A stretch of DNA of 64,000 nucleotides, from contig JAGDAX010000014.1 of the NCBI GenBank assembly GCA_017848335.1, positions 4,560-68,559 of the forward strand, in the 5' to 3' direction. The notes under the pieces are model-generated. The model had not been told where the DNA came from, ran no database searches, and saw nothing but the letters and a program-made list of their open reading frames with translations. Every line of letters starts with the position of its first letter. Position 1 is the first letter of the stretch. Made by a program: the position numbers and the translations under genes. The stretch comes from Clostridia bacterium. Lineage in GTDB: Bacteria; Bacillota; Clostridia; UBA1212. Below are positions 1 to 64,000 of the stretch, one piece after another.

Positions 1-1
1 G

Positions 2-1804
2 GGCGGCACGTATATTGTCAGGGGAGACCTTGCCGGGGGCGGGGTCGTCGTAAAGGCTTCCAAAGAGGCTGACGTGAAGCTGGTTCTTGACGGTGTGAAT
101 ATCGAGAATGACGGCTTCGCGGCACTGTACGTGTTCTCTGCCAATAACGTGATCGTGACGCTGGCGGAGGGCTCCGAGAACAGGCTGGCGACAAAGGGCG
201 ACTTTGTGCAGATCGACGAAAACAACGTGAATGCCTGTGTGTATTCGAAGGATGATATTGCTTTTAACGGCGGCGGCAGGCTTGTTGTAAGCTGCGACAG
301 CGGCCACGGGATTGCGGCGAAGGACGACCTGACGGTGTCCGGGACGGGCATTGAAATTACCGCGGGAAATCACGGAATCAACGTCAATGACAGCATCAAA
401 ATCGACGGGGCATCGATCACCGTGAAGTCCGGCAAGGACGCGCTGCATTGCGAGAATACCGAGGATATCAGCCTCGGCAATATTTACATTTCAAAGGGCA
501 GCTTCAGCTTTGTCACCGCCGGCGACGGAATTGACGCGTCAGGCATCGTGAGAATCGATGACGGAGCGTTTGATATCGAATCAGGAAATTACCGGGATCC
601 GGAGCAGAGCGCGGATTTCGGAGAAATAGGCTTTGGCAGAATGGAATCCGGCAGGACGGGCCCTGGTGGAGCTGTTTCCGGGTCGGAGACAAATACAGCC
701 AGCACCAAGGGCATCAAGGCCGACAAAGAGGTGGATATTCTGGGCGGTTCCTTCAGGCTTGTCTGCGAGGACGACGCGGTTCACTCAAACGGCAGGATAC
801 TTATTCAGGGCGGCAGCTTTGATATCAGCACAGGGGACGACGGAATTCACGCGGACTCGGAGGTGATGATTCACACGCCGGAGGGCTGCGACATCAGGAT
901 CAACAACAGCTACGAGGGCATCGAGGGTGCGTCCATTACCGTGAATGCGGGACCGGGGACCGTCTCCGTGAAGGCCGTCGACGACGGATTCAACGCATCG
1001 AACGGACAGGGTAATGAATTCGGCGGACCGGGGCCCGGAGGAATGGGCTACGGCGGACGAGGTTCAGGCGGACGCGGCAATCGCGGACAGCAGACCGCGC
1101 CGGGTCAGGAAAGCGAAGGCGGCGGCACGAACGGCGCGCCGGGTCAGGAAAGCCCGGTCAGCCTGAGATTTCTCAGCGGAAAGGTCTTCGTTGACTGCTT
1201 CGGCGACGGCCTTGACAGCAACGGAACGCTTGAAGTTAAGGGCGGCACGATCTTCGTGTCCGGCCCCACAAGCAGCAACAACGGCGCTGTTGACTACAAC
1301 CGGAAGGGCGTTATCACGGGCGGCACGGTCATTGCCTGCGGAGCTTCTCAAATGGCTCAGAATTTCGGCAGCGAATCCACGCAGGGGTCGATTCTCGTGA
1401 ATTGCGGCACCGTCAAGGGCGGCACGGAGGTCAGGCTTTTAAGCGGCAGCACGGTTCTGGCTTCCTTCACGCCCGCGAAGCAGTTCGGCAGCATATTGGT
1501 GAGCTCGCCGGAGCTCAAGGCCGGAGGCACGTACACGGTTACCGCGGGAAGCTTCAGCAGCGAGATCAAGCTTGATTCGCTTATTTACAACAGCAACGGC
1601 AGAGGAACGAATCCCGGCCGGAATCCCGGGAAAATTGATCCCGGCGGCAATCCCGGGAGCGATCCGGGCGAAAATCCGGGAAGCGACCCGGGCGGTTCAG
1701 GGGAGGATCCCGGCGGTGACGATCCAAACGGAGACAATCCCGACGGAATGGGCTCCGGAGAAGTGGCTCCGGGCGATTTCGGACAGCTCAATCCCGGCAG
1801 GTGA
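2..1804 (+). CDS. Cthe_2159-like (PF14262/DUF4353-type) carbohydrate-binding beta-helix protein, 5' partial
   Basis: The frame is open from the window edge (GGTYIVRGDL... precedes the GTG listed at 74), so the N-terminus lies upstream. Iterated beta-helix rungs (KDDI/L-x-x-x-G-G, GDGIDA/GDDGIHA, SFDI/AFDI) fit my memory of this family. Gly/Pro/Asn/Asp low-complexity C-terminal tail. Confidence 0.75.
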   Translation, partial: GGTYIVRGDLAGGGVVVKASKEADVKLVLDGVNIENDGFAALYVFSANNVIVTLAEGSENRLATKGDFVQIDENNVNACVYSKDDIAFNGGGRLVVSCDSGHGIAAKDDLTVSGTGIEITAGNHGINVNDSIKIDGASITVKSGKDALHCENTEDISLGNIYISKGSFSFVTAGDGIDASGIVRIDDGAFDIESGNYRDPEQSADFGEIGFGRMESGRTGPGGAVSGSETNTASTKGIKADKEVDILGGSFRLVCEDDAVHSNGRILIQGGSFDISTGDDGIHADSEVMIHTPEGCDIRINNSYEGIEGASITVNAGPGTVSVKAVDDGFNASNGQGNEFGGPGPGGMGYGGRGSGGRGNRGQQTAPGQESEGGGTNGAPGQESPVSLRFLSGKVFVDCFGDGLDSNGTLEVKGGTIFVSGPTSSNNGAVDYNRKGVITGGTVIACGASQMAQNFGSESTQGSILVNCGTVKGGTEVRLLSGSTVLASFTPAKQFGSILVSSPELKAGGTYTVTAGSFSSEIKLDSLIYNSNGRGTNPGRNPGKIDPGGNPGSDPGENPGSDPGGSGEDPGGDDPNGDNPDGMGSGEVAPGDFGQLNPGR

Positions 1805-1842
1805 TATGCCTTAGGCGAAGGGACGGATCCGCCGGTGATGAT

Positions 1843-1891
1843 GGTTTCGCCGGTGGGGATGGCTTCGCCGGTGGGGATGGCTTCGCGAAGG
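1843..1891. repeat. 18-bp tandem repeat, about 2.7 copies (GGYTTCGCCGGTGGGGAT)
   Basis: Adjacent near-identical units read directly, 39 nt after the stop at 1804. Confidence 0.8.
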
Positions 1892-1912
1892 CCTGACGCG
1901 GGATAAAAAAGA

Positions 1913-1956
1913 CAGCAGAGGGGCGCCCCGTGATGTGGCAGGGCGCCCCTCTGCTG
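1913..1956 (-). terminator. Rho-independent terminator hairpin (perfect 16-bp stem)
   Basis: CAGCAGAGGGGCGCCC (1913-1928) pairs with GGGCGCCCCTCTGCTG (1941-1956). The A-run at 1905-1910 gives a T-tract on the minus strand, i.e. downstream of the minus-strand ORF ending at 1994. Confidence 0.65.
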
Positions 1957-1993
1957 CGTCAGGTGTCAGGTGTTGCCGACTGCGGCGAATGCG

Positions 1994-2284
1994 CTACAGG
2001 GCGATTTCCTGAAGCGTACGGGTGTAGATGCAGTCTTCGGTTTCGGAGAGGATATTGACCGAGAACGCTTTGTTGTCGGAGGTGATGACAATGGCACTGT
2101 CGCGGCTGCCGGCCTTGGGGATTTTTGCGACACAGTCCAGCCGACGGATGCACACGTCGTCGCCGTCCGGGAAGTCGCGGCTTCTGAGGAGCATGACGGT
2201 GAAATTGCAGCGCCTTGACGCGGAGGGAGAGGCTTCGGGGCAGGCGGCTTTTATCTTGTCGAAAATGTTTTCGGAGTCAACCAT
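1994..2284 (-). CDS. hypothetical small protein (96 aa)
   Basis: ORF with an AGAAGG-type RBS upstream of its ATG and a terminator hairpin downstream. No family recognised. Confidence 0.45.
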   Translation of the reverse strand: MVDSENIFDKIKAACPEASPSASRRCNFTVMLLRSRDFPDGDDVCIRRLDCVAKIPKAGSRDSAIVITSDNKAFSVNILSETEDCIYTRTLQEIAL

Positions 2285-2644
2285 TGTTTGACCTTCTTTC
2301 GGATCTGTGTTTGCGGTGGCTGGCGGGCATTGCCCTCCAAGGGTATTTTACCATCAAAAAATGAGTTGTAAACCCGGCGGTATTCGAGGAGTAAAGCCTT
2401 GATATTTTCAAGGTTCAGAGCTTCAATCAGGGGCAAGATGAGGTTTTGGGTAACTGTTGTGCGACTTTTAGGGTGAGAAGATCGGGGGGATTATTGCGGA
2501 GGCCGCAGCTGGCGGGGGAAAATGACAGGCGCGGCGTGATTGATTTTCGGGCATGAAATCGGGTATAATACCGTTCGGCGGAACAGTGTTTTGCGGTAGC
2601 TTTCGGGTGGCCGGAATAGGCTTCCCGGTGTGAGGTGCGACGTC

Positions 2645-3631
2645 ATGAAGGAAGTTTTGACAGCTGTTTTGATTATCGTTGGCGCACTGTCGGCAGTGGT
2701 GGCGGCGGGGCTTGTCGCGCTTTATTTCGTTGTTTTTTACTCGCCCCACAAGGGCCAGAATGACGACCTGCAGCTGCCGCCGGGCATTGATTACAGCCCG
2801 TACGGCGAGCTGCCCGTCAATATGATAAAGGGAGCCATGAGGGAGCCCTTCGAGACGGTGGAGATCGTGTCGGAGGACGGTCTGCGGCTTCGGGGCAGGC
2901 TCTATGTGAGGCATCCTGAGAGCGCGCCGCTTGCGCTTGGCTTCCACGGGTACAGGGGTACCCCCGCAAGGGATTTCAGCGGCGGCCTGATCTCGATGCT
3001 GGAGGCCGGCTTCAACGTGCTTCTGGTGGAGCAGCGGGCGCACGGTCGGAGCGCGGGGCACACGATTACCTTCGGCATTAAGGAGCGCCGGGATTGCGTT
3101 CGGTGGGCGGAATATGCCGCCGGGCGGTTCGGGCAGGCGGTGCCGACGGTTCTTTTCGGCATTTCGATGGGCGCCTCCACGGTGCTGATGGCTTCGGGCG
3201 AGGCTCTTCCCGCGAACGTGCGGTGGATTGTCGCGGACTGTCCATACAATGCTCCGGAGGAGATCATCAAGAGCGTTATCGCGAAAATGAAGCTGCCGGC
3301 GGGGTTTTTCTACTTTTTTGTGAACCTTTCCGCGAGAATTTTCGGGCGCTTCAATCTGCGGGAAATCACCGCAAGGGACAGCGTGGCAAGGACGGGCCTC
3401 CCGGTCACGATAATTCACGGGCGCGAAGACGGGCTAGTGCCCTGCGAGATGAGCGCGAAAATACCCGGGGACAACCGGAATTGCGAGCGTTTTGTGTTCG
3501 ACAATGCGGATCACGGGCTGAGCTATCTTGAGGACAAGGCACGGTACGAGAGGATCGTGGCGGAGATTTTCAGGAGGCTGGGCGATCAGCGCACCTTTTG
3601 CGCGGGGTCTTTTCAGGGGCCGGTAGGTTAA
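2645..3631 (+). CDS. alpha/beta hydrolase, N-terminal membrane anchor
   Basis: GAGGTG RBS 8 nt before ATG 2645. N-terminal hydrophobic helix. HG oxyanion motif (GFHGY), nucleophile elbow GISMGAS, later D and H (DNADHG). Confidence 0.85.
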   Translation: MKEVLTAVLIIVGALSAVVAAGLVALYFVVFYSPHKGQNDDLQLPPGIDYSPYGELPVNMIKGAMREPFETVEIVSEDGLRLRGRLYVRHPESAPLALGFHGYRGTPARDFSGGLISMLEAGFNVLLVEQRAHGRSAGHTITFGIKERRDCVRWAEYAAGRFGQAVPTVLFGISMGASTVLMASGEALPANVRWIVADCPYNAPEEIIKSVIAKMKLPAGFFYFFVNLSARIFGRFNLREITARDSVARTGLPVTIIHGREDGLVPCEMSAKIPGDNRNCERFVFDNADHGLSYLEDKARYERIVAEIFRRLGDQRTFCAGSFQGPVG

Positions 3632-3710
3632 ACCGGGCCGTTGCGCGTGAGCTTTTCAGGGGCCGGGAGGTCAAGCTCAGCCCTTTCATATACAATTTCA
3701 GGAGGTTACA

Positions 3711-4985
3711 ATGGAAAAAGTTAAGATCGGCGTCTTCGGCGGTGCCAGAGGTTTTGTCATGGTGAGCCAGCTTTTGCACCACCCGGATGCGGAGCTTGTC
3801 GCGGTTTGCGACAAATACGAGCCGCTGCTGGACAACTGTAAAAAGGCCGCTGACGAGGCGGGCATACAGGTGGCGCTTTACACCTCGTTCGACGAGTTCA
3901 TCAGGCATGACATGGACGCAGTGGTGTTCGCCAATTATGCCAACGAGCATGCGATCTACGCGGTGAAATGCCTGAAGGCCGGCAAGCACGTGATGTCGGA
4001 GGTTCTTCCCGGGGAGACGCCGGCGCAGCTTGTCGCGCTGGTTGAGGCAGTCGAGGAGACCGGGCTCATTTATACGTACGCGGAAAATTACTGCTACATG
4101 AAGGCCCCCTTCGAGATGTGGAAGCGTTATCGGGCCGGCGACATTGGCGAGATCCAGTACGGCGAGGGCGAATACATTCACGATTGCACGGTCATCTGGC
4201 CGGATATCACCTACGGCGAGAGGGACCATTGGCGCAACAAGATGTTCGCGACCTTCTACTGTACGCATTCCTGCGGACCGCTGATCACGATTTCGGGGCT
4301 GCGGGCGGTCAAGGTGGTGGGCTTTGAGACCAATCTCAACCTGAACGAGAAGCAGATGCGCGTGGGAATTCCGGAGCGTGCGGGCATCGAGATGATCACG
4401 CTCGAAAACGGCGCGGTCGTCAAGAGCATTCACGGGGGCCTCAAGATGGAGCCGGGCAGCGTCAACTATCAGGTGTACGGTACCAAGGGCATGATGGAAT
4501 CGCAGCGCTACAGCTCCGCCGAGTTCAATATTTATCAGGAAGGCCCCAAGGTCTGCCAGGGCACGTGGGAGAACTACGACCCGCAGAACGACGTGGGCAG
4601 CTGGATCGCCGAGAAGTCCGACGGCCACGGCGGCAGCGACTTCTATACCACGCATTGCTTCGTGGAGAAGATACTCGGCAAGCCCGACGGGGAGTGGTGC
4701 ATTGACGTGTACACCGCCGCCAATATGGGCCTCTGCGGGATAATGGCCTGGCGCTCCGTGCTGGCCGGCAACGTCCCGATGGAGATACCGGATCTGCGCG
4801 ATCCCGCGGCAAGGGACAAGTGGAGGCACGACAACGCCTGCTGCACCGAGAGCGTGGCGGGGGATGCGTTGCTGCCGAAGTCGTCGTATCCGATTCCCGA
4901 GATCCCGGACGAGACCTATGAGGAGGTCAGGAAGCAGTGGCAGCGCAGCGAGGACAGCAAGATAAAGGATCTGTTCTGGCTGTAG
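3711..4985 (+). CDS. Gfo/Idh/MocA family oxidoreductase
   Basis: AGGAGG RBS. N-terminal Rossmann motif KIGVFGGARG, and the typical EVLP/EKP-like segment (HVMSEVLP). Confidence 0.9.
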   Translation: MEKVKIGVFGGARGFVMVSQLLHHPDAELVAVCDKYEPLLDNCKKAADEAGIQVALYTSFDEFIRHDMDAVVFANYANEHAIYAVKCLKAGKHVMSEVLPGETPAQLVALVEAVEETGLIYTYAENYCYMKAPFEMWKRYRAGDIGEIQYGEGEYIHDCTVIWPDITYGERDHWRNKMFATFYCTHSCGPLITISGLRAVKVVGFETNLNLNEKQMRVGIPERAGIEMITLENGAVVKSIHGGLKMEPGSVNYQVYGTKGMMESQRYSSAEFNIYQEGPKVCQGTWENYDPQNDVGSWIAEKSDGHGGSDFYTTHCFVEKILGKPDGEWCIDVYTAANMGLCGIMAWRSVLAGNVPMEIPDLRDPAARDKWRHDNACCTESVAGDALLPKSSYPIPEIPDETYEEVRKQWQRSEDSKIKDLFWL

Positions 4986-4987
4986 GG

Positions 4988-5149
4988 TGCGTGAATCGAA
5001 TGCGCGTGGATCGAATGCGCGTGAATCAAATCCGCGTGGATCGGGCCGCAGCTTCGTCCGCAAGGTGCGCGTGGATCAAATCCGCGTGGATCAAATTCGC
5101 GTGGTTCGGGCCGCGGCTTCGTCCGCAAGGTGCGCGTGGATCAAATCCG
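4988..5149. repeat. nested tandem repeat (15-bp GCGCGTGGATCAAAT-type units inside a ~60-bp higher-order repeat)
   Basis: Read directly. Starts 3 nt after the stop at 4985. The block CGTGGWTCGGGCCGCRGCTTCGTCCGCAAGGTGCGCGTGGATCAAATCC occurs twice. Confidence 0.85.
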
Positions 5150-5379
5150 TCAATGCGGACAGTCTATAAGCTGACAAGGGATATTATTTTAATTAAACGT
5201 CGTTTGACTTACAGGCTGTGACTGACAGCGACAGTCAGCGAAAGAGCGGGGAACCATGCCGGATCTTCGCTCTTTTGCTGATCGATATTTCCGTGAATTT
5301 TTGTCAGTGCTTCCTTTCGGCACTTTTTCAGCGAACCTGTGGGCGCGTCCTGTTTGCGGCCTTACTGTAAGCGGCTCTG

Positions 5380-7218
5380 TCAGCGCTTCCTTTTGGCGCC
5401 CTGTTTGTGCTTCGTTACCAGCACCGCAGTCAATACCGCGCCCCCGCCCAAAACGATCAAGGCCGCGGCCGCGGGCAGCGCTGCAGAGGTCATCAACTCC
5501 GAAAACGTCTTTGGTATCCGCGGTTTGCCTCCTTCGCCCGAATTATCCTGCGTTTCGCCTGAATTCGCCTGTCCCGGAGAAGGCGTGGCGGACTGCAAAC
5601 CGGGCGAAAAATCAGACAGTGAATCAGTTCCGTTCGGTGTGCCCTGTGCGCCGCCGGTATTCGCGTATGAATCATCGGTGGCATTGGCGGTTGAATTCCC
5701 GGTGGGAGCCCCCGAAGGATATTCTCCCGGCGATCCGGAGGCATCGCCCGTGGGCTCCCCGTCGCCTGTGGGCTTCCCGGTGGGATTGCCGCCGGGCTTG
5801 GGAGTCGTTGAAGGATCAGAGGTGGGAGTCGACGAAGCAGCTGAAGCAGGCGTAGACCCGGGAGTCGGTGTGGGTGTGGGCGCCTGAGTGGGCCCGGACG
5901 TTGCGGGTGTGACGCTTTCGTCATACCACTCGCCGTTCAGCCAGCTGACGCGCGCCTGCATAAAGTCGGAGAGGAGCTTCACGGACTCCGCGTAATTGTC
6001 GGAGAGCACAAAGACCCCGGTGTTGTTCCAGACGTCCACGTCGTATTGCACCTGCGGAGCAAGCTCGGCCGCCGCCGTGCTGACAAGCGCCAGCCAGTCG
6101 CGCAGAATGCCCTGATTGCTGAGCTGCGTCCAGCGCGTCTTCACCAGGTTCACAAAGTCCTTGCGGTTCAGAAGGTCGATGAACCAGTTGGGCCGCCCCC
6201 AGCTGTTGTCCAGAAAGTGCAGCCCGGTGGTGTCAAGGTTGTTGAAGCGGTCGATGCCCGCCAGCGCCAGGTCGTAATCCCACACCGGCCCCATGTAAAG
6301 CTTGTCGCCGTAGACGTTGTACAGGTAGATGCTGGAATTGAAGAGCGTGTCGTCGTTCTTCATGATCTCGTTGAAAATGTACCAGTCCACCAGCGTGTCG
6401 AGGTCCATGTACTTTCCGATAATATCCAGCGTTTTGCGCTCGGTAATTGAATTCTCGAAGTTCCTGAGGTTCTGCCTGGCGTCGCGCACAGCCTTGTCGA
6501 AGGTGAGGTCGGTGCCCTTCTCGGCGGCCTTCCGCTCAAATTCGTCCCTGGAGGGGTCCTTCACCACGTAAAGGTTGCCAAACTGCGTGCTGAAATTTTC
6601 GGGCTCGCCGTAGCCGTAGTTGTTGTCAAGCTCGAGAAGAACGTCCCCGTGGGAAACGCTGATATTGACGCGCCTGTCGTCGATCTCCACCTTTTCGGTG
6701 ATGAGATAGAGGCCGTTGTAGTTCCCGTTAATGAAAAGGTGCGCCGCCCGGGCCTTGGGAGTGAAGCCGAAGCGCAGCTTCGAGGCCAGCTCGAAGGCGA
6801 GGTAATTGCGGAGCTTGGTCTGGTCCGTGATATTCGCCAGCAGCACCCAGTCCTTGGCCGCCCCGAAGCCGAACCAGTTGGTTTTTTCGTCGCACTTGAT
6901 GGCGTAGGGGCGCTTGGGCTGACCCCATGTGTAATTGCCGCGGCCCTTGATCTGCGCGGTTCGCTCAATGGAGCGGCCGTCGAAGGACAGCTTGCAGGTG
7001 AGCCTTCTCCAGGAATCCTTCTCGATGTCGTACTCCTGATAGCCGTCAAGCGTCAGCTCGAGCACGGAGTATCCCTGCGCGATAAGAGACGCCGGCGTGC
7101 ATTCCGCGGCATCCGCCCCGGTGTGAACCGTGAAGGTCAGACAGCCGGAAAAAGTGACCGCGAATGCGAGCAGCAGCGCGAAGCTTTTCAGGCAATGGTG
7201 GGTGGTTGTGTTTTTCAT
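5380..7218 (-). CDS. CotH kinase family protein, secreted, with Pro/Thr-rich linker and C-terminal TM anchor
   Basis: Motifs GRGNYTWGQPKRPY, KDWVLLAN, LRNYLAFELA, PVWDYDLA as I recall for CotH (PF08757). N-terminal signal/lipobox-like FSGC. C-terminal hydrophobic helix plus KHKQGAKRKR tail. Alternative TTG start at 7230. Confidence 0.85.
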   Translation of the reverse strand: MKNTTTHHCLKSFALLLAFAVTFSGCLTFTVHTGADAAECTPASLIAQGYSVLELTLDGYQEYDIEKDSWRRLTCKLSFDGRSIERTAQIKGRGNYTWGQPKRPYAIKCDEKTNWFGFGAAKDWVLLANITDQTKLRNYLAFELASKLRFGFTPKARAAHLFINGNYNGLYLITEKVEIDDRRVNISVSHGDVLLELDNNYGYGEPENFSTQFGNLYVVKDPSRDEFERKAAEKGTDLTFDKAVRDARQNLRNFENSITERKTLDIIGKYMDLDTLVDWYIFNEIMKNDDTLFNSSIYLYNVYGDKLYMGPVWDYDLALAGIDRFNNLDTTGLHFLDNSWGRPNWFIDLLNRKDFVNLVKTRWTQLSNQGILRDWLALVSTAAAELAPQVQYDVDVWNNTGVFVLSDNYAESVKLLSDFMQARVSWLNGEWYDESVTPATSGPTQAPTPTPTPGSTPASAASSTPTSDPSTTPKPGGNPTGKPTGDGEPTGDASGSPGEYPSGAPTGNSTANATDDSYANTGGAQGTPNGTDSLSDFSPGLQSATPSPGQANSGETQDNSGEGGKPRIPKTFSELMTSAALPAAAALIVLGGGAVLTAVLVTKHKQGAKRKR

Positions 7219-7244
7219 GGATTTTCTCAAAATAAAGCGGTTGG

Positions 7245-7378
7245 GCCGTGCGGCCTTGGTTTTAACGTCAGGTTTTTACGTGCCGTGGATCCTGCACCGG
7301 GCCGCGAGGCCTTGGTTTTAACGTGCGGCCTTGTTTTGACCTGCGGCCGGTTTACCGGGCCGCGAGGCCTTGGTTTTG
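7245..7378. repeat. degenerate tandem/dispersed repeats (GGCCTTGGTTTTAACGT x3; ACCGGGCCGCGAGGCCTTGGTTTT x2)
   Basis: Read directly in the divergent intergenic region between the CotH and esterase genes. Confidence 0.8.
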
Positions 7379-7691
7379 CGCGGCGGCGGTCTGGGCGGAT
7401 TGCCGATGCTTCAGCATAGCACGGCAAAGGGGCGTTTGTCAATCGCAACTTCAAAGGCGCTTCTCAGGGCTTCGCGCGGATTCTCACGCGACTCTTTACG
7501 AGAATTATAGCGCTGCCTGTGCGACTTCCGGCAGCTTCTCGCGGCATCGGCAAAGGCAGCGAACCTTCAAAGTCAGCGAAGTCTCAAAGTCCGCAAACCT
7601 GCAAAATTTCGGAATTCGTTTCATCTTGGCGGGAAATGTGGTAAAATAACCGCAATGGGATAAACCTCGTGACGAAAAGGAGGAATTCTGC

Positions 7692-8459
7692 ATGATTTTT
7701 AACACGTTGAGGTTTTACAGCGAGGCGCTGGGGATGCAGACCGAGGTGCTGGTGCTGCTTCCGCAGGTGGGAACCGCAGGTGAAATCGGCGTCGACAGCG
7801 GAGCAAGGTCGGGCCCGTTTAAGTGCCTGTATCTGCTTCACGGTCTCAGCGACGACCAGACCATCTGGATGCGCAGAACGTCCATCGAGCGGTACGCGGA
7901 AGCATACGGTATTGCCGTGGTAATGCCCTGCGGCGGCCGAAGCTTTTACACGGACATGAAGAAGGGCCAGAATTATTACACCTTCGTGGCGAAGGAGCTG
8001 CCCGCAAGGATCTGCGACACCTTCAACATTTCCGCGGCAAGGCGCGACAATTATATTGCAGGGCTTTCAATGGGCGGCTACGGCGCGCTCAAGATCGGCC
8101 TCCGTGAATGCGCCAGGTTCTCGAAGATCGCAGCCTTCTCTGCGTGCGCGGACATCGAGGACGTGCGGGGCGTATTTGACCCGGACGGCGCCATTTTCGG
8201 GGAGAGCGACAAGGTGGACGCCGGCGACGACCTCTTCCTGCTGGCCGATAAATACAAGGATTCCGAGCTGCGGCCGGACGTATTCATGGGCGTTGGCACG
8301 GAGGACTTCCTCTACGACGCCAACAAGAGGCTCTGCGCGCACTTCAGGGACCTGGGATACAATATCTGCTGGCGCGACTCCCACGGCAATCACGAGTGGG
8401 CCTTCTGGGACGTGTACGTGCGGTTTGCGCTGGAATGGATCTTCGGGAGAGGCGATTGA
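7692..8459 (+). CDS. esterase family protein (esterase D / tributyrin esterase-like)
   Basis: AAAGGAGG RBS. LLHGLSDD motif, nucleophile elbow GLSMGGYGA, C-terminal H (GNHEW). Confidence 0.85.
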   Translation: MIFNTLRFYSEALGMQTEVLVLLPQVGTAGEIGVDSGARSGPFKCLYLLHGLSDDQTIWMRRTSIERYAEAYGIAVVMPCGGRSFYTDMKKGQNYYTFVAKELPARICDTFNISAARRDNYIAGLSMGGYGALKIGLRECARFSKIAAFSACADIEDVRGVFDPDGAIFGESDKVDAGDDLFLLADKYKDSELRPDVFMGVGTEDFLYDANKRLCAHFRDLGYNICWRDSHGNHEWAFWDVYVRFALEWIFGRGD

Positions 8460-8575
8460 GCCGCGGAAAATTCTGAGCCGCGGAAAATGAGATTTGAGCG
8501 GCGGAAAATGAGATCTGAACCGCGGAAAAAGTGCTCGAGCCGCGGAAAAAGTGCTTGAACTGTGGAAATTATTCC
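8458..8575. repeat. ~21-bp tandem repeat, 5-6 degenerate copies (GAGCCGCGGAAAATGAGATYT)
   Basis: Read directly. Begins on the esterase stop codon and ends just before the next gene. Confidence 0.85.
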
Positions 8576-8600
8576 CGGAGGCGATTGTCGCGTGAAGAAC

Positions 8601-9677
8601 ATGACTCGAAAACGGAAAATATTGATGCGGGTCCTTGTCATTGCGGCGCTTGCCGCGGTGGTTTTGTTCGTGACGCAGATGGCCGCTGCCGCCACCGTTT
8701 ACTCGACGATCTTCGCCAGAAGGTTTGAGACCGGGCAGGCATACAGATACAGCGCCGACGAATTCCCGGGCCTCACGGAGGAGACCGTCAAGTTTACCAA
8801 CAACAGCGGCACCGAGCTTTCGGGCTACTTCTACAAGTGCATCGAGGGAGAGCCGAAGGGCCTGGTGGTGATCTGCCACGGCTTCGGCGGCGACGCCAAC
8901 CAGTTTATGGACTCGGCGGCCTTCTTCGCGGGGAACGGCTTCGCGGTGTTTTCCTTCGACGTCACGGGAAGCGGAAAAAGCGGCGGCAGCGGCGCGGGCG
9001 GCTTTCCCCAATACACGATGGACCTCATGTCGGCCATCGATTTTGCCAAGGGTCTCCCGGAAATGCAGGGCCTGCCGGTGATGCTTCTCGGGCACAGTAT
9101 GGGTGCGTACGCGGCCGTCAACGTTTTCAATTTCAGGGACGACGTGAGCTCGGCGGCGCTGCTGGCAGGGTTCGAGAAGAGCATCGACCTCATCAACGCA
9201 GGCGGCGCGAAGCTGGCCGGGCCGCTGGTGAAGCTGATTTCGCCGCTGGTGAAGCTTTGGGAGAGCATAAAATTCGTCAGGTTTTCCACCGGTGAGGGCG
9301 TCAGGCGGCTGGTCGAATCGGACGCCGGCGTGCTGGTGGCTCAGAGCACGGACGACGACAACGTGCCCTTTTCGATAGGCTTCGAGCGCTTTCTGAAGGC
9401 CGCCGCGGGCGACAAGGACTTCGAGTTCGTCGAGCTCACCGGCCGCGGCCACGACTGCGTGGACTTTTCCCTCGAAGCGACGGAATACGTCAAGGCCTTT
9501 GACTGGGCGCTGGAGGAATTCAAGGCCTCGGGCAACGTCACGCCTGAGGAAATCGACGCCTTCATCACCGACAACCTTGACCGGAGCGTTTGGGAAAACA
9601 CGCTCGATCCCGGTCTGTACGGCAGGATTCTTGCGCTCTTCGAGAATGCGGCGGCAAAGGCGGCGGATGCGGGGTGA
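8601..9677 (+). CDS. alpha/beta hydrolase, N-terminal membrane anchor
   Basis: TM helix after MTRKRK. HGFGG oxyanion motif, GHSMGAY nucleophile elbow, D and H near the C-terminus (STDDDNV, GRGHD). The listed ORF start of 8562 is probably too far upstream. Confidence 0.8.
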   Translation: MTRKRKILMRVLVIAALAAVVLFVTQMAAAATVYSTIFARRFETGQAYRYSADEFPGLTEETVKFTNNSGTELSGYFYKCIEGEPKGLVVICHGFGGDANQFMDSAAFFAGNGFAVFSFDVTGSGKSGGSGAGGFPQYTMDLMSAIDFAKGLPEMQGLPVMLLGHSMGAYAAVNVFNFRDDVSSAALLAGFEKSIDLINAGGAKLAGPLVKLISPLVKLWESIKFVRFSTGEGVRRLVESDAGVLVAQSTDDDNVPFSIGFERFLKAAAGDKDFEFVELTGRGHDCVDFSLEATEYVKAFDWALEEFKASGNVTPEEIDAFITDNLDRSVWENTLDPGLYGRILALFENAAAKAADAG

Positions 9678-9681
9678 TACC

Positions 9682-10335
9682 GTGAAGATACTTTATGAAG
9701 ACAGAGATATAGTGGTATGCGTGAAGCCTCACGGCCTGTCCTCCGAGGACGGCCCCTCTTCGATGCCCGCGAAGCTGCGCGAATATTTTGCCTCAAAGCA
9801 GGGGAAAGACGCCGCTCAAACGGAGGTATATACCGTGCACAGGCTGGACCGCGACGCCGGCGGCCTTATGGTGTATGCGCTTAACAGGAAGGCCGCCGCG
9901 GCCCTTTCTGCGCAATTCGGGGGCCGCGGGGTCACCAAGGAATACGAAGCGCTGGTCTCAGGCGAGGTGACCCCCGATGCGGCGCGCCTTACCGACTACC
10001 TTTTCAAGGACAGCTCAAAAAACAAGGTGTATGCCGTCAAAAGCCCCCGCAAAGGCGTCAAGGAGGCGGCGCTTTCTTATGTTGTCGCGGACAGGGACAT
10101 TTACGAGGGCGAGCCCTTCACAAGAGTCCGCGTCACCCTCGAAACGGGCAGAACACACCAGATAAGGGTGCAAATGGCTTCGCGCGGCTGGCCTGTACTG
10201 GGTGACCGAAAATACGGCTCCCGCGTCGGCCTTGGCTTCGTGGCTCTCGAATCCGTACGCCTCACGTTCGTTCATCCCGCCAAGGGTGTTGAAATGACCT
10301 TTGAAGAGCCCGCTGCCTTTGAGGGAATTGTCTGA
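9682..10335 (+). CDS. RluA-family pseudouridine synthase
   Basis: GTG start 5 nt after the upstream stop. Catalytic HRLDRDAGG motif, and TGRTHQIRVQ near the C-terminus. The N-terminal 61 codons of listed ORF 9499 overlap the previous gene and look non-coding. Confidence 0.85.
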   Translation: MKILYEDRDIVVCVKPHGLSSEDGPSSMPAKLREYFASKQGKDAAQTEVYTVHRLDRDAGGLMVYALNRKAAAALSAQFGGRGVTKEYEALVSGEVTPDAARLTDYLFKDSSKNKVYAVKSPRKGVKEAALSYVVADRDIYEGEPFTRVRVTLETGRTHQIRVQMASRGWPVLGDRKYGSRVGLGFVALESVRLTFVHPAKGVEMTFEEPAAFEGIV

Positions 10336-10359
10336 CCGATGCCCGACAATGAAAAACAG

Positions 10360-10405
10360 GCCAACGGCCGGGGAATTAAACCCCGTGCCGTTGGCTTATT
10401 TTTTA
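10360..10405 (+). terminator. Rho-independent terminator
   Basis: GCCAACGGCCGGGG / CCCCGTGCCGTTGGC hairpin followed by TTATTTTTT. Confidence 0.75.
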
Positions 10406-10607
10406 CCGGCGCGCAACCGCCGTGAAGCAGACTCGTAACTCAGCGCTAAGAACTCGCCACTCAGCCGCGAAGCGGCCCTCCGGCCACCGCGCAGCATATT
10501 GAGCCCCTCACTAAGCACGCTCGCGCGTGAACCGTTCGTGTCTCAAAATGCAGACGCGGGATCAGATTCGTCGGGCAGCGCGCTCGCCGCTCAGCCGCGA
10601 AGCGCCT

Positions 10608-13136
10608 TTAGCCTTGGCACTCAAACGAAACCGTCCAACTCCCGCCCGTCAGCGCCTTCTCGAGTCCGCCGGCCCTGAGCGTCGCCTTCATGCCGAAGGG
10701 CACCGTCACGGTGATCACGGTCTTGCCGTAGCGCTTCGCCCAGCGCACCGAAAGCCTGCCGAAGGGCGTCTCGACGGAGCCGCGTGCGGACAGGAGCTTC
10801 CCGGGCATGACCGGCGCAATGACGCACTCCGAAAAGCCAGGCTTGACGTTGGTGATGCCCAGAAGGTACTTGTAGAACCATATGTCGCAGGCCGCGTACA
10901 TCGGGTGGTTGTGGGAGTTCATTGACGGGTTCTTCTTGAGCTCGAAGCGCTCCCAGACCGTGGTGGCCTCGTTCTGCAGCATGTAGCCGATGCCCGGGTA
11001 GGCGTCGTCGGTCATCACGCTGTACACGGTGTCCGCGAAGCCGTAGTCCGAAAGCACCTCCAGAATATATCTGGAAGTGAGGTTGCCGCAGCTCAGCTTG
11101 AAGCCGTTTTCGGTGACCAGACGGTTCAGAAGCTCGGCCAGCCCGGCGCGGTGCTTCTCGGGAATAATGCCTAAATATAGCGCAAATGCGATGCTGCCCT
11201 GAGAATTGCCGGCCACGGCGAGAGGCTTTTCGGTGAACCACCTGCGGAGGAAGGCGTCCTTGATGCGGTCGGAGAGCTCCTCGTAGCGCGAAGCCTCCTT
11301 GTAAAGGCGCAGCTCGCGGGCAAAGAATGCCAGCAGGCGGCAGTTGTAATACGAATAGCCTGTGGACATGAGAATGCCCGGGGTGTCCTTGGAGCGCGCG
11401 TCCTCGTCGCTCATGCAGGAGGAAACGGGGCCCGCCCAGTCGCCGTAGTAGGAATAATTCACGATATAGTCCTCGGAGTGCCGGAGAAGGCATTCCTCCC
11501 AGGCCTTGAAGCGCGGGAAGTATTCGCGGAGGGTTGCCTTGTCGCCGCTGCGCATGTAATATTCATAGCCTTCCACAAGGAACGCGCTGCACACCGGGTC
11601 CGCCGGGCGGCTGCCGATAATAAAGGGCGCGGTGCAGGTGAGGGCGCCGTCTTCGCCCTGGGCGTCGGAGATATCCCGCAGTATTTTCGGGAAAATCCGG
11701 TTGATCTCAAAATTGTACGGGAAGGTGCCGAAGCGCACCGTGGCGTCGTTCATCCAGCCCATGCGCTCGTCCCGCTGGGGGCAGTCCGTGAGTATCGAGT
11801 GGACGTTGGCCTTTTCGGTGGCCACGTTGGCGGCGTGGATCGCGTTAAGAACGGGGCTGCCGCAGCTGAAATCGCCCACCTGCTCGACGGCGGTGCAAAG
11901 CACAACTGCCTTGATCGCGTTGTCGGGAATGGGCCCGCCGTAGCCCTTGACGGAGGCGTAGCGGAAGCCGTGGTACGTGTAATCGGGCGACCAGAAGACC
12001 GGCGAAGGGGAGGGCTCCCCTGTGATATACCTGTCCTCGGCAAGCGCGCTCCGCAGCGTGTCCGTAAAGAGCCTGCCGTCCTCCGTGAGCTCCTCCGAGT
12101 GCCTCAGGACGATCTCGCTTCCGGGCTCCAGATAAGAGGGAATTTCAACGGAGAGAACGCCGGCGACGTTGCGGCCGAAATCCAGTATCCACTCGCCGTC
12201 CCCGGCATTCGTCACCTCCACCGGCGAAAGCTTTTCCTGCTTCATCACCGGAGGAATATTCATGAGCTTCATTTCGCCTCCCGGCGCCCCGCAAAGCCGC
12301 ACAGGCCGGCGTCCCATTATCGCGGCGCCCGCGTCGTATACCGTGCCGTCGTAGATCGAGGCCGTCACAGTGTTTGAATAGGTCCACCGCCAGGTCTCGT
12401 CGGTCACGGTGACTTCGCGCGTTCCGTCGGTATACTCGATAACGATCGCCGCAGACAGCATATTTCCGCCCGCGAAGACAGGCCGCGCCACGCCCATTTC
12501 CTTCAGGTAGGGGCTGTCAAAGGCCCGCCAGCCGTCCGCCACCTCGAAGGCCAGCTTCAGCTGCCGGGAATCCTCCGCGCTGTAGTAGACGTCGTCGATA
12601 ACGTAGTAGCACGTCTTTGTGTAGTCCGAGAATGCCGGATCCAGCGCAATGTCCGGATTGGTGCGCCGCCCGTTTACGAAAAGCGTGCAATAGCCAATGC
12701 CGCAGTAGATCGCGAAGGCGGACTTCAGCGCCTTCCGGGTGTCGACCGTGACGGTTTTGAGGAATCTCACCACGCGGCGGGGTTCGTCGTTGGCGGAGGC
12801 GATCCACGGGAAGTCAAAGCCGTCGGTATAGGTGGCAAAGCTCTTCTCGGTCCAGGCGTCGTCGCCGCTTCTCGCGGTCACGTAAAGCTCCGCAAAAAGT
12901 GTCTCAAGGGACGGCAGGGGCCGGCCGCCGTATGCTGCTTCGCAGGCCTTTGAATTGACCGTGCCGGTGTCCCAGAATATCTCGTTCTCCGAGCGCACGA
13001 TCATTCTGTAGCTTCGCTGCGTGTCTCCCGGAACGTCCGAAACGAGCTTCCACCTGAACACGGGCGCCCTGCTGTCCGTCACCGCGGGCAGGTAAAGATC
13101 CTGATGGTCTATCGATAATTGCTTGATGTCTAACAT
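10608..13136 (-). CDS. alpha-L-rhamnosidase, glycoside hydrolase family 78
   Basis: 842 aa. N-terminal rhamnosidase-N-type start (PVFRWKL), central TDCPQRDERMGWMNDA motif, YYGDW, and C-terminal beta-sandwich; all as I recall for GH78. Confidence 0.9.
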   Translation of the reverse strand: MLDIKQLSIDHQDLYLPAVTDSRAPVFRWKLVSDVPGDTQRSYRMIVRSENEIFWDTGTVNSKACEAAYGGRPLPSLETLFAELYVTARSGDDAWTEKSFATYTDGFDFPWIASANDEPRRVVRFLKTVTVDTRKALKSAFAIYCGIGYCTLFVNGRRTNPDIALDPAFSDYTKTCYYVIDDVYYSAEDSRQLKLAFEVADGWRAFDSPYLKEMGVARPVFAGGNMLSAAIVIEYTDGTREVTVTDETWRWTYSNTVTASIYDGTVYDAGAAIMGRRPVRLCGAPGGEMKLMNIPPVMKQEKLSPVEVTNAGDGEWILDFGRNVAGVLSVEIPSYLEPGSEIVLRHSEELTEDGRLFTDTLRSALAEDRYITGEPSPSPVFWSPDYTYHGFRYASVKGYGGPIPDNAIKAVVLCTAVEQVGDFSCGSPVLNAIHAANVATEKANVHSILTDCPQRDERMGWMNDATVRFGTFPYNFEINRIFPKILRDISDAQGEDGALTCTAPFIIGSRPADPVCSAFLVEGYEYYMRSGDKATLREYFPRFKAWEECLLRHSEDYIVNYSYYGDWAGPVSSCMSDEDARSKDTPGILMSTGYSYYNCRLLAFFARELRLYKEASRYEELSDRIKDAFLRRWFTEKPLAVAGNSQGSIAFALYLGIIPEKHRAGLAELLNRLVTENGFKLSCGNLTSRYILEVLSDYGFADTVYSVMTDDAYPGIGYMLQNEATTVWERFELKKNPSMNSHNHPMYAACDIWFYKYLLGITNVKPGFSECVIAPVMPGKLLSARGSVETPFGRLSVRWAKRYGKTVITVTVPFGMKATLRAGGLEKALTGGSWTVSFECQG

Positions 13137-13248
13137 GTTGTCCTCTCAATCTGGTCGTGAAGACCGGTGCGGGGTTTTGTTCGCGAGAATATATCCGCGA
13201 ATGGAATTGCGCGGGTTTGCTTTCCGCCGAAGGCTCAGGCCCCGGGGC

Positions 13249-14430
13249 TCATTCCACCGCAAGCACAAAAAATTTGAGGTACGAGCTCTCCTCCTCGATC
13301 AGAAGCGGAGCGTGGTCAGGCGCCTGCGACCTGATCTCCACCTGCCGGACCCTTCGTCCGCTCTGCTCGGCGGCCTCCTTCAGCATATTCTCGAACTGCG
13401 CGAGGGAAATGAAATGCGAGCACGAGGAAGTCACCAGGAATCCCCCGGGCGCGGTAAGCTTCATCCCGAGAAGGTTGACGTCCCGATAGCCTCTCAGCGC
13501 GTCCTTGACGTCGCTGCGGGACTTGCAGAACGCCGGCGGGTCAAGGATCACCAGGCCGAACCTCCGGCCCTCCTTCTTGAAGTCCCGAAGCACCTGAAAC
13601 ACGTCCCCGGCAATGCCCGTTACAACGTCCGGGAAGCCGTTCAGCGCGGCATTCTCACGCACCTCGGCAATGGCACGCTCCGAAATATCGACAGCAGTCA
13701 CAGTCGCTGCGCCCGCCGCTGCGGCGTTTATCGAGAAGCCCCCTACGTTCGAAAAGCAGTCCAGCACGTCCGCGCCCGCGGCATATTTGCGCACGGCCAG
13801 CCGGTTGTATTTCTGGTCCAGGAAGTATCCCGTTTTCTGGCCCTCGGCCACGTCCACGCGCATCCTGAGCCCGTTCTCGGTGATACACACCAGCGGGTCA
13901 AACTCCCCGTAGACAGGGCCCTTCGAGGGCTTAAGGCCTTCCTTGGCGGACACCGGGGCGTCGTTCCTGAGGTAGATCCCGCGCGGCCTGAAAACGTTCA
14001 CCAGCGCCTTCACGATAATATCGCGCCGCATATCCATGCCCAGCGTGAGAAGCTGCACCGCGAGAATATCCCCGTACCTGTCAGCCACAAGCCCCGGCAG
14101 GTCGTCGCTTTCCCCGAAGACCACCCTGCAGCAGTCCTCAGCGGCAACGCCTGTGCGTTCCCTGAACCTTTTGGCCGCCTCGATCCTCCCCGTGAAGAAC
14201 GCCTCGTCCGGCACCTCCGCCTCGTTTCGGATGAAGATGCGCACCAGAATTTTGGAAAGGTGGTTGATGAACCCTTTCCCGACGAAGCGGCCCTCAGACG
14301 TCAGAACCGTGGCAAGGTCACCGTTTTTGCCTTCGCCCTCGATTCGTGCGGCCTCGTTGGCAAACACCCAGGGATGGCCCCTCAGGAGCCTTTTCTCTTC
14401 GTTTTTCTTGAGGTAAACAACGTATGGCAT
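13249..14430 (-). CDS. class I SAM-dependent rRNA (cytosine-C5) methyltransferase, RlmI-like (PUA + MTase)
   Basis: AAGGAGG RBS before ATG 14430 (MPYVVYLKK...). RLLRGHPWVF PUA-like start, SAM motif DCFSNVGGFS, DPPAF motif. The upstream 206 codons of listed ORF 13249..15048 are Arg/Cys/Pro repeat read-through, not coding. Confidence 0.85.
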   Translation of the reverse strand: MPYVVYLKKNEEKRLLRGHPWVFANEAARIEGEGKNGDLATVLTSEGRFVGKGFINHLSKILVRIFIRNEAEVPDEAFFTGRIEAAKRFRERTGVAAEDCCRVVFGESDDLPGLVADRYGDILAVQLLTLGMDMRRDIIVKALVNVFRPRGIYLRNDAPVSAKEGLKPSKGPVYGEFDPLVCITENGLRMRVDVAEGQKTGYFLDQKYNRLAVRKYAAGADVLDCFSNVGGFSINAAAAGAATVTAVDISERAIAEVRENAALNGFPDVVTGIAGDVFQVLRDFKKEGRRFGLVILDPPAFCKSRSDVKDALRGYRDVNLLGMKLTAPGGFLVTSSCSHFISLAQFENMLKEAAEQSGRRVRQVEIRSQAPDHAPLLIEEESSYLKFFVLAVE

Positions 14431-14548
14431 TGCGCGCCTCCTTAAGCTGCGGCGGTTACCCGGAATACTGCGGCTGTGCCGGTTGCCGCGGCAATGAACA
14501 CTGCGGCTGCTCCGTCTGCCGCGACGATAAAAACTGCGGCTTCTCCGG

Positions 14549-14728
14549 CAACCGGGTCTTCTGTGACAGCCGGGTCTTCTATGGCAGCCGGGTCTTCTGT
14601 GACAGCAGGGTCTTCTGTGGCAGCCGGGTCTTCTGTGGCAACCGGGTCTTCTGTGACAGCCGGGTCTTCTATGGCAGGCGGGTCTTCTGTGACAGCAGGG
14701 TCTTCTGTGGCAGCCGGGTCTTCTCCGG
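14549..14728. repeat. 18-bp tandem repeat x10 (CARCCGGGTCTTCTRTGR)
   Basis: Ten head-to-tail units counted directly. The most regular array in the window. Confidence 0.95.
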
Positions 14729-15047
14729 CACCTGCGCCTTCTCCGAAAGCGGCCGCGCCGGCCTGTTAAAAATCTCTCCGCGCCGATATTATACCACATC
14801 GCCGCGCCGTTTGGTACTGCGAAAAAGAGCAGGTTTTCACGGAGGGTTATACGGAGGTTTTCAAGGAAGCTGTCCGGATTTTTGATATTCACGCGATGCT
14901 TCGCAAAGGGATGACAAAAAAATTGATAAAAAAACGCCCGTTTGCTACAATTCAAACAGGCCGAAAGCTGTTTTAAAGCCTTTTTCAAGCGGCGGCGCGA
15001 CAATGAAATTCCACAGCCGGGGCGGCTGCGCAGAAAGCGGGAACACA

Positions 15048-15536
15048 ATGCGAAATACTACTCTTTGCTACGTTGAGAAGGACGGGCAGTACCTGATGCT
15101 GCACCGTGTCAAAAAGGAGCGCGACGTCAACAGGGACAAATGGATAGGCATTGGCGGGGGCTTCCTGGAGGACGAGTCGCCGGAGGATTGCATTCTGCGG
15201 GAAGCCCTCGAAGAGACGGGGCTTGTGCTTCACGAGCCAAAGCTCAGGGCCGTTGTCACCTTCGTGATCGAGGACGGCGAATGCGAGCAGATGTTCCTGT
15301 TTAAGTGCGACCGTTTCAGCGGCGAGCTCCGCGAATGCGACGAGGGCGTGCTGGAGTTTATCGACAAGGACCGCCTTTTCGAGCTGGACATCTGGGAGGG
15401 CGACCGGTTCTTCCTGCAGAGGATCCGGGATGAAGGCGAATTCTTCACCATGAAGCTTGTGTACGACCGCGAAGGGCGGCTTCTGGAGGCTTCGGAGAAC
15501 GGCAAGCGGTTCCTGGGGCCACGGGACAAAGCCTGA
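15048..15536 (+). CDS. NUDIX hydrolase (MutT / 8-oxo-dGTP diphosphatase-like)
   Basis: Nudix box GGGFLEDESPEDCILREALEETGL. Start chosen at MRNTTLCYV (15048) rather than 15003. Confidence 0.85.
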   Translation: MRNTTLCYVEKDGQYLMLHRVKKERDVNRDKWIGIGGGFLEDESPEDCILREALEETGLVLHEPKLRAVVTFVIEDGECEQMFLFKCDRFSGELRECDEGVLEFIDKDRLFELDIWEGDRFFLQRIRDEGEFFTMKLVYDREGRLLEASENGKRFLGPRDKA

Positions 15537-15599
15537 ATCCGGGGCGCCGGGCACCGGCACTAAATTCGATGACTTGTTGCGCAAATCCCGCTTTTAGGG

Positions 15600-15780
15600 T
15601 AAAATATTATCGGAAAATGTAATCGGCTTAAGGCCTTGCTTGGCGTGAGCTAAAGGGTGAGGCCCGACTCAGAGAACGGGCTCGGAGCTCCGACGCAAAC
15701 GGGCGCGCCTAAAGCCGGGGATAATCAGACCGGTCACAAGCACCGGACGTAAGGGAAGGGCTTCAGGCGCCCTGTTATCA
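15600..15780 (+). promoter_or_regulatory. GC-rich structured 5' leader; possible riboswitch-like element (unclassified)
   Basis: About 260 nt lie between the NUDIX stop and ATG 15800. Hairpin GCCCG-N10-CGGGC (15662-15681). Strings GACGCAAA (15692-15699), CCTAAAG (15708-14) and GCCGGGG (15714-20) are loosely reminiscent of cyclic-dinucleotide riboswitch cores. Not scored. Confidence 0.25.
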
Positions 15781-15799
15781 AGTGAAGGAGGCAAACGTT

Positions 15800-16714
15800 A
15801 TGGCTCTTGATAAGAATGACATTTTAGACAGACTTGAATTCATCTGCGGCAAGTGGCGGGTTGATTTTCTCGTGAATTTCTTCTCGAACGACCTGGCGCA
15901 CATTCCGGCCACCGAGTTTAAGAGCGAGGACGGCAGGGACTTCTCGGCGATCACCTTCGAGTTCACCGAGGACTACAATATGGTCATGCGCGACGAGTCC
16001 TCCGGCAAGGAGGTCCCGGGCACCTGGGAGATCGTCGACAGCTACGGGTTCGATTACCGCTACACGCTGAACGAATTCCTGGAGATTCCGGAGGGTGCGT
16101 TTAAGGAAAACGTCGAGAAGCTTTCCGTGCAGGACGGGTATCTCTGCTTTACGCTGGGCTTCCTGACGATTGCGATGAAGAAGTTCGAGGACGGCACCGT
16201 CACACCGGAGCCGGACATCGGCGACATTGAGCCTTCTCCCGAGGACGAAAAGCTGATGGGGATCGTCGGCGAATACGTGCCCTTCAAGTGCCTGTCAATG
16301 GTGGGTGACGATTTCGGGATGTTCACGAAAGACGAGGTCACTGCAGAGTTCGAGAAGAAGGTCGCGGCGGGCGAGGCTGATCCTTCTGAGATCGGTGAGC
16401 TGCTGGGGCTCTTCAATATGAAGCTCGAAATCACCGAATCCCACAAGGTCAAGCAGTGGCAGGCTCTTCCTGCGGGCGTCACCGAGGAGCAGATTCAGGA
16501 GGCGCTCAAGGCGGGCGAGATCGAGGACTATTGCGACGGCTTCTTCTGCATGCACAGCCAGCCCTGGAAGGCCGTGAACGGCAAGTACTACTACGACACC
16601 GGCGAGACCCGCGAATTGTTCGGCAGACCGCAGTCCTCCTGGGACGAGCTGGCTTTGGACGAGGAGGGCTGCCTCCCGTTTGGTTCGGGCTTAATGCTGC
16701 TGAAGAAGATCTGA
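15800..16714 (+). CDS. hypothetical protein (304 aa, acidic, cytoplasmic)
   Basis: GAAGGAGG RBS 8 nt before ATG 15800. Host-like codon usage. No family recognised. Confidence 0.7.
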   Translation: MALDKNDILDRLEFICGKWRVDFLVNFFSNDLAHIPATEFKSEDGRDFSAITFEFTEDYNMVMRDESSGKEVPGTWEIVDSYGFDYRYTLNEFLEIPEGAFKENVEKLSVQDGYLCFTLGFLTIAMKKFEDGTVTPEPDIGDIEPSPEDEKLMGIVGEYVPFKCLSMVGDDFGMFTKDEVTAEFEKKVAAGEADPSEIGELLGLFNMKLEITESHKVKQWQALPAGVTEEQIQEALKAGEIEDYCDGFFCMHSQPWKAVNGKYYYDTGETRELFGRPQSSWDELALDEEGCLPFGSGLMLLKKI

Positions 16715-16886
16715 GGCACCGGGGCGGAATCTGTCGGCCTGCGTGTCCGGGCTATAATTCCGCGACAATTGATCCGCGATCCGCACGGATAAAAAGTTAT
16801 AAAACAGCGAAAAACAGTCGGGGGTTTTGGCTTCCGGCTGTTTTGACGTATGGTGCGCCGGCCGGGCAAGGCGCGGCCCTGCGCAG

Positions 16887-17065
16887 CGCGACAAAGAATG
16901 AGGCGCAGCGGCACTGTGGCGGCAAAGAGTGAAATGCTGCGGCACTGTGGCACTGTGGAGGCACCGGGGCGCGACAAAGAGTGAGGCACTGCGGCACTGC
17001 GGCGGCAAAGAGTGAGGCGCGGCGGCACTGCGGCACCGTGGCGCGACAAAGAGTGAGGCACTGCG
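16887..17065. repeat. degenerate tandem repeats (GCGACAAAGAGTGAGGC / GGCACTGCGGC units)
   Basis: Read directly downstream of the stop at 16714. Confidence 0.8.
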
Positions 17066-17321
17066 TACAGCGCGGCGCTTCGTTATGGGTCAGAAACTGC
17101 GCCGCTGCCTGAGACTGCCGCCGCTTCCAAAGACTGCGGCCGCAGTGAAAACACGCCTGAAAATCACTCAAAGAAAACTGCCTAAAACGCGTCAATTTCA
17201 AGTATTTTCAAAAATAACCCTTGGCAGATAGGTTAAAATAGGTTATAATAGGTTATGCGGAAATCATGCGGAGATTGAGCGGATTCCGCTGCGGCATGCT
17301 TGCTGCGAAGGAGGTGTAAAA

Positions 17322-19190
17322 GTGGGGGATTTCTTGTCGGATTATTATTGCGCGGACGAACACGATTATTTTGCGGAAAATTATTTCGACAGAGAAGCGG
17401 CATTGCGTGAGTTTGAAAGTCTCCCTAAGGGTTACATTTCCAACAAGGTCATCGGCGGAAAGGTCCGTCACTATTTGCAGTGGAACGACGGAGGGAAAAT
17501 ACGCAGCCGTTATATTAAGGACAGCGAATATGAGGACGTGAAGGCGCAGATCGCACGCCGCAAGGAGCTTGCAGAGAGTCTCAGAAAATACGCCGCTGTT
17601 GTTCAAGAGCCGCAGCCTTTAGAATACGGGAGCGCTCCGGGTGCTCTTACCGGGATGAGGCTTCAGAATATCGCAGCGGGACCGATGAAGCTGAAAACAC
17701 GGGATTGCTTCGCGGACATTGAGAAATATATTTACGGGCCGGTATCGCCGCGCATTATGGTGATTTACGGGCTCAGGAGAACAGGGAAAACAACGCTTCT
17801 TCTGCAGGCTGTCGGACACATGAAGACGGAGGACATGGCGAAGGCTTTTTACATCAAGGCGCGCAAAGGTCAGACGATGGCGGGCCTGTACCGTGATATC
17901 GACCGACTGTACGGCAGCGGTTACAGGTACGGCTTCATTGACGAGATAACCTTCATCGATGATTTCGTTGATACCGCGGGAGTGCTTGCTGATATTTACG
18001 CCGCCATGGGCATGAAGCTTGTAATCTCAGGCACGGATTCGCTGGGCCTCTGGCTTGCGGGGCAGAATGAGCTTTATGACAGGACTTATACCATCCACAC
18101 CACGAGGATTTCCTATGCGGAGCACGCGAAGCTACTGAATACCGAAGACGTGGATGACTATATCCGGTTTGGGGGCACTCTTAGGGCGGGTGAATACGAT
18201 TTCGACGACCCGGAGCTTAGGGACGAGTCGATTTCGTTCCGCGACGACGAGAGCACACGCAGGTACATTGACACCGCGATCTGCATGAACATTCAGCACA
18301 GTCTCAAATGCTACGAGAGCGGCACGCGTTTCCTGCATCTGCAGGAGCTTTACGAGGCCGGGGAGCTCGCGAACGCAATCAACCGCGTTATCGAGGACAT
18401 GAACCACCGATTCGTATTATCGGTCCTGCAGAACGATTTTGTGTCCGCTGACTTTGCCCTTGCCCGAAAGAATCTTCTGCGCGAAAAGAACCCCGCGCTG
18501 AGGACGGATATTCTCGAGAAAGTTGACCTCGCCACGATCACCGCAAGGCTGATGGAGGTCATACACGTCAAGAACAAGCATGACACAGGAGTCGGGCTGA
18601 AGCCTGTTCACGCGGCCGAAATCAGGGACTACCTTTCGGCGCTGGACCTTATCGACAACGTGCCCGTGAGGTACGCTTACGGAGCGGAAGCCGATGCGGA
18701 CGAGGTCATAATTACGCAGCCGGGCATACGGTATTGTCAGGCAGAAGCACTGGTTTGGTCGCTGGGGAAGGACACCCTGTTCGCGGCCCTTTCCGAGACC
18801 GAAAAGGATTACGTCATAGGCAGGATTCTCGAGGAGGTCAAGGGCCGCATGCTTGAAGAAATCGTGCTGGCTGACGTCAGGCGCGCGCTCACAGGCAGGC
18901 GGTATGACGTGTTCAGATACCGTTTCCACGGCGGCGAAATCGATATGGTCATATACGACAGCCTCGCCAACACCTGCCGGCTTTATGAAATCAAACACGC
19001 CGTAAAGCCTGTTATCGAGCAATGCAGACACCTGCTCAATGAGCAGGAATGCGCCCGGATCGAGCTGCTGTTTGGAAAAATAACCGATAAGGCAATAATA
19101 TACCGCGGCGAAAAATGCCGCAACGATCAAGGGATAGAATACCTGAATGCGTCTAATTTTCTGCGCGACGTGGCGGGGGCTGTTGGCTGA
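17322..19190 (+). CDS. AAA+ ATPase fused to a DUF4143-type PD-(D/E)xK nuclease-like domain
   Basis: GAAGGAGGTG RBS, GTG start. Walker A GLRRTGKTT, Walker B GFIDEITF. C-terminal GGEIDMVIY...LYEIKH resembles a D...ExK nuclease motif. Confidence 0.85.
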   Translation: MGDFLSDYYCADEHDYFAENYFDREAALREFESLPKGYISNKVIGGKVRHYLQWNDGGKIRSRYIKDSEYEDVKAQIARRKELAESLRKYAAVVQEPQPLEYGSAPGALTGMRLQNIAAGPMKLKTRDCFADIEKYIYGPVSPRIMVIYGLRRTGKTTLLLQAVGHMKTEDMAKAFYIKARKGQTMAGLYRDIDRLYGSGYRYGFIDEITFIDDFVDTAGVLADIYAAMGMKLVISGTDSLGLWLAGQNELYDRTYTIHTTRISYAEHAKLLNTEDVDDYIRFGGTLRAGEYDFDDPELRDESISFRDDESTRRYIDTAICMNIQHSLKCYESGTRFLHLQELYEAGELANAINRVIEDMNHRFVLSVLQNDFVSADFALARKNLLREKNPALRTDILEKVDLATITARLMEVIHVKNKHDTGVGLKPVHAAEIRDYLSALDLIDNVPVRYAYGAEADADEVIITQPGIRYCQAEALVWSLGKDTLFAALSETEKDYVIGRILEEVKGRMLEEIVLADVRRALTGRRYDVFRYRFHGGEIDMVIYDSLANTCRLYEIKHAVKPVIEQCRHLLNEQECARIELLFGKITDKAIIYRGEKCRNDQGIEYLNASNFLRDVAGAVG

Positions 19191-19338
19191 GCTTATCAAA
19201 GCATATGGAGTTTCACGGCCGGCTGGATATCGCTGCCGGTTTGTCCTCACGGCCTGCGGGTTTCGCGGCGAATGGGATCTTGCGCCACATTGGCTTTCAC
19301 GGCATGCTGCCAGGCTGCACAGAAGGCAAAACAAAAGC

Positions 19339-19376
19339 AAAAACAGCCGGAAGCCCTAAAGCCTCCGGCTGTTTTT
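19339..19376. terminator. bidirectional Rho-independent terminator
   Basis: AACAGCCGGA / TCCGGCTGTT 10-bp stem, flanked by an A-run and a T-run. Lies between convergent genes ending at 19190 (+) and 19509 (-). Confidence 0.75.
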
Positions 19377-19508
19377 AAGATGCTATTACAATGCTTTTAC
19401 AATGTGTTCTAAGAGCTTCGGCCTGCAGCTTTAAGCCTATAGGCCATAGAAGTAAGCCTGCAGCTTTAAGGCTATAGCCTTACGCCCACAGACTAAGAGC
19501 AGGGAAGG

Positions 19509-20627
19509 TCAATCCTTCCAGGAAGGGATCTGGTCCTTGAAGATTTCGTAGAATTCGGCGTTGGTCACGAATTCTATGCCTTCCTGTTCGCTCATCATCT
19601 TGATGAAGGCCTCAAACTCGTCCCACGTATTGTTCAGGTCAAATTCGAAACCGTGACCCCAGACGTAGAAGAGCAGGTCTCTGTCGGTGGGCTCAGCCGC
19701 GATGAATTTTTTGGCGTAGCTGTTCACCGTTGAAAAACCGTTGCCGAAAGCCGTGGTGGGATACCACTTCATCCAGTATTCGGGAAGGGCGAACTGCGAA
19801 GGTCTCTTTTGGTTTACGGCCATGCGGGCGAATCTTACGCCGGTATTCTCGAGGATCGTGCGGATGACTTCGTCGCTGGTGTTGGCCTCCTGACCGCCGG
19901 GATAAGCCATGCCGACGGGCTTGATGCCGGTAAGGGCGGCGATGTTTTCGGCGTCTTTCTTGACCTCGTTAATGACGTTGTTTTTGCCGTAATTTACGTA
20001 ATTTGCGGCGAGATCGGGATGAGTGAGGGTGTGGACCTCAACGTCGAAACCCTTATAGAGGCCCGACTGGACCTGCGCCCTGGTAAGACAGGTGTGCACG
20101 TTTGGCTTGCCGTAGGGCTCTCCGACCCACGTCCAGACCTGGCCGAAACGGCCCGTGTTGATGTTGAAAGTGCAGGGCATATTGTATTTTTTGAGTATCT
20201 CGATGATCCTGACGTCCTGGACAGTGCCGTCGTCAAAGCTCATTGTGAAATATTTTTTGTAACCCGTGGACGGGGGATCCGTGGGAGCCGGGGTAGGTGT
20301 AGGTGTAGGCGTCGCGGTGGGGGCAGCCGTAGGCGCGTCAGTCGGAGCGGCCGTGGGAGCTTCAGTGGGAGCCTCGGTCACCTCTTCGGTTGGCTCCTCG
20401 GTTGGTTCCCCGGTGGGCTCGATCACGGGCTCTTCGGTAGGTTCCTCAGTGGGGACTATGCCCTCCGGGGCCGTATCGGAAGGCTCCGCGGTAACTTCCG
20501 GGGCTGCAGTTGCTTCGGGAACCGCAGTGGGTACCTCAATAGGCTTTTCTGTGTTACATCCGAAAACGCCTGTCAGCATGATCATCACTCCTACAAAGGC
20601 TATTAACCTCAATAACGTTTTTTTCAT
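19509..20627 (-). CDS. polysaccharide deacetylase (CE4 / NodB-homology) lipoprotein
   Basis: GGAGG RBS. Lipobox LTGVFGC. Pro/Thr/Glu linker. NodB motifs FTMSFDDG and HTLTH. Confidence 0.85.
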   Translation of the reverse strand: MKKTLLRLIAFVGVMIMLTGVFGCNTEKPIEVPTAVPEATAAPEVTAEPSDTAPEGIVPTEEPTEEPVIEPTGEPTEEPTEEVTEAPTEAPTAAPTDAPTAAPTATPTPTPTPAPTDPPSTGYKKYFTMSFDDGTVQDVRIIEILKKYNMPCTFNINTGRFGQVWTWVGEPYGKPNVHTCLTRAQVQSGLYKGFDVEVHTLTHPDLAANYVNYGKNNVINEVKKDAENIAALTGIKPVGMAYPGGQEANTSDEVIRTILENTGVRFARMAVNQKRPSQFALPEYWMKWYPTTAFGNGFSTVNSYAKKFIAAEPTDRDLLFYVWGHGFEFDLNNTWDEFEAFIKMMSEQEGIEFVTNAEFYEIFKDQIPSWKD

Positions 20628-20659
20628 AATACATACCTCCGATTATAATTCGGTTAAGC

Positions 20660-20790
20660 GCGTCACAAGACTTCAGTCATACGTTACAAGACATCAGTCA
20701 TACGTCACAAGAGCGCGGCCACGCGTTACAGAACCTCAGCCGTGCGTCGCAGAGCCTCAGTCATATGTTACAAGACCTCAGCTGTGCACG
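20660..20790. repeat. 21-bp tandem repeat, about 6 degenerate copies (GTYACAAGACNTCAGTCATAC)
   Basis: Read directly just upstream of the deacetylase start. Confidence 0.85.
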
Positions 20791-21013
20791 TAAAGAATAC
20801 CCGGTTACGCATGCCGCGGGAAAAACTCCCCGGCCGCCGTAATGCGGCCAATCGCCGGAATGCATCCGGCACGTTTTACCGAACCGGCGGCCGCGGCTAC
20901 AGGGCGCGCCCGAATTGTCTGCGGCGCGCCCTTGTTGCGTCCGAACCGCGGCCCTCGCAGCGGATCACACCGCGGCGCGGCTTCGGCTTCGGTCAGTGCT
21001 TATCGCGTTTTTA

Positions 21014-22498
21014 TCACGAAGCATCCAGAAGGGCGGCGTATGTCGTGGGCAGATGCTGCGATGCGATCTTCTCGAGCATTCCCTCAGAGGTGTAAAGCGC
21101 CATTGCCTCGTACGCGAACTCGACGAACGGGTAGAGCTGGGATTCTTCGGTGATCTGTCCGATCTTGCCAAGCACCTTCATCAGGACCGTCGTGTCGATA
21201 TCCGTCGGGCTTCCGATTCCCACGGCAATGTCTTCGATGAGCTCAAACACAGTCATGCCTTCCTCGTTGTCGATGCCGGGGCCGTCCAGTTTGTACTTGC
21301 TTTCGTACATTGCCTTGATGCCCATCTTGGACAGGTCGTCAAGGTGCGAGATCAGCGCGGTGGTGCTGGCAGCGAGATTCTGCGAATCCGCGAGCACGAT
21401 ATCCTTGCCGGCGCGCTTGTAATTGAGGGACTTGAAGGGAACCATCGTTACCGGATCCGCGGGGTTGATGATGTTGAAAACATTGGAAGCGGAGGGGGTG
21501 ACGTTCCTGATGGTGTTGGGCGCCGCGAAGGTGTAAATGAAGCCGTTGGCTGCGCCGAAGTCGTTGTTGTAAAGCGTACCGAGAAGGTTGGCCGCACCGG
21601 CGCCGCGGCTGAAGCCCGTAAAGAGCACCAGCGGGTTGGAAAGCTTGTTGATCTCAGGCTTCACATATGAGTAGACGTTCTGAGCGCACTGCAGGAAATT
21701 CTCGGAATATTTGGTGTTATCGTCGTGCGAAGGCGCGAAATCGAAATTGGAGCGCCACTCACCGGCCGACATTGTGCTTCTTATGACCACTACCAGCACG
21801 TCCCTGGTGGCGCCCTTGTAGGACACCTTGCCTATGCCGTAGGTGAATGCGGCGGTGTGGGACTGGTCGTCGGCGGCCTTGTCATAGTTCACCTGGTACT
21901 GGGGCTTCACGGTAAGGCCGATGCTTGTCAGTATGTTGGCAACGCCCTGCTTGTCGGCGCCCATGTTGAGGCTGAGCACCTGTTTGGCGAACTCCTTGGA
22001 GTATGTGGTGTTGCTGGCCGGGAAATCGAGAGCTACCAGATTGGCAGGGGGATTTTGATCTGTGGGGTTGGAAGCCGTGGCCGTCGGATTGGCCGGCGTC
22101 GGGGTAGGCGTATTTCCGGCGGGAGTCGCTGTGCTGTCCGCAGGCGGCTCGGTTCCGGTCGCGTCCCCGGTGTTATCCTCCGTGGGGATCTCGTCGGTGG
22201 GCTGCACGTCGGTAGGCTGCTCGGAGTCCTCCGGATTCTCATCAGTCCCGGAAGGCGTCTCAACGGGCTCTTCGTCTGTGGCAGAAGGATCGCCGGTCTC
22301 CGCTGCTTCGGTGGCTTCCTCTGTGGCTTCGGGGTCACCGGTTTCGTTGCCTGCTGTCTCTTCGGGCGTCTCGCCTGCGGGAGAAGCGGTAACATCCTGC
22401 GGAACCGGATCGGGCTGGTCTTTGTTGCACGCGACAAAAATCAGCGCAAGAGCGGTGATGATTATCGCCAAGACTATCAGTAAATTAACCTTTTTCAT
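21014..22498 (-). CDS. class-3 lipase family lipoprotein
   Basis: Lipobox LIFVAC. Acidic Pro/Thr/Glu linker. Nucleophile elbow in LVLFTGFSRGAGAANLLG. Confidence 0.8.
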   Translation of the reverse strand: MKKVNLLIVLAIIITALALIFVACNKDQPDPVPQDVTASPAGETPEETAGNETGDPEATEEATEAAETGDPSATDEEPVETPSGTDENPEDSEQPTDVQPTDEIPTEDNTGDATGTEPPADSTATPAGNTPTPTPANPTATASNPTDQNPPANLVALDFPASNTTYSKEFAKQVLSLNMGADKQGVANILTSIGLTVKPQYQVNYDKAADDQSHTAAFTYGIGKVSYKGATRDVLVVVIRSTMSAGEWRSNFDFAPSHDDNTKYSENFLQCAQNVYSYVKPEINKLSNPLVLFTGFSRGAGAANLLGTLYNNDFGAANGFIYTFAAPNTIRNVTPSASNVFNIINPADPVTMVPFKSLNYKRAGKDIVLADSQNLAASTTALISHLDDLSKMGIKAMYESKYKLDGPGIDNEEGMTVFELIEDIAVGIGSPTDIDTTVLMKVLGKIGQITEESQLYPFVEFAYEAMALYTSEGMLEKIASQHLPTTYAALLDAS

Positions 22499-22519
22499 AT
22501 TTCACTCCATTAAAATAAA

Positions 22520-22996
22520 TCAACCGATGGACCTGGAAAGAATGCGTTCCAGTTCCTCGAAAACGTCTTTGTTTCCGGCATTTTCCACAAGCCTTGAAAT
22601 CAGCTTTCTGCCGGAGAATACCCTTATCTCGCGATAAGAGCGGTCCTTGCGGGGAGGCCTTCCGGGCGGATAGCTCTGAGGCAGCCTGCGGCTGTCCACG
22701 AGATTCCTGACGCCGGCGGTGACGGACTCCTGAATCTTGTAATATTTGCTCTCGGAATCGAATTCCGCGTCAATATCATACCTTCTGGTATACGTGACCC
22801 GTGAGACAAGCTCGCCTGTCCTGGTGGGGAAGCAGTCGTAGTCAAGCCTTATTGAAGATATGCGGTTTTTTTCGTAATTTTTTTCGTTAAGCTCAACGGC
22901 GGTGACGTCCTTGCCCGAGAATTCCCCGGCGCGTCTCTCCGTTGACGCTTTGGTCGCTTTTGATTTTTCCATAGAAGTTAGATTTTCCGAAGGCAT
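22520..22996 (-). CDS. hypothetical protein (158 aa, basic)
   Basis: ORF 21 nt upstream of, and co-directional with, the lipase gene. No family recognised. Alternative start at 22972. Confidence 0.55.
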   Translation of the reverse strand: MPSENLTSMEKSKATKASTERRAGEFSGKDVTAVELNEKNYEKNRISSIRLDYDCFPTRTGELVSRVTYTRRYDIDAEFDSESKYYKIQESVTAGVRNLVDSRRLPQSYPPGRPPRKDRSYREIRVFSGRKLISRLVENAGNKDVFEELERILSRSIG

Positions 22997-23077
22997 TGCG
23001 CCTTAAAACAGCGGTAAGGTAAAGGCTGCCTGATTCTCAAAAAAGTCGTAAAATGAACTGCGATGCTTCCTTTTTGC

Positions 23078-23140
23078 GCTTCGGCCAGCGCCGGAATGCT
23101 TCGGTCAGCGCCGGAATGCTTCGGCCAGCGCCGGAACGGC
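23078..23140. repeat. 20-bp tandem repeat x3 (GCTTCGGYCAGCGCCGGAAT)
   Basis: Read directly. Confidence 0.85.
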
Positions 23141-23309
23141 TTGGCAGAGGCCGTAAGGGGTCGGAAGATTTTGGTTTTTACCGGATTTTTACCGATAGTA
23201 TTTTTTACAGATAGAATGCCGGATAAATACAATTATTGCGGTTTTTGACCATATTTTTGGATTTTTCGGTAAATGACACAACCCGGCGTCCTGAGACTAT
23301 ATTATACAC

Positions 23310-25487
23310 TTATTTTACAAATATTCCACTAATATTTTCAGAAACAACGTTTTTGACCGAGCCGAAATAGAGTTTATTGAGGCCTGAGCCTCTGAAATCG
23401 CCTGTAAATACCACGCTTCCGTTGCCGGTGACCGCGAAGGCGTGAACGTCGTCCGCAACCTTTTTGCTCTTCCTTCCGCCGTACCTGTACAGCGTGCCGC
23501 TCTTGTTGCCGGAATAGTCCGTGAAGTAGAAAAGGCTTTTACCTGAGGCCACCGGCGAGCCGAGAGTCACGTCCTCAGCTATTTTTTTGCCCTTAAAATA
23601 GAGGATGCCGCGGCCGCGTTCCTCGTTGACCTCTTTGAAATAGATGCAGTCCCCGGGGACGAAGCCGACGGAGGATGCGCCGCTGTCAATAACTGTATCG
23701 GTGAGCTTCGCGAGGTCCACCTCGTGAACCGCGTAAAGGGCAGCGCCGGAGCTCGGGGCTGTGGCGGAGGCGGCGCCCGCCCCTGCGCCTGCTTCGGGCG
23801 CCGCGGACAGGTAGTAGAAATATTTTCCGTCTCCCGAGAAGCCGCCTGCAGGGCATCCGCGCGCTTCTGTGTACAGCTTGCGTGTGCCTCTTGCAAATTC
23901 AAGCTCGTACGTGCTTCCGTGGGTATTCTCCGCTGCCTTGAGGGCTGACTGGTAGTCGTCGAAGGCTTCAAGATCGGCCATTACAGGCTCCGACTCCTTG
24001 GCCTTAAAGTATGCGACCGCGTCCCTGCCGCCGGTAATCGGCGGGAATACGCCGCCAAGACCGTTGCCGGCAGCGTAGCCTGCGGGGGTGCTGCCCTGTG
24101 GAGGGCTGCCTTCCTGAGGGGCGTCCTGAGGGTTGTCCGCAGCCACGTCGCCGCCGTTTTGAGGGGCGTCCTGAGGGATGTCCGCAGCCACGTCGCCGCC
24201 GCCCTCCTGAGCGCCGCTCTGAGCACCTTCCCGGGTGCCTTCCTGAGAAGCTTCAGAGCCCGCGTCTCCGGAGCCGCCTGACCCGCCCGGCACAGCGGCG
24301 GAAGGGCCGCTGTTCTGATTATTGTCCTGCCAGAAATCCGCATCCGCAAACCCCTTGGCGGCGTATATGTCCCTGCAGACCGGGCTTATCTTGTCGCCGT
24401 CGCAGTAGTTGAGGGTGACGCGCGCCCTCACGATGGTCATGCCGCGAAGCTGCGTCCGGATATTGTCGCGCGAGAGCTTGCGGCTGTATTCCGCAAGGTC
24501 CTTCCGGTATTGCTCGTAGTCCTGATTGTACCTGGACAGGGCCGCCTCGTATTCCTCGGAGGAGGGATATGCGCTTCTGCTGGGAAGAACCGGCTCTGCG
24601 GGCTCGGCCATGGCATTGTCGGACGCGAGAAGATCGTCGTGCAAAAGGTCGTAGGCCACGTCAACGATCCGCTCGTAGGTGAGGAAATAGAAGCCGGAGG
24701 AGCTGCCCTTTCGGATGAAGCCCTGCTCGTATGCGTCGCTGGTGATCTTGACCTTGTCGGCGCCGGGGGCCTTCTTATACAAGACCTCGTTCTTTACGTA
24801 CCAGACGGTGCCGCCGGGCAGAATGACTCCCACAGAGGTGGCGTCGCGGTCCAGCTCCTCGGGCGCCTTGCTGCCGTTTTTGAGGAACAGGCTGCCGGAT
24901 CCGTCGATATACGCGACAATATCAAGGCTTCCCGTGACAACGTAGTCCCTGAAGCCGTAGACAAGCACCTCAGTGCCGCCTGAGGGCGAAAACCTGTAGA
25001 GGGCGTCCGCCTTTTCGTACAGTATCCCGTGGTTTTTAGTGGATGGAATGATCCTGGTGATGCCGCTGTCGACTCTTACCGGCTCGTCGCTGCCGTCGGT
25101 TTTGCGGCAATAAACGGTCACCGCGGGGTCCTCGGCGGAATTATTGTCGGGGTAGTAAATATATCTGCCTGAGCCGCTTTCCGTGACGTATTCGGTCAGA
25201 CCGGGAATGAGAAGCTCCGCGCTTTCGGAGCTCGCCGCAGCGCTGCCTGTGATGAATCTCCCGGAGACGGGTATGCCGGAATTCGTGCCGTTGGCGCGGT
25301 AGAGTTCGTTGTTTTCGACGTAGTAAAAGACCGTCCCGCCCGGTGAATTCTGGAAGAACGCGACAATAACGCCCGCCAGCACCGCGACGATCAAAACCGC
25401 GGACACTATGGACCTGAAGGGCCTTTTTTTGACGAAATCCCTGATGGCGTCGAACAGCCTTACGAAAACGTTATCGCGGCGTCTCAT
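23310..25487 (-). CDS. membrane-anchored hypothetical protein (725 aa)
   Basis: AAGGAGG RBS. N-terminal TM helix (IVSAVLIVAVLAGVIVAFF). Internal duplicated GGDVAAD(I/N)PQDAPQ(N/E)G segment. Repetitive beta-rich segments (YY..., LY...) on either side. Confidence 0.75.
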   Translation of the reverse strand: MRRRDNVFVRLFDAIRDFVKKRPFRSIVSAVLIVAVLAGVIVAFFQNSPGGTVFYYVENNELYRANGTNSGIPVSGRFITGSAAASSESAELLIPGLTEYVTESGSGRYIYYPDNNSAEDPAVTVYCRKTDGSDEPVRVDSGITRIIPSTKNHGILYEKADALYRFSPSGGTEVLVYGFRDYVVTGSLDIVAYIDGSGSLFLKNGSKAPEELDRDATSVGVILPGGTVWYVKNEVLYKKAPGADKVKITSDAYEQGFIRKGSSSGFYFLTYERIVDVAYDLLHDDLLASDNAMAEPAEPVLPSRSAYPSSEEYEAALSRYNQDYEQYRKDLAEYSRKLSRDNIRTQLRGMTIVRARVTLNYCDGDKISPVCRDIYAAKGFADADFWQDNNQNSGPSAAVPGGSGGSGDAGSEASQEGTREGAQSGAQEGGGDVAADIPQDAPQNGGDVAADNPQDAPQEGSPPQGSTPAGYAAGNGLGGVFPPITGGRDAVAYFKAKESEPVMADLEAFDDYQSALKAAENTHGSTYELEFARGTRKLYTEARGCPAGGFSGDGKYFYYLSAAPEAGAGAGAASATAPSSGAALYAVHEVDLAKLTDTVIDSGASSVGFVPGDCIYFKEVNEERGRGILYFKGKKIAEDVTLGSPVASGKSLFYFTDYSGNKSGTLYRYGGRKSKKVADDVHAFAVTGNGSVVFTGDFRGSGLNKLYFGSVKNVVSENISGIFVK

Positions 25488-25523
25488 GGGTGTTCCTCCT
25501 TGCTGATGGTTCGCAAACGGCCC

Positions 25524-25657
25524 GGCGGCGTGTTCGGGCCGGGGCTGCGGGTTATTTCCGGCGGCGTGCTCTGGCCGGGGCTGCGGGTTATTTCCGGCGG
25601 CGTGTTCGGGCCTGGCCTGCCGGTTATTTCCGGCGGCGTGTTCGGGCAGGGCATTTC
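25524..25657. repeat. 36-bp tandem repeat, 3.7 copies (GGCGGCGTGTTCGGGCCGGGGCTGCGGGTTATTTCC)
   Basis: Counted directly. Lies between the permease stop (25677) and the start at 25487. Confidence 0.95.
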
Positions 25658-25676
25658 TAACCCTTACCGGGCATTC

Positions 25677-26522
25677 CTAAGCCTTCCTGAGCCTTCCGAC
25701 CGCCATAAAGATCACAAATACAAGCGCCTGAATTATCACGACCGTTGCGCCCACCGGCGTATCCGCGGCGATGGAAATCAAAAACCCGGTAACGTAGCAG
25801 GCCGCTGACAGAATTATCGCACAAATCGTCACACTTTTAAAGCTTTTATACACGCGCATGGCCGACAGCGCTGGGAAAACCACGAGGGCCGAAATGAGAA
25901 GCGACCCCACCAGATTCATGGCCAGCACGATGACCACCGCGATGATCATTGACATTGCGACGTTCACGGCGCCGGCTTTGATTCCTGCGGAGGCCGCGAA
26001 ATTCTCGTCGAAGGTGACCGCGAATATCCTGTTATAGAAGAAAATGAAGAACAGAACCGTCACCAGCGTGATGCCCACGGACAGCAGCGTGTCGGTAAGC
26101 GACAGCGAAATGATGCGCGTGGAGCCGAAAAGCGATGAGCAGACGTCGCCGGAGACATTGGCGGACACCGGGAACAGGTTCAGAAGCAGATAGCCCGCGG
26201 CAAGAGCCGTCACCGAAATGATCGCAATGGCTGCGTCGCCCTTGATCCTGACGCTTCGGCCCAGCCTCAGCAGCAGGACCGCGCAGAGGATCGTCACCGG
26301 CAGCACGATGATGAGATTGTTGAACACGCGAAGGACAGTGGCGATGGCAAGGGCGCCGAAGGCCACGTGGGACAGGCCGTCACCGATGAAGGAGAAGCGC
26401 TTCAGGACCAGGGAGGTCCCGAGAAGAGCGGAGCACAGCGACAGCAGCACGCCGCAAATGAGCGCGTATCTCACGAAGGGAAATGCGAAATATGAGAGCG
26501 TTGAACTGATGATCTCAGGCAC
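25677..26522 (-). CDS. metal ABC transporter permease (ABC-3 family, ZnuB-like)
   Basis: 281 aa, multi-TM. GTG start preceded by GGAGGTG, 6 nt after the ATPase stop. GDGLSHVAFGA motif typical of ABC-3 permeases. Confidence 0.85.
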   Translation of the reverse strand: MPEIISSTLSYFAFPFVRYALICGVLLSLCSALLGTSLVLKRFSFIGDGLSHVAFGALAIATVLRVFNNLIIVLPVTILCAVLLLRLGRSVRIKGDAAIAIISVTALAAGYLLLNLFPVSANVSGDVCSSLFGSTRIISLSLTDTLLSVGITLVTVLFFIFFYNRIFAVTFDENFAASAGIKAGAVNVAMSMIIAVVIVLAMNLVGSLLISALVVFPALSAMRVYKSFKSVTICAIILSAACYVTGFLISIAADTPVGATVVIIQALVFVIFMAVGRLRKA

Positions 26523-26528
26523 TCTGAC

Positions 26529-27218
26529 TCACCTCCTGTATAGCTGCGAGGCCGTGTAAGCCGCCGTGGTTCCGAAAAACGCCGCGTCGCCGATTCTGAG
26601 CACGTGCGAAGCGTTCCGGAGCGCCGCCTCCGGGTCGTGGGTGATCATAATTATCGTGATGTCGCTGTCCCTGTTGAGCGACAATAAAGTCCTGTACAGC
26701 TCGTCCGTGGCGGCCGGGTCAAGCCCCGACACAGGCTCGTCCAAAAGCAGCAGCTCCTCCGCCGCGCAAAGCGCCCTCGCAAGAAGCACCCTCTGCTGCT
26801 GTCCTCCCGAAAGCTCCCTGTAGCTCCTTTTTTTGAGACTCAATATGCCGAGCTTCGACATGGCCGCCTCCGCTCTTTTGCGCTCGCCGGGGCCGTAGAA
26901 GGGCTTCCACGACATTTTGCCTAAATTGCCGGAAAGCACGATCTCGCTCACGGACGCCGGGAAATCCCGCTGGATAAGGCTCTGCTGCGGCATGTAGCCG
27001 ATCCGCCCGGGCCTTGCCATCAGGCCGTCGCCATAGATTACGGTGCCGGAGACAGGCGGCAGAAGCCCCAGAATCGTCTTCATGAGGGTGGTTTTGCCGG
27101 CGCCGTTCTCCCCGAAAATGCAAAGATAGTCGCCCTTGCACACCGTGAAGTCGATGCCGGAGAGGACCTTGCGCCCGTCGTAGCCTATTGTGAGATTTTT
27201 GCAGGAAATGAGTTCCAT
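26529..27218 (-). CDS. metal ABC transporter ATP-binding protein (ZnuC-like)
   Basis: Walker A GENGAGKTT, signature LSGGQQQR, Walker B LLLLDEP. Start at MELISCKNL. Confidence 0.85.
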   Translation of the reverse strand: MELISCKNLTIGYDGRKVLSGIDFTVCKGDYLCIFGENGAGKTTLMKTILGLLPPVSGTVIYGDGLMARPGRIGYMPQQSLIQRDFPASVSEIVLSGNLGKMSWKPFYGPGERKRAEAAMSKLGILSLKKRSYRELSGGQQQRVLLARALCAAEELLLLDEPVSGLDPAATDELYRTLLSLNRDSDITIIMITHDPEAALRNASHVLRIGDAAFFGTTAAYTASQLYRR

Positions 27219-27828
27219 ATGTTTGCTCCGGGATTGTGTCACTTTTCGAAGGATGACGCGCGTTTTGCGCGTGAATGGCGGTGCTTTGCGCGTGAAGGGC
27301 GGTGCTTTGCGCGTGAAGGGTGCGCGGCTCGTCTTCAGGTGCGGCTGATCCTGCCGGCGCGGTGTGATGCCGCCCGTCTATTCGGGTGCGGCTGATCCTG
27401 CCGGCGCAGTGTGCAGCCCGTCTTTTAGGGCGCGGCTTGTCAAGACATTCCTTGCACGTGCCGTAAACCACCGTATCGCCCCTGTCCACCGTGAATTCCT
27501 GTGAGCCCTCGATGCTCCGCACGAACGAGTCCGCTATCTTCTGATCCGCGTGAAGGCTCCTGCCGCAAATCTTGCAGGCGAGGTGAATCGCGCCGCGGCA
27601 GCCTTCGGGGTCGTGATACTGGTAGAAGATCCTGCCGCTGCCTTCCTTTGGGAGCTTCTTGACGCGCCCCTCTGCTTCCAGCTTTGACAGGCTGCGGTAA
27701 ACGGTGCTCCTGCTGATGCCGTATTGCGACAGAAAGCCGACGATCTCCTCCGCAGACAGCAGACTGTCGGTGCGGCGTGAGAAAAAATCTGTGATTATTT
27801 GCCTTTGTTTAGTGGAATATGTGGCCAT
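26719..27828 (-). CDS. Fur-family metalloregulator (Zur-like); the ORF has no stop at the expected end and runs on to 26719
   Basis: The conserved Fur-like part spans about 27436-27828 (winged helix ISRSTVYRSL, HLACKICG, C-terminal YGTCKEC). The frame then continues about 240 codons through tandem repeats and into znuC out of frame. Confidence 0.65.
   Translation of the reverse strand: MATYSTKQRQIITDFFSRRTDSLLSAEEIVGFLSQYGISRSTVYRSLSKLEAEGRVKKLPKEGSGRIFYQYHDPEGCRGAIHLACKICGRSLHADQKIADSFVRSIEGSQEFTVDRGDTVVYGTCKECLDKPRPKRRAAHCAGRISRTRIDGRHHTAPAGSAAPEDEPRTLHAQSTALHAQSTAIHAQNARHPSKSDTIPEQTYGTHFLQKSHNRLRRAQGPLRHRLHGVQGRLSLHFRGERRRQNHPHEDDSGASAACLRHRNLWRRPDGKARADRLHAAAEPYPAGFPGVRERDRAFRQFRQNVVEALLRPRRAQKSGGGHVEARHIESQKKELQGAFGRTAAEGASCEGALRGGGAAAFGRACVGA
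27260..27432. repeat. two adjacent tandem arrays: 21 bp x3 (GTGCTTTGCGCGTGAAGGGCG) then 47 bp x2 (GTGCGGCTGATCCTGCCGGCGC...)
   Basis: Counted directly. Occupies the expected Fur-ZnuC intergenic space. Confidence 0.9.
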
Positions 27829-27910
27829 GATCCGCGTTTCCGTTTTGTGATGGTAGGGTGTTTGGAGGCTCTGCGCGCGAATTTGCGACAGTGTCTCAAA
27901 TTGCGTTGAC

Positions 27911-27938
27911 AGTATATCACGTTTTCCGGTCTTGTCAA
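27911..27938 (-). promoter_or_regulatory. candidate sigma-A promoter of the Fur/ZnuCB operon
   Basis: On the minus strand: TTGACA (27938-27933), 16-nt spacer ending in TGA, then TATACT (27916-27911). This is an extended -10 arrangement about 85 nt upstream of ATG 27828. Confidence 0.5.
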
Positions 27939-28188
27939 ACAGTATCCGCGGAAAAGGATCCGGCAAACGCTAGCCCGCAGCCCGTAAACGCAGGCTTGCA
28001 TTCTGCAAAAGCCATCCGCGCCGCAAGCCGCGAATCCGCGCAGGCCGCAAACCGCGCCGCAAGCCCTTTACACGGCCGCGCAAATATTATAAACTCACGG
28101 CAGCGCCGATCTGATGCTCTTTTCGCGAGTGGCGGTATTCTCATGCCATGATCCGGCGGGAATTGAGCAGGATATCCGACGGAAAAAT

Positions 28189-28310
28189 CCCGGGAAATAC
28201 CGGGGAAATGCCGGGGAAATATCCGGGAAATGCCGGGGAAATATCCGGGAAATGCCGGGAAATACCGGGGAAATGCCCGGAAAATACCGGAAAAACTGCG
28301 GAAAACCCGG
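28189..28310. repeat. 12-14-bp tandem repeat, about 9 copies (CCGGGGAAATRY)
   Basis: Read directly upstream of the GH78-like gene. Confidence 0.9.
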
Positions 28311-28351
28311 TGGCCACGACACTGCGTAAGCAACGGAGGTTTAAGGACGTT

Positions 28352-30895
28352 ATGGAAAAAATGGACTATACGATATTGAACAAAGCGCAGGCAATCTTCC
28401 TCAAGGGGCTTGAAAATGAGACGAACGTACAGGCAGGCTTTGTGACGGAGGTTTACTTTGAAGGAACCCCGGCTGAGGTCTGCGCCTCCGGGGATCTGCC
28501 GGTTGAAGGAACACCGGCTGGGCCTTGTGCTTCCGGGCCTGCGCCGAAGGTCGGGGCCGCGCCCTTGGCAAAGGTCTTTGTCGCCGCCAGGAGCTTTTAC
28601 CGGCTCTATATCAACGGCGAGCTTGCGATGCACGGCCCGGCAAGGGCGGCAGAGGGCTTCCTGCGTGCGGACGAGATCGACGTGGGAAAATTCCTGCGGA
28701 CGGGGAATAATATTTTCGCGTTCGAGGTGTCCTCCTACGGCGACTTCTTCGGCTCCTACTCCAACGATATCGTGCTCGGCAAGGGGCTCCTCCGGGCCGC
28801 GATCTTCGTGGGTCAGAGTGTGATTCTGACGTCGCCGGAGAGCTTCCGGGGCATAAGGCTGAGCGGGCGGGCGCAGCTGGCGGAGCGCATTTCGCATTGT
28901 CGGGAAATGGCGGAGGTGTATACGATTGACGCGAATTATACGCGCTGGCGCACCGATCCGGGAGTTTTAGCCCATGAGGTGGCGGCGGTGCTTTCGGACG
29001 AGAAGATCATCCCCCGCGGGTCGGAGCTTCCGTCGCTTGAGAGGCTTGGCGGGGCGCGGCTTGCGGAATGCGGCAGCGCTTTTATCGACCCCGGCGCTCC
29101 GTTTACCGAGAGCTGGTTCGAAAAGGGATACACGTACTACGACAGTCTGCCCGACAGGCCCCTAAAGGATTACAAAATGACCGTTGAGCGGCCGCTTCAA
29201 GCCGGGACTTCGGTTGTCTTCGCGGACGGGGCTGTTTGCAAAGAGGCCGCCGGCAAAGAGGCTGCTGACAGAGAAGCTGCCGGCAAAGAAGCCGCCGGCA
29301 AAGAGGCCGCCGGCAAAGGTATCGTCTGCAAAACATCCGGCGCATCGGCGGACGACACTGTATATTTTTACCTTGATTTAGGCAAACCGGCGGTGGGCTT
29401 CATTGACGTGGAGCTCGAGGCCGAGCTGCCCGGAATCATCGACATTGTCCATATTGAATCGCCGGTGCTTTACGACGAAAAGGACGAGCTCAGCGGCGGC
29501 GCGAACCCGGTCACGAGGCTTAAGCTGAAGGAGGCGGGGCTTAGGGTGTCATTCCTGAGCTTCGAACCTGCGCTGGCGAGGTTTTACAGGATCTACGCGC
29601 GAAACTGCGGCAACGTCACGCTGCATTCCTTCGCGATAAGGGACTACACGGCCCGCGACAAGTGCGGCGGCAGCTTCCTCTGCAGCGACGACGACCTCAA
29701 CCGGATCTACGAGGCCTCGCGGCTCACGCTCAAGCTGAACACGCTGGATATATTCATGGACTGCCCCGACAGGGAGCGCGGCGGCTGGCTTTGCGACTCC
29801 TACTGGACCGGCCGGGCGGAGAGAATGCTTTACGGCGAGACGCGCGTCGAGAAGGATTTTCTGGAAAATTTCCTTCAGACGGACGCGGAAAAAATGTGGA
29901 AGGGGTTCTTCCCGGAATGCTACCCGGCCACCAAGGCGAACTACGGGACAAGCCCCAACATCACCACCTGGTCCTTCTGGCTCATTAAGGAGCTCAGCGA
30001 ATACGTGCGCTGCTCCGGCGACACGGACATGCCCCGCAGGTACGAGAATAGACTCCGGGCATTTACAGACGGCGCACTGAGCTTCGTGGGCGACAGCGGG
30101 CTGCTGGAAGATCTGCCCTGCATTTTCGTTGACTGGTCGTTTTCCAACGACGAAAGGTTTCTGGGAAATATTTCCACCGCCGCCAACTGCCTTTTTGCCT
30201 CGGCTCTGAAGGACCTGGGCGGGCTTCTGGGCGACGAAGCGCTCTCTGCAAGGGGAGACGCGATGCTTGAGATAATCCGCGGAGCTCTCGGGACACACCG
30301 CAGGGACTTCGATTACGTGCCGGACGCGATAATAAAAAACGCAGACGGCAGCCTCCGCGGCGGCGGCCTCTGCACCGAAAGCTGCAATTATCTGGCGGTC
30401 TGGTCCGGTCTTCTCAGGCCCGGCGAAGGCGAAAAGCTGATTTTCAACATCGTCAACGCCATGGGCCCGCACCCGCGTTACACTCCCGCGACAAGGCTCG
30501 GCCGCGCAGGGCTCTTCATAGGCCTCCAGTACCGGTTCGACCTTCTGGCAAGGCTCGGCGCGCAGGAGGTGCTCCTCAAGGAGCTGGCGCAGTTCTACGG
30601 ATATCAGCTGAAGGAGGGCCCCGGCACGCTCTGGGAAAGCACCGACATGAACAATACCAGCCGCTGCCACGGCTTCACGGCGTACACGGGCGTCCAGCTG
30701 ATGAGGGACGTTCTCGGACTGGGCGTGCCTGACGAGCTCACCAAGACCGTGAAGATCGACCCGCACCCGGGAGACCTGCGCTGGGCAAGGGGCTTCGTGA
30801 ACACAAGCGACGGCGTGATCTCGCTGTCCTGGGTGCAGAAGCACGGGAAGCCGGAAATGAGGCTGAGCCTCCCCGAGGGCTGGAAGGCGGTTTGA
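28352..30895 (+). CDS. GH78-like (alpha-L-rhamnosidase six-hairpin type) glycoside hydrolase
   Basis: Start at MEKMDYTIL (RBS GGAGG/AAGGA upstream). MDCPDRERGGWLCDSYW parallels the DCPQRDERMGW motif of the GH78 gene at 10608. The upstream 68 codons of the listed ORF lie in a tandem repeat. Confidence 0.75.
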   Translation: MEKMDYTILNKAQAIFLKGLENETNVQAGFVTEVYFEGTPAEVCASGDLPVEGTPAGPCASGPAPKVGAAPLAKVFVAARSFYRLYINGELAMHGPARAAEGFLRADEIDVGKFLRTGNNIFAFEVSSYGDFFGSYSNDIVLGKGLLRAAIFVGQSVILTSPESFRGIRLSGRAQLAERISHCREMAEVYTIDANYTRWRTDPGVLAHEVAAVLSDEKIIPRGSELPSLERLGGARLAECGSAFIDPGAPFTESWFEKGYTYYDSLPDRPLKDYKMTVERPLQAGTSVVFADGAVCKEAAGKEAADREAAGKEAAGKEAAGKGIVCKTSGASADDTVYFYLDLGKPAVGFIDVELEAELPGIIDIVHIESPVLYDEKDELSGGANPVTRLKLKEAGLRVSFLSFEPALARFYRIYARNCGNVTLHSFAIRDYTARDKCGGSFLCSDDDLNRIYEASRLTLKLNTLDIFMDCPDRERGGWLCDSYWTGRAERMLYGETRVEKDFLENFLQTDAEKMWKGFFPECYPATKANYGTSPNITTWSFWLIKELSEYVRCSGDTDMPRRYENRLRAFTDGALSFVGDSGLLEDLPCIFVDWSFSNDERFLGNISTAANCLFASALKDLGGLLGDEALSARGDAMLEIIRGALGTHRRDFDYVPDAIIKNADGSLRGGGLCTESCNYLAVWSGLLRPGEGEKLIFNIVNAMGPHPRYTPATRLGRAGLFIGLQYRFDLLARLGAQEVLLKELAQFYGYQLKEGPGTLWESTDMNNTSRCHGFTAYTGVQLMRDVLGLGVPDELTKTVKIDPHPGDLRWARGFVNTSDGVISLSWVQKHGKPEMRLSLPEGWKAV
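29240..29317 (+). repeat. in-frame 15-bp tandem repeat x5 inside the CDS (KEAAG units)
   Basis: AAAGAGGCCGCCGGC-type units counted directly. They encode KEAAGKEAADREAAGKEAAGKEAAGKG. Confidence 0.9.
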
Positions 30896-30969
30896 GGGAG
30901 CGGGCGCGGCGGCCTCCGGGCACATCACGTCAGCCGCGTTACCGCGCAGCTTTTCACCGAAATACCTGA

Positions 30970-31016
30970 AAAAAGAAAGACGCGATGCCTCAAAATCAAA
31001 GCATCGCGTCTTTTTC
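30970..31016. terminator. bidirectional Rho-independent terminator
   Basis: AGACGCGATGC / GCATCGCGTCT 11-bp stem with an A-run before and TTTTT after. Lies between convergent genes. Confidence 0.8.
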
Positions 31017-31138
31017 CGGCTGATTGCCCGCGGGTTCAGTAAAGTCCGCGGTTATTTGTGCGGCCCGCGGATCCGGTAAGGCCCGCTGAATGCACGCGCT
31101 TATTGCGCCGCATTGCGCTTCCTGCGCCCCTGAGATCA

Positions 31139-31996
31139 TCAGCCCCTGCAGGAATGATTCTCCGTCCTGGAAATGTTGAGGAACGTTTCGCCGTCGATCT
31201 GCATGGCGCAGGGCTTGTCGAACTCCACCGTGATGTCGTGGCCCTTGAGCACCACCACGTGCTTCTTTTCGTTGACCAGCTCGCCCTTGAAAATCTTGGG
31301 GAAAATCATGAGAGCGTGGAGGGGAACCTTGTCGAACATCACGACGCAGGTAAGCTCGCGGGACTCATTGAGGCGGTCCTGGTCGGGCGCGACGTTCATG
31401 CCGCCGCCGTAGAACCTGCCGTTCATAACGGGCGCAAGCCACACGTTGTCGTATTCGTAAACCTTGCCGTCCACGGTAATTTTGGCGCTGCGGGGCTTGA
31501 ATTTGAAGAGAAGGCCCTTGATGGCGATGGAGGTGTAATTGATGGGCTTGTCGCTGGCGGCGCGCTGTCTGTCGCCCTCCTCGCAGCAATACCCGTCGAT
31601 TCCGTAGCCCACGCCGTTGATGAAGTAGTATTCCTTGCCGTCCACAACGGTCACCGGAAGCTTCTCGAGGTACGGATTGAGCCTGAGAAGAGCATCCTTG
31701 GAGGCGCCCTTTACGTCGTTCCAGAAATCGTTGCCGGATCCCGACGGGAAATAAAAAATGTCCCTTTCGACCGGTTTGTTTCGGATGCTGTTGACAAGGT
31801 AATTCAGCGTTCCGTCGCCGCCGGTGATGATGACGGTGTCTTCCGCCGGGAAGGACATGATGCATTCAAAGGTGTCATCGACCTTGGTGACGTCTATGTA
31901 CTCGAAGGTTTCCCCGCCCAAAAGGGGCTCGATAAGCTTTGCGCCGTCAAGGCCGTGGCCATTGTTTGCCTTTGTATTGTAAAGAATACGAACCAT
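31139..31996 (-). CDS. diacylglycerol kinase-family lipid kinase
   Basis: AAGGAG RBS before MVRILYNTK. GGDGTL catalytic-domain motif. C-terminal IDGE motif. Confidence 0.85.
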   Translation of the reverse strand: MVRILYNTKANNGHGLDGAKLIEPLLGGETFEYIDVTKVDDTFECIMSFPAEDTVIITGGDGTLNYLVNSIRNKPVERDIFYFPSGSGNDFWNDVKGASKDALLRLNPYLEKLPVTVVDGKEYYFINGVGYGIDGYCCEEGDRQRAASDKPINYTSIAIKGLLFKFKPRSAKITVDGKVYEYDNVWLAPVMNGRFYGGGMNVAPDQDRLNESRELTCVVMFDKVPLHALMIFPKIFKGELVNEKKHVVVLKGHDITVEFDKPCAMQIDGETFLNISRTENHSCRG

Positions 31997-32384
31997 TATT
32001 AACTCCTTCAAACAAGCTGTATAAAAAATGAAATAAGCGCTGATTTTGCGGGAAGGGCATTTAATCAGCGTTTTTCTTGAGAGCCTAACGCTCAATAATG
32101 ATGATACCACAGGGGCGCGGTCGTGTCAATGGATTTCCGTGTCCTTGCGGTGCATCTGCGGCGTTTCCGCGTTTCCGCAGGGCAGCCTTGGGAGGCAACT
32201 CTGCGTGTTCTTCGCGATTCACTTTAAGGGTACCTCCGCGCGCTTTCGGCCCGGTTCTCCGCAGCGCATTTTCTGCCCGAAGCAATGCAGCACATTAGCC
32301 GGGTATTGGCCGCAGCATCTCTGCCGGAAGCATCGCCGCGCATTATCGTGTCAAAGCCCCGCCGCGCATTAGCGCATTATCTGC

Positions 32385-33104
32385 TCAAAGCTCCACCACC
32401 GCCACGTAAGGCCTGTGGTCCGACGCCACTATCGGAGGAATATCCGCCGACAGCACTTTAAGGTCCCTTGACGCGAAAATGTAGTCGATCTTAACGTTCG
32501 GCTCCGGGGAGGGGAAGCTGAGCCTGGGCTCGCTGAAAAGCTCCGCGGTGTCAAACATACGCTCCTTGATGGGCGCGAGAATCGGATCGTCGGGCGTCAC
32601 GTTGAAGTCGCCCATAAGCACGCAGTCGCGGTCCTTGAGCGTCTTGACGGCAAATCTCACGGCGTTGCGCTGCTCATCCGGATTGAGTCCGAAATGGGAA
32701 ACCAGCACGTTCAGCGGCCTGGCGCCCTCCACGTCCACCACCGCGGAAATGATGCAGCGCGTCTCGTAGTAACTGTTTTTGCACTGGCGTTTTTGGGGAT
32801 CCGGAATGCGCACGACCTTGGCGGAAATTATCGGGAAGCGCGACAGCAGCGCGTTGCCGTAGGGGTTGACGCCTCCGAATTTGACTGCGGGCCCGAAATA
32901 ATAGTGGTACCCGAGCTTCTCCGCGAGAATCTTAGCCTGCGGTCTGTACTCGAGAAGAGCCATGCCCTTGCCGCGAATCTCCTGCAGCCCCACAATGTCT
33001 GCGCCCTGCTCCCGGATAACGCGGGCCATCAGGGCGTAGTCGATGCGCCTGGTAATGAAATTCAGGCAGTGCTGCGTGTTGAAAGACATTATTTTTACGT
33101 TCAT
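32385..33104 (-). CDS. endonuclease/exonuclease/phosphatase (EEP) family protein
   Basis: Start MNVKIMSFN. Motifs GLQE, GDFN, SDHRP in the canonical EEP order. Confidence 0.85.
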   Translation of the reverse strand: MNVKIMSFNTQHCLNFITRRIDYALMARVIREQGADIVGLQEIRGKGMALLEYRPQAKILAEKLGYHYYFGPAVKFGGVNPYGNALLSRFPIISAKVVRIPDPQKRQCKNSYYETRCIISAVVDVEGARPLNVLVSHFGLNPDEQRNAVRFAVKTLKDRDCVLMGDFNVTPDDPILAPIKERMFDTAELFSEPRLSFPSPEPNVKIDYIFASRDLKVLSADIPPIVASDHRPYVAVVEL

Positions 33105-33226
33105 GGTCGTGTTTTTATTCAGGGACGGGCGGCCGACAGGCTTATCAAAACCGGCCGCCCGTCCGGGCTTCCAAAGTCCGCCATACAGCCGGACAGGAAA
33201 TACCAAATTGCTCTGAGGCTCCCGTA

Positions 33227-33286
33227 GCATCACAGCGGCTTCCGAGGCATTACAACTGCTTCCGAAGCATCACAGCGGCCCGGCAG
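33227..33286. repeat. 20-bp tandem repeat x3 (GCATYACARCKGCTTCCGAR)
   Basis: Read directly. A further CCCCGT(GT)CACCG pair follows up to about 33340. Confidence 0.8.
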
Positions 33287-33359
33287 AGCGCCCCGTCACC
33301 GAAAATCAGTGTTACCGAAGCCCCGTGTCACCGGGGCCCGCGGAGCGCACCTTCGCCTG

Positions 33360-34793
33360 TCATCTGTCGATGAAAGCCAGATACCCTTTGTACGCCCAGT
33401 AAATGTCGCTCTTCGATGCGAGCTCCAAAGGAGCATGCATTGACCAGAGCGGCACGCCGCAGTCCAAGACCTCGACACCCTTGTCGGCCATGAACTGGGC
33501 GATGGTTCCGCCGCCGCCGGAGTGGATCTTGCCCATTTCGTTGATCTGCCAGGCAACGCCGTTCTCGTCGAAAATGTCTGTGACTTCACGGACAAATTCC
33601 GCGGGGCAGTCGGAGGTGCCGGATTTTCCGCCGTGGCCGGTATACTTCTCGATAGCGATGCCGCCGCCCATAAACGCCGCGTTGCTCTCGTCATAAACGT
33701 CCGCGTAGGAGGGGTCGAAGGCCGCTGTGACGTCCGCTGAAAGCATCTTGGAGGCCGCGAGACATCTGTTGGCGGTGAGCATTACCTCGCCGGGGCCGTA
33801 CAGGGCGGCGATCTCAATGGCAAAAAGCTCAAGTGAGTTGGACCTTGCGCCCGTGTTGCCGACGCTGCCGATCTCTTCCTTGTCGGCGAAATAAGCCACA
33901 GCGGTGCGGGTGGGGACGTTCTTCATGTCAAGAAGCGCCCGAAGCTCGGTGTACGCGCAGACCCTGTCGTCGTGGCCGTAAGCCGCGATCATGCCTCTGT
34001 CGAAGCCGATGTCCGTGGCTTTGGCGGCGGGTGTGATGACAAGCTCGGCGCGCTGGAAGTCCTTCTCGTCAACGCCGTACTTCTCGTTGAAGTAAGCGAG
34101 AATCTGCTGCTTCACGGTGAGCGTCTTGCTGTCCTTGTCTTCCTCGTCGATTTTGCCGGGAATGGAACCGATGATCACGTTAAGGTTCTCCGGGTCAATG
34201 AAGCTCCCCGCCGGCTTCGACATCTGGCCGCCTCCCATATGCGGAAGCAGATCCGAGATCATAAACTTGGGCTCGTCGTCATTTTCACCTATTTTTACGG
34301 TGATCTTCTCGCCGTTCTTCTTGACGATGACGCCGTGAAGAGAGAGCGGAATGGTGGGCCACTGGTACATCTTGATGCCGCCGTAATAGTGAGTGCGGAA
34401 GTAGAGGACGTTGTTCTTTTCGGAGAGGGGATTGGGCTTGAGGTCAAGTCGCGGGCAGTCCACGTGGGCGCCGACCATATTGAACCCGACCTCGGGATTT
34501 TCCTTGCCGAGCACGGCAATAAAAATGCAGCGGTTGCGGTGTACGTAATAGAGCTTCGTCCCGGGAAGCTTCTCTTTAGGAAGCTTCAGATCACGCACCT
34601 CTTCAATGGAAAGGAAGCCGGAGGCACGCAGAAGCTTAATCGCGGAATCGACCGCCTCGCGCTCGGTCTTGCTCTCGTCAAGGAACTTCTTGTAATCCTC
34701 GCAAAGCGCCGTGACCTCGGCCTTCACGGACTCGTCCATGTACTGCCAGGAATTTCTGCGCTTAAATTCCAGTTTCTCATCAAAATCAGCCAT
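33360..34793 (-). CDS. M18-family aminopeptidase (aspartyl aminopeptidase-like)
   Basis: AAGGAGG RBS. GAHVDCPRLDLKP, AYGHDDRVC, ADKEEIGS and SMHAP motifs fit the M18 metallopeptidase pattern. Confidence 0.85.
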   Translation of the reverse strand: MADFDEKLEFKRRNSWQYMDESVKAEVTALCEDYKKFLDESKTEREAVDSAIKLLRASGFLSIEEVRDLKLPKEKLPGTKLYYVHRNRCIFIAVLGKENPEVGFNMVGAHVDCPRLDLKPNPLSEKNNVLYFRTHYYGGIKMYQWPTIPLSLHGVIVKKNGEKITVKIGENDDEPKFMISDLLPHMGGGQMSKPAGSFIDPENLNVIIGSIPGKIDEEDKDSKTLTVKQQILAYFNEKYGVDEKDFQRAELVITPAAKATDIGFDRGMIAAYGHDDRVCAYTELRALLDMKNVPTRTAVAYFADKEEIGSVGNTGARSNSLELFAIEIAALYGPGEVMLTANRCLAASKMLSADVTAAFDPSYADVYDESNAAFMGGGIAIEKYTGHGGKSGTSDCPAEFVREVTDIFDENGVAWQINEMGKIHSGGGGTIAQFMADKGVEVLDCGVPLWSMHAPLELASKSDIYWAYKGYLAFIDR

Positions 34794-35120
34794 AAAAAAT
34801 ACCTCCTTGGAGATTTCAATCAGGAGGTATTATATCAGTTTTGGAAAAATAGTACACTCAAAAATTGAATAGTTTTGGATCGGTTTGGATCGGTTTGGAC
34901 CGATATTTCCGGATAAGTGTTCACGAGATATTCACAGGATTTCTTAGGTCTGACAGCATCATCGGACAAGTGAAATAGTTTGTGCTGTCAGTGATGTATG
35001 TGATTATCACAACGAGGAATATAACAATTGCAGGATGTTGACATATAATATAATGACAAAGAAGTCATTTAAGCATAAAAGACCTAAATGGCTATAATAC
35101 AATGCATGCGGAGGATTATT

Positions 35121-35963
35121 ATGAACGTTAGACTGATTACATTGGATTTACTGTCTGAATTCCAAGCGAAACTTATTGATGACGAAAAAAGCAAATATAC
35201 TATCGAAAAGTATCTGCGCGATGTTAGGCAATTTATGGTCTTTTCTGAACAAAAGAATGTAGACAAGGCACTCGTAGTGTCATACAAGGCTATGTTAAAA
35301 GACAGTTATACAGTTGAAAGCGCTAATTCCATGCTGGCGTCGATAAATGCATTCTTCAGATTTGTCGGCTGGTTGGATATTATCGTAAAACAATACAGAG
35401 TACAGAAAAAAGTTTTTTGTGAAGAAGAGAAGGAGCTCACTCGTGAAGAATATCTTCGCCTTGTTCGAGCGGCAGAACATCAACACAACGAAAGATTGTC
35501 GCTCCTTTTGCAAACAATTTGCAGTACAGGAATTCGAATAAGCGAGCTTCAATACATAACAGTTGAAGCCGTACGAACGGGCAAAGCTATTGTTTCTTGC
35601 AAAAATAAAACAAGAAGTATTTTTATTGTTAAGAAGCTCCAAAACCTACTTATTTCATATTGTGAACGCAATTCAATCAAAACCGGACAGATATTCGTTA
35701 CTAAAACAGGAAACCCAATAAATCGCTCAAATGTGTGGCGCGAAATGAAAGCTGTCTGTAAGGAGGCAGGAGTAAATCCACAGAAAGTATTCCCTCATAA
35801 CCTGCGGCACCTTTTTGCAAGAGTTTTCTACGGTATCGAAAAAGATCTTGCAAAGCTGGCTGATATTATGGGACACAGTAACATAAATACCACCAGAATT
35901 TATATTATTGCTACCGGCATTGAGCATAAGAGAAAGATGGAAAATATGAAACTACTAATCTAA
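35121..35963 (+). CDS. tyrosine-type site-specific recombinase/integrase (280 aa, Xer/Cre-size, no arm-binding domain)
   Basis: GGAGG RBS before MNVRLITL. Catalytic signature in order: R (TGIRISEL), H-x-x-R (HNLRHLF), H (GHSNINTT), Y (TRIYI; Tyr codon 35901-35903). Confidence 0.9.
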   Translation: MNVRLITLDLLSEFQAKLIDDEKSKYTIEKYLRDVRQFMVFSEQKNVDKALVVSYKAMLKDSYTVESANSMLASINAFFRFVGWLDIIVKQYRVQKKVFCEEEKELTREEYLRLVRAAEHQHNERLSLLLQTICSTGIRISELQYITVEAVRTGKAIVSCKNKTRSIFIVKKLQNLLISYCERNSIKTGQIFVTKTGNPINRSNVWREMKAVCKEAGVNPQKVFPHNLRHLFARVFYGIEKDLAKLADIMGHSNINTTRIYIIATGIEHKRKMENMKLLI

Positions 35964-35988
35964 AAATAGGCAAATTAAGCGCTTTGAC

Positions 35989-36010
35989 AACATTATGAAT
36001 ATAATGTTGT
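35989..36010. repeat. left inverted repeat of the switch (ACATTATGAATATAATGTTGTA)
   Basis: Perfect 22-bp reverse complement of 36246-36267. Itself made of 10-bp inverted arms ACAACATTAT/ATAATGTTGT (35986-36009) around an asymmetric GAAT core. Confidence 0.9.
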
Positions 36011-36052
36011 AATGATTGGCTGAAATAGTTTAGATATTCATCAACACCGCGG

Positions 36053-36082
36053 TATTATATCACGCAATACCTTTTCTTCGCA
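36053..36082 (-). promoter_or_regulatory. candidate sigma-A promoter inside the switch, currently facing the recombinase gene
   Basis: On the minus strand: TTGCGA (36082-36077), 18-nt spacer ending in TGA, then TATAAT (36058-36053). This gives a perfect extended -10. Confidence 0.45.
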
Positions 36083-36245
36083 AGTTTTTTTACACGCAAA
36101 TCCATTTTTATGAAAAATGAGTGATGGAGAGAATCTACAGCTGATAATTTAAATCAAAATCAACTGTAAGAAATCTGTCACTAATTTCATTTAAATGGCT
36201 AAAAAGCTTTAAATCAAGATGTCTATAGATGAAGGGCGCAGGGGT

Positions 36246-36267
36246 ATACAACATTATATTCATAATG
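36246..36267. repeat. right inverted repeat of the switch (TACAACATTATATTCATAATGT)
   Basis: Perfect reverse complement of 35989-36010. The central core is ATTC, i.e. opposite orientation to the left site. Confidence 0.9.
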
Positions 36268-36363
36268 TATTCATTTGACTTTCTTACAAGTCTTTTTTAA
36301 AAGCAATTTCAATAAAAAACAGAAAACTACTGATTCCGGTGATTTAAAAAGAAAGGAAAAACT

Positions 36364-38538
36364 ATGAAAACCACCAAGTTTAAGTGCTTTTTTTTCGTTT
36401 TTTTGATGCTCTTGCTTCTCTGTTCAGGTATGACGTTAAGCAACTTTTTTGCTGCTGATGTACCTAACAGAGTTTTTTCTTCTCTGGCCATAGCAGAAGC
36501 AGGAAGCACAATAGAAATACCAATATTAATCGACAATAATACCGGCTTTGCAGGTATGGGCCTTGTGTTTAAGTATGATTCAACAAAAGTCCTGCCATTG
36601 GCCATTAAAACTTCCGGAAGTATTTTTAACGGAGGCATTGAAAATGATATCGGCAGATTTGATGGATTATTTTCAGTGAACTTAAGCGGAATTGATGACG
36701 AAACAGACAACGGACTTTTGTTCACTATCACTTTTCATGTAAATGAATCTGCTGACGGAAGTACCATTATTAACGTCAGTTATGATCAAGAAAACACATT
36801 TGATGAATCGATTGAAGATGTTGCTCTCTTTTGCGAAGATATCAGTTTGACAATTCAAAACGACTTTGGAGATATGCCTGTACTCCGGCTCTCGTCCTCC
36901 CCGGTATACGCAGGGGAAAATGTGAAAATTACAGGTTCATTTGCTAAAGCAGGATTGTTAGATGAAGCTGAAATTATCTTGTCCTTTGATTCCTCTGCTT
37001 TTGAGTATGTCTCAATGAACGCTTTAAATGGTTCAATTGCTATCTCAAATATTATTTTTACGGAAAACAACTTAAGATTTCGAATGACGGTTACATCACC
37101 CATAGCTGGAGATGACTTGTTTGTTTTAACATTACACGCCAACCCGTCTGCCACCGGTAATTATTCTGTAACCGGTTACTCAAAGTTCATGTCAATTATT
37201 GAAGGCAATGTCACTGTTAATTCTCTTGACAGTATTGCAATAATAAGAAGCGATTCAGACATGAGTGCGCTGCAGCACGAATCTCTGGTTATTCCGGTAT
37301 ATCTGGAGAATAATCCCGGACTAATGGGATATAAGCTTACCATTAAGTATAATCCAACGATTATGACGCCTCTTTCTGTTGCAAACAGTGGTGTTTTCAC
37401 AGGAACATTTGATGACAATATAGGAATTCATACAGATTATTTTGACGTTAAATGGTATGGTACTGAACAGGAAACACAAAATGGTAAATTATTTGACATT
37501 ACGTTTAGAATCGATACTGATGAGTATTGTGTTCCTACGGTTTTAATAGAATACTCTCAACCTGATACTTTCAATGAGGAATACCAAGATGTTGCTATGA
37601 ATTGCAGAAGCGTGAAAGTCCTAGTTAATCCGAACCTTAGGCCTGAACTGAAGTTTTCGGGTGCATCTCTGACCTTGCACGATAATATCGCAATCAATTT
37701 TAAGGCTGATAGGAAGTTGTTTACGGATCTGGGGTATTCTGATCCTTTTGTAATATTTACCATGAATGGTGTAGAAACAACAGTTCATAAATATCGAATA
37801 ATTGATGACAAGGTGGTTTTTGATTTCAACAATATTGCTCCTCATAAGCTGAATGACACCGTCTATGTCACATTATATGCCACATACTCAGGCGAGGAAA
37901 CAATAAGCATGACACGCGAATACAGTGTCGCAACATACTGCTACAATATGCTTACTAAATATTCAACAGATGAGTATTCAAAGCTGCGCACATTGCTAGT
38001 GAATCTCTTAAATTATGGCGAATCGTCTCAAATATACGCTAACTACAAAACCGATGCTCTTGTGACAAAGGACTTAACACCGCTTCAAAAGATGTGGGGA
38101 ACGCAAGAATCTCCTTCACTGAAAACAGTCTACAATCCTGCATACACCGTCCTTGATTCACCATCCGTTCAATGGGAAGGCGTAGGCCTGAATTTAACAA
38201 ACTCTGTTGCAATGAGATTCAGGATCACGACAGCCGGCATCGCGGGTTTATCAGTTAAGGTGTCCGGTTCATCGGGTGGCGAATGGATAATCAATAATAC
38301 ATCTTTTGTACCGACTAATGGCGGGTATTATGTTTACTTTAACGGTTTGAATGTTGCTCAACTGAGCGAACCGGTTTATCTTACGGTTTATGATGGCAAC
38401 GTACCTGTCAGCAATACAATATGTTACAGTGTTGAATCATATGCATACGCAAATCAGAATGATTCAGATCAAAAGCTTTCGGATTTAGTTATTTCTATGA
38501 TGAATTACGGGAATTCTGCGTATGCATATGTGCATTGA
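36364..38538 (+). CDS. secreted protein with three cohesin-like modules and a duplicated C-terminal domain
   Basis: Signal peptide (KCFFFVFLMLLLLCSG). Cohesin-like blocks at about nt 36475-36861, 36877-37224 and 37231-37626 (e.g. AGSTIEIPILIDNNTGFAGMGLVFKYD...NGLLFTITFHV). C-terminal ~300 aa is an internal duplication ending ...LLNYGESSQIY / ...MMNYGNSAYAY. Confidence 0.8.
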   Translation: MKTTKFKCFFFVFLMLLLLCSGMTLSNFFAADVPNRVFSSLAIAEAGSTIEIPILIDNNTGFAGMGLVFKYDSTKVLPLAIKTSGSIFNGGIENDIGRFDGLFSVNLSGIDDETDNGLLFTITFHVNESADGSTIINVSYDQENTFDESIEDVALFCEDISLTIQNDFGDMPVLRLSSSPVYAGENVKITGSFAKAGLLDEAEIILSFDSSAFEYVSMNALNGSIAISNIIFTENNLRFRMTVTSPIAGDDLFVLTLHANPSATGNYSVTGYSKFMSIIEGNVTVNSLDSIAIIRSDSDMSALQHESLVIPVYLENNPGLMGYKLTIKYNPTIMTPLSVANSGVFTGTFDDNIGIHTDYFDVKWYGTEQETQNGKLFDITFRIDTDEYCVPTVLIEYSQPDTFNEEYQDVAMNCRSVKVLVNPNLRPELKFSGASLTLHDNIAINFKADRKLFTDLGYSDPFVIFTMNGVETTVHKYRIIDDKVVFDFNNIAPHKLNDTVYVTLYATYSGEETISMTREYSVATYCYNMLTKYSTDEYSKLRTLLVNLLNYGESSQIYANYKTDALVTKDLTPLQKMWGTQESPSLKTVYNPAYTVLDSPSVQWEGVGLNLTNSVAMRFRITTAGIAGLSVKVSGSSGGEWIINNTSFVPTNGGYYVYFNGLNVAQLSEPVYLTVYDGNVPVSNTICYSVESYAYANQNDSDQKLSDLVISMMNYGNSAYAYVH

Positions 38539-38630
38539 CACATATAAAAGAATAAAATGACCCATTAGAACAGTATAAAATTATGCAAGAAATTATGAAT
38601 AAATATGTATTTAGTACGGAGGAAAAGCTT

Positions 38631-41600
38631 ATGAAAAAAACAGCCTTGAGATTGCTGAGCATAGGTTTGGCGATAATAATGCTTGTTTCGGTTTTGCCGC
38701 TGAATGTGTTGGCAGTGAAAACTTCGTTGCAAGAAATCAATCTTTTTAGGGCAGAGATATATGCAAATGGTAAAAAAGCAACAAATACCAAAAGTTTTGT
38801 GGAGTATATTTCAGTCAATCAAGCAAATATATTTTCGAGTGTTGGCAACATATCAACACCTGTTCAAGTGTACTACAAGTTAGCTAAGGAAGACTTTTGG
38901 TATCAGTTTGGATTAAAAGAGTGGGAGGCGATACATGTTTTTGCTTCGCCTTCACATATTACTGAAACGGGTGAAGTGACCATTTACGAGTATTATGAAG
39001 CCATTTTGATGGACTTGATTAACAGAAATACTAATGGTACAAACGAAACACTTAAAATGGTCGATGGTGTGGCGAGTGGGGTTTACAACTCGATTTATAG
39101 TTCTTATACGAAAACATTTACGACTTTGATGCAACAAGTTTTTGCTGAGAATCCCGATATTACTGTTGAAACAATTACAACAGCAAAAACATCAAAAACA
39201 GTTAAAAATTTGTTATCAAAAGTAACAGATGAAAACTCTTACAAAAAGACCTCTGCTCTTCTCGACTTGTTAGAAACCTGTGGAAATGTTAGAGATGCTA
39301 TAAAAACCGTTTCTGCGTACAGTGCGCTATGTGATTATTTTGACGGGACAAAAGAGGTTTTGTCGTTTATTGCTAACGATCAAAACTCAACAAATCCAGT
39401 TCAATTAAAGATAGCAGCGAATAACATATTGTCCTGCTTTGATGAATCTGTTCAATCCTCGTTGAAATCGCTGGAAATTGGCGGGATAGAAATGGCAATC
39501 AAGACTGCCGGTCAAGTTATCGACAACAGTTATTCAAAAGCAATAAGTTCTAATCCGTATTTACTTGCTGCATATTTGACGGCAAAAACTGGACGGTTTA
39601 TTTTTAATGAGTTATGTAGTGTAGATAAACAAGCTGCAACGTATTATCAAATTGAGGCCAATGCCATATTTGAAAACGAATTAAAGCGTGTAGTTGATGA
39701 GTTTAGAAGTCGTTTCAATGCAAGTAAAACCGAGAAAGATGCGAAAGCATATCTTCGTGCCGTACAGATGTTCGAAGATAATATTCTTTTAGGTTGTGAT
39801 TATGTTTACGAATTTGCCTCGACAAATATCAATACAGTTTGGAATACTATTTTTGGATTAAATAAAAAGCACCAAGAGGCACTTAATGAAATCATATCTC
39901 TCAAGGGGTTGTATCAGATGGCTTTTGAAGACTATGAGAATTCTCACGTTTCAAAAGCATGGAGACAAACGTATGGTATTACTGCTGAGGAAGAGGATAT
40001 TATTAATGAAACAAACGATAATGGAACTGCTCTTTCTGGAGAAAAGGTGTTCGCTGATAAAATTGCAGTCCTAAAAAAGGAATACCCACAAGGAAAATAC
40101 TGGAATCAATATAATGGATTGGATTCGAATGGTGTAGCAAAAGCGGGAGATATAATTTGCAGTGGGACTGCGTCTTATGATAGTAAACAATGTATTTCTC
40201 ATGGGTACTGTGCATACAAAGGAAAATCATGTAGTTGTAAGTGCGGATACTTCCACGGTTGGCAATGCTTTGGATTTGCAAATCTGATGGCTTATAAAGT
40301 GTTTGGATCATATGCAACTAATGGGTATACTGCAAGCGATGTCAATTCAAGCAAGGGCTGGGTGTATTATAAATCTGTCTCGTCGTATTACGTTGGCGAT
40401 GTTGTAAGAATTAATAATAATCACTCAATCTTCATTACAAAAATAATAGGCGCTGGGATACAATATGTGGATTGCAATAATTCCGGTCCGTGCAAAATCA
40501 ACTGGAATAACACTATCACCGCCGAGAACTTAGCAAAGAAAACGACTTTTGTTGTCAGAAACACTAATTCATCGCTATCATCACTAAGTGGTTCAAGTGT
40601 TAACGGAAGTACGGTTAGTAACACTGTTTCTTATAAAATATCAAGCGCAAAAGCAACATCAATCACCAATAAATCTGCAACTATTTCTGTTGGTTTAAAT
40701 CAAAAGGCATCTGTTTCAAAGTGGACTTATTTTGTAAGCACAAACAAAAATGCGCTGGTTAATCTGGACGGAACAAGCGGAAGCACACATAAATCGACCA
40801 ATACTGTTACATGCCGTCGTATTCTTGATTACCAAGCCAACCCGAAATATGAGAAATCTGATACTTTCACAATTTCAAAACATCAGGGAGAAGATTTGAA
40901 ACCGAATACCACTTATTACTATAAAGTAACCGTATCTATAAATGGTAAGTGGTATTCAACAGGCGTTCAAAGCTTCAAAACCACCAATTATCTGCCGGAC
41001 GCTGCAAGCCTTCGTGTTTCGCGGGATAGCCAGGTGGTTGGTGTAGGCGATTCAATCACGCTTCTTTGGGATTCCACAAAGAATACAGATACCTACAGCA
41101 TTGAAGTTAAAGACGTTAATGGTATAACTGTTCAAAAGAAGACGAATATTAAAGGATTAACATACACTTTAGATCCTATTTCTGAAAGCGGCGCATATAC
41201 CGCTACAATCACCTCCGTTAATGCGGTAGGTGAGAAGTTCGGAACGAGTGCAGAATTCACCGTAGAGCCCAATCGTCTTGTGCGGTTTTATGACACGATT
41301 TCGGATGAGATGATTTACGAAGAATCTGTTCCATATGGGCACAGTGCGAATGCCCCGAAAGCGCCTACTCATTATGGACATACGTTCAGTCAATGGAACA
41401 GAAGTTATGAAAAAATCAAAGATAGCGGTGAAGGCGATGAACACATCATTACTGTTAATACGGTTTATGATCTGAACACGTATACCGTTAGATTCATTGA
41501 TGCATTTACCAATGAAATAATCAGTTCGCAATCGGTCAAGTATAAAAAATCCGCTGTTGCGCCGGTATCATTGCCGGAGCACAAAGGTTTTGAGTTTATC

Positions 41601-44600
41601 TCATGGGACAAAGGATATTCAAGTATTGAAAAGGATACGGATATCTATACTGTCTATCAGTGGGAGGATCCGGATCATCTTGCTATTCTAACAATTGATG
41701 GTGTAACACGCACAATTCCGAAAGAAAACAGCGAAGAAAATGTTGGATACGATGTTTCGGTAACGATCAGCAATTCTGCCGATAGAATTATCAGCGGAAG
41801 AGTGGTTGCCGTATTAAAATCTGCGGAGGGGACTATTCTTTCGCAGTCCGAATCTGCCGCTTTCGCGGTGGATAAGGCGCCGATGGATGCATCGGGTTCG
41901 ATTATCGGAACGACGGATAGGCAAGTAACCTTTACAGTCTTGTATGATGATTTTGCACCTCAAATCGAATTGTACCTGATCAACGACTATGACAAACTGG
42001 GGCAATTGGCACCTATGGTCAGCACTGATATTGATAATACCGGTGTATGGTCCGGATTGATTCGATTTGAAGGTGATGAACCTCCGGTTCAGTCTGACCC
42101 CGAAAAAGGTATCACGGTAGCTCTTGAAGGTCCCTTCAATGAGACAATCAAGTATTATCGTTATCGTATCCTTGAAAAGTCATATGAAACTTCTGCCTCC
42201 ACAGCCGGATACACGCAGTCAGGATATACAAAGGTGAACGCGCAGCAAAAGAGCGTAGATTATGTTGTCTCTTGGCCTTCCGGGTTTTTGAAGACAAATT
42301 CACTTTATACGCAGTATAACAAACAGCCCGTTACGGCTTCTGAAACAGCAACGCAGATTATAGAGGTCAGTTCGCCGACAACCAAGGGATATATTTATTA
42401 TCATTGGTGCATGGGGACGTATGCAAACGGTCCGATTAACCGTGGAATCAACGGCTCTAAGACTTCAACTTACAAGCAGTTCCATGCGTTCTATACCACC
42501 TCCGCAGTTTCATTTGATTCATCGGCGAAGGCTTATAAAAAATCAGTTTCCGGAACTTGTAAGGATACTTATTGGTGGTATGGCCTCACTCCGGATAAAA
42601 GCGGTAACATAATCGTTAAAACTCAGAATTATACGGTATATGACAAACTATACAATTACTATTCCGAGTATTCTGAATGGATTCCATATGTCGGTGAATG
42701 TCCTCTGACAAATGGGGCGTTGGTTGATGGTGATGCCAACAAAACTTATGAGGTGGAAACAAAGACAGAGACCAATGATTATTATTGCTATAAGTATTGC
42801 ATAAATAATACTCCTGAAGAACCTGTGTTTTCTGATGATGATCCCAGGGTTGTTAGTATCTCTGGTACGATTAGTTCGAAATTTGCAGCAAAGACAGCGA
42901 CCGTATGGATTTACAAGTATTCTCAGGCATCGGATTACACAACTGAATATGTTGGAAACACCATCGTTGGATGCGAAGGTCAATTATCTATTGAGCGTGC
43001 CGTGTTAAGAGAGGCTCCTTCTGTGCAAAGCGGTGACTATACTATTGTTGTATCTGTGCCGGGACAGGAACAAGCACTTCATCTTGGAACAATCAAAGCA
43101 CCAAAAGCAAAATATACAGTTGTTTTTGAAGATTATTTCGGCAATGTTATTTCTTCGCAAGAAATAACAGAAGGAGACTCAGCATTTGTTCCCGATTCTT
43201 CGCTTACTTGCGCTCCGGCCGGGTACCGTTTTGCCCGTTGGTCAGAATCTGTTGTCAACGTTAGGGGCAATTTAACTGTAAAGCCGGAGTTTGAAAAGAT
43301 GACCTTTGTCGTTGCATTTGTTGATTGGAATGATCAAAGCGTTATTTTGAACGAAAATATTGAATATGGATCAGAGTTGGTTTCTATAAGCTCACCTGCG
43401 GAAATCGAGGGTTATGATACTGAATGGGTCGTCCAAATCGACGATCAGTATTTAACTATCGAGGAGTTTACAGATAGCGGATACACAGTGACAGGTAATA
43501 TGGTAGTTACAACAAGAAATACGCCTAAGGATTACTCTGTCATCTTCCTGGATGCCGATCCCGAAGTTGTTCTTGAAAACAAACTACAAAATATTGATAG
43601 CGATAAGCTTTCGCCAATTGGTATTTCAGAGAACACAAATAATATTGAGGTTTTGGCAAACACCACTGTAACTTATGGTATCGGTATTGATTATTCCGCC
43701 GTTATTGAACTGGAAGAAAACGAAGATTACGTTTTCATGGGATGGATCAATGCTGCAACAGGGGAAGCATTAGAGTCTGCTGATATAACCGAATCGGTTG
43801 TTCTATACCCACGTTATGTCTTTGCTGAGACAGTTGAAATACCCGTTGCATCTATGGATAACGGAGAATATTCAGAAACGATTGAAGTTGAATTAACTCA
43901 GGAATTTGAAAGCGCTTCCATTTGGTATACATTGGATGGAACTGATCCGAAGATATCTAACACAGCAATGGAGTATACAGGAACGATAATAATCGATCAT
44001 TCGTGTGTTCTTCGGTATTATTCGAGCGCTCTCGGATTCAATGATAGTGATGAAGGATATAGGGCTTTTGCTGTCAACCTTTCTGATGATAATCGTTATC
44101 ATGTTGTTACGGTGTATGCAGTTGCAAATGTTGGACCCCTGGTGAAAGGGGAACCCTCGATTGGTCTGGTAAAAGAAGGAATTACATTACCAAACAGTTT
44201 GTTCTCCGATGCATTTGAAGGATATGCTTTTAATGGGGTTTATAAAGATTTTGACTGTAGCGAATTATTTGTTCCCGAGGCAGAAGAAATTACAGACTCC
44301 TTAGCTTTCTATGCACATTATGAGCCAATCGAGTATACTGTACATTTCTATGGGTTTGATGGAAGCTCACTTTCAACACAGACAGTTTCTTACGGAAACA
44401 AAGCTGAAGCGCCCATTGCTCCGGAAGTTGACGGATATGTGCTTGCAGGATGGGATGGTGATTACTCGTTTGTTGACGACGATCTTGACGTTTTCGCTCG
44501 ATATATTACTCCTGACGAATACGCGACAATCAGCCTTGATAAAAAGGCTATCACATTGAATGTTGGCGCATCTTACGCAAACCTTCAGACGACAATTACC

Positions 44601-45203
44601 CCGACCATCCATTCCAATTACGAGATCGAATGGTATTCCTCAAATGACGATATTGCCTCCGTAGATGAAAACGGTGTGATTACAGCGCTCTCGATTGGAT
44701 TCACAACGATTACAGCCAAACTTCCTTACACTGGTGAAACTGCAGAAGTTACTGTTAAAGTTGCTTACGATTTGGATCGTGAAATTGTCCTTTTACAGGG
44801 TGCCACAATGGGATTTGACGTGAATCGCAATCTTCGATTAACTCCAAATAATGATCTGACTGTAGATGGGGTTTTGAGATGGTTTGAAAATGCAAATCTT
44901 TCTATTTGTAAAGCTGATGGAACTGAACTTTCAGGAGATGATTTGGTCGGGACCGGATGTGTCGTCAGGCTTATGAATGATGGCGATTTAATCGACTTTT
45001 CGATAATCATTTTGACCGGTGATTACAATGGAGATGGCAAAATCAACAACAGAGACGTGGTAATGCTGAACCAGCTGATTATGGATAAACGCGATGCGGA
45101 TATCTGGCAAATAATGGCTCTTGATGTGAACGGTGACGGATATATAAATAATCGTGACAGCGCGATGCTGGCCAGATACCTTGTAGGTAAAGAAACTCTT
45201 TAG
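38631..45203 (+). CDS. giant secreted multidomain protein (2,190 aa): helical N-domain, Cys/His papain-like module, FN3, Listeria-Bacteroides repeats, BIG2, C-terminal dockerin
   Basis: GGAGGA RBS before MKKTALRLLSIGLAIIMLV (signal peptide). GWQCFGFA...NNNHSIFI module. At least five Y-x-V-x-F...G-(Y/F)-x-F-x-x-W repeats. BIG2-like block ISLDKKAITLNVG...ITAKL. Dockerin GDYNGDGKINNRD / DVNGDGYINNRD at 45018-45200. Confidence 0.9.
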   Translation: MKKTALRLLSIGLAIIMLVSVLPLNVLAVKTSLQEINLFRAEIYANGKKATNTKSFVEYISVNQANIFSSVGNISTPVQVYYKLAKEDFWYQFGLKEWEAIHVFASPSHITETGEVTIYEYYEAILMDLINRNTNGTNETLKMVDGVASGVYNSIYSSYTKTFTTLMQQVFAENPDITVETITTAKTSKTVKNLLSKVTDENSYKKTSALLDLLETCGNVRDAIKTVSAYSALCDYFDGTKEVLSFIANDQNSTNPVQLKIAANNILSCFDESVQSSLKSLEIGGIEMAIKTAGQVIDNSYSKAISSNPYLLAAYLTAKTGRFIFNELCSVDKQAATYYQIEANAIFENELKRVVDEFRSRFNASKTEKDAKAYLRAVQMFEDNILLGCDYVYEFASTNINTVWNTIFGLNKKHQEALNEIISLKGLYQMAFEDYENSHVSKAWRQTYGITAEEEDIINETNDNGTALSGEKVFADKIAVLKKEYPQGKYWNQYNGLDSNGVAKAGDIICSGTASYDSKQCISHGYCAYKGKSCSCKCGYFHGWQCFGFANLMAYKVFGSYATNGYTASDVNSSKGWVYYKSVSSYYVGDVVRINNNHSIFITKIIGAGIQYVDCNNSGPCKINWNNTITAENLAKKTTFVVRNTNSSLSSLSGSSVNGSTVSNTVSYKISSAKATSITNKSATISVGLNQKASVSKWTYFVSTNKNALVNLDGTSGSTHKSTNTVTCRRILDYQANPKYEKSDTFTISKHQGEDLKPNTTYYYKVTVSINGKWYSTGVQSFKTTNYLPDAASLRVSRDSQVVGVGDSITLLWDSTKNTDTYSIEVKDVNGITVQKKTNIKGLTYTLDPISESGAYTATITSVNAVGEKFGTSAEFTVEPNRLVRFYDTISDEMIYEESVPYGHSANAPKAPTHYGHTFSQWNRSYEKIKDSGEGDEHIITVNTVYDLNTYTVRFIDAFTNEIISSQSVKYKKSAVAPVSLPEHKGFEFISWDKGYSSIEKDTDIYTVYQWEDPDHLAILTIDGVTRTIPKENSEENVGYDVSVTISNSADRIISGRVVAVLKSAEGTILSQSESAAFAVDKAPMDASGSIIGTTDRQVTFTVLYDDFAPQIELYLINDYDKLGQLAPMVSTDIDNTGVWSGLIRFEGDEPPVQSDPEKGITVALEGPFNETIKYYRYRILEKSYETSASTAGYTQSGYTKVNAQQKSVDYVVSWPSGFLKTNSLYTQYNKQPVTASETATQIIEVSSPTTKGYIYYHWCMGTYANGPINRGINGSKTSTYKQFHAFYTTSAVSFDSSAKAYKKSVSGTCKDTYWWYGLTPDKSGNIIVKTQNYTVYDKLYNYYSEYSEWIPYVGECPLTNGALVDGDANKTYEVETKTETNDYYCYKYCINNTPEEPVFSDDDPRVVSISGTISSKFAAKTATVWIYKYSQASDYTTEYVGNTIVGCEGQLSIERAVLREAPSVQSGDYTIVVSVPGQEQALHLGTIKAPKAKYTVVFEDYFGNVISSQEITEGDSAFVPDSSLTCAPAGYRFARWSESVVNVRGNLTVKPEFEKMTFVVAFVDWNDQSVILNENIEYGSELVSISSPAEIEGYDTEWVVQIDDQYLTIEEFTDSGYTVTGNMVVTTRNTPKDYSVIFLDADPEVVLENKLQNIDSDKLSPIGISENTNNIEVLANTTVTYGIGIDYSAVIELEENEDYVFMGWINAATGEALESADITESVVLYPRYVFAETVEIPVASMDNGEYSETIEVELTQEFESASIWYTLDGTDPKISNTAMEYTGTIIIDHSCVLRYYSSALGFNDSDEGYRAFAVNLSDDNRYHVVTVYAVANVGPLVKGEPSIGLVKEGITLPNSLFSDAFEGYAFNGVYKDFDCSELFVPEAEEITDSLAFYAHYEPIEYTVHFYGFDGSSLSTQTVSYGNKAEAPIAPEVDGYVLAGWDGDYSFVDDDLDVFARYITPDEYATISLDKKAITLNVGASYANLQTTITPTIHSNYEIEWYSSNDDIASVDENGVITALSIGFTTITAKLPYTGETAEVTVKVAYDLDREIVLLQGATMGFDVNRNLRLTPNNDLTVDGVLRWFENANLSICKADGTELSGDDLVGTGCVVRLMNDGDLIDFSIIILTGDYNGDGKINNRDVVMLNQLIMDKRDADIWQIMALDVNGDGYINNRDSAMLARYLVGKETL

Positions 45204-45218
45204 AGGAAGGTGTTTATA

Positions 45219-45332
45219 ATGAACATTTTTGAATTCCCAATCATTGAGATATTTTGCTTTAATACAGAAGCCGATATAGTTACAGCCAGTAATCAAGGCG
45301 ATGGCGTCGTTTTACCGGATGATAACTGGTGA
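45219..45332 (+). CDS. unlisted small ORF (37 aa): MNIFEFPIIEIFCFNTEADIVTASNQGDGVVLPDDNW
   Basis: AGGAAGG RBS 8 nt upstream of the ATG. Begins 16 nt after the giant gene's stop and ends 46 nt before the island terminator. Below the 60-aa cutoff of the ORF track. Confidence 0.4.
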   Translation: MNIFEFPIIEIFCFNTEADIVTASNQGDGVVLPDDNW

Positions 45333-45378
45333 TTCATAATAGCAGGCGTTAAAACTTTAACATTATCATATATAATCA

Positions 45379-45422
45379 AGCCGGGACAGATGCTTTATTC
45401 ATTGCTTTGTCCCGGCTTTTTA
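45379..45422 (+). terminator. Rho-independent terminator closing the island operon
   Basis: AGCCGGGACA / TGTCCCGGCT 10-bp stem followed by TTTTT. Confidence 0.8.
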
Positions 45423-45448
45423 TTTAAGAAGCTGTTGGGCTTTTCAGT

Positions 45449-45556
45449 AATTTTGTGATGAGATGAGGATAAAAAGCCGGAATTTTGTGATGAAACGGCT
45501 CGAATTATCCGGAATTTTGTGATGAAACAGCCCAAATTATATGTAATTTTGTGATG
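45449..45556. repeat. 32-bp period tandem repeat x4 (AATTTTGTGATGAAAC...)
   Basis: AATTTTGTGATG recurs at 45449, 45481, 45513 and 45545 (exact 32-bp spacing). Ends 5 nt from the aminotransferase stop. Confidence 0.9.
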
Positions 45557-45560
45557 GCGG

Positions 45561-46865
45561 TCATTCCGCCAGCAGCTTCTCGATAGAGCAGATCTTAACG
45601 CACACGCACAAGATCTTGATGGCCGCTTCAAGCTCTTCCGGCGGAGGAAGGGTAGGCGCGATGCGGATGTTCCTGTCCTCGGGGTCATTCTTGCGGGGGT
45701 AGGTCGAGCCGGCGGGCGTAAATTTCACGCCGCACTCCTTGGCCTTCGCCACCACCGCGGAAGCGCAGCCGGGAAGTGTGTCTATGCTTATAAAATAGCC
45801 GCCGTCGGGATGGGTCCAGGTGAGTATGCCAAGGCCCTCCAGCTCATTGGTGAGTATCTTGTCCACCGCCGCGAACTTGGGCCGCAGGATCTCGGCGTGT
45901 CTCTTCATGTGCGCGATAATACCCTTGTAATCCTTGAGGAAACGCGCGTGCCTCAGCTGGTTGATCTTGTCGTAGCCGATGGTCTGCACCGTCAGGTATG
46001 ACAGGAGGTATTTGATATTGGCGATGGAGCCGCAGACCGCGGAAATGCCGCTGCCCGGGAAGGTGATCTTAGAGGTTGACCCGAAAAGGAAGACCCGCTC
46101 CGGGTTGCCGGCCTCCTTGCAGGCGTCGAGAAGGTTGAGCTGCTTCGCCGGGGCGTCGCCCAGGAAGTGCACCGTGTATGCGTCGTCGCACATAATGCGG
46201 AAGTCGGGAGCGGCGGTCTTCATGGCGGCCAGGCGTCTTATTTTCGCGTCGGAAAACACCTCGCCTGTGGGGTTTGAGTACTTCGGAACCATCCACATGC
46301 CCTTCACGGCGGGATCCTTCACCAGTTCCTCCACCAGATCCATGTCCGGGCCGTCGCCTGTCAGCGGCACGTTGATCATCTCAAAGCCCAGCTTTTCGGT
46401 GACCAGGAAGTGCCTGTCGTACCCGGGAACGGGGCACAGCCACTTGATCTTGCCCTGCTTCGTCCAGGGCTCCGAGCCGCCTGAGCTGCCGTTGCCGCCG
46501 GTGCCGAAAAGCATGAACCTCACCAGCATGTCGTACATGAGGTTGAGGCTCGAGTTGCCGCACACGACAATCTCATCCGTGCCGACGCCCATCATCTCGG
46601 CCATCAGCTGCTTCGCCTCCGGTATGCCGTCCAGCACGCCGTAGTTTCTGACCTCCTGATTGGATATGGAATTGAAGCCCTTGAGGTACTTTCTGCTGAC
46701 CATGTCGTTGGAGAGGTCCAGCTGGTCGCGGCAAGGCTTCCCGCGGGTGAGGTCGTAGGAAAGCTCGAGGTTCTTATAGCGGTTGAACGTGACGTATTGC
46801 TCGGAAAGCAGCTCCGAAAGCTGTTCTTTGCTCATTTTTGCGTATTCCATATTTGCGTGTTCCAT
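45561..46865 (-). CDS. class I/II PLP-dependent aminotransferase
   Basis: AAGGAG RBS before MEHANMEYAKMSKEQ. PKYSNPTG and GSTSKITFPGSGIS (PLP-lysine region) fit the aspartate-aminotransferase fold family. The upstream 44 codons of the listed ORF lie in a repeat. Confidence 0.85.
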   Translation of the reverse strand: MEHANMEYAKMSKEQLSELLSEQYVTFNRYKNLELSYDLTRGKPCRDQLDLSNDMVSRKYLKGFNSISNQEVRNYGVLDGIPEAKQLMAEMMGVGTDEIVVCGNSSLNLMYDMLVRFMLFGTGGNGSSGGSEPWTKQGKIKWLCPVPGYDRHFLVTEKLGFEMINVPLTGDGPDMDLVEELVKDPAVKGMWMVPKYSNPTGEVFSDAKIRRLAAMKTAAPDFRIMCDDAYTVHFLGDAPAKQLNLLDACKEAGNPERVFLFGSTSKITFPGSGISAVCGSIANIKYLLSYLTVQTIGYDKINQLRHARFLKDYKGIIAHMKRHAEILRPKFAAVDKILTNELEGLGILTWTHPDGGYFISIDTLPGCASAVVAKAKECGVKFTPAGSTYPRKNDPEDRNIRIAPTLPPPEELEAAIKILCVCVKICSIEKLLAE

Positions 46866-46913
46866 CTTTGCGCTCCTTGAAAAGTTTTGTGCGGTCTGTT
46901 CGACAATGTGCTG

Positions 46914-47025
46914 CCTGCGCGGCAACGTGCGGTCTGCGCGGCAATCTGTCTGCGCGGCAATCTGTCTGCGCGGCAATCTGTCTGCGCGGTAATACATTCG
47001 TGCGGTAATAGTGCGGCAAACGCGG
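46914..47025. repeat. 16-bp tandem repeat, about 5 copies (CTGCGCGGCAATCTGT) with degenerate tail
   Basis: Read directly between the amidohydrolase stop and the aminotransferase start. Confidence 0.9.
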
Positions 47026-47044
47026 GGTCAGCCGCTCACGTCCT

Positions 47045-47848
47045 TCAAGCGTTTTCGCGGAAAAACTCCGCCGCGTTCTTCCCGAGAATCCTCTCCTTGT
47101 CGTCGTCGGAGAGCGGCAGGCGCATGAAGTTCCCCAGCTCGGTCTCGGGATCCCACATCGGGTAGTCGGTGCCCCAGAATACGTTGCCGATCCCGTGCCG
47201 CCTGATAATGGCCGCGGCGTCCTCAGGCTCCATCATCTGGATAGAGCTGCTGGTGTCAATGTAAATGTTGGGGTTGCCGAGGTAGCCGTCCAGCGACACC
47301 ACCTTGTCCCACTCGCTGTAGCCGCCCAGATGTGCGCATATCACGATAAGCCGCGGAAAATCCTTCAGGATCTTAAGAACCTTGTCGGGGTTCGAGTACC
47401 CGTAGCGCTTGTCGCCGGTGTGGAAAAGTATGGGGAGCCGCCCCTCCGCGGCCTCGTAGATCCCGTAGGCCTCCGGGTCGTCAATGGCGAATTTCTGAAA
47501 GTCTGGGTGAAGCTTGATGCCCCTAAGGCCGAGGCTCTCGATCCGCGCCACCTCCCCGGGAATATCCTCAAACGCCGGGTGAAGCGAGCCGAAGCCGATA
47601 AATTCGGGGTGCCTCTCGACCTCGCCTGCGATGAAGCTGTTAATGGCGGTGACCTGGAGGGGCGTGGTGGCCGTTGAGCAGACGAGAATTCTGCAGGCGC
47701 CGGCCTTCTTCTCGGCCTCGATAAGGTCGTCAGAGTATCCCTTCTCCTCCATGGGAATCCCGTAAAAGTCGCCGATGGAGCTTACCGCTTTGTGGGCGAT
47801 CTTTTGGGGGAATATATGTGTGTGCATATCGTAAATCAGCGTGCTCAA
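47045..47848 (-). CDS. amidohydrolase-2 family metal-dependent TIM-barrel hydrolase
   Basis: TTG start with GGAGA RBS. N-terminal DMHTH metal motif. Later HPDFQ, HTGD, AHLGG and D (WGTDYP). Confidence 0.85.
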   Translation of the reverse strand: MSTLIYDMHTHIFPQKIAHKAVSSIGDFYGIPMEEKGYSDDLIEAEKKAGACRILVCSTATTPLQVTAINSFIAGEVERHPEFIGFGSLHPAFEDIPGEVARIESLGLRGIKLHPDFQKFAIDDPEAYGIYEAAEGRLPILFHTGDKRYGYSNPDKVLKILKDFPRLIVICAHLGGYSEWDKVVSLDGYLGNPNIYIDTSSSIQMMEPEDAAAIIRRHGIGNVFWGTDYPMWDPETELGNFMRLPLSDDDKERILGKNAAEFFRENA

Positions 47849-48128
47849 GGTAATTCTCCGTATGCGGCTTAATCAAAAGCAAATGCGGAGGCCGGGAATA
47901 AACCCTGTCTCCGCACCAAACTATAAGTGTATCACCAAAGATGTGTGATGGCAAGAAAAAAATGAAGGGTGAGTGCCGCTTTGCTGCTGCCGTAAGGATA
48001 GAGGCCGGAGGCCAGAGACTTCGGCGGCCGGTGAGTTCACGGTGCCGGGTGCCGCTTCACGGGCACTTACACGCGTTTCACAGACGCATCCACGCGCTTC
48101 GCAGGAGATTTACTGCGTTTCCCGCATT

Positions 48129-48581
48129 TTACCGCCGCGCCAGAGCGGCGTCCGTTATATTCCCGGCCTTCACGGCAAGCCTTTTGGCGGCCAGGCCGTC
48201 CTGGATCTGCCCGAAAATATGCTCCTCCAAACCGTTGTCGGCAAGGAGCTTTTTGAATCTGTACAGCGTGGTCGCGTCGGGCACTCTCTCCTCAAGGAAA
48301 TTCAGGTGCATAAATCTGCGCATGGCGTAGCTGTCGTATATCGCGTCCTCAATGCCTTCGTCCGAGAGGCCAAACCACCGTTGAAGCAGGTACATCCGCA
48401 GCATGGTCTCGATGGATTTTGCCCTGCGCCCGCGCGCGTTCCTGTAGTAAAACGGCTTGATCTCCGCGACAATTTCGTCCCAACTGACGATTTCATCCAT
48501 CGCGTCAAGAAACTCCTCGCGCTTTGTTTTGCGTTCGCGGTTACTGTATTCAAGGTCCGTAAAGCTCAGCTGATTTCCCAT
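48129..48581 (-). pseudogene. IS5-family transposase, N-terminal fragment only (150 aa; DDE domain absent)
   Basis: MGNQLSFTDLEYSNRERKTKREEFL...ETMLRMYLLQRWFGLSDEGIEDAIYDSYAMRRF...VPDATTLYRFKKLL aligns with the InsH-type N-terminal domain (DUF772). The similarity ends where VDATII would begin, and no catalytic domain follows. Confidence 0.8.
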
Positions 48582-48894
48582 ACCCGCAGCCTCCTTCCTC
48601 AGTACTTGTATTGTACCACAAAAAGGCCGGCTTGTCGCGCTCAAAAGCCCGATTTTGTGCCGGAATTCGCGCAAAACAGAGAAAAACCCGATAATTCGCG
48701 GGAATTTCCGGGAATTATCGGGAAAATGCATGATCGGGTGATTTTAAAAGCCGGCGGTTTGCGTGAGCAACGGGCGTCGCGCGGGCTTCACGGGCAATGC
48801 TTCGGGCCGCGTGAAGCCTTCACGGATCACGAGGAGAAGGGAAGCTCGCTCAGCCTTCAGGGCAGCCATTCAAGCGTCTGCTTCCTGGGCCCGG

Positions 48895-48966
48895 CAAGCG
48901 TCCGTTCCATCAGCCCTTCAAGCGTCCGTTCGCTCAGTCCTTCAAGCTGCCGTTCGACCGTCCCTG
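48895..48966. repeat. 24-bp tandem repeat x3 (CAAGCGTCCGTTCNNTCAGYCCTT)
   Basis: Read directly. Ends about 20 nt from the stop at 48988. Confidence 0.85.
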
Positions 48967-48987
48967 CACCGGAGCCGGATTGTCGCG

Positions 48988-50919
48988 TCAGTCCGCGCCT
49001 TTCAGCCTGATCGCCCGGACGTACATCACGTCTCCGTCGGCGCAGTCCATGAAGTAATCAAACCGGATCTGGTTGATCGTCCCCGTCCAGACCTTGTTTT
49101 TGGAAAGCCTGACGGTGGCCGTGTGGTACATGCCGTCGCAGACGAGAGCCGTCGAGACAGAGTTCCCCGCCATGGCGCCTGTGACGACGCCGGCAGAAAG
49201 GAAAAGCTCGGACTTCCAGGGCTGGTTCGAATTGGACAGGGGTATCATGTACTCGATCTCGAGCAGCGGATAGTCCTCGGCCATAAGGTCGTCCGCGGAA
49301 TTGTCCGCGAGGCTCAGCGTGCAGTACACGTCGTATCCGGTGGTGACGGTGAGCTTCACGCAGCCTTCTTCCTCGTCATAGCTGACTGCGGTGTTGTTGA
49401 GGTTGACGAACAGATCCTCGGAGCCGCTCTTCGTGAAGTCGAGGTCCGTGAAGTCGTAGAAATCGCCGGTGCCCTCAGGGGGCTTCTTGGCGAGCGTCAG
49501 CCCTGCGTTGTGGGCAAATGTCCTGTTGGCGGTAAAAACGTCGCGTATCTCGCGCGCAGAGCCCGACGCAATCAGATAGCTGTACTCGATAGGCTCAAAG
49601 GAGGTGATCCTCAGCTCGCTGCGGAGACCGATGTAATTGGTGGGATCCGCCATGGAATCCTTGGAGCCGTCGAACTTGAGCCTTCCCGCGTGAATAATAT
49701 CGGTGTTGGGCGTGTATACGCCGATGCCGAAATCGTGCTCGAGGTTCACCCACGCCGCCCAGCTCTCGGTGTTGCCGCGCACCAGATCGAAATGGTTCTG
49801 GCCGGTGTTGTCCTTGCTGGTCCAGTCGGAGACGTCGCTCTTTACGGTAAGCTCCGCGCCCGTCCAGGGCTCCCGGCCGTTGTAAAACACAAGGCTCTCC
49901 AGGTAGCTGACGGTGTAGAACGCGGGCAGCTCCTGCAGGAAATAGGGGTGCGTGAAGCCCGAGAAGTCGACGAACCGGTTGTCCACCTGAATGCGGTCCT
50001 CCAGCAGAACGTAGGTGTTCTCATAGTAGCAGGGGAGCAGCAGGTCGTTGTTGCCCCAGTCCTTGGGCTGGCACTTCACGTATATCTGATTTTCGCCAGT
50101 TTTTACGTCAATCAGGCGCGAATTTGTGTTGAATCTGTCGCCGCCCTGCACCGGGTTGTAGTTCCACGGGAGATCCAGGAACGTCCCCGGGTCGTAAACG
50201 CCTTCGATCGCCCCGGTGCCGTAGAAGGACTGCTGCACCAGCCGCCCCGTGTCGTGCTGGTTGACCAGATTTTCCACACCGTCAATGCGCGCGTTCTTGT
50301 CGGCAATATAGCTGACGGCGCCGCCCCAGGCCAGCCTTACGCCCAGCCTGTACCGCGCGTTCTCGATGAAGCTGTTTCCGTCCTTGTCGGCGGCGGGGAG
50401 CTCCGCTGCTTCGGTGGTGATCTCTTTCAGGGCGAAGCTGACTTTTCCGACGGTTTTTCCAGTGCTTCCTGCGCTTCCTGCGCTTCCTGCGGCCGGCAGC
50501 GGTTTGACGGTTAATTTGCGAAGCCCTGTGCCGCTTTTTCCGTCAAGCGCCCTGCTGATCAAGCCCGTGAATATACCGCCCTCCGCTTTTTCCAAAAAGT
50601 AATTGTCCGACAATATCTCGTCGCCGTCCTTATATTCGATCAGAATTTCAACGGGTCCGGAGCTGTTGTAGCTGACGGTGAATTTATTGAACGGGTCCGC
50701 GAAGCGCTCCGCTTCAAGCTCGAAGGAATAGCTTCCGTCGACCTCGACACCGTTCTCCGAAGATACGTCGCCTGTGCCCGAAGGCGCTGCAGTGGCTTTG
50801 CCTGTGTTCCCGCTGCCTTCACCGTTTTGCCCGGCACACGAAGACAGTCCCGCCGCGACAGCCGGCAGCAGGAATGCCGCCAATATCAAAGCAATGATCC
50901 TCTTGAAATGCTTTGCCAT
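48988..50919 (-). CDS. hypothetical lipoprotein (643 aa), probable glycan-active or glycan-binding
   Basis: GGAGG RBS. Lipobox AAGLSSC. C-terminal beta-sandwich-like tail (INQIRFDYFMDCADGDVMYVRAIRL). No catalytic family recognised. Confidence 0.8.
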   Translation of the reverse strand: MAKHFKRIIALILAAFLLPAVAAGLSSCAGQNGEGSGNTGKATAAPSGTGDVSSENGVEVDGSYSFELEAERFADPFNKFTVSYNSSGPVEILIEYKDGDEILSDNYFLEKAEGGIFTGLISRALDGKSGTGLRKLTVKPLPAAGSAGSAGSTGKTVGKVSFALKEITTEAAELPAADKDGNSFIENARYRLGVRLAWGGAVSYIADKNARIDGVENLVNQHDTGRLVQQSFYGTGAIEGVYDPGTFLDLPWNYNPVQGGDRFNTNSRLIDVKTGENQIYVKCQPKDWGNNDLLLPCYYENTYVLLEDRIQVDNRFVDFSGFTHPYFLQELPAFYTVSYLESLVFYNGREPWTGAELTVKSDVSDWTSKDNTGQNHFDLVRGNTESWAAWVNLEHDFGIGVYTPNTDIIHAGRLKFDGSKDSMADPTNYIGLRSELRITSFEPIEYSYLIASGSAREIRDVFTANRTFAHNAGLTLAKKPPEGTGDFYDFTDLDFTKSGSEDLFVNLNNTAVSYDEEEGCVKLTVTTGYDVYCTLSLADNSADDLMAEDYPLLEIEYMIPLSNSNQPWKSELFLSAGVVTGAMAGNSVSTALVCDGMYHTATVRLSKNKVWTGTINQIRFDYFMDCADGDVMYVRAIRLKGAD

Positions 50920-51078
50920 TCAAATGACCTCCTGAGGTGGTTGAATCACTCATTATTTTACACTGTTTTCGGTGTAAAAGCCAACTTTTCCGATCTTGGT
51001 TTTTTCTTCGCACGCTTTGCCGCAAGACGGAGCGCCCTAAGCGCCTCATAAGGCGGAATTGCCGCGGCGCCTGTTTAA

Positions 51079-52668
51079 CTATTTAAATCCGTACTTTCTT
51101 ATGAAATACGCCGGGGTGCAGCTCCAGGCGTGACAATAGCTGTTCATGAGCGGCGAGCCGTAGGGCGAGGCATCCGGATTCCCGGGCACGTAGACCTCGT
51201 AGAAGCAATCCGCTCCTTCTTTTACCATGCCGCCCCAGTAATCCTTGATGAGCTTCAGGGCGTCCCTGCGGAGGTCTGCTGCGACCAGCGCTTCCGCCAG
51301 GAAATGCATCGCGAAGGGGGTCACCGGGCGCACTATATCGCCGCCGTCCATGAGGGCGAGAGTGTTCTTCATGATGACGCGGGAGGTGGCCTTGTCGAAT
51401 ACGCCGGAAAGCACGCCGAAGGCCTGAGACAGCACCGACACCTGACCGCTCGCGGGCACCAGAAGGCCGGATTCGACGCGGAAATAACCTCTCATGCGGG
51501 CAATTCCCGGGCCGACAATACCTGCCAGCCTTTGGGCGTCCTTGCTGCGCTTGAGGATGCCTGCCAGCTCCGAAGCCTCTTTGAGCATCATGATGAAAAC
51601 GCCCTCCGCGGGAATGGTCTTGTCGAGGGAGGGGCACCAGTCTATGAAATACCTGTCCGCGGGAAGGTATTCGGCGACGCGGGTATCGGCGTTCGCGTGA
51701 ACGTCTTCGTCCGTGTGAACGTCTTCGCCCCCGTGAACGTCTTCGTCCGCGTGAATGCTTTCGTCCTCGTGAAAATATTCGTCCGAATGAACGGATCCCG
51801 CGACGGCTTCCGCCTGCCGCAGGGCAACCGGCCACAGCTCGCGCAGCGTCTCAACGTCCTTTGTGGCCCTATAATAATCCGCCAGTGTGCCGATGAAAAA
51901 CAGTGCGTAATCGTGCAGTATCCAGGCCTGGCCGCGCAGCACCGGTTCGTGGAAAACGGCGGAGCTTACAAGGCCGTCGGGGTGGGGGAGCCCGGCGAAA
52001 AGATACAGGCAGCGCTTCACGAGGTCGTTGTTTCCGAAGGTGTAATAATTCGTCCTTGCCTGCAGATAAAGGTCGCCCAGCCACAGGCGGCGGTCCCGCT
52101 TGGGCCCGTCCTCAAAGACCTCCTGCATGCAGTCCCTCAAGGTTCTGACGGCGGTTTCGTCTATCTTCCTGACAAGTGACGACGTCTGCGGGGGCAGCGG
52201 TGCAATTGCCGCCTCATCCGCGGAGGTGACCGCCGTGACGGTGCAGCCCGCGTATCTGACGGAGTAGCTTGTATTGGCGGTGAAGGTGATCTTTGCGTAC
52301 CTGAAAGCATACCGCCTGGGGAGCGTGAATGCCTCCAGAGGGTTGTCGATATGCACGGTTTCGTGCTGGAACCAGGAACGGGACATGCCGCCGCTGTAGG
52401 GCCTTTCTTCAAGCTCGCTGAGGACCTCCGCGAATTTGAACTCGACCAGAAGCGGCGAGTCCGGCGACAGGTCGTCGTCCCTCCGGCAATCCAGAGCGAG
52501 GGTGATGCGGCCCACCAGGTGCGTGCCGAAATCCAGAAGGAGCGAGCCGCCGTCCCTGAGCCATTCGCCCTCGCCGGTAACCTTGACGGGGCGCACCGTT
52601 TTTTTGTTCAGGAGAGGCTTCAGGCTCAAGGCCTTTTCGAGATAATGAGCGCCGCTGTTTTCTCTCAT
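51079..52668 (-). CDS. GH78-like six-hairpin glycoside hydrolase (no signal peptide)
   Basis: FEDGPKRDRRLWLGDLY parallels the DCPxRER-GW motif. C-terminal SYCHAWSCTPAYF resembles the GH78 C-terminal region. The ATG overlaps the upstream stop (ATGA at 52665-52668). Confidence 0.75.
   Translation of the reverse strand: MRENSGAHYLEKALSLKPLLNKKTVRPVKVTGEGEWLRDGGSLLLDFGTHLVGRITLALDCRRDDDLSPDSPLLVEFKFAEVLSELEERPYSGGMSRSWFQHETVHIDNPLEAFTLPRRYAFRYAKITFTANTSYSVRYAGCTVTAVTSADEAAIAPLPPQTSSLVRKIDETAVRTLRDCMQEVFEDGPKRDRRLWLGDLYLQARTNYYTFGNNDLVKRCLYLFAGLPHPDGLVSSAVFHEPVLRGQAWILHDYALFFIGTLADYYRATKDVETLRELWPVALRQAEAVAGSVHSDEYFHEDESIHADEDVHGGEDVHTDEDVHANADTRVAEYLPADRYFIDWCPSLDKTIPAEGVFIMMLKEASELAGILKRSKDAQRLAGIVGPGIARMRGYFRVESGLLVPASGQVSVLSQAFGVLSGVFDKATSRVIMKNTLALMDGGDIVRPVTPFAMHFLAEALVAADLRRDALKLIKDYWGGMVKEGADCFYEVYVPGNPDASPYGSPLMNSYCHAWSCTPAYFIRKYGFK
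51696..51785 (-). repeat. in-frame 18-bp tandem repeat x5 inside the CDS (encodes HSDEYFHEDESIHADEDVHGGEDVHTDEDVH)
   Basis: GTGAACGTCTTCGTCCGT-type units counted directly on the plus strand. Confidence 0.9.
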
Positions 52669-55232
52669 TGGTCATCATGCTCCTTTTCTTTTTTTGCTTT
52701 GGCGCGGGCTGCGTAAACGGCAGCTGCAGAGCAAACGGCGCCGGCTGAAACGGCCGCGGCTGAAACGGCAGCCGCGCCTGAAGGCAGCGCACCCTTGCAG
52801 CCCCTTGCGCTTCTGTCACCGTCGGACTTGGGCGGAATCATCCCGGCGGCAAGCTGATATTTGAATCTGCCGCCCGGCGCAGTGTCGCCCATAGTATAAA
52901 GCTCCAGCACGTCCGGAGCCCCGGCCTTCTCCAAAAGGTTGTTGTCCGCCCATTTGAAATTGAGCACGAACCCGCCTTCGGCCACGCCGAGGTCTGCACG
53001 CTTCACGCGCACCTGGATCGTATTGCCGGTCACGCGGTAGTCCGCGTCGGAAACCTTCTCCCAGCTCCAGCCGCCCTTTGACCTCTCGAGGGCAGTCAGG
53101 CTGTCGCTTTCGGGGGTGCTCCTGTTGATAATGAAGTTGAAGCTTTCCCAGGAGGGCAGGGCGCTCTTCTTGCCGGAGGTCGGGACCACCTCTATGAGAA
53201 GCCGCATCCAGGCATTGTCGGTGCGGGCCGTGATATTTTCCGCGGTTTCGGCGAGGAAATAGACGTATTCCGCGTCGTAGGATGCCTTGGCGGACACGAT
53301 GTCGTTGCGGCCCGAATCGTCGGTGTAGCGGAAAAACTCGCCGGTGTAATTGTTTTTGTACCCCAAAGAATCGCGGTCTCCGGTGTCGCCGCCGTAGGAT
53401 TCGTACACGCTTGTCACGTCGTCCCAGCCCTCGCCGGTGGCTATGTCAACTGTCACGGGGCCTGCGGCCGGAGAGGCAGCGGGCACGCCCTTGTACTTGC
53501 GGATAAACTCGCACAGCTGGTAGTAATAGTGATCCTTGAGGTCGCCCTTGGAGGGCTCGATGTCGCGGCTGAATTCGTCGCTGAAATTGTCCGGGAACGC
53601 GTTGGGCACGCCCAGGAAGTCCTCGAAGCGGCCGGCCACACCCTCGTTCCAGCCAGTGACCCACACAAATTCGGGGTCCACCGAGAGAGCGTATTCCCAC
53701 TGCTCCTCGAAATAGGCGCCGTAAAGCTTGGCATCGGGACGCGGGTCGTAGTCCTTGAGTGAGGGCCTGTAATGCCTGCCGAAGACCTTGTACTCGCTGT
53801 TGTTCATTGCGGTGAGATGCGTCTCTGCGCACCAATTGTGGGCGATGGCCACCGCCACCTCCTCCGGCGTGCCGTCCGGGTTTTTATTCACGAGCTGCGG
53901 ACTGACCGCGATCCAGTTCCACAGAATATAATTGTCCTCGATCTCCTTCTGGATGGCGCCCATGATGCGCGGCGTGCCGTCCGGATCCATGACCTGAACG
54001 TGGTCCTGCGACTGGGCGTGGTTGATCACGCGATAATTGAAAAAGTCGATTATTTCCGCGTCAAGGGGATCCCGCCCGGACAGCATTCCCGGCCATCCCA
54101 CGATGAGAGGCTTGCCCTTCCAGAAGAACCACAGATCCTTGTAAATTCCCTCTTTATAGAGCTTTTTGTATATCTCGCGAAGCTGCGCCGCGGTGTCGCC
54201 GTACTCAAACATCGGGAGCATAAACGAAATCTTGGGCGCGTTGACGCCTTCCGCTCTCGCCTCGGACCAGACCTTGAGAAGCACCAGCACGTCGTCCATA
54301 AAGGTCGCGGTTCCGTTGGTGTTGTCAAAGAAGACCGCGTCCACGCCTGCGTCCGCCAGAAGCTCCGCCTGCCGCCTCAGCACCCATTCGTCGCTTGACC
54401 GGTAGTAGCCCCACAGCGGCTCGTTCCAGTGGTAGGCGCCGGCATTTCCCCACAGCGGGCTCGTGAAGTCGTTCCTGATCTCAGGGTGTTCACTGAGAAT
54501 CTCGGTAATGTTGCGTGTGCCCAAGGGGGCGTTGCTGCTGTGCCACGTGTGGAAAAAGATGCCGACGGTCTTGCCGGGCCTCGAGGTGTCGGTGTATGAG
54601 TTATGGACGCTTCTCCCGAGCCCGTCGGTGGCTACCCAGGTGCCCTGCGAGCTGACCAGGTAAATATTGTTTGGGGAGATCTCCTGCAGCGTGCCGCCTC
54701 CTTCCTTGTAGACGACCCGCGCGTTGACGTTCCCGTCGCGGGCAGACGCGTTAAGGTAGGTCCGGGCGAAGTCGGAATTGCCGCGCTCCAGCGTCAGCTG
54801 AACGTTGCCCTTGCTGTCCTTTATGACCAGCAGATACTCGCCTGCGGGTGCGCTGACCTTGAGGCTCAGCCACACGTCCATGTCAAAGCCCTCGAAGACC
54901 TGTGAAGCGATGGGCGTGCCCTTCACGGTCTGCCCGTAACCGCCCTGCCACGCGTAAAGCTCGGCGGTGAGGCCGGTCAGGCTGTTCATCGACACCTTCG
55001 CCACGTAAATTTCGACCGCGGCGATCTCCTGACAGGGTGCAAACTGCACCGCGTAGGTGTTGCCGGAGAGCTTCACGAGCTCGGTGGCGTTGTCAGGGTT
55101 TGCAAAATACTGTACGCTTCCTTTGGCCATACTTTTGATCAGTCCTCCCGTCAATATTATCAGTCCGCAAAGCACGGCGCACACGGCTGAGGCTATGCGG
55201 CTTTGGCCGGTCTTTTTGTGATTGTGGTTCAT
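52665..55232 (-). CDS. membrane-anchored putative glycoside hydrolase-like TIM-barrel protein (855 aa)
   Basis: N-terminal signal anchor. GIFFHTWH...WGYYRSSDEWVLRRQAELLADAGVDAVFFDNTNG is typical of (beta/alpha)8 glycosidase-like families. C-terminal Ala-rich helix plus a KAKKEKE tail. Family assignment is tentative. Confidence 0.7.
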   Translation of the reverse strand: MNHNHKKTGQSRIASAVCAVLCGLIILTGGLIKSMAKGSVQYFANPDNATELVKLSGNTYAVQFAPCQEIAAVEIYVAKVSMNSLTGLTAELYAWQGGYGQTVKGTPIASQVFEGFDMDVWLSLKVSAPAGEYLLVIKDSKGNVQLTLERGNSDFARTYLNASARDGNVNARVVYKEGGGTLQEISPNNIYLVSSQGTWVATDGLGRSVHNSYTDTSRPGKTVGIFFHTWHSSNAPLGTRNITEILSEHPEIRNDFTSPLWGNAGAYHWNEPLWGYYRSSDEWVLRRQAELLADAGVDAVFFDNTNGTATFMDDVLVLLKVWSEARAEGVNAPKISFMLPMFEYGDTAAQLREIYKKLYKEGIYKDLWFFWKGKPLIVGWPGMLSGRDPLDAEIIDFFNYRVINHAQSQDHVQVMDPDGTPRIMGAIQKEIEDNYILWNWIAVSPQLVNKNPDGTPEEVAVAIAHNWCAETHLTAMNNSEYKVFGRHYRPSLKDYDPRPDAKLYGAYFEEQWEYALSVDPEFVWVTGWNEGVAGRFEDFLGVPNAFPDNFSDEFSRDIEPSKGDLKDHYYYQLCEFIRKYKGVPAASPAAGPVTVDIATGEGWDDVTSVYESYGGDTGDRDSLGYKNNYTGEFFRYTDDSGRNDIVSAKASYDAEYVYFLAETAENITARTDNAWMRLLIEVVPTSGKKSALPSWESFNFIINRSTPESDSLTALERSKGGWSWEKVSDADYRVTGNTIQVRVKRADLGVAEGGFVLNFKWADNNLLEKAGAPDVLELYTMGDTAPGGRFKYQLAAGMIPPKSDGDRSARGCKGALPSGAAAVSAAAVSAGAVCSAAAVYAARAKAKKEKEHDDQ

Positions 55233-55428
55233 GGTTTTGTTCTCCGTTTTTTGATGCGGATCCGGACGCGGCCTGGCGCGGCAGGAGGCCCGGATGCGGT
55301 TTGGGTCGGTTTGGGTTTGGATTTTCGGGTTGCGGGTCGGTCTGGGCTTTGGGGCCGCGGGACGGGCCCTTCTGCCGCCCGTACTTTTCCCGGCTTCAGG
55401 GACCGGCTTCAGATAAAGATCCGGCGTC

Positions 55429-56274
55429 CTATTCCAGCCCGGAGTCGCTGAGCGGCCCGTACTTATTGTTGGGCGTGTCGACGTACGTCAGCTTCGCGCA
55501 GACTGAAACGTCGTACCATATCTCATCGTCAAGATACGCCCGCTGATAAGGGCATTCCGCGTTCACGAACCACACGCCCGAATTGCACATTGCCGCGGTG
55601 GAGCCGTATTCCGCCGCGAGAATATATTCCCCCGCGGGCAGACTTTCTGCTTCCAGCGGCACCAGTACGCCGTCCTGCCAGTCCTCGAGGAACGCGGTCG
55701 CCACAGGCTTCCCGGTCATTGTGGAATCGTAATCGCCCGCCCATTTGTACAGGCTGTATTCAACGTTGTATCCTTCTTTGGCGGTCCAGGTAGGCGACTC
55801 AAAGCCGACGGAAGAAAACGCTGCCGTGGCACGGAACTGCATCGCGATAATATGCCCCGTTCCGCAATAAGCCTCCTTGGCCCCGTTTTCGTAAAGCGCG
55901 GCAGTGCTTTTCCTGCCTTCCGCTTTGATGCCGCCGGAATAATCGGTCTCCTCCGTCCCCGAAGGCTTCCCGGTGGGAGCTGTGCCCTCTGTCCCGGATC
56001 CTCCTGTCTTGATTTCCTCAGTCCCGGTTTCTCCGGTATCGCCGCCCGGAGTCCCTGAAGGGTCGCTGCTGGGCACGGGAGAGGTGGTCCTCCTTGGCGC
56101 GTCAGGGCTGCCTTCTTCCGCACCGGCGGTGTCAAAAGCGGGAACAGGGGAGGCGTCGGAATGCATTTTCCCCGGATCTGTGTTACCGGTCTGCCCGGTG
56201 CACCCGCCAATGCCTGCCGCCGCGATAATGACCGCCAGAAGCGCCGTTATTGTTACCGTAAATTTTGTCCTCAT
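55429..56274 (-). CDS. hypothetical lipoprotein (281 aa)
   Basis: GGAGG RBS. Lipobox AAGIGGC. Gly/Thr/Pro/Glu linker. The C-terminal domain is paralogous to the N-terminal domain of the 855-aa neighbour. Confidence 0.8.
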   Translation of the reverse strand: MRTKFTVTITALLAVIIAAAGIGGCTGQTGNTDPGKMHSDASPVPAFDTAGAEEGSPDAPRRTTSPVPSSDPSGTPGGDTGETGTEEIKTGGSGTEGTAPTGKPSGTEETDYSGGIKAEGRKSTAALYENGAKEAYCGTGHIIAMQFRATAAFSSVGFESPTWTAKEGYNVEYSLYKWAGDYDSTMTGKPVATAFLEDWQDGVLVPLEAESLPAGEYILAAEYGSTAAMCNSGVWFVNAECPYQRAYLDDEIWYDVSVCAKLTYVDTPNNKYGPLSDSGLE

Positions 56275-56575
56275 GGCAAGAAGATCCTCCTGCTGTTTAT
56301 GGGAGCATTATATCATAGGAACGGGGCGCGTGCCAAGGGCTTCAGCATCGTTTCAGCATCGTTTCAAGCCTCGCGGCCGGAGCATCGAGCTTTGCGGCAG
56401 GAGCCGGTCGCAGCCGCGAAAAGAGGATATCAGAACTACGACAAGAGCCATCCGGAGCCACGCCTGCCGCCACGCCGGCCGCCACGTCTGCCGCCGCGCC
56501 GAAAGCTGCGCCCGCCGCCACTCCGAAGGCCGCGCGCAAGGAAACACCTGAAGACGTTCAAAAGCTGAAGACATG

Positions 56576-56640
56576 CAAAAAACCTGCCGCAGCAGGATCC
56601 CGAAGCAGAAGCTTTGGATCCCGAGGGCAGGGCTTTTGTT
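56576..56640. terminator. bidirectional Rho-independent terminator (compound hairpin)
   Basis: CCTGCC...GGATCC / GGATCC...GGCAGG stems, flanked by AAAAAA (56577-82) and CTTTTGTTT. About 90 nt downstream of the minus-strand stop at 56730. Confidence 0.6.
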
Positions 56641-56729
56641 TACGCTTGATTTGTGACGATCAGGCAGTCCGAGACCGAACTATCCGATACCGGTCCGTCC
56701 GATACCGGTCCGTCAAAAATCGATCCGCA

Positions 56730-57734
56730 TCAGTAAGCCTTCACGGTGACGTTGTCGATTATCGCACCGACGCAGTGCGTCCAGATGGAGAAGCTTGCGC
56801 CATCCAGAATGCCCGGATCGTTTTCGATCGACTTGACGAGGGTGCCGCTTGCGTCGTACACGGAGACGTTGTCGCCGCTCGCGTCAACGGAGCAGACAAG
56901 CGCGGAGTTGACGTAGAGGAACGCCTTCTTCTCGTTGGTGGTAACCATCGTGACGTGGGCCTCGCTCTTGAAGAGGTCCTTTTCGCCCTTTACCACGGCT
57001 GCGCCGGTCGGGAAGCCGCCGTCACCCAAGCCTGTGACGCCGATAAGCGGGAACTGGCCGCGGTTGTTCAAGCCGATGAAGAGACCGTCCGTGGGGTCGA
57101 CCGGAATACGTGAAATGGGATTCGTAAGGAAGAAACCCACAAACGAAGCAAACCACACGCCGTCGTCTCTTACGGTGCCGCTGTTCTCGCCCAGATACGC
57201 GAGCTTGAGGTCAAAGGAAAGCTGAACCTGCTGGTAGCCGGACGCGCTGAAGTCCTCGAGTTCGTCGATGAGCGGGTAGTATGCGTTGTGGTTGTCCAGA
57301 GCCTCGCCGTCAAGAATGTTGAGGCAGAGCTTGCCGTCCACAACCTCTTCTCTGCCCTCGGTGTTGAGTCCCGCGTTGTCGAGGAAGGTGGAGTCGTCGT
57401 CAAACGCCTCCGAGAAGAGCGTCTCAAGGCCTTCAAGGTCATCCTTGAAGATCTTGCCCTTGTCCTCGCCAAGGTCCACCTTCACGACGGGAACCTCTGT
57501 GGGAGCTTCGGTAGGTGCCTCGGTAGGCTCTTCCGTGGGCTCTTCAGCCGGTTCGTCCGTGGGATCCCCGACCGGAACGTCAGTGGGCTCTTCAGCGGGA
57601 GCCTCTGTGTTCTGCCCGGATGGTACTTCCGTGGGGGTGGTCTGTTCATCGGGTGCTTTTGTGCAGGCAGCAAAAGATAAAATGATGCAGAGAGCCGTAA
57701 TTACAGCGATTATGCACGTTCCTATTCTTTTCAT
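56730..57734 (-). CDS. hypothetical lipoprotein (334 aa), concanavalin/LamG-like by eye
   Basis: AGGAGG RBS. Lipobox LSFAAC. Pro/Thr/Glu linker (EEPTEEPTEAPTEAPTE). Confidence 0.8.
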   Translation of the reverse strand: MKRIGTCIIAVITALCIILSFAACTKAPDEQTTPTEVPSGQNTEAPAEEPTDVPVGDPTDEPAEEPTEEPTEAPTEAPTEVPVVKVDLGEDKGKIFKDDLEGLETLFSEAFDDDSTFLDNAGLNTEGREEVVDGKLCLNILDGEALDNHNAYYPLIDELEDFSASGYQQVQLSFDLKLAYLGENSGTVRDDGVWFASFVGFFLTNPISRIPVDPTDGLFIGLNNRGQFPLIGVTGLGDGGFPTGAAVVKGEKDLFKSEAHVTMVTTNEKKAFLYVNSALVCSVDASGDNVSVYDASGTLVKSIENDPGILDGASFSIWTHCVGAIIDNVTVKAY

Positions 57735-57885
57735 ATTGTTCCTCCTGATGGAATTGTCGAAGCAAAATATGGCCTTGCTTCATGATAAATGAAGTATAAA
57801 GCGAAAACTGCCTGATGTCAATAGAGGTGATTCCCGTTGAACAAGACCACCCGTTACAATTTTACACCGTCATTCCCATTGACTG

Positions 57886-58716
57886 CTACAACACTATAAC
57901 CAGTTCGATCATTTGTTCGCACACAGATGAGTCGCCGATACTCACATCGTACTGTCTTACGACGGCTGTTTGATTGTTTTCAAGTATCGTGAGCAGTGTA
58001 TTTTTGATTTCGTAACGATACGTGCAGCCCTCCTTTTCAATGCTCTTGAGCTTTTGCATGGCATTTTCGTCTATCATTTTCTCTGTGTCGTCGGGAAGAG
58101 TCAGATCGTCGGGAACACGCTCTGTCATTGTGGACGCATATCCGATAATATCGCCGTCATAGTTCAAAGTTACGGAAAAGGAATCCGTGGCTGTGAATCC
58201 TGCCACTTCTTGCGAGAAACAGACTGCGGTATATTTTGAATATGGATCGTCAGACACATTAATGATCGTGTATGCGGATATATTCCTCAGTGAGGAAGCA
58301 AACTGCTTAGCCTTTTCTATACATTCGGAATCGGATAATGCTTGAACTTCAGAAGCGGCTTTTCTGGGAAAGATGAAGAAAGACAGCTTTCCGTCGGTTT
58401 CAGTCATAAACAATCCTTCATCACTCATATATTCATACTCCAAATAAGTGTTATATTTTCTTTTGGACGTGCCGGAGTATGTTCCTTTAACATCGTGACC
58501 GTCTATTGAGATCGTCATTTCTCCCGGCGCATCCGGGGATTCGCTGACAGTACAGAATTGAAAATCCGCTTCCGCTATGATGAAGTCGGCATTGTCCGAT
58601 ATATCGGACGCGTAAACCGATAACGTTTTGTTGTTTCTATACGGGTCGGTCGCACATCCGAAGGCAGAACCTGCAACCAGTACGACGGTAATTACTAATA
58701 TGATCATCTTTTTCAT
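57886..58716 (-). CDS. hypothetical lipoprotein (276 aa) in a low-GC islet
   Basis: AAGGAG RBS before MKKMIILVITVVLVAGSAFGC (lipobox). The local sequence is visibly more AT-rich than its neighbours. Confidence 0.75.
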   Translation of the reverse strand: MKKMIILVITVVLVAGSAFGCATDPYRNNKTLSVYASDISDNADFIIAEADFQFCTVSESPDAPGEMTISIDGHDVKGTYSGTSKRKYNTYLEYEYMSDEGLFMTETDGKLSFFIFPRKAASEVQALSDSECIEKAKQFASSLRNISAYTIINVSDDPYSKYTAVCFSQEVAGFTATDSFSVTLNYDGDIIGYASTMTERVPDDLTLPDDTEKMIDENAMQKLKSIEKEGCTYRYEIKNTLLTILENNQTAVVRQYDVSIGDSSVCEQMIELVIVL

Positions 58717-59041
58717 GGTTTGTGTCTCCTTATTCATAATTGTTCATAAATCAGAAAGTTGGCACGCCGAAAATCTTCAGCAGCTTAAGTCTACCGTATC
58801 ATTTCGTAACAGTCTTACTACAAAACGTTACACTATCCGGCACACAGCACACCTGGCACACAGAGCGCAGCACATGGAACACAGAGCGCATACGGTGATT
58901 TGCGGTCTTTGAAACACTGCAGTCATTGAAACGATGAGAGCAAAGCAAAACCGGCGGAAGGTGGAAATGCCGGGCGAAAAACGTAATATTCCTGCGGAGC
59001 TGCCGTGCGGCAAACCGTTTTATTCGATAAACACTGAAAAC

Positions 59042-59187
59042 CCGAAAAAAACGATATTCCGCGACGATCTCGAAAAGCCCCGAAAAAAAACGATATTCCG
59101 CGACGATCTCGAAAAGCTCCGAAAAAAACCGACATTCCGCGATACCTCCGAAAAACCGCGATACCCCCGAAAAACCGCGATAGCCCC
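59042..59187. repeat. tandem repeat: ~38 bp x2 (GAAAAAAACGATATTCCGCGACGATCTCGAAAAGCYCC) then ~19-29 bp x3 (GAAAAACCGCGATA-type)
   Basis: Read directly. A further CGGCKTTTYC-type array follows at about 59250-59335. Confidence 0.9.
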
Positions 59188-59588
59188 GGATATGATCCGG
59201 CGTTTTAACTGTCATATTCCCTGCCGGCCGATTCTCTGTTATTTCCCGCGGGAACCGGCTTTTTCGGCTTTTCCGGCGTTTTCCGGCGTTTTCTGCTTTT
59301 GCGGCGCGATTTGCGGCTTTTTTGCACCTGTTGAGGCGTTTTTTTCCTTGACTAATTTGCCGCGCTGGTATACTATTTACACAGCAGATTTGAGGGGCAT
59401 TTTTTTTACCGCAGGAGTCTGCGTTATTTTTGGGATTTCAGCAGACTTAACGTGCGGCCTTTCCATTCGCGGGCCTTATTCAAACGGGTATTGACGCGGA
59501 TCTGCGGCGGGTTTGCGGCGTCCGGCTGTCTGTTATTCACGATTCTAAACCATCCACACGATCAAACTATTTTTAAGGAGACCAGATT

Positions 59589-60641
59589 ATGATTAAGCAC
59601 AATATTATTCTTGTCGGTTGCGGCGCGATTGCGTTCCGCTGGCTCGACCACATCACCAAACGCGACGATTGCAGGCTTGTTGCTCTCGTGGACAAAAATC
59701 CCGAGAACGCTCAAAAATACAGCGAGCGGTACAGTCTTACCTGCCCCATCTACACCGACATCGACGAAGCCCTTGACAAGGAAAAAGGCGACCTTCTGAT
59801 CGACCTTACCTTCGTGACGGTCCACTGGCAGATAGTCACAAAGGCGCTCAGGGCCGGCTACGACGTTTTCGGCGAGAAGCCCATGGCGTTCACGGTGGAC
59901 CAGGTCAACGAGATCCTCAAGACCGTCAAGGAAACCGGCAAGCACTACTTCGTGATGCAGAACCGCCGCTTCATCGACCGCGTCGAAAAAATGAGAAACC
60001 TTGTAAAATCCGGCCTTCTCGGCGATCCCACGCTCCTCAGCGGCGAGATATACGTCAATGCCGATATGGGCAGCGTGCGCAACGCTTTCAAGTATCCTCA
60101 GCTTCAGGACAACAACATCCACAGCTTCGATCTGGGACGCTATCTGGTGGACGGCAAGCCCAAGTCTGTCATATACCACAGCTTCCGTCCGAAGGACTCC
60201 ATGTACACGGGCGACTCGGCCTGCGACGCTGTGTTCGAGTTTGACAACGGCGTGACGTTCCTTTTCCGCGGATACAACGGCGCTCAGGCCTGCTGGACCT
60301 CCTGGGACAACCAGTGGCGCATCGACTGCGAAAAGGGCTCGATAGTCTGGGACGGCTTCGGCGACGTGCATTACCAGTATTTTGAGACAAGCAACGGTCT
60401 CCATTACGGCGAGTGGTTCAAGGAGGGCGTTTTCGAGAAGCCTGAGGTGGTACGCGACCAGCACGACGGAGCTCTCGAGGATCTGTTCGACGCTCTCGAG
60501 ACAGGCCGCACGCCGGGTACCGATTGCTGGGATAACGTCTACAGCATTGCCATGGTGCTGGCGAGCATCAAGAGTATAGAAGAGAACCGGAAGGTGGAAA
60601 TCGAAGTCAACGACACCTATCCGTTCCTTGTTTTGAAATAA
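59589..60641 (+). CDS. Gfo/Idh/MocA family oxidoreductase
   Basis: AAGGAG RBS. N-terminal ILVGCGAIA Rossmann motif. EKP motif (GEKPMA). Confidence 0.9.
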   Translation: MIKHNIILVGCGAIAFRWLDHITKRDDCRLVALVDKNPENAQKYSERYSLTCPIYTDIDEALDKEKGDLLIDLTFVTVHWQIVTKALRAGYDVFGEKPMAFTVDQVNEILKTVKETGKHYFVMQNRRFIDRVEKMRNLVKSGLLGDPTLLSGEIYVNADMGSVRNAFKYPQLQDNNIHSFDLGRYLVDGKPKSVIYHSFRPKDSMYTGDSACDAVFEFDNGVTFLFRGYNGAQACWTSWDNQWRIDCEKGSIVWDGFGDVHYQYFETSNGLHYGEWFKEGVFEKPEVVRDQHDGALEDLFDALETGRTPGTDCWDNVYSIAMVLASIKSIEENRKVEIEVNDTYPFLVLK

Positions 60642-60651
60642 GGGGGTATGT

Positions 60652-62439
60652 ATGAAATTAACAGGCGGAGAAGTAATCGTAAAAAAACTTGTAAATGAAG
60701 AGGTACCGTACATTATCGGTATTCCCGGCCACGGCGTGCTGGGACTCTTCGACGCGATCCGCAGGGCTGACGACGAGGGCAAGATCAAATACCTTCAGGT
60801 GAAGCACGAGCAGGCCGCAACGGCAATGGCTGACGGCTATTACCGCGTGAAGGGCAGACCCCTGGCGGTGTTTGCTTCCATCGGCCCCGGCACGCTCAAC
60901 CTTGCCATCGGCCTCGGTACGGCTTATGCGGATTCGACACCGTTCCTGGCTCTCTGCGGCGACACCCACACCAATCTGTACGGCGTAGGCGTGCTTCAGG
61001 AGCTGGAGAGATATCACGACAGCAATATCCAGCGCGTGCTGGAGCCTATCACCAAGCGCTGCTGGCGCGCCGAGACGTCGGACCAGCTTCCGCGCATAAT
61101 GAACAACGCGTTCAAGGAAATGCTCACCGGAAGGCGCGGCCCCGTGGCCGTTACGCTTCCCATGGACGTTCAGGCGGCTTCCACCTGCAAGGACATTCCG
61201 CTTGACAGGCAGTCCATCTGGCCTCTACCCGCGGCGGACAAAAATTCCGTCAAGGAAGCCGTCGCGCTCATGAAGACAGCCAAAAGGCCGCTCATTTTTG
61301 TGGGCGCCGGAGCGATGCACGCCAAGGCGGGTGACCTTATCGAGAAGCTTGCCGAGAAGTGGGGCGCAGCCATCATCACGACGCTGGCCGCCAAGGGAAC
61401 CGTTCGCGAGACGCATCCCCAGTACTGCTTCCACACGGGCAGCAAGGGCACAAAAATCGGTCTTGAGATCAGCCGCTCCGCGGACGTGGTGCTGGCGCTC
61501 GGAACCCGCTTCGCGGACGAGTCGACCTGCTCCTACAGAAAGGGCGTGGCGTTTAATTTCCCGGATCAGAAGCTGGTGCAGGTGGATCTGGATTCCCATG
61601 AGATCGGCAAAAACTACAAGGCGGACGTGGGCGTGTACGCAGACGTGATCTCCTTCCTCAAGGCTCTCGAAGAGGAGAATCCTTCCTTCGATATCAACGA
61701 AGCGTATCTTGAGGAGATCGCCTCAAAGCGCAAGGCGTGGTTCGAATATGTGGGAAAAAAGCACGAGCCTAAGACCAAAGAGTTTACGATCTCAAGGCTT
61801 ATAGGTGTGCTCAATGAAAACCTTCCGGCGGATACCATTATTTCCACGTCCTCCGGCAACACACAGGCACAGCTGTTCCAGGAGTACTGCTATAAGGAGC
61901 GCTACTGCAACCTTACCACAGGCGGCTTCTCCACTATGGGATGGGCGGTGCCGGCGGCCTTCGGAGCCAAGCTTGCGGCGCCTGAGAGGCCTGTTGTGGC
62001 TCTCGTGGGAGACGGCGACTTCATGATGGTCATGCAGGAGCTCTCCACGGCGGCACAGTACGATATTCCGGTGATCACGATCGTCGCGGACAACAGAGGC
62101 TGGATGGCCATCAAGGACCTCCAGACCGACGTGCTGGGCATCGAGAACACCTTCGGAAATGACTTCCAACAGAGCGGCGAAATGTATGCCCCCGACTTCA
62201 AGATGATCGCGGAAGGCTTCAACATCAAGGCCTACAAGGCTGCGGACGAAGCCGAGCTCAGGGAAGCTCTCAGCGACGCCTTGACGCAGAAGGGTCCGAC
62301 GCTCATCCACGTACCGGTATCCTCGGAATTCCCGTATTCGGGCGGCGAGGCATTCGGCTGGTGGGATGTGCCGATCCCGGGCTACATGGAGGACAAGAGA
62401 AAGGCGTACGAAAATGCCATCAAAGAAGAAACCGTTTGA
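60652..62439 (+). CDS. thiamine-diphosphate-dependent enzyme (acetolactate synthase / IolD-like superfamily)
   Basis: 595 aa. N-terminal Pyr domain (HEQAATAMADGY), central domain, and C-terminal TPP motif GDGDFMM...N. Specific activity not assignable. Confidence 0.85.
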   Translation: MKLTGGEVIVKKLVNEEVPYIIGIPGHGVLGLFDAIRRADDEGKIKYLQVKHEQAATAMADGYYRVKGRPLAVFASIGPGTLNLAIGLGTAYADSTPFLALCGDTHTNLYGVGVLQELERYHDSNIQRVLEPITKRCWRAETSDQLPRIMNNAFKEMLTGRRGPVAVTLPMDVQAASTCKDIPLDRQSIWPLPAADKNSVKEAVALMKTAKRPLIFVGAGAMHAKAGDLIEKLAEKWGAAIITTLAAKGTVRETHPQYCFHTGSKGTKIGLEISRSADVVLALGTRFADESTCSYRKGVAFNFPDQKLVQVDLDSHEIGKNYKADVGVYADVISFLKALEEENPSFDINEAYLEEIASKRKAWFEYVGKKHEPKTKEFTISRLIGVLNENLPADTIISTSSGNTQAQLFQEYCYKERYCNLTTGGFSTMGWAVPAAFGAKLAAPERPVVALVGDGDFMMVMQELSTAAQYDIPVITIVADNRGWMAIKDLQTDVLGIENTFGNDFQQSGEMYAPDFKMIAEGFNIKAYKAADEAELREALSDALTQKGPTLIHVPVSSEFPYSGGEAFGWWDVPIPGYMEDKRKAYENAIKEETV

Positions 62440-63274
62440 CGTTAAGGAGACGATGAAAGCCGCCGCCGAGATAAGAAAGGGTGTCCTGAGGGCACTGGCG
62501 GCGGCGGGCTCCGGCCACATCGGCGGGAGCATGTCTCTCGCCGAAATGCTGGCCGTTCTGTATACCGACGTGCTCAATATCGACTCGTCGGTGCCGGACA
62601 TGCCGGAGAGGGACTACGTGGTGCTGTCAAAGGGCCACTGCGGCCCGGCGCTCTATTCCACGCTGGCTTACAAGGGATATTTCCCGGCGGAGGAGCTGCT
62701 GACGCTCAACAAGGGCGGCACCAATCTTCCCAGCCATTGCGACAGGCTCAAAACCACAGGCATTGACATAAGCACCGGTTCTCTGGGTCAGGGTATTTCT
62801 CTGGCCACAGGCGTTGCCATGGGCAAAAAGCTTCAGGGCATCCCGGGCACCGTATACGTGATCGTCGGCGACGGCGAGCTCCAGGAGGGCCAGAACTGGG
62901 AAGCGCTCATGTTTATTGCACATCACAAGCTTTCCAACATCGTGGTGATCGTGGACAATAACGGACGCCAGCTGGACGGCTACACGGCGGACATCTGCGC
63001 CGAGGAGGACCTCAAGGCCAAATTCGAAGCCTTCGGGTTTGAAGCCGTGAGGGCCGACGGACACGACGTCAGGGCGCTTTACGACGCCTTCTGCGCAGCC
63101 TCGGAATGCGGAAAACCTGCGGCTGTCATCTGCGACACCGTCAAGGGGCACGGCTGCTCATTGTCGGAAATTGACGGATTTAACCACTATATGCCGGTAT
63201 CCCCCGAGGACGCTGAAGCCGCCATCGCAGAGATCGACCGGAGACTGGAGGTGGCCTATGAGCATATTGCTTGA
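62414..63274 (+). CDS. transketolase, N-terminal (TPP-binding) subunit
   Basis: AGSGHIGGSMS, SKGHCGPALY, GDGELQEGQNWE motifs. Alternative start ATG 62453 (AAGGAG RBS) would remove the 26-nt overlap with the upstream gene. Confidence 0.85.
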   Translation: MPSKKKPFDVKETMKAAAEIRKGVLRALAAAGSGHIGGSMSLAEMLAVLYTDVLNIDSSVPDMPERDYVVLSKGHCGPALYSTLAYKGYFPAEELLTLNKGGTNLPSHCDRLKTTGIDISTGSLGQGISLATGVAMGKKLQGIPGTVYVIVGDGELQEGQNWEALMFIAHHKLSNIVVIVDNNGRQLDGYTADICAEEDLKAKFEAFGFEAVRADGHDVRALYDAFCAASECGKPAAVICDTVKGHGCSLSEIDGFNHYMPVSPEDAEAAIAEIDRRLEVAYEHIA

Positions 63275-64000
63275 CAATTTCGCGCCGGACACCGTGGAAA
63301 TGCGCCAGGCCTACTGCGACGCCATGATCAGGGAGGCGACCGCCAACGAAAAAATCATGGTCATCGACGCCGACGTGAGCCATTCCGTGGGCACCGGACG
63401 TTTCTATGAGGCGTTTCCGGACAGAGCCATTAACTGCGGAATAATGGAAGCCCACGCCGTGGGAATGAGCGCGGGAATGTCCGCCACGGGCCTTATACCG
63501 TTTTTCCACGCCTTCGGGATATTCGCCACCAGGAGAGTCTTCGATCAGATATTCATATCCTGCGCGTACCAGAAGCTCAACGTAAAGATAATCGGCGCGG
63601 ATCCGGGCGTTACCGCGGCCACCAACGGCGGCACGCACATGCCCTTTGAGGACCTGGGCCTTATGAGGCTCATACCCGGGGCCACGATAATAGAACCCGC
63701 CGACGCCACCATGTACGGCCAGATCGTCCACGACATGGCTTCGAATTACGGAATCTATTATCTCAGGACGTCCCGCCGCAAGACCGTCCGCATTTACCGC
63801 GACGGCGTGAAGTTTGAGACCGGCAAGGCCATTCAGCTGTACGACGGCAGCGACGTTGCCATTATCGCCTGCGGGATCATGGTTTACGAGGCCATCAAGG
63901 CCCGCGACCTTCTCAAGGCGGAGGGCATTGACGCGAGGGTTCTGGATATGCACACGCTGAAGCCTCTTGACAAGGCTGCCGTGATCGGCGCGGCCGTGGA
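63258..64000 (+). CDS. transketolase, C-terminal (pyrimidine-binding) subunit, 3' partial
   Basis: GGAGG RBS. MSILLDNFAPDTVEMRQAY...INCGIMEAHAVGMSAGMS...GGTHMPFEDL. The frame is open to the window edge, which is why it is absent from the ORF track. Confidence 0.85.
   Translation, partial: MSILLDNFAPDTVEMRQAYCDAMIREATANEKIMVIDADVSHSVGTGRFYEAFPDRAINCGIMEAHAVGMSAGMSATGLIPFFHAFGIFATRRVFDQIFISCAYQKLNVKIIGADPGVTAATNGGTHMPFEDLGLMRLIPGATIIEPADATMYGQIVHDMASNYGIYYLRTSRRKTVRIYRDGVKFETGKAIQLYDGSDVAIIACGIMVYEAIKARDLLKAEGIDARVLDMHTLKPLDKAAVIGAAV

Follow-up and report, generated by a model that had tools for sequence, protein, structure and literature searches.

The locus considered here lies in a window of 64,000 nt, the whole stretch of DNA that was analysed, and consists of a recombinase gene, a short segment bounded by inverted repeats and, beyond that, two large genes here called cargo, all three genes being on the plus strand. 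The first (35121-35963) encodes a Xer-like tyrosine recombinase of 280 aa (Pfam Phage_integrase, 9e-26). Its best NCBIfam matches are the XerA/XerD/XerC models, at scores under their equivalog cut-offs, and the relationship to FimB/FimE-type invertase models is remote (E about 1e-6 to 1e-7). The recombinase is intact, with the R (GIRISEL), HxxR (HNLRH), H (GHSN) and Y (TRIY) motifs all present on alignment to PDB 4a8e. A promoter-like site is found at 35021-35049, and the gene reads toward the repeats, its stop codon being 21 nt from the left one, with the intervening gap, AAATAGGCAAATTAAGCGCTT, occupying 35964-35984.

The left repeat, IRL (35985-36011), and the right repeat, IRR (36247-36273), are 27 nt each and 93% complementary, and both have the 9-6-9 organization of a core site with an asymmetric centre. 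In IRL the outer arm, ACAACATTA (35987-35995), is followed by the centre TGAATA (35996-36001) and the inner arm, TAATGTTGT (36002-36010); in IRR the inner arm, again ACAACATTA (36248-36256), is followed by the centre TATTCA (36257-36262) and the outer arm, TAATGTATT (36263-36271). These are Xer/lox-like recombinase core sites. As the two 6-nt centres are reverse complements of each other, recombination between the sites is expected to yield inversion rather than deletion, and the unit flipped by the adjacent recombinase would run between the 6-nt overlaps 35996-36001 and 36257-36262. The interior of the segment (36012-36246) is 235 bp.

Cargo gene 1 (36364-38538) encodes a secreted cohesin protein of 724 aa (Pfam Cohesin, 6e-16), and cargo gene 2 (38583-45203) a giant of 2,206 aa with dockerin, Big_2 and Listeria-Bacteroides-repeat domains. 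A promoter scan of the 44 nt between them gave no promoter-like site, so the two are probably co-transcribed. The whole is part of a 10.5-kb AT-rich island, with a GC content of about 32-45% per 500-nt window vs 54-62% in the flanks. The island is foreign to the genus, no orthologous switch having been found when 40 related genomes were searched at the DNA level with the 400-bp intergenic region.

Inversion in natural samples

Exact matches of the recombinase protein were present at four places in public assemblies, giving same-species contigs L003-L006. Three of these (L003-L005) do not differ from the window anywhere in the switch, and so have the segment in the same orientation, below argued to be OFF. 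The fourth, L006 (ENA ERZ28653711), stops 81 nt past the recombinase stop codon and contains a flipped left junction, ...ATAATGTTGTA|TACCCCTGCGCCCTTC..., its end reading ...ATAATGTTGTA|TACCCCTGCGCCCTTCATCTATAGACATCTTGA, i.e. the left repeat followed by the part of the interior next to IRR in the window, in reverse complement. The junction is exactly that predicted for inversion, with the flipped part recovered for this species amounting to 33 nt. The segment inverts in natural samples.

Two further contigs were retrieved by exact look-up of the variant of the cargo protein encoded by L003, the corresponding look-up of the window's own 724-aa cargo protein having returned no record. One (L075), from the same sample as L006, begins exactly at IRR, and the other (L074), from a different sample, begins 33 nt within the segment. 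Contig breaks at the switch are the expected outcome of assembly from a mixture of the two orientations, and several contigs of the more distant relatives considered below end at the first repeat. A scan of JGI metagenome contigs for the exact promoter 30-mer gave 0 matches. The first-pass annotation had proposed the segment to be invertible, a proposal now borne out by the L006 junction and by oppositely oriented, near-identical segments in relatives.

A predicted promoter within the invertible segment

The same annotation had pointed to a near-consensus promoter on the minus strand, TTGCGA, then 18 nt ending in TGA, then TATAAT. It is present, with the coordinates first given for it (36053-36082) being one base low. 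By direct reading the -35 hexamer TTGCGA is at 36083-36078, aligning with the conserved TTGNNN of the relatives, and the 18-nt spacer ending in TGA is at 36077-36060. The TG (36062-36061) and TATAAT (36059-36054) together make a perfect extended -10, TGATATAAT (36062-36054). From this geometry transcription is predicted to start at a G, 36047, 7 nt past the -10 and 36 nt away from the inner boundary of IRL. The placing of the promoter inside the invertible segment holds, as it sits between the two inverted repeats, and so does the direction earlier assigned to it, leftward over the left repeat toward the 3′ end of the recombinase gene, whose stop codon ends at 35963.

In a promoter scan of 34800-36500, TTGCGA/TATAAT was among the two best sites and was the sole one with TG before the -10. 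The 64-kb window has a single copy of the exact pattern vs 0.01 expected from shuffles. An AT-rich island favours promoter-like matches, and because of this the chance test was redone locally. Dinucleotide shuffles of the 235-bp segment gave an expectation of 0.0025 for TTGNNN-(13-16 nt)-TGNTATAAT; for the 10.5-kb island it was 0.07, and the promoter is the single instance there. That the motif is a fortuitous match in AT-rich DNA gains something from the base composition and from the no more than slight enrichment of simple promoter-like sites in the scanned region (10 found vs 6.3 expected), yet it is scarcely credible given the local probability of about 0.0025 and the homology, in position as well as sequence, to promoters in 45 related segments. 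TGNTATAAT itself is present in 4 copies in the 64 kb, counting both strands, vs 0.76 expected. Two of the three other copies are close upstream of gene starts, one 36 nt from the minus-strand start at 34793 of an M18 aminopeptidase gene and the other 33 nt from a minus-strand ORF starting at 56274, so that the organism appears to use the motif as a real promoter element.

Within and around the promoter, three TTGCG(T/A)(G/A) heptamers on the minus strand (36061-36099) are exactly 16 nt apart and overlap its upstream region, -35 and spacer. The heptamer has only 23 copies in the whole window, both strands included, and no such triplet was found in the aligned relatives or in the second switch of the same genome (L084, below). 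The triplet is possibly a regulator site or the trace of a tandem duplication.

A separate observation concerns the M18 aminopeptidase gene, which has its own TGATATAAT (34837-34829, minus strand). In a 10-bp hairpin (34798-34831, minus strand, -12.8 kcal/mol), with TTTTATGG after it, the AGGAGG of the gene is paired to an anti-Shine-Dalgarno sequence. Transcription initiated at this gene's own promoter would begin close to where the 5′ arm finishes, so that the RNA would escape the hairpin, and read-through from the island would be either terminated or left with a masked ribosome-binding site.

The family of related switches

A recombinase scan with one genome per species yielded 64 related loci (L007-L070), with 52-85% identity, mostly in metagenome-assembled genomes from the guts of ruminants and other mammals. 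A common layout is shared by 53 of them: recombinase gene, 0-100 nt, repeat, segment of 170-290 bp, inverted repeat and then a gene. The consensus of their repeats is ACAACATAAy-N5/6-rTTATGTTGT, and where these relatives have ACATAAT the window sites read ACATTAT. The counts over 54 loci that follow are for these 53 plus the window.

TTGNNN-(14-16 nt)-TGNTANNNT is present in 46 of the 54 segments vs a mean of 2.9, and a maximum of 8, in 200 dinucleotide shuffles. The -10 is always 16-47 nt from the repeat that the promoter fires across (42 nt in the window), and there is one promoter per segment, near one end, except for L030 and L038 which have two. It faces the recombinase gene in 31 segments, the window's included, and the cargo in 13, with 2 having promoters facing out at both ends. 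Most of the 8 segments lacking the full motif have TTGCAA- or TTGATT-17-TATAAT with no TG. On alignment, the window promoter matches those of the relatives column by column, even to the A-tract upstream of the -35; its spacer is 18 nt vs 17 nt in almost all of them. In five pairs of relatives (L051/L056, L037/L040, L054/L040, L060/L052 and L060/L044) the segments are 97-100% identical only after one of the two has been reverse-complemented. On sequence grounds, the putative promoter is what the invertible segments of this family carry as their conserved payload.

The two segments with promoters at both ends, each of 289 bp, are of a different character. Inversion in L030 and L038, where both promoters are outward and of extended -10 type, would swap a TAAAAT promoter for a TAAATT one and not be an on/off switch. 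Elsewhere, comparison of L037 and L054 with L040 reveals that the inner half-sites (ATGTATT vs ATGTTGT) travel with the segment between orientation variants, which places strand exchange within the central 5-6 nt of the sites.

The cargo of the family is very diverse. It includes many proteins with SipW/TasA-type signal peptides, other secreted proteins, small membrane proteins, a recurrent 210-aa TetR-like regulator, an NRPS-condensation-like protein and SPFH-like proteins. Of 46 genomes of the order, 18 have related recombinase genes, at 1-2 copies each, and this patchy distribution, taken with the diversity of the cargo, fits a portable cassette. A scan of viral contigs for the recombinase gave no relatives. 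A second switch in the genome from which the window derives is on contig C21 (L084:1059-2199), where a recombinase 55% identical to the first is followed, beginning about 4 nt past its stop codon, by a repeat, the sites being of the type ACAACAAA-TACTGA. Its promoter, TTGACA-18-TATAAT, faces its recombinase gene, and the contig ends at the far repeat.

Predicted terminators and insulation of the recombinase gene

In the 54 loci, the gap from the recombinase stop codon to the left repeat was scanned for a hairpin followed by a T-run. A terminator is predicted there on the minus strand in 49 of the 54, and on the plus strand in only 2. Read on the plus strand, it appears as an A-run, often overlapping the TAA stop codon, and then a hairpin, e.g. 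CCGATACCnnnnGGTATCGG or, in one relative, CCGATACC...GGTATCGG. An example is at L007:4841-4870, the equivalent position in the window being 35964-35984. The hairpins often have G-U pairs that form only in the RNA of the opposite strand, as in GGTCGGCGAAAGTCGGTC. Such a terminator would, to judge from its sequence, stop transcripts leaving the switch in the direction of the recombinase gene. Its presence in so many loci provides independent support for the segment emitting transcription that way, and means that the family is mostly insulated against antisense transcription of the recombinase gene.

The minus-strand terminator hairpin is absent from the 21-nt gap of the window, as it is from those of L012, L032, L025 and L057, and the C21 switch resembles the window switch in having no insulating gap terminator. 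A scan for minus-strand terminators leftward from the window switch gave none that was acceptable, just weak candidates inside the recombinase gene. There are hints that the gap terminator was lost secondarily in the window. The sequence of its gap can be read, as TAAAAATAGGCAAAT, as resembling the relatives' TAAAAA-hairpin-GGCAAAT minus the hairpin, with the match being of 7 nt only.

A second feature common among the relatives is a conserved long palindrome in the middle of the segment, GCATGACAAAAAGCCTTTCC...GGAAAGGCTCTTTTGTCATGC, flanked by an A-run and a T-run. It is present in about 40 of the 54 loci, about 60 nt upstream of the promoter in relatives such as L014 and L068, and is absent from the window segment. 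As a predicted bidirectional intrinsic terminator it would stop read-through arriving from the recombinase gene whichever way round the segment is, and would make expression of the relatives' cargo depend on the invertible promoter alone. The order of the elements in the module is then recombinase gene, strand-specific terminator, recombination site, bidirectional terminator, promoter and second recombination site. With the full layout found in 53 related loci, and with a second switch in the same genome, the module is both widespread and portable. Its layout, recurrent and engineered-looking, is useful for annotating metagenome invertons, and may serve as a design template for synthetic switches.

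Probable orientation-dependent expression of the cargo operon

In the mechanism proposed, a promoter predicted to be of sigma-A type lies inside a tyrosine-recombinase inverton and, in the sequenced orientation, would fire leftward and away from the cargo, leaving the operon at 36364-45203 OFF or only leaky. When inversion is modelled, the promoter comes to lie at 36175-36204 with the start at about 36211, from where it would transcribe the operon with a leader of 153 nt to the ATG at 36364, the putative ON state. A leader of roughly 150 nt had been foreseen. Folds of the ON-state leader and of the OFF-state transcript showed only the hairpin of the repeat itself, with no terminator and no trap for the ribosome-binding site. 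A hairpin with GACTT..AAGTC and T6 (36276-36298) was considered as a leader terminator and set aside, its stem being of 5 bp with 2 G-C pairs and below the thresholds of both scans.

Past the right repeat the first-pass annotation had found a single fixed candidate promoter, which it considered weak. This plus-strand site, TTGACT-17-TAAAAG, is indeed there at 36275-36303 (TTGACT 36275-36280; TAAAAG 36298-36303), one base off from where it had been placed. The promoter scans did not list it because the last base of its -10 is not T, and nothing better precedes the ATG at 36364, with no other promoter-like site detected by those scans on the plus strand between there and the right repeat. Without a good fixed promoter ahead of the cargo, expression that depends on orientation is the interpretation to be preferred. 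The earlier proposal of an OFF state, with cargo expression dependent on orientation, thus agrees with a promoter that faces away from the cargo, with no fixed promoter of comparable quality and with the finding of family promoters in both orientations. Confidence is high that the promoter is the invertible element, and that the sequenced state is OFF for the cohesin/dockerin operon.

OFF need not be silent. Neither strand of the window's segment has a predicted terminator, and there is none past the recombinase gene on the plus strand, so read-through from the recombinase promoter could make OFF leaky, unless it is stopped by Rho or by collision arising from the convergent promoter. Such read-through is the starting point for a different type of switch, operating as cwpV does in Clostridioides difficile (PMC5386303), in which the segment would itself be promoterless, the recombinase-gene promoter would be the fixed source of transcription, and inversion would create or remove a terminator in the leader. 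The terminator-free recombinase gene does make read-through into the switch likely. However, no intrinsic terminator is predicted for the segment on either of its strands, the internal terminator of the relatives is bidirectional and would block in both orientations, and the conserved, position-fixed, outward extended -10 promoter is left unexplained. A switch of this type is very improbable here.

With the invertible promoter as the preferred reading, the switch probably toggles a horizontally acquired operon for a cohesin and a giant dockerin surface protein in an uncultured gut Clostridia bacterium, and the promoter supplies the last piece of its mechanism as a phase-variation switch.

Possible transcription toward the recombinase gene

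The fate of transcripts initiated in the sequenced orientation is a separate matter. As the window has no gap terminator, antisense read-in is physically plausible. The predicted OFF-state transcript probably enters the recombinase gene from the 3′ end as antisense RNA, arriving at the stop codon at about +85, and continues to wherever Rho or chance stops it. Its consequences there can be viewed in more than one way.

On one view, in line with the first-pass suggestion that the OFF-state transcript could modulate recombinase expression, transcription from the OFF-state promoter, antisense and convergent to the recombinase gene, would lower recombinase output, so that the OFF state would tend to lock and the rate of switching would depend on orientation, in functional analogy to fimE and its orientational control. 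No minus-strand intrinsic terminator is predicted between about 36047 and the recombinase coding region, and the C21 switch is likewise terminator-free with its promoter facing its recombinase gene. The recombinase gene itself is without a plus-strand terminator, which makes overlap of its mRNA with the OFF transcript unavoidable. Its position immediately 5′ of the switch is that of fimE with respect to fimS (PMC9993118, PMC5386303). Set against these points, 49 of the 54 family loci stop this transcript ahead of the recombinase gene; the ancestral design is one of insulation, and the absence of the terminator from the window may be simple loss; untranslated antisense RNA may be ended early by Rho; and fimE control itself uses a Rho-dependent terminator acting on sense mRNA, not antisense RNA (PMC9993118, PMC5386303). 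Antisense control of the recombinase is accordingly regarded as conceivable and rather doubtful. A more specific form of it, in which the family's gap terminator was lost at both switches of the genome and the OFF promoter represses the recombinase convergently, thereby stabilizing OFF, is unlikely. If true, it would represent orientation-dependent feedback on an invertase by transcriptional interference or antisense RNA, a functional parallel to fimE control by a different mechanism, with the insulated relatives as natural controls. The uninsulated copy in the window is a convenient test case for an antisense effect on invertase expression.

Slightly favoured is that the promoter is real and that its OFF-state transcript is a by-product, terminated by Rho or degraded and of no regulatory consequence, with the recombinase expressed constitutively and at a low level from 35021-35049. 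Insulation by a terminator in most relatives suggests that the transcript has no selected function. Consistent with this, the antisense region holds no plausible ORF, a 66-codon one (35927-35727) having been dismissed as chance for want of a ribosome-binding site, and 35800-36500 gave no Rfam match at E <= 1. The point to the contrary is that two independent switches in the genome are both without the terminator, perhaps because of selection and not decay.

Comparison with known systems

Promoter invertons operated by tyrosine recombinases are classical, fimS and Bacteroides surface loci being examples, and they have been widely catalogued. The closest counterpart in a survey of hCom2, a defined human gut community, is inverton group 139, of which 32 of the 33 members are from Clostridia, with repeats of 14-26 nt, interiors of about 206-228 bp and tight linkage to an adjacent tyrosine recombinase, invertase group 35 (PMC11892184). 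The present family is probably that of inverton group 139 and invertase group 35, the likening being by geometry and not by repeat motif. Shared features are a short tyrosine recombinase gene alongside, Clostridia hosts, surface-associated genes nearby and occurrence in both orientations. The window copy differs in being without both of the terminators found in its relatives and in having ACATTAT sites.

With the fimS switch of E. coli, where the tyrosine recombinases FimB and FimE invert a segment of roughly 300 bp carrying the promoter of a surface-structure operon, the parallels are several. The inverted repeats here are core sites, both orientations occur in nature and, at the level of sequence, an outward promoter with an extended -10 is 42 nt from IRL. 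As in fimS, a recombinase gene is immediately upstream and reads into the switch, here ending 21 nt before IRL with no plus-strand terminator; in fimS, recombinase expression can depend on orientation (PMC9993118). However, fimS has 9-bp repeats, two dedicated recombinases and a need for host factors, the Rho-dependent terminator relevant to fimE control is within fimS and acts on sense mRNA (PMC9993118, PMC5386303), and the window recombinase is a Xer-like protein of 280 aa.

The RecV switches of C. difficile, cwpV and flgB, resemble that considered here in the host being one of the Clostridia, in the use of a tyrosine recombinase and in inversion taking place upstream of a large cell-surface gene. 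Promoter activity is absent from the cwpV and flg switches, which operate at a stage later than transcription initiation (PMC5386303), whereas here a promoter is conserved. RecV is encoded away from the several switches that it serves, and in the present family each switch has its own adjacent recombinase. The invertible promoters of Bacteroides (Mpi/Tsr and those in PhaseFinder-type catalogues) are similar in that promoter invertons control genes for the surface architecture of gut bacteria. They differ in the Bacteroidota promoter consensus, in their repeat motifs and, for Mpi, in a single global serine recombinase serving many sites. From these comparisons, the switch is a further member of a known, if thinly characterized, kind of promoter inverton in gut Clostridia.

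What the first reader, a model, noticed from the sequence alone, without database searches (positions are those of the whole stretch)
36364..38538. Three-cohesin secreted protein with no recognisable cell-anchoring module
Seen in translation:
- A signal peptide.
- Three blocks of about 115-130 aa with the cohesin-like pattern: G-x-T/V-I/V-x-I-P-V/I...N-x-x-G-h-x-G-h-x-h-x-h-x-Y-(D/N), then ...NG-x-LF-x-I-T-F.
- A C-terminal region of about 300 aa that is an internal duplication: FSGASLTLHDNIAINFKA...VYVTLYA...YSVATYCYNML...LLNYGESSQIY versus WEGVGLNLTNSVAMRFRI...VYLTVYD...YSVESYAYAN...MMNYGNSAYAY.

There is no SLH repeat, no LPxTG motif and no TM anchor.

Inference: a scaffoldin-like adaptor whose duplicated C-terminal domain may be the attachment or ligand-binding part. 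That domain is not one I recognise.
Basis: partly seen in the sequence, partly recalled or inferred. Interest (0 to 1): 0.62.

Follow-up and report, generated by a model that had tools for sequence, protein, structure and literature searches.

The report
Cohesin adaptor with new end-module
A secreted cohesin "socket" protein from an uncultured gut Clostridia bacterium ends in a 300-residue domain that no database recognises. That domain closes thousands of other surface proteins, is usually followed by a tiny peptide gene, and is a good candidate for a new way of holding proteins on the cell surface.

Summary
ORF 36364-38538 encodes a 724-aa secreted protein. It has two cohesins above Pfam's threshold, one divergent cohesin-like block, and a duplicated C-terminal region (halves related at E 1e-9). 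It has no SLH, LPXTG or TM anchor.

New here: the C-terminal 300 aa is not private to this protein.
- It matches 4135 cluster representatives, nearly always as the last residues of the protein.
- The N-terminal passengers are very diverse: BspA-type LRR, cohesins, lectins, CBMs and enzymes.
- All top genome hits are uncultured gut Clostridia MAGs.
- It has no Pfam or NCBIfam model.
- AlphaFold gives pLDDT 96 (two copies of β-sandwich plus helical hairpin), with no whole-module match in PDB or BFVD.

In 42 of 75 loci, the gene is followed directly by a 34-53-aa acidic peptide gene that resembles LPP-type RiPP precursors. In nine loci, LPP-type maturation genes follow as well. The window's island carries this peptide at the end of the operon.

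The partner is the adjacent 2206-aa dockerin protein. This pairing recurs in two other kinds of locus, where the cohesin protein ends in a different C-terminus.

Best reading (about 0.5): a switchable, horizontally acquired adaptor whose end-module is the cell-surface base. Binding has not been tested.

The parts
36364..38538 (+). Gene for the 724-aa secreted cohesin protein (P0001).
   Evidence: ORF and translation. RBS. At least 99% identical, with no indels, in four studies.
36364..36456 (+). Signal peptide (res 1-31).
   Evidence: Read from the sequence: basic n-region, hydrophobic core...FFA|AD. Not a lipobox.
36457..36867 (+). Cohesin 1 (res 32-168).
   Evidence: Pfam PF00963 32.6 bits, cut-off 24.1. 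33% identical to cohesin 3. Cohesin fold.
36868..37233 (+). Divergent cohesin-like middle block (res 169-290).
   Evidence: Pfam cohesin 18.8 bits, E 0.002, below the cut-off, model positions 9-125/139. All-beta in the model, pLDDT about 70-90. The same block is present in P0007 and P0008.
37234..37635 (+). Cohesin 3 (res 291-424).
   Evidence: Pfam PF00963 29.2 bits. Cohesin fold.
37636..38088 (+). C-terminal module, first half (res 425-575): beta-sandwich plus helical hairpin.
   Evidence: AlphaFold pLDDT 96. No Pfam hit at E<=10. Family of 4135 representatives.
38089..38535 (+). C-terminal module, second half (res 576-724): the same fold repeated, ending at the protein's last residue.
   Evidence: Halves related at E 1e-9. 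Model. The module lies at the C-terminus in 226 of 228 family members.
38583..45203 (+). Probable partner: giant secreted protein (2206-aa ORF; likely start is the ATG at 38631). Domains: Flg_new, CHB_HEX_C_1/Fn3_assoc, Big_2 and a C-terminal dockerin.
   Evidence: Pfam. No terminator between the two genes. Homologous giants sit next to coh-X-coh proteins in L083 and L086.
45018..45182 (+). Dockerin of the giant protein (res 2146-2200 of the ORF).
   Evidence: Pfam Dockerin_1 E 3.9e-11. The same dockerin subtype ends the giants of L083 and L086.
45219..45332 (+). 37-codon acidic peptide gene (MNIFEFPIIEIFCFNTEADIVTASNQGDGVVLPDDNW). It belongs to the peptide family that normally follows C-module genes.
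   Evidence: An HMM built without this peptide scores it at E 1.6e-6; it is the only hit among 1606 window segments. It has an RBS and starts 15 nt after the giant gene's stop.
45380..45425 (+). Terminator-like hairpin plus T-run that closes the operon.
   Evidence: Sequence read (GCCGGGACA...TGTCCCGGC TTTTTATTT). Coordinates are approximate.
35985..36273 (.). Invertible segment flanked by 27-nt inverted repeats. It carries a strong promoter that points leftward in this assembly.
   Evidence: Inverted repeats, 93% complementary. Promoter TTGCGA-18-TGnTATAAT on the minus strand, 36083..36054. Contigs break at the repeats, and a loose end shows the flipped form.
35088..35963 (+). Tyrosine recombinase next to the switch.
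   Evidence: Pfam Phage_integrase E 1e-25.
34905..45440 (.). Low-GC island (38.7% GC, against 57.7% in the rest of the window) that holds all of the above.
   Evidence: Composition. Flanked by M18 aminopeptidase and aspartate aminotransferase genes.

Best explanation
P0001 is the cohesin 'socket' half of a horizontally acquired, probably phase-variable surface-display operon. The gene order is cohesin protein, then a giant dockerin protein, then a small peptide.

The protein is exported by Sec. Its two canonical cohesins, and possibly the divergent middle block, hold the dockerin of the neighbouring 2206-aa protein.

Its C-terminal 300 residues belong to a very large, undescribed family of strictly C-terminal modules carried by secreted proteins of uncultured gut Clostridia. 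Each module is two copies of a beta-sandwich followed by a helical hairpin. The most likely job of this module is to be the 'base' that keeps the protein, and whatever is docked on it, at the producer's cell surface. That would make it the functional equivalent of the SLH or sortase ends of classical anchoring scaffoldins. The module's genes are tightly linked to an LPP-type RiPP-like peptide gene, so this peptide or its matured product probably takes part in the module's function.

Shown: the domain anatomy, the fold, the size of the family, the C-terminal position, the gene linkage and the conserved cohesin-giant pairing.

Inferred: cohesin-dockerin binding, surface retention, and any module-peptide contact.
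For: Cohesins:
- Pfam hits.
- A profile of these cohesins hits solved cohesins.
- Fold match at TM 0.67-0.80.

Partner:
- The adjacent gene ends in a dockerin, and no terminator lies between the two genes.
- The closest relatives of P0001 (P0007, P0008; the same coh-X-coh layout) also sit beside giants with P0002's architecture. One of these giants is 32% identical to P0002 over 1700 aa. All end in the same dockerin subtype.

Module as the base:
- 4135 representatives match.
- The module lies within 26 aa of the C-terminus in 226 of 228 proteins.
- The passengers are adhesin- or display-type: LRR_5 in 34 of 120, cohesin in 12 of 120, plus lectins, CBM26, NPCBM and transglutaminase-like domains.
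- None of the listed proteins has SLH or LPXTG.
- There are several copies per genome.
- In relatives, the same position holds a dockerin (P0007) or another tail (P0008). L086 adds a TM-anchored cohesin protein.
- Rosetta stone: P0002's region 482-668 is 56% identical to a region of P0204, a protein that ends directly in the module. P0002's N-terminal region recurs in seven other module proteins.
- P0013 consists of a signal peptide, the module and two CBM26 domains, that is, a substrate binder that needs a second attachment point.

Peptide link:
- The peptide gene is adjacent in 42 of 75 loci, and all 53 hits lie on the module gene's strand.
- LPP-type maturation genes follow in nine loci.
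- The relatives' loci that lack the module (L083-L086) also lack the peptide.
Against: - No binding of any kind was tested.
- The module is acidic (median pI 4.6). Most non-covalent wall binders are basic.
- At least one complete protein, P0234, is only a signal peptide plus the module. That is odd for a pure anchor.
- P0204 carries an SH3_3 domain, P0107 carries choline-binding repeats, and P0027 carries a dockerin together with the module. Exclusivity with other attachment devices is therefore not absolute.
- The best local fold matches include CBM56 and pullulanase-type beta-sandwiches, which would fit glycan binding.
- The peptide has no signal peptide, so a contact outside the cell would need export and maturation.
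- The island is foreign to its host (38.7% against 57.7% GC). I could not check whether the host has other module proteins or the LPP machinery, because the genome search was shut. None lie in the 64-kb window.
- In this assembly the switch promoter points away from the operon.
Confidence: 0.5

Rival explanations
1. The C-terminal module is a carbohydrate- or ligand-binding module aimed at something outside the cell, such as dietary fibre, mucin or other microbes. P0001 would then be a substrate-targeting scaffoldin, comparable to CipA with its CBM3, and cell attachment would be achieved in another way or not at all.
For: - The beta-sandwiches give their best local fold matches to CBM56 and to pullulanase- or GH64-associated sandwiches.
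- The module is rich in tyrosine (8.7%), with conserved Tyr, Asp, Gln and Glu on the hairpins.
- It is acidic, like many CBMs.
- A stand-alone secreted module exists (P0234).
- Some passengers are glycoside hydrolases (GH16, GH76-like).
Against: - Most passengers are themselves binders (LRR, lectins, CBM26, NPCBM) or cohesins, not enzymes.
- CBMs are not confined to the last residues of a protein, whereas this module is C-terminal in 226 of 228 cases.
- Conservation of 45-60% across unrelated proteins and families points to one constant partner.
- The fold matches are generic (TM about 0.2 for the whole module; 0.56-0.60 for one sandwich only).
- This reading does not explain the linked peptide gene.
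Confidence: 0.2
2. The module serves export, folding or maturation and is not a binding end. For example, the leaderless acidic peptide could bind it in the cytoplasm as a dedicated chaperone or inhibitor. Alternatively, the LPP-type machinery (kinase, NTP transferase, SipW-like peptidase) could recognise or modify it.
For: - The peptide gene lies 126-253 nt after the module's end, on the same strand, in 42 of 75 loci. The peptide would therefore be made right after the C-terminal module.
- The peptide has no signal peptide.
- LPP-type enzymes follow in nine loci.
- A strictly C-terminal position is typical of sorting domains such as the T9SS CTD (general knowledge).
Against: - The proteins already have Sec signal peptides (186 of 221 by a simple test).
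- 300 well-folded residues is large for a sorting tag.
- In the window, the peptide gene is 6.7 kb away from the module, after the giant gene. That does not fit strict cis pairing.
- 33 of 75 loci have no adjacent peptide gene.
- The peptide looks like an ordinary RRE-dependent RiPP precursor, with a YxxP leader (PMC13381572).
Confidence: 0.15
3. The module is a self-associating building block. Stand-alone copies and fusion proteins would co-assemble into a surface layer or fibre, with the passengers displayed outward.
For: - It is an internal pseudo-dimer with four conserved helices.
- A stand-alone secreted module exists.
- There are many paralogues per genome.
- Conservation is very high.
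Against: - There is no evidence of oligomerisation; only a single-chain model could be made.
- No similarity to known S-layer proteins was found.
- Stand-alone copies are rare among the top hits.
Confidence: 0.1

Closest known systems
Anchoring scaffoldins of cellulosome and amylosome systems: ScaE of Ruminococcus flavefaciens and Sca2 of R. bromii (sortase-anchored), and SdbA/OlpB/Orf2p of Acetivibrio thermocellus (SLH-anchored).
   Same: These are secreted proteins with one or more cohesins followed by a C-terminal cell-attachment device, and they hold dockerin-bearing proteins at the surface. R. bromii Sca2 also binds dockerins of non-glycosidase proteins such as LRR proteins and peptidases (PMC4611034; PMC12484212 section 4.1).
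   Different: P0001 has no LPXTG and no SLH. A 300-aa module of unknown family takes their place. The docked cargo is one giant non-cellulolytic protein. The operon lies on a foreign island behind an invertible promoter.
Adaptor scaffoldins such as ScaB/ScaC of R. flavefaciens and the type II cohesin dyad of the A. cellulolyticus adaptor scaffoldin (PDB 3l8q).
   Same: Both have tandem cohesins. 3l8q is the best profile hit (E 8e-9) and a multi-domain fold hit. The close relative P0007 is a true adaptor, with cohesins plus a dockerin.
   Different: P0001 has no dockerin. The middle block is a degenerate cohesin.
Linear polyphosphorylated peptide (LPP) RiPP clusters (Popov et al. 2026, PMC13381572).
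   Same: The small peptides that follow C-module genes share the [Y/F]xxPx[I/M/V] leader start and a ...T-x-S end. [quoted passage not shown]
   Different: The published clusters come from Bacilli and are not reported next to large secreted proteins. Here the precursor genes are scattered, one after each C-module gene, and they share a conserved C-terminal LPDDxW. No MsbA-like transporter was seen in the loci. Matches to the curated kinase and peptidase models fall below their cut-offs.
Strictly C-terminal modules shared by many secreted proteins: the T9SS C-terminal domain of Bacteroidota, and the choline-binding or CWB2 repeats of Firmicutes.
   Same: One conserved end-module is attached to very diverse passengers, with many paralogues per genome.
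   Different: There is no sequence or fold relationship. The module is much larger than a T9SS CTD, acidic, and found in monoderm Clostridia.

Membership tests
Cohesin (Pfam PF00963) | Sequence match to the family model above the curated threshold. | tested here: met
   Whole protein 59.3 bits. Block 1 scores 32.6 bits and block 3 scores 29.2 bits, against a cut-off of 24.1. Block 2 alone scores 18.8 bits and is not met for that block.
Cohesin (Pfam PF00963) | Nine-stranded beta-sandwich fold that superposes on solved cohesins. | tested here: met
   The model of residues 32-424 has pLDDT 83. Foldseek matches: 6kgc, 3ul4, 4dh2 and 5lxv at TM 0.67-0.80, rmsd 2.0-2.8 A; the dyad 3l8q over about 343 columns. 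The output does not say which query domain each hit covers, so the middle block's fold is not separately proven.
Cohesin (Pfam PF00963) | Calcium-dependent binding of a cognate dockerin. | not testable with these tools
   A dockerin is encoded next door and the pairing is conserved in L083 and L086. Binding itself needs ELISA or ITC.
Classical anchoring scaffoldin (SLH- or sortase-anchored) | A C-terminal SLH repeat, or an LPXTG motif with a TM segment and a basic tail. | tested here: not met
   There is no SLH or Gram_pos_anchor Pfam hit. No LPxTG was found in the last 60 aa of any family member. The protein ends ...NSAYAYVH.
Adaptor scaffoldin | Cohesin(s) and a dockerin in the same polypeptide. 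| tested here: not met
   P0001 has no dockerin hit. The relatives P0006, P0007 and P0009 do carry one.
Known non-covalent wall-binding modules (SLH, CW_binding_1/2, LysM, SH3b, GW, WxL) | Sequence match of the C-terminal 300 aa to any of these families. | tested here: not met
   Neither half of the module has any Pfam hit at E<=10. NCBIfam gives none for the whole protein.
Carbohydrate-binding modules | Fold or sequence match to a CBM family with conserved binding residues. | tested here: inconclusive
   Only a local match of one sandwich to CBM56 was found (5t7a: TM 0.56-0.60 on the target, 92-105 columns, E about 2e-3). There is no sequence match, and binding residues were not compared.
LPP-type RiPP precursor (for the linked peptide at 45219-45332) | A [Y/W]xxPx[L/V/I/F/A] leader motif, and co-location with a discrete RRE, a SipW-like SpI, an HprK-like kinase and an NTP transferase. 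| tested here: inconclusive
   The family consensus has Y/F-x-x-P-E-[I/M]. The window's copy reads F-E-F-P-I-I. The enzyme set follows the peptide in L002, L030, L072, L080 and L081, and in part in four more loci. It is absent from the 64-kb window, and the rest of the genome could not be searched.

The most novel reading that the evidence does not exclude
The 300-aa end-module and the small LPP-type peptide together form a previously unrecognised surface-attachment system of uncultured gut Clostridia. In this reading the peptide is matured (phosphorylated or otherwise decorated), exported, and kept in the envelope. The module binds its conserved LPDDxW end. This would be a third way, besides SLH modules and sortase, to hold scaffoldins, adhesins and enzymes on a Gram-positive cell. 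It would also give the newly described LPP peptides their first biological role.
Probability: 0.2. Interest if true: 0.85.

Novelty: new variant of a known kind. Interest (0 to 1): 0.68.

Why it matters
Cohesin-dockerin systems are known to be fixed to cells by SLH modules or by sortase. A 2025 review names the search for other anchoring mechanisms as an open problem (PMC12484212).

Here a cohesin protein ends in a module with these properties:
- It is one of the commonest C-terminal ends of secreted proteins in a large group of uncultured gut and rumen Clostridia.
- It has no database entry and no structural relative.
- It is genetically tied to a RiPP-like peptide family whose function is unknown.

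Defining what the module binds would annotate thousands of surface proteins at once, including LRR adhesins, lectins, enzymes and scaffoldins. It might also explain what LPP-type peptides are for. Finally, it would give a new, compact display tag for Gram-positive surface engineering.

Tried and rejected
- Direct PDB sequence search with the whole protein gave only chance hits to acyl-CoA dehydrogenases. A cohesin profile was needed.
- Foldseek of the module against PDB and BFVD found no whole-module relative, only generic FN3/Ig tandems.
- A first search for conserved neighbouring genes among the 79 loci used ORFs of at least 120 aa and found nothing. The 23-locus cluster was antisense shadow ORFs inside the module genes. 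This cut-off is why the peptide was missed at first.
- A subfamily-specific cohesin HMM found no cohesins in the 79 genome loci.
- The contexts of three cohesin-plus-module orthologues showed no adjacent dockerin gene.
- The idea that the module is a basic polyanion binder was rejected on pI.
- A lasso-peptide reading of the small peptide was considered and dropped. The spacing between the ...TTS and LPDD motifs varies from 0 to about 25 residues, and no cyclase is present.
- P0001 itself is not on record in the contig index.
- The peptide alignment was too short and variable for a metagenome scan.
Full report
**1. Observation**

The ORF at 36364-38538 (+) encodes 724 aa and has a Shine-Dalgarno sequence. 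Its N-terminus has the layout of a Sec signal peptide, with no lipobox.

Pfam's cohesin model matches at E 6e-16 with three stretches. Scored one by one:
- Block 1 (res 32-168) scores 32.6 bits, above the curated cut-off of 24.1.
- Block 3 (res 291-424) scores 29.2 bits, also above it.
- The middle block (res 169-290) scores only 18.8 bits (E 0.002), although it aligns over nearly the whole model.

Blocks 1 and 3 are 33% identical (E 4e-25). The C-terminal halves, 425-575 and 576-724, are 25% identical over 134 aa (E 1e-9). No SLH, LPXTG or other wall-binding family is present, and the protein ends with the module itself.

There are two canonical cohesins and one degenerate, cohesin-like block.

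**2. Cohesin identity**

The whole protein finds no solved cohesin by plain sequence search. A profile of eleven cohesins from this protein and its four relatives does: ScaB-type adaptor 3l8q at 8e-9, R. flavefaciens-type cohesins 5nrm/5nrk at 2.7e-7 over the full length, and ScaC 5lxv at 2e-6.

An AlphaFold model of residues 32-424 shows three all-beta domains. Its mean pLDDT is 83, from an alignment of only 5 sequences. It superposes on solved cohesins at TM 0.67-0.80 and rmsd 2.0-2.8 A, and on the cohesin dyad 3l8q over about 343 columns.

**3. Setting**

The gene lies in a 10.5-kb island of 38.7% GC inside DNA of 57.7% GC. The island sits between an M18 aminopeptidase gene and an aspartate aminotransferase gene.

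The island holds:
- a tyrosine recombinase;
- a segment of about 235 bp between 27-nt inverted repeats, carrying an extended -10 promoter that points leftward in this assembly;
- the cohesin gene;
- a 2206-aa gene;
- a 37-codon gene;
- a terminator-like hairpin.

No terminator separates the cohesin gene from the giant gene.

Public gut metagenomes from four studies carry the cohesin gene at 99% identity or more, without indels. In one run the contigs break at the inverted repeats, and a loose end shows the flipped orientation.

The host is an unnamed Clostridia lineage. Its M18 peptidase is at most 75% identical to any named 'MAG: Clostridia bacterium' protein and 57% identical to Oscillospiraceae.

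**4. Partner**

The 2206-aa neighbour ends in a type I dockerin (E 3.9e-11). It also carries Flg_new, CHB_HEX_C_1/Fn3_assoc and Big_2 domains.

Whole-protein relatives of P0001 are very rare: five in 5.8 billion sequences. Two of them, P0007 and P0008, have the same cohesin / divergent block / cohesin layout. Both are encoded next to giants with the same architecture as P0002. The giant in L086 is 32% identical to P0002 over 1700 aa. All three giants end in the same dockerin subtype...NNRDxAxLxRYLVGKETL.

This conserved adjacency is the main argument that P0002's dockerin plugs into P0001. Binding has not been tested.

**5. The C-terminal module is a large, unannotated family**

This is the main new result. 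Residues 425-724 alone find 2048 proteins in the word-indexed search. The top 120 are 45-60% identical over 98-100% of the 300 residues. The exhaustive search finds 4135 cluster representatives: 2181 at E<=1e-10 and 682 at E<=1e-30.

- **Position.** In 226 of 228 proteins examined, the module ends within 26 residues of the C-terminus, and in 132 it ends at the very last residue. One exception, P0013, has the module directly after the signal peptide, followed by two CBM26 domains.
- **Passengers.** They are unrelated to each other. Among the top 120: BspA-type LRR (34), cohesins (12), C-type lectin (7), DUF6273 (7), NPCBM, Glug, transglutaminase-like, Big_3/Flg_new_2, CBM26, GH16, GDPD, and many without any Pfam domain. 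The proteins range from 328 to 5051 aa.
- **Taxonomy.** In species-representative genomes there are 341 loci. The best 80 all come from MAGs of animal-gut Oscillospiraceae, Acutalibacteraceae, Faecousia and unclassified Eubacteriales or Clostridia, plus a few labelled Roseburia or Lachnospiraceae. Several genomes have two to four loci within that top set alone.
- **Databases.** Neither half of the module hits any Pfam family at E<=10, and NCBIfam has none.

**6. Structure of the module**

With a 39-sequence alignment, AlphaFold gives pLDDT 96.1 and pTM 0.90. The model is two copies of a roughly eight-stranded beta-sandwich followed by a helical hairpin.

Foldseek finds no whole-module counterpart in the PDB or in BFVD (TM at most 0.29, rmsd about 15 A). 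It returns only generic FN3/Ig tandems and local matches of one sandwich to CBM56 and to pullulanase- or GH64-associated sandwiches.

Conservation is highest in the hairpins: YS[VI]xxYCYNML...LRTLLVDLLNYGxxSQxY in the first half and VSNTxxYSIESYAY...AMMKYGDSAYAY in the second. The module is acidic (median pI 4.6) and rich in tyrosine (8.7%).

**7. What the module is for**

Points in favour of a cell-surface base:
- It is strictly C-terminal.
- It is highly conserved across unrelated proteins, which suggests one constant partner.
- The passengers are mostly adhesins, lectins, CBMs and cohesins, which only work if their other end is fixed to the cell.
- No SLH or LPXTG occurs in any listed member.
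- There are many paralogues per genome.
- In P0001's own relatives the same position carries a dockerin (P0007) or a PT-linker plus a basic FN3-like tail (P0008). L086 adds a TM-anchored cohesin protein.
- A Rosetta-stone link exists. P0002's Cys-rich region 482-668 is 56% identical to a region of P0204, which ends directly in the module. P0002's N-terminal helical region (95-476) recurs in seven other module proteins. The same passengers are therefore either fused to the module or, as here, docked onto a cohesin protein that carries it.

Points against:
- The module is acidic.
- At least one complete protein is only a signal peptide plus the module (P0234).
- SH3_3, choline-binding repeats or a dockerin occasionally co-occur with it.
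- The local fold matches are CBM-like.

I put surface retention at about 0.5 and list three rival explanations.

**8. A linked small peptide**

Looking at small ORFs after module genes, I found a family of 34-53-aa acidic peptides. The consensus is ..[YF]xxPE[IM]E[IV]T.F...D[VI]I[TR]TS, then a variable, Gly-rich stretch, then [IV]xLPDDxW. They have no Cys, no TM segment and no signal peptide.

An HMM of this family was searched against all six-frame stop-to-stop segments of every locus (24,525 segments). It gives 52-53 hits, all on the strand of the module gene. In 42 of 75 evaluable genome loci, the peptide gene ends 126-253 nt after the module's end. L015 has a longer variant of 149 codons in the same place.

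The window's 37-codon ORF at 45219-45332, after the giant gene, is a member. It scores E 1.6e-6 with an HMM built without it, and it is the only hit among 1606 window segments. The relatives' loci that lack the module (L083-L086) have no such peptide.

Pfam and NCBIfam do not know the family.

In L002, L030, L072, L080 and L081, the peptide gene or genes are followed by four genes:
- an HprK-related kinase-like protein (weak match);
- a lasso-type PqqD RRE (E 5e-6);
- an NTP_transf_5 protein.

Four further loci have the RRE and the NTP-transferase.

This is the core gene set of the 'linear polyphosphorylated peptide' (LPP) RiPP clusters described in 2026. The precursors of those clusters share a YxxPx[V/L/I] leader motif (PMC13381572). 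None of these enzymes lies in the 64-kb window, and the rest of the genome could not be searched.

The linkage is strong. Its meaning is open:
- the matured peptide may be the module's ligand in the envelope;
- it may be a cytoplasmic partner of the module;
- it may be a co-regulated signal.

**9. Comparison with known systems**

P0001 works like an anchoring scaffoldin such as ScaE, Sca2, SdbA or OlpB (PMC12484212, PMC4611034). It fails the defining test for that class, because it has no SLH and no LPXTG. It also fails the test for an adaptor scaffoldin, because it has no dockerin.

It is a cohesin protein by sequence and by fold. The module belongs to no described family. The peptide resembles LPP precursors, but membership is inconclusive for the window's copy.

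**10. Verdict**

The cohesin-dockerin part is a new variant of a known kind: non-cellulosomal, on a foreign island, behind an invertible promoter.

The added value is the C-terminal module. It is a very large family with a confidently modelled fold, no database entry, and a tight genetic link to a RiPP-like peptide.

Limits:
- There are no binding data.
- All family members come from uncultured organisms.
- The host genome was not searchable.
- The fold-search output does not show which cohesin domain matched which structure.

Noticed in passing
window 45219-45332; also L002 5386-5514, L004 3549-3671, L080 9555-9659 and 9682-9879, L087 3004-3117, and others: A family of 34-53-aa acidic peptides lies directly downstream of C-module genes in 42 of 75 loci, always on the same strand. 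The motifs are [YF]xxPE[IM]E[IV]T...D[VI]I[TR]TS...LPDDxW. Pfam and NCBIfam do not know the family. The window's copy closes the cohesin-giant operon.
   Followed up: partly
L080 10003-12548; L081 10114-12670; L002 5583-8123; L030 7375-8702; L072 6600-10775: An LPP-type RiPP maturation cassette sits right after the C-module gene and its peptide gene(s). [quoted passage not shown] L010, L024, L047 and L048 have the RRE and the NTP-transferase only.
   Followed up: partly
L087 2005-2991 (P0234): This is a complete 328-aa protein made only of a signal peptide and the C-module. It is also followed by the peptide gene. A 34-codon ORF and a 286-aa protein of unknown family lie upstream.
   Followed up: partly
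P0011, P0012, P0022, P0031, P0032, P0047, P0088, P0101 (protein ids): Many family members have Cys-rich CxxC...CxxC stretches that look like zinc ribbons, for example ...GDWELETEATPGNQGLYFKTCAVCGN.... These stretches lie directly before the C-module. P0001 lacks them.
   Followed up: no
window 38631 onward (P0002 N-terminus) and many module proteins: The signal peptides of P0002 and of many C-module proteins share an L-V-S-x-x-P motif, for example MLVSVLPLNVLA, LVSAIPLTA and LVSVVPTTVFA. P0001's signal peptide does not have it. Whether a SipW-like peptidase reads this motif is unknown.
   Followed up: no
window 37351: All four laid runs read G where the window has A (first base of codon 330, Asn in the window, Asp in the runs). 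Asp matches the family consensus Y-D-P in cohesin 3. The window therefore carries a private variant or an assembly error.
   Followed up: partly
window 45447-45556: There are four exactly phased 32-bp repeats (core GKAATTTTGTGATG) at the right border of the island, just before the stop of the aminotransferase gene.
   Followed up: no
L086 9962-11182: In the locus of the relative P0008, a second protein of 406 aa carries a cohesin and a C-terminal TM helix with a basic tail. This is a membrane-anchored cohesin in the same cassette.
   Followed up: no
L080 and L081, 3700-7000: The syntenic cohesin-C-module genes P0031 and P0075 lie just downstream of dTDP-sugar (rhamnose-type) biosynthesis genes and a glycosyltransferase gene. 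The published LPP clusters are likewise embedded in polysaccharide loci (PMC13381572).
   Followed up: no

What the first reader, a model, noticed from the sequence alone, without database searches (positions are those of the whole stretch)
38631..45203. Giant dockerin-bearing multidomain protein encoded next to its likely cohesin partner
Seen in translation: the 2,190-aa protein ends with a duplicated calcium-loop segment, GDYNGDGKINNRDVVML...DVNGDGYINNRDSAMLARYL (nt 45018-45200), which is the type-I dockerin signature.

Upstream of the dockerin it contains:
- an FN3-like block (LKPNTTYYYKV);
- at least five Listeria-Bacteroides-type repeats, e.g. YTVRFIDAFTNEIISSQSVKYKKSAVAPVSLPEHKGFEFISWD and YTVHFYGFDGSSLSTQTVSYGNKAEAPIAPEVDGYVLAGWD;
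- a chitobiase/Fn3-associated-like block (IWYTLDGTDP);
- a BIG2-like block.

The adjacent upstream gene supplies three cohesin-like modules, and I saw no terminator between the two genes.

Inference: a self-contained two-gene cohesin-dockerin complex with no carbohydrate-active catalytic domain, more adhesin-like or cell-surface-weapon-like than cellulosomal. It is carried on a mobile island and placed under a DNA switch. I am not aware of this combination being described.
Basis: partly seen in the sequence, partly recalled or inferred. Interest (0 to 1): 0.75.

Follow-up and report, generated by a model that had tools for sequence, protein, structure and literature searches.

The report
Switchable cohesin-docked giant cell-wall hydrolase
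A gut Clostridia bacterium carries a foreign 10.7-kb DNA island encoding a 2,190-residue stalk-like secreted protein with a cell-wall-cutting enzyme at its tip and a dockerin plug at its base, next to a three-socket cohesin partner, and a flippable DNA segment seen in both orientations in natural samples sits just upstream and probably controls both genes.

Summary
Window 38631-45203 encodes a 2,190-aa secreted protein ending in a type-I dockerin. It also has fn3, InlB-B/Flg_new repeats, CHB_HEX_C and Big_2. The upstream 724-aa protein has three cohesin modules.

The N-terminal 680 aa are a helical domain plus a divergent Cys-rich CHAP-fold hydrolase with an invariant Cys-His-Asn. Five relatives keep the same stalk and dockerin but carry classical CHAP or Peptidase_M23 heads. 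The head is therefore an exchangeable cassette on a conserved stalk: the body is 90-99% identical to the nearest relative and the head 15-37% or non-homologous.

All relatives keep cohesin genes adjacent, including a membrane-anchored single-cohesin protein that the window lacks.

The DNA switch is real. A 235-bp segment lies between 27-nt inverted repeats next to a Xer-like tyrosine recombinase. One metagenome contig has it flipped, and three contig ends from two further samples lie at the repeat arms. The best promoter match faces away from the operon, so this copy is probably OFF.

The island is compositionally foreign, but I found no evidence that it is mobile now.

Best reading: a phase-variable, cohesin-dockerin-assembled peptidoglycan hydrolase, probably aimed at other bacteria's walls. 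Enzyme activity, binding and target are untested.

The parts
34800..45560 (.). Low-GC island (31-47% GC in 150-nt windows, against about 53-63% in the flanks). It lies between the aminopeptidase M18 gene (start 34793, minus strand) and the aminotransferase gene (stop 45561, minus strand).
   Evidence: Composition profile and fine GC bins. The same context occurs in six metagenome contigs.
35121..35963 (+). Tyrosine recombinase, 280 aa, XerC/XerA/XerD-like, with no arm-binding domain. R...HxxR...H...Y motifs can be read in the sequence (TGIRISEL, HNLRH, GHSNI, TRIY). Probable invertase of the switch.
   Evidence: Pfam Phage_integrase 91 bits. NCBIfam Xer-type hits lie below the equivalog cutoffs. 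PDB best hits are 4a8e XerC-like and 5hxy XerA. The exact protein is found on 6 contigs. Sequence.
35985..36011 (.). Left recombination site (inverted-repeat arm): ACAACATTAT-GAAT-ATAATGTTGT, two palindromic half-sites around an asymmetric 4-nt core.
   Evidence: the repeat finder I1. The motif occurs only twice in the window, with 0 expected by chance. Contigs L017 and L019 end exactly at 36011.
36012..36246 (.). 235-bp invertible segment.
   Evidence: L020 carries it flipped: its bases 6469-6523 match window 36268->36214 on the minus strand at 100% identity. L015, L016 and L018 carry it as in the window.
36054..36083 (-). Best promoter match in the switch region: TTGCGA, 18 nt, TG-n-TATAAT (extended -10). 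It faces away from the operon in this copy. After inversion it would face the operon, about 160 nt upstream of the cohesin ATG.
   Evidence: Promoter scan, 10 of 12 matches plus TG. This is a consensus match only, and such matches are not enriched overall in this AT-rich region.
36247..36273 (.). Right recombination site: ACAACATTAT-ATTC-ATAATGTATT, with the core reverse-complemented relative to the left site.
   Evidence: Contig L036 (same sample as L019) begins at 36239.
36364..38538 (+). Scaffold protein, 724 aa:
- signal peptide;
- cohesin 1 (aa about 35-172);
- cohesin 2 (about 173-294, divergent);
- cohesin 3 (about 295-430);
- two tandem repeats of about 145 aa of unknown function (aa about 429-724).
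No TM helix, dockerin, SLH or sortase signal.
   Evidence: Pfam. Orthology to the L001 and L002 scaffolds at 31-37% identity over all three modules. Profile against PDB cohesins. Internal repeat at E = 2e-8. The C-terminal part has no PDB or PHROG hit.
38631..45203 (+). Giant dockerin-bearing hydrolase, 2,190 aa (NCBI MBP1586922.1, named only 'InlB B-repeat-containing protein').
38631..38717 (+). Sec-type signal peptide (MKKTALRLLSIGLAIIMLVSVLPLNVLAV). It is conserved at DNA level with L001 and L002 (about 82%).
   Evidence: Sequence; blastn.
38718..40034 (+). All-helical N-terminal domain of about 430 aa, function unknown. It is shared only with the two CHAP-headed relatives (32-34% identity).
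   Evidence: No Pfam or PHROG hit. No further homologues. The AF2 model is unusable (pLDDT 43.9, all helices).
40035..40562 (+). Divergent Cys-rich CHAP-fold hydrolase module. Predicted triad: Cys546 (nt 40266-40268), His598 (nt 40422-40424) and Asn616 (nt 40476-40478), in 2,190-aa numbering.
   Evidence: Family of 707 representative clusters. Invariant QC...H...N. 7 of 29 members hit Pfam CHAP. AF2 pLDDT 83.9. Foldseek top hits are CHAP enzymes and phage lysins. Family members co-occur with SH3_3, Peptidase_M23 and a dockerin.
40668..45017 (+). Stalk of about 16 beta-rich modules: two Fn3-like modules, about 6 InlB-B/Flg_new repeats, about 470 aa unassigned, CHB_HEX_C/Fn3_assoc, Big_2 and a pre-dockerin module. 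DNA homology to relative L001 starts abruptly at 40668.
   Evidence: Pfam; repeat HMM; blastn breakpoint. DNA identity is 88-96% (mostly 92-96%) over 40668-43667 and 59-79% after that.
45018..45200 (+). Type-I dockerin with two calcium-loop repeats (DYNGDGKINNRD and DVNGDGYINNRD).
   Evidence: Pfam PF00404, 43-45 bits. It is the only dockerin in the six-frame scan of the window.
45380..45425 (+). Probable operon terminator: a 9-bp GC-rich stem (GCCGGGACA / TGTCCCGGC) with a 19-nt loop, followed by TTTTTATTT.
   Evidence: Read from the sequence. The consensus scanner missed it because of the long loop.

Best explanation
The island encodes a phase-variable extracellular complex.

Regulation: a Xer-like tyrosine recombinase flips a 235-bp segment between two 27-nt inverted sites. 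In one orientation a strong extended -10 promoter inside the segment reads into a two-gene operon. In the orientation seen in this window it reads away, so this copy is predicted OFF.

Products: the operon makes (i) a secreted scaffold with three cohesin sockets and (ii) a 2,190-residue protein with four parts in order:
- a C-terminal dockerin that plugs into those sockets;
- a long stalk of about 16 beta-sandwich modules;
- a CHAP-fold Cys/His peptidoglycan amidase/peptidase at the far N-terminal tip;
- a helical domain of unknown role in front of the CHAP module.

Up to three stalks would mount on one scaffold. The enzymatic head is an exchangeable cassette: relatives carry classical CHAP or M23 heads on the same stalk. 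The whole cassette has been passed horizontally between gut and rumen Clostridia.

Most likely role: cutting the cell walls of other bacteria, either for antagonism or for wall scavenging, rather than host adhesion or housekeeping autolysis.

Shown here: domain content, conserved cohesin/dockerin synteny, head swapping, foreign composition, and DNA inversion in natural samples.
Inferred: cohesin-dockerin binding and stoichiometry, promoter location and the ON/OFF assignment, enzymatic activity and its target.
For: Domains.

CHAP head:
- 707-cluster family with invariant Gln-Cys, His and Asn.
- 7 of 29 members reach Pfam CHAP.
- Confident AF2 model (pLDDT 83.9).
- Top PDB matches are all CHAP enzymes: Ly7917, PlyGRCS, Gsp amidase, S. 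saprophyticus CHAP, PcsB.
- Top viral matches are lysins and endolysins.
- Family members co-occur with SH3_3 wall-binding domains, Peptidase_M23 and a dockerin.

Functional coupling: all five relatives (L001, L002, L003/L004, L005, L006; 28-67% identity) keep cohesin genes adjacent to the giant gene, even where gene order differs. No terminator was found between the scaffold and giant genes.

Head swapping:
- CHAP in P0001 and P0002, M23 in P0003 and L005.
- Against P0001, protein identity is 15-37% over aa 1-700 and 90-99% over aa 701-1700.
- DNA homology starts sharply at 40668, and the signal-peptide DNA is conserved.
- The central 3 kb is 88-96% identical at DNA level, mostly 92-96%.

Switch:
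- Inverted repeat next to the recombinase; the site is unique in the window with 0 expected by chance.
- L020 carries the segment flipped; L017 and L019 end exactly at the left arm; L036 starts at the right arm.
- The best promoter match is inside the segment and faces away from the operon.

Horizontal origin: the island is 31-47% GC in a host of about 59% GC. L002 is likewise a low-GC island at a different chromosomal site. L001 sits in a low-GC genome.
Against: - The window's own CHAP-like module does not reach any Pfam threshold, and structural TM-scores are modest (0.3-0.37).
- No activity data exist.
- No immunity-like gene is conserved in the cassettes. One would be expected for a classical toxin.
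- The window lacks the membrane-anchored cohesin found in every relative. Surface attachment here is unexplained, and the complex may be released.
- Promoter-like matches are not enriched in this AT-rich region (15 found against 14.5 expected). Weaker plus-strand matches exist in the present orientation, so the ON/OFF assignment could be reversed or leaky.
- The function of the helical domain is unknown.
- Which cohesin binds the dockerin is untested.
Confidence: 0.62

Rival explanations
1. Phase-variable adhesin or aggregation factor. On this reading the stalk of Ig-like, Fn3 and InlB-B repeats binds host mucus, epithelium or other cells. The cohesin-dockerin pair is only the anchoring device. 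The CHAP-like head is accessory, for example for local wall remodelling during export, or inactive. This would work like C. difficile CwpV.
For: The repeat modules (Flg_new, Big_2, fn3, CHB_HEX_C) are typical of adhesins. NCBI names the protein an InlB B-repeat protein. Phase variation by an invertible element upstream of a large surface protein parallels cwpV (PMC2784873).
Against: The catalytic Cys-His-Asn is invariant across the module family. Every relative retains a peptidoglycan-hydrolase head of one kind or another, CHAP or M23. That argues the enzyme is the selected function and the stalk the carrier. In the nearest relative the stalk is 90-99% identical while the head has been replaced.
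Confidence: 0.15
2. Self-directed autolysin. On this reading the complex remodels or splits the producer's own wall (cell separation, sporulation, passage of large structures). The helical domain would act as an autoinhibitory clamp, as in the coiled-coil plus CHAP protein PcsB.
For: PcsB is among the structural matches (4cgk). The helical-domain-then-CHAP order resembles PcsB. No immunity gene is present.
Against: - The cassette is rare: three full-length relatives among 5.8 billion clusters, plus two in GTDB species genomes.
- It is accessory and horizontally acquired and switched stochastically. None of this is expected for housekeeping division enzymes.
- An enzyme held at the end of a stalk of about 1,450 residues, anchored by its far end, is poorly placed to act on its own wall.
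- M23-headed relatives lack the helical domain.
Confidence: 0.1
3. The recombinase is the integrase of a mobile island, and the inverted repeats are only a hairpin or terminator after its gene. On this reading there is no regulatory switch.
For: The Pfam and PHROG labels are 'phage integrase'. The region is compositionally foreign. The left arm is itself a perfect palindrome.
Against: - One contig carries the 235-bp segment inverted at 100% identity, and three contig ends from two other samples lie at the arms (two exactly at the last base of the left arm, one 8 nt inside the right arm).
- The shared exact part of the two arms is about 22 nt, by my reading of the arm sequences. That is shorter than the final assembly k-mers I assume were used, so reads should span the flipped junction.
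- The recombinase is a 280-aa Xer-type enzyme without an arm-binding domain.
- No flanking direct repeats, tRNA or empty site were found.
Confidence: 0.03

Closest known systems
Non-cellulosomal and 'uncommon' dockerin proteins: Ruminococcus flavefaciens RflaF_05439 (two NlpC/P60 papain-like modules plus X-dockerin, reported to bind the cell-surface cohesin ScaE; PMC3573020)
   Same: A papain-fold Cys peptidase/amidase is carried on a dockerin and mounted on a cohesin at the surface of a gut Clostridium, with no carbohydrate-active domain.
   Different: - That protein is one of more than 220 dockerin proteins feeding a true cellulosome. Here the pair is a dedicated, self-standing cassette.
- The head here is CHAP-fold, N-terminal, and sits at the tip of a stalk of about 1,450 residues.
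- Heads are swapped between relatives (CHAP or M23).
- The anchors in relatives are TM helices, not sortase substrates.
- The locus here is phase-variable.
C. difficile cwpV switch with the RecV tyrosine recombinase (PMC2784873); fimS-type invertible promoters
   Same: A short invertible DNA element flanked by inverted repeats lies just upstream of a large surface-protein gene. It is flipped by a tyrosine recombinase and gives ON/OFF subpopulations.
   Different: - From memory, in cwpV the promoter lies outside the element and the OFF state works by termination. Here the best promoter lies inside the element (fimS-like), and no orientation-specific terminator was found.
- The recombinase here is encoded directly beside its site.
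- The cargo is a cohesin-dockerin complex.
Bacteriolysins and phage lysins (lysostaphin and zoocin A M23 enzymes; CHAP endolysins such as Ly7917 and PlyGRCS)
   Same: Secreted CHAP or M23 peptidoglycan hydrolases that act from outside on Gram-positive walls. They are modular, with exchangeable catalytic heads.
   Different: - Those are small (25-50 kDa) free enzymes with SH3-type wall-binding domains, and they usually have a linked immunity or wall-modification gene.
- Here the enzyme is the tip of a protein of roughly 240 kDa (my estimate from its length), tethered by a dockerin.
- The window's protein has no SH3 domain, and no conserved immunity gene is seen.
Polymorphic toxin / contact-dependent systems (CdiA, WapA, LXG, and PT-TG proteins, some of which carry cohesin or dockerin modules; PMC13483458)
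   Same: A large conserved filament or stalk with a sharply bounded, exchangeable effector domain. They are horizontally mobile, and cohesin and dockerin have been noted as 'trafficking' modules in some.
   Different: - The effector here is N-terminal, not C-terminal.
- It targets the wall rather than the cytoplasm.
- No adjacent immunity gene and no dedicated secretion system are present (Sec signal peptide only).

Membership tests
Type-I dockerin (PF00404) | Duplicated ~22-residue calcium-binding F-hand segment scoring above the Pfam gathering cutoff | tested here: met
   43.4-45.5 bits against a cutoff of 22.9, covering profile positions 2-56 of 57. Both loops read DxNGDGxINNRD.
Type-I dockerin (PF00404) | Calcium-dependent binding to a cognate cohesin | not testable with these tools
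   Needs ITC or ELISA, or a multimer structure prediction. Only conserved gene adjacency is available.
Cohesin (PF00963) | Cohesin beta-sandwich module recognised by a family profile | tested here: met
   Modules 1 and 3 score 31.6 and 28.7 bits against a cutoff of 24.1. Module 2 scores 18.6 bits, below the cutoff. A profile of 11 modules from this family hits only solved cohesins (2xdh E = 6e-11; 3l8q, 4uyp, 3ul4, 1g1k).
Cellulosome / amylosome | Dockerin-borne carbohydrate-active enzymes and a substrate-binding CBM on the scaffoldin | tested here: not met
   No GH, PL, CE or CBM family is detected in the giant protein or the scaffold. The CHB_HEX_C_1 hit (an accessory domain of chitobiases/hexosaminidases) is not a catalytic CAZyme module. 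The only catalytic module found is CHAP-fold.
CHAP domain (PF05257; NlpC/P60-CHAP papain-like clan) | Match to the family sequence profile | tested here: inconclusive
   The window's module gives no Pfam hit at E <= 1. However, 7 of 29 members of its family hit CHAP (best E = 6.5e-6) and 1 hits NLPC_P60. NCBI names one member, P0004, 'CHAP domain-containing'. An hhalign comparison to P0001's CHAP is weak (E = 0.022).
CHAP domain (PF05257; NlpC/P60-CHAP papain-like clan) | Papain-like alpha+beta fold with the Cys at a helix N-terminus, followed by His and a polar third residue | tested here: met
   AF2 pLDDT 83.9 and pTM 0.81, with helix 92-105 starting at the Gln-Cys. Foldseek top hits are CHAP enzymes at probability about 1.0, though TM is only 0.3-0.37. 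Q-C, H and N are invariant in 29 sequences.
CHAP domain (PF05257; NlpC/P60-CHAP papain-like clan) | Peptidoglycan amidase or endopeptidase activity | not testable with these tools
   Needs zymography or muropeptide analysis.
Invertible promoter switch (inverton; fimS / cwpV type) | Inverted repeats flanking a short intergenic segment next to a site-specific recombinase gene | tested here: met
   27-nt arms, 93% complementary, 235 nt apart, starting 22 nt after the recombinase stop codon. The site motif occurs only at these two places, with 0 expected by chance.
Invertible promoter switch (inverton; fimS / cwpV type) | Both orientations present in natural populations | tested here: met
   The window, L015, L016 and L018 have one orientation and L020 the other. 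Contigs break at the arms in L017, L019 and L036.
Invertible promoter switch (inverton; fimS / cwpV type) | Orientation-dependent transcription of the downstream genes | tested here: inconclusive
   The best -35/-10 match (10 of 12 plus TG) is inside the segment on the minus strand. It is only a consensus match. No orientation-specific terminator was found. Needs RNA data.
Polymorphic toxin system | Conserved delivery region with a sharply bounded, variable effector domain | tested here: met
   The head is 15-37% identical or non-homologous while the stalk is 90-99% identical to P0001. The DNA breakpoint is at 40668. Heads are CHAP, Cys-rich CHAP or M23.
Polymorphic toxin system | Cognate immunity gene immediately adjacent to the toxin domain | tested here: not met
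   No gene beyond the anchor, scaffold and giant is shared by the six loci. The 37-aa ORF after the giant gene is not conserved.
Integrative mobile genomic island | Atypical composition relative to the host | tested here: met
   31-47% GC against about 59% in the flanks, with sharp edges at about 34.75 kb and 45.55 kb.
Integrative mobile genomic island | Integrase with flanking att direct repeats, a tRNA or other target site, and occupied and empty sites among strains | tested here: not met
   No flanking direct repeats and no tRNA in the window. All six contigs from this organism that reach the site carry the island at the same place. The recombinase is Xer-type and lies beside the inverton.

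The most novel reading that the evidence does not exclude
This could be a previously unrecognised kind of interbacterial weapon in Gram-positive gut anaerobes. A cohesin-dockerin 'launcher' would hold several long stalks of roughly 50 nm on a scaffold. Each stalk would be tipped with an exchangeable peptidoglycan-cutting head (CHAP or M23) that lyses neighbouring cells on contact. The cassette would be traded horizontally between species and fired stochastically through a DNA inversion switch. In effect this would be a lytic, contact-dependent analogue of the cellulosome aimed at bacterial cell walls instead of plant cell walls.
Probability: 0.3. Interest if true: 0.85.

Novelty: new variant of a known kind. 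Interest (0 to 1): 0.64.

Why it matters
Cohesin-dockerin pairs are known mainly as the glue of cellulosomes and amylosomes. Their non-cellulosomal occurrences are mostly unexplained. This locus gives a coherent, testable case of a dedicated, horizontally traded cassette that uses the pair to mount a giant stalked cell-wall hydrolase with swappable heads. In this organism the cassette has been placed under a recombinase-driven ON/OFF switch whose flipping is visible in metagenomes.

If the target is other bacteria, this would add a new delivery principle to Gram-positive antagonism in the gut. It would also supply a natural modular chassis (scaffold, stalk, exchangeable lysin head) for engineered targeted lysins.

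In addition, it gives a function to a 707-cluster family of Cys-rich CHAP-like modules that Pfam largely misses.

Tried and rejected
- **Exact look-ups that found nothing:** the 724-aa scaffold, the 291-aa form of the recombinase, the aminotransferase and the aminopeptidase in the cluster look-up. The 280-aa recombinase form worked.
- **N-terminal helical domain:** no Pfam or PHROG hit. An alignment-based homologue search returned nothing. The AF2 model on a 3-sequence alignment had pLDDT 43.9, so no fold search was attempted.
- **Single-sequence PDB searches:** the CHAP-like module, the scaffold C-terminus, the unassigned stalk region (ORF-numbering aa 1020-1510) and the cohesin region gave nothing meaningful. 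The profile of the CHAP-like family also missed PDB CHAPs by sequence. Only the structure comparison recovered them.
- **JGI metagenome scans:** neither the recombination site nor the giant-protein family gave close matches.
- **Switch in relatives:** no comparable inverted repeat or recombinase lies upstream of the cassettes in L001, L002 or L003. The switch is specific to this lineage.
- **Empty-site search for the island:** none found.
- **Known defence systems:** no PADLOC hit.
- **cwpV-style mechanism (terminator in the OFF orientation):** considered, but no terminator-like site was found on either strand of the segment.
- **Cohesin-dockerin multimer modelling:** not possible with the tools available.
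- **Scripting errors:** my first dockerin regex was mis-specified and found nothing. I replaced it with an HMM scan.

Full report
**1. What is in the sequence**

The window is about 59% GC, but 34.8-45.56 kb is a sharply bounded low-GC island. It measures 36-44% GC in 2-kb windows and 31-47% in 150-nt windows. The island lies between an M18 aminopeptidase gene and an aminotransferase gene, both on the minus strand. All its genes are on the plus strand:
- a tyrosine recombinase (35121-35963);
- a 724-aa cohesin protein (36364-38538);
- the giant ORF.

The giant frame is open from 38583. That start agrees with public gene calls (MBP1586922.1, named 'InlB B-repeat-containing protein [Clostridia bacterium]') and with the N-termini of the homologues.

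**2. Check of the observation**

Positions in this section use the 2,206-aa ORF numbering; subtract 16 for the 2,190-aa protein.

Pfam confirms the following in the giant protein:
- Dockerin_1 at the extreme C-terminus (nt 45018-45200; 43-45 bits against a cutoff of 22.9);
- Big_2;
- CHB_HEX_C_1/Fn3_assoc;
- an fn3 module;
- several Flg_new (Listeria-Bacteroides/InlB-B) repeats.

An HMM built from the four clearest repeats recovers those four and finds one further weak copy. With the Pfam hit at 1690-1742 (26.0 bits against a cutoff of 27) this makes six repeats, so 'at least five' holds.

In the neighbouring protein, cohesin modules 1 and 3 pass Pfam's cutoff and module 2 is sub-threshold. 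All three are collinear with the three modules of the orthologous scaffolds in two related loci (31-37% identity). A profile of eleven modules from this family hits only solved cohesins in the PDB (best 2xdh, E = 6e-11).

No terminator-like site separates the two genes. A GC-rich hairpin followed by a T-run lies after the giant gene (45380-45425). Six-frame scans find no other cohesin or dockerin in the 64 kb.

**3.

The first ~700 residues gave no Pfam hit. A search of 5.8 billion protein clusters found only three full-length relatives (67%, 49% and 35% identity). Two carry a CHAP domain, and the third carries Peptidase_M23 at the same N-terminal position.

The window's protein shares the signal peptide and a helical domain of about 430 aa with the CHAP-headed relatives (32-34% identity). 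ORF residues about 480-675 do not align to their CHAP.

An exhaustive HMMER search with ORF residues 470-690 found a family of 707 representative clusters (184 at E <= 1e-10). The module usually sits right after the signal peptide of large secreted proteins. In an alignment of 29 members, Gln-Cys, Gly-Asp..Arg, His and Asn are invariant. These correspond to Cys546, His598 and Asn616 of the 2,190-aa protein.

Evidence on what the module is:
- 7 of 29 members reach Pfam CHAP and one reaches NLPC_P60.
- NCBI calls one member 'CHAP domain-containing'.
- AlphaFold2 on this alignment gave a confident model (pLDDT 83.9, pTM 0.81).
- Its best PDB matches are all CHAP enzymes: phage lysins Ly7917, PlyGRCS, LysIME-EF1 and PlyPy, the E. 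coli Gsp amidase, S. saprophyticus CHAP and PcsB. Probabilities are about 1, but TM-scores are only 0.3-0.37, partly because of a Cys-rich insertion.
- The best viral matches are lysins and endolysins.
- Close family members combine the module with SH3_3 wall-binding domains, RicinB lectins, Flg_new repeats, a dockerin (P0007) or Peptidase_M23 (P0014).

I conclude that the tip of the giant protein is a divergent CHAP-fold peptidoglycan amidase/peptidase. Activity is inferred, not shown. The helical domain remains unassigned: no homologues were found beyond the two relatives, and its model was unusable.

**4. A conserved cassette with exchangeable heads**

Contexts of the three relatives, and of two more distant ones found in GTDB genomes, all show cohesin genes next to the giant dockerin gene. 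The two distant ones are a goat-rumen Eubacterium MAG and Ruminococcaceae UBA1730. Each cassette contains:
- a small protein with signal peptide, one cohesin, a linker and a C-terminal TM helix, which is an obvious membrane anchor;
- one or more multi-cohesin scaffolds. In L002 and L005 a scaffold ends in its own, different dockerin, which implies hierarchical assembly (giant to scaffold to anchor).

This synteny persists at 28-35% identity and with rearranged gene order. That is the best available evidence that the neighbouring cohesins are the dockerin's partners.

Heads differ between loci. L001 and L002 have classical CHAP, the window has the Cys-rich CHAP-like module, and L003 and L005 have M23.

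Against P0001 the window protein is a mosaic:

| Residues (ORF numbering) | Identity to P0001 |
|---|---|
| 1-700 | 15-37% |
| 701-1700 | 90-99% |
| 1701-2206 | 47-77% |

At DNA level, homology to L001 begins abruptly at 40668, right after the head. It also covers the signal-peptide codons. The central 3 kb is 88-96% identical, mostly 92-96%. L001 sits in a low-GC genome. L002 is, like the window, a low-GC island in a host of about 57-59% GC, at an unrelated chromosomal site. The cassette has therefore moved horizontally, and its head has been replaced by recombination.

**5. How the window differs from its relatives**

- It has no membrane-anchored cohesin anywhere in 64 kb.
- Its scaffold ends in two tandem repeats of about 145 aa of unknown function (25% identical to each other). 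These have no PDB, Pfam or PHROG match. It has no dockerin or TM helix.
- A recombinase and a switch sit in the position occupied by the anchor gene in L001 and L002.

How the complex is retained on the cell, if it is, remains open.

**6. The DNA switch**

Between the recombinase stop (35963) and the cohesin start (36364) lie two 27-nt arms, at 35985-36011 and 36247-36273. They are 93% complementary and 235 nt apart. Each arm is a pair of palindromic half-sites around a 4-nt core. The core is reverse-complemented between the two sites (GAAT against ATTC), as expected for inversion by a tyrosine recombinase. The motif occurs nowhere else in the window, with 0 expected by chance.

The 280-aa recombinase is Xer-like, and R...HxxR...H...Y motifs can be read in its sequence. 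Its exact sequence is found on six metagenome contigs with the same chromosomal context, at 99.4-99.9% DNA identity to the window. Across these contigs:
- L015, L016 and L018 span the switch in the window's orientation.
- L020 continues past the left arm into the reverse complement of 36214-36246 at 100% identity, so the segment is flipped there.
- L017 and L019 end at the last base of the left arm.
- In the same sample as L019, contig L036 begins at 36239, 8 nt inside the right arm.

By my reading of the arm sequences, the exact stretch shared by the two arms is only about 22 nt. That is shorter than the final assembly k-mers I assume were used. On that assumption, the flipped junction must be supported by reads, and the breaks at the arms indicate mixed orientations. 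Inversion in natural populations is therefore shown, subject to that assumption about assembly parameters.

The best promoter match in the region (TTGCGA, 18 nt, TG-n-TATAAT) lies inside the segment on the minus strand (36083->36054). In the window it points away from the operon. After inversion it would sit about 160 nt upstream of the cohesin ATG and face it. I therefore predict that the window copy is OFF. This is consistent with it being the majority orientation (four of the five sequences that read past the left arm). It is an inference from a consensus match: promoter-like matches are not enriched in this AT-rich region, and weaker plus-strand matches exist.

**7. Mechanism and function**

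The best-supported model has these steps:
- Stochastic inversion by the adjacent recombinase turns the operon on.
- Both proteins are exported by Sec.
- Up to three giant proteins dock by their C-terminal dockerins on the three cohesins of the scaffold.
- Each presents a CHAP-fold wall hydrolase at the end of a stalk of about 16 modules. My estimate of its length, tens of nanometres, assumes about 4 nm per Ig-like module.

Five features argue for an accessory, outward-directed function such as lysis or scavenging of other bacteria's walls, rather than housekeeping autolysis or pure adhesion:
- every relative keeps a peptidoglycan-hydrolase head, although the type varies;
- the head is a sharply bounded exchangeable cassette;
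- the cassette is rare and horizontally acquired;
- it is phase-variable;
- the enzyme sits at the end farthest from the anchor.

Three points weigh against the weapon reading. No conserved immunity gene is present. The window's module fails Pfam thresholds. No activity or binding data exist.

**8. Relation to known systems**

- **Dockerin-borne papain-like peptidases.** These are known in R. flavefaciens: RflaF_05439 has two NlpC/P60 modules plus an X-dockerin and is reported to bind ScaE (PMC3573020). They are members of a large true cellulosome.
- **Invertible switches.** Switches upstream of large clostridial surface proteins are known, for example cwpV/RecV (PMC2784873).
- **Polymorphic toxins.** Cohesin and dockerin modules have been noted as trafficking domains in some of them (PMC13483458).

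Full-text searches found no paper that combines cohesin/dockerin with phase variation, or that describes a dedicated cohesin-dockerin cassette for a giant CHAP/M23 hydrolase. I therefore rate this a new variant of known kinds. The parts are familiar. The assembly is not described: anchor, scaffold and stalked hydrolase with exchangeable heads, here rewired under an inverton.

**9.

- The switch claim is upgraded from conjecture to demonstrated inversion.
- 'No catalytic domain, adhesin-like' is corrected to 'CHAP-fold hydrolase head'.
- 'Two-gene self-contained' is qualified by the anchor component present in all relatives and missing here.
- 'Mobile island' is reduced to 'horizontally acquired island with no evidence of current mobility'. 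No att repeats, tRNA or empty site were found.

Noticed in passing
window 45447-45556: Four direct copies of GTAATTTTGTGATG (or GGAATTTTGTGATG) at an exact 32-nt period. They lie at the right border of the low-GC island, immediately after the stop of the minus-strand aminotransferase gene. They could be a protein-binding array or a remnant of the insertion event.
   Followed up: no
window 34874-34905: Tandem decamer TTTGGATCGG, three copies with the last one degenerate, at the left border of the island between the aminopeptidase start and the recombinase promoter region.
   Followed up: no
window 45219-45329 (+): A 37-aa ORF (MNIFEFPIIEIFCFNTEADIVTASNQGDGVVLPDDNW) with a GGAAGG ribosome-binding site. 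It starts 16 nt after the giant gene's stop codon and lies before the terminator hairpin. It has no Pfam, PHROG or PADLOC hit and is not conserved next to the relatives. Its position is that of an immunity or accessory peptide, but nothing supports that.
   Followed up: partly
window 36277-36306: A weak AT-rich hairpin (GACTT-TCTTAC-AAGTC) followed by T6 lies in the fixed leader between the right repeat arm and the cohesin start codon. It could attenuate read-through in both switch states.
   Followed up: no
window about 48113-48731 (-) and 58000-60000: A DUF772 transposase-like ORF lies about 2.5 kb to the right of the island. The label comes from the equivalent gene in L035. A second region of lower GC (0.476) lies at 58-60 kb. 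These hint at further foreign DNA in the neighbourhood.
   Followed up: no
L003 17126-18925 (also L004): Next to the M23-headed cassette lie a GNAT acetyltransferase gene and a gene encoding a TIR plus C-type-lectin protein. The acetyltransferase could be a wall-modifying self-protection factor. This is pure speculation.
   Followed up: no
L002 7184-7197 / 7289-7302: A perfect 14-nt inverted repeat with a 91-nt spacer lies upstream of the anchor cohesin gene in the related island, with no recombinase nearby. Its significance is unclear.
   Followed up: no
L001 4076-6502 (808-aa scaffold): After its three cohesins, this related scaffold carries two copies of a Cys-rich repeat (…CCENGYTGDxYCKDC…GTQHWHTCYYG…) instead of the window's C-terminal repeats or L002's dockerin. 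The scaffold C-termini are as exchangeable as the hydrolase heads.
   Followed up: no
window 40137-40265 (giant aa 503-545, 2,190-aa numbering): The CHAP-like module contains a conserved cysteine-rich insertion (C..C..C.C.CG) just before the catalytic Cys. It is modelled with pLDDT about 78-92. It probably forms disulfides or a metal site and is the hallmark of this 707-cluster subfamily, which Pfam's CHAP model largely misses.
   Followed up: partly
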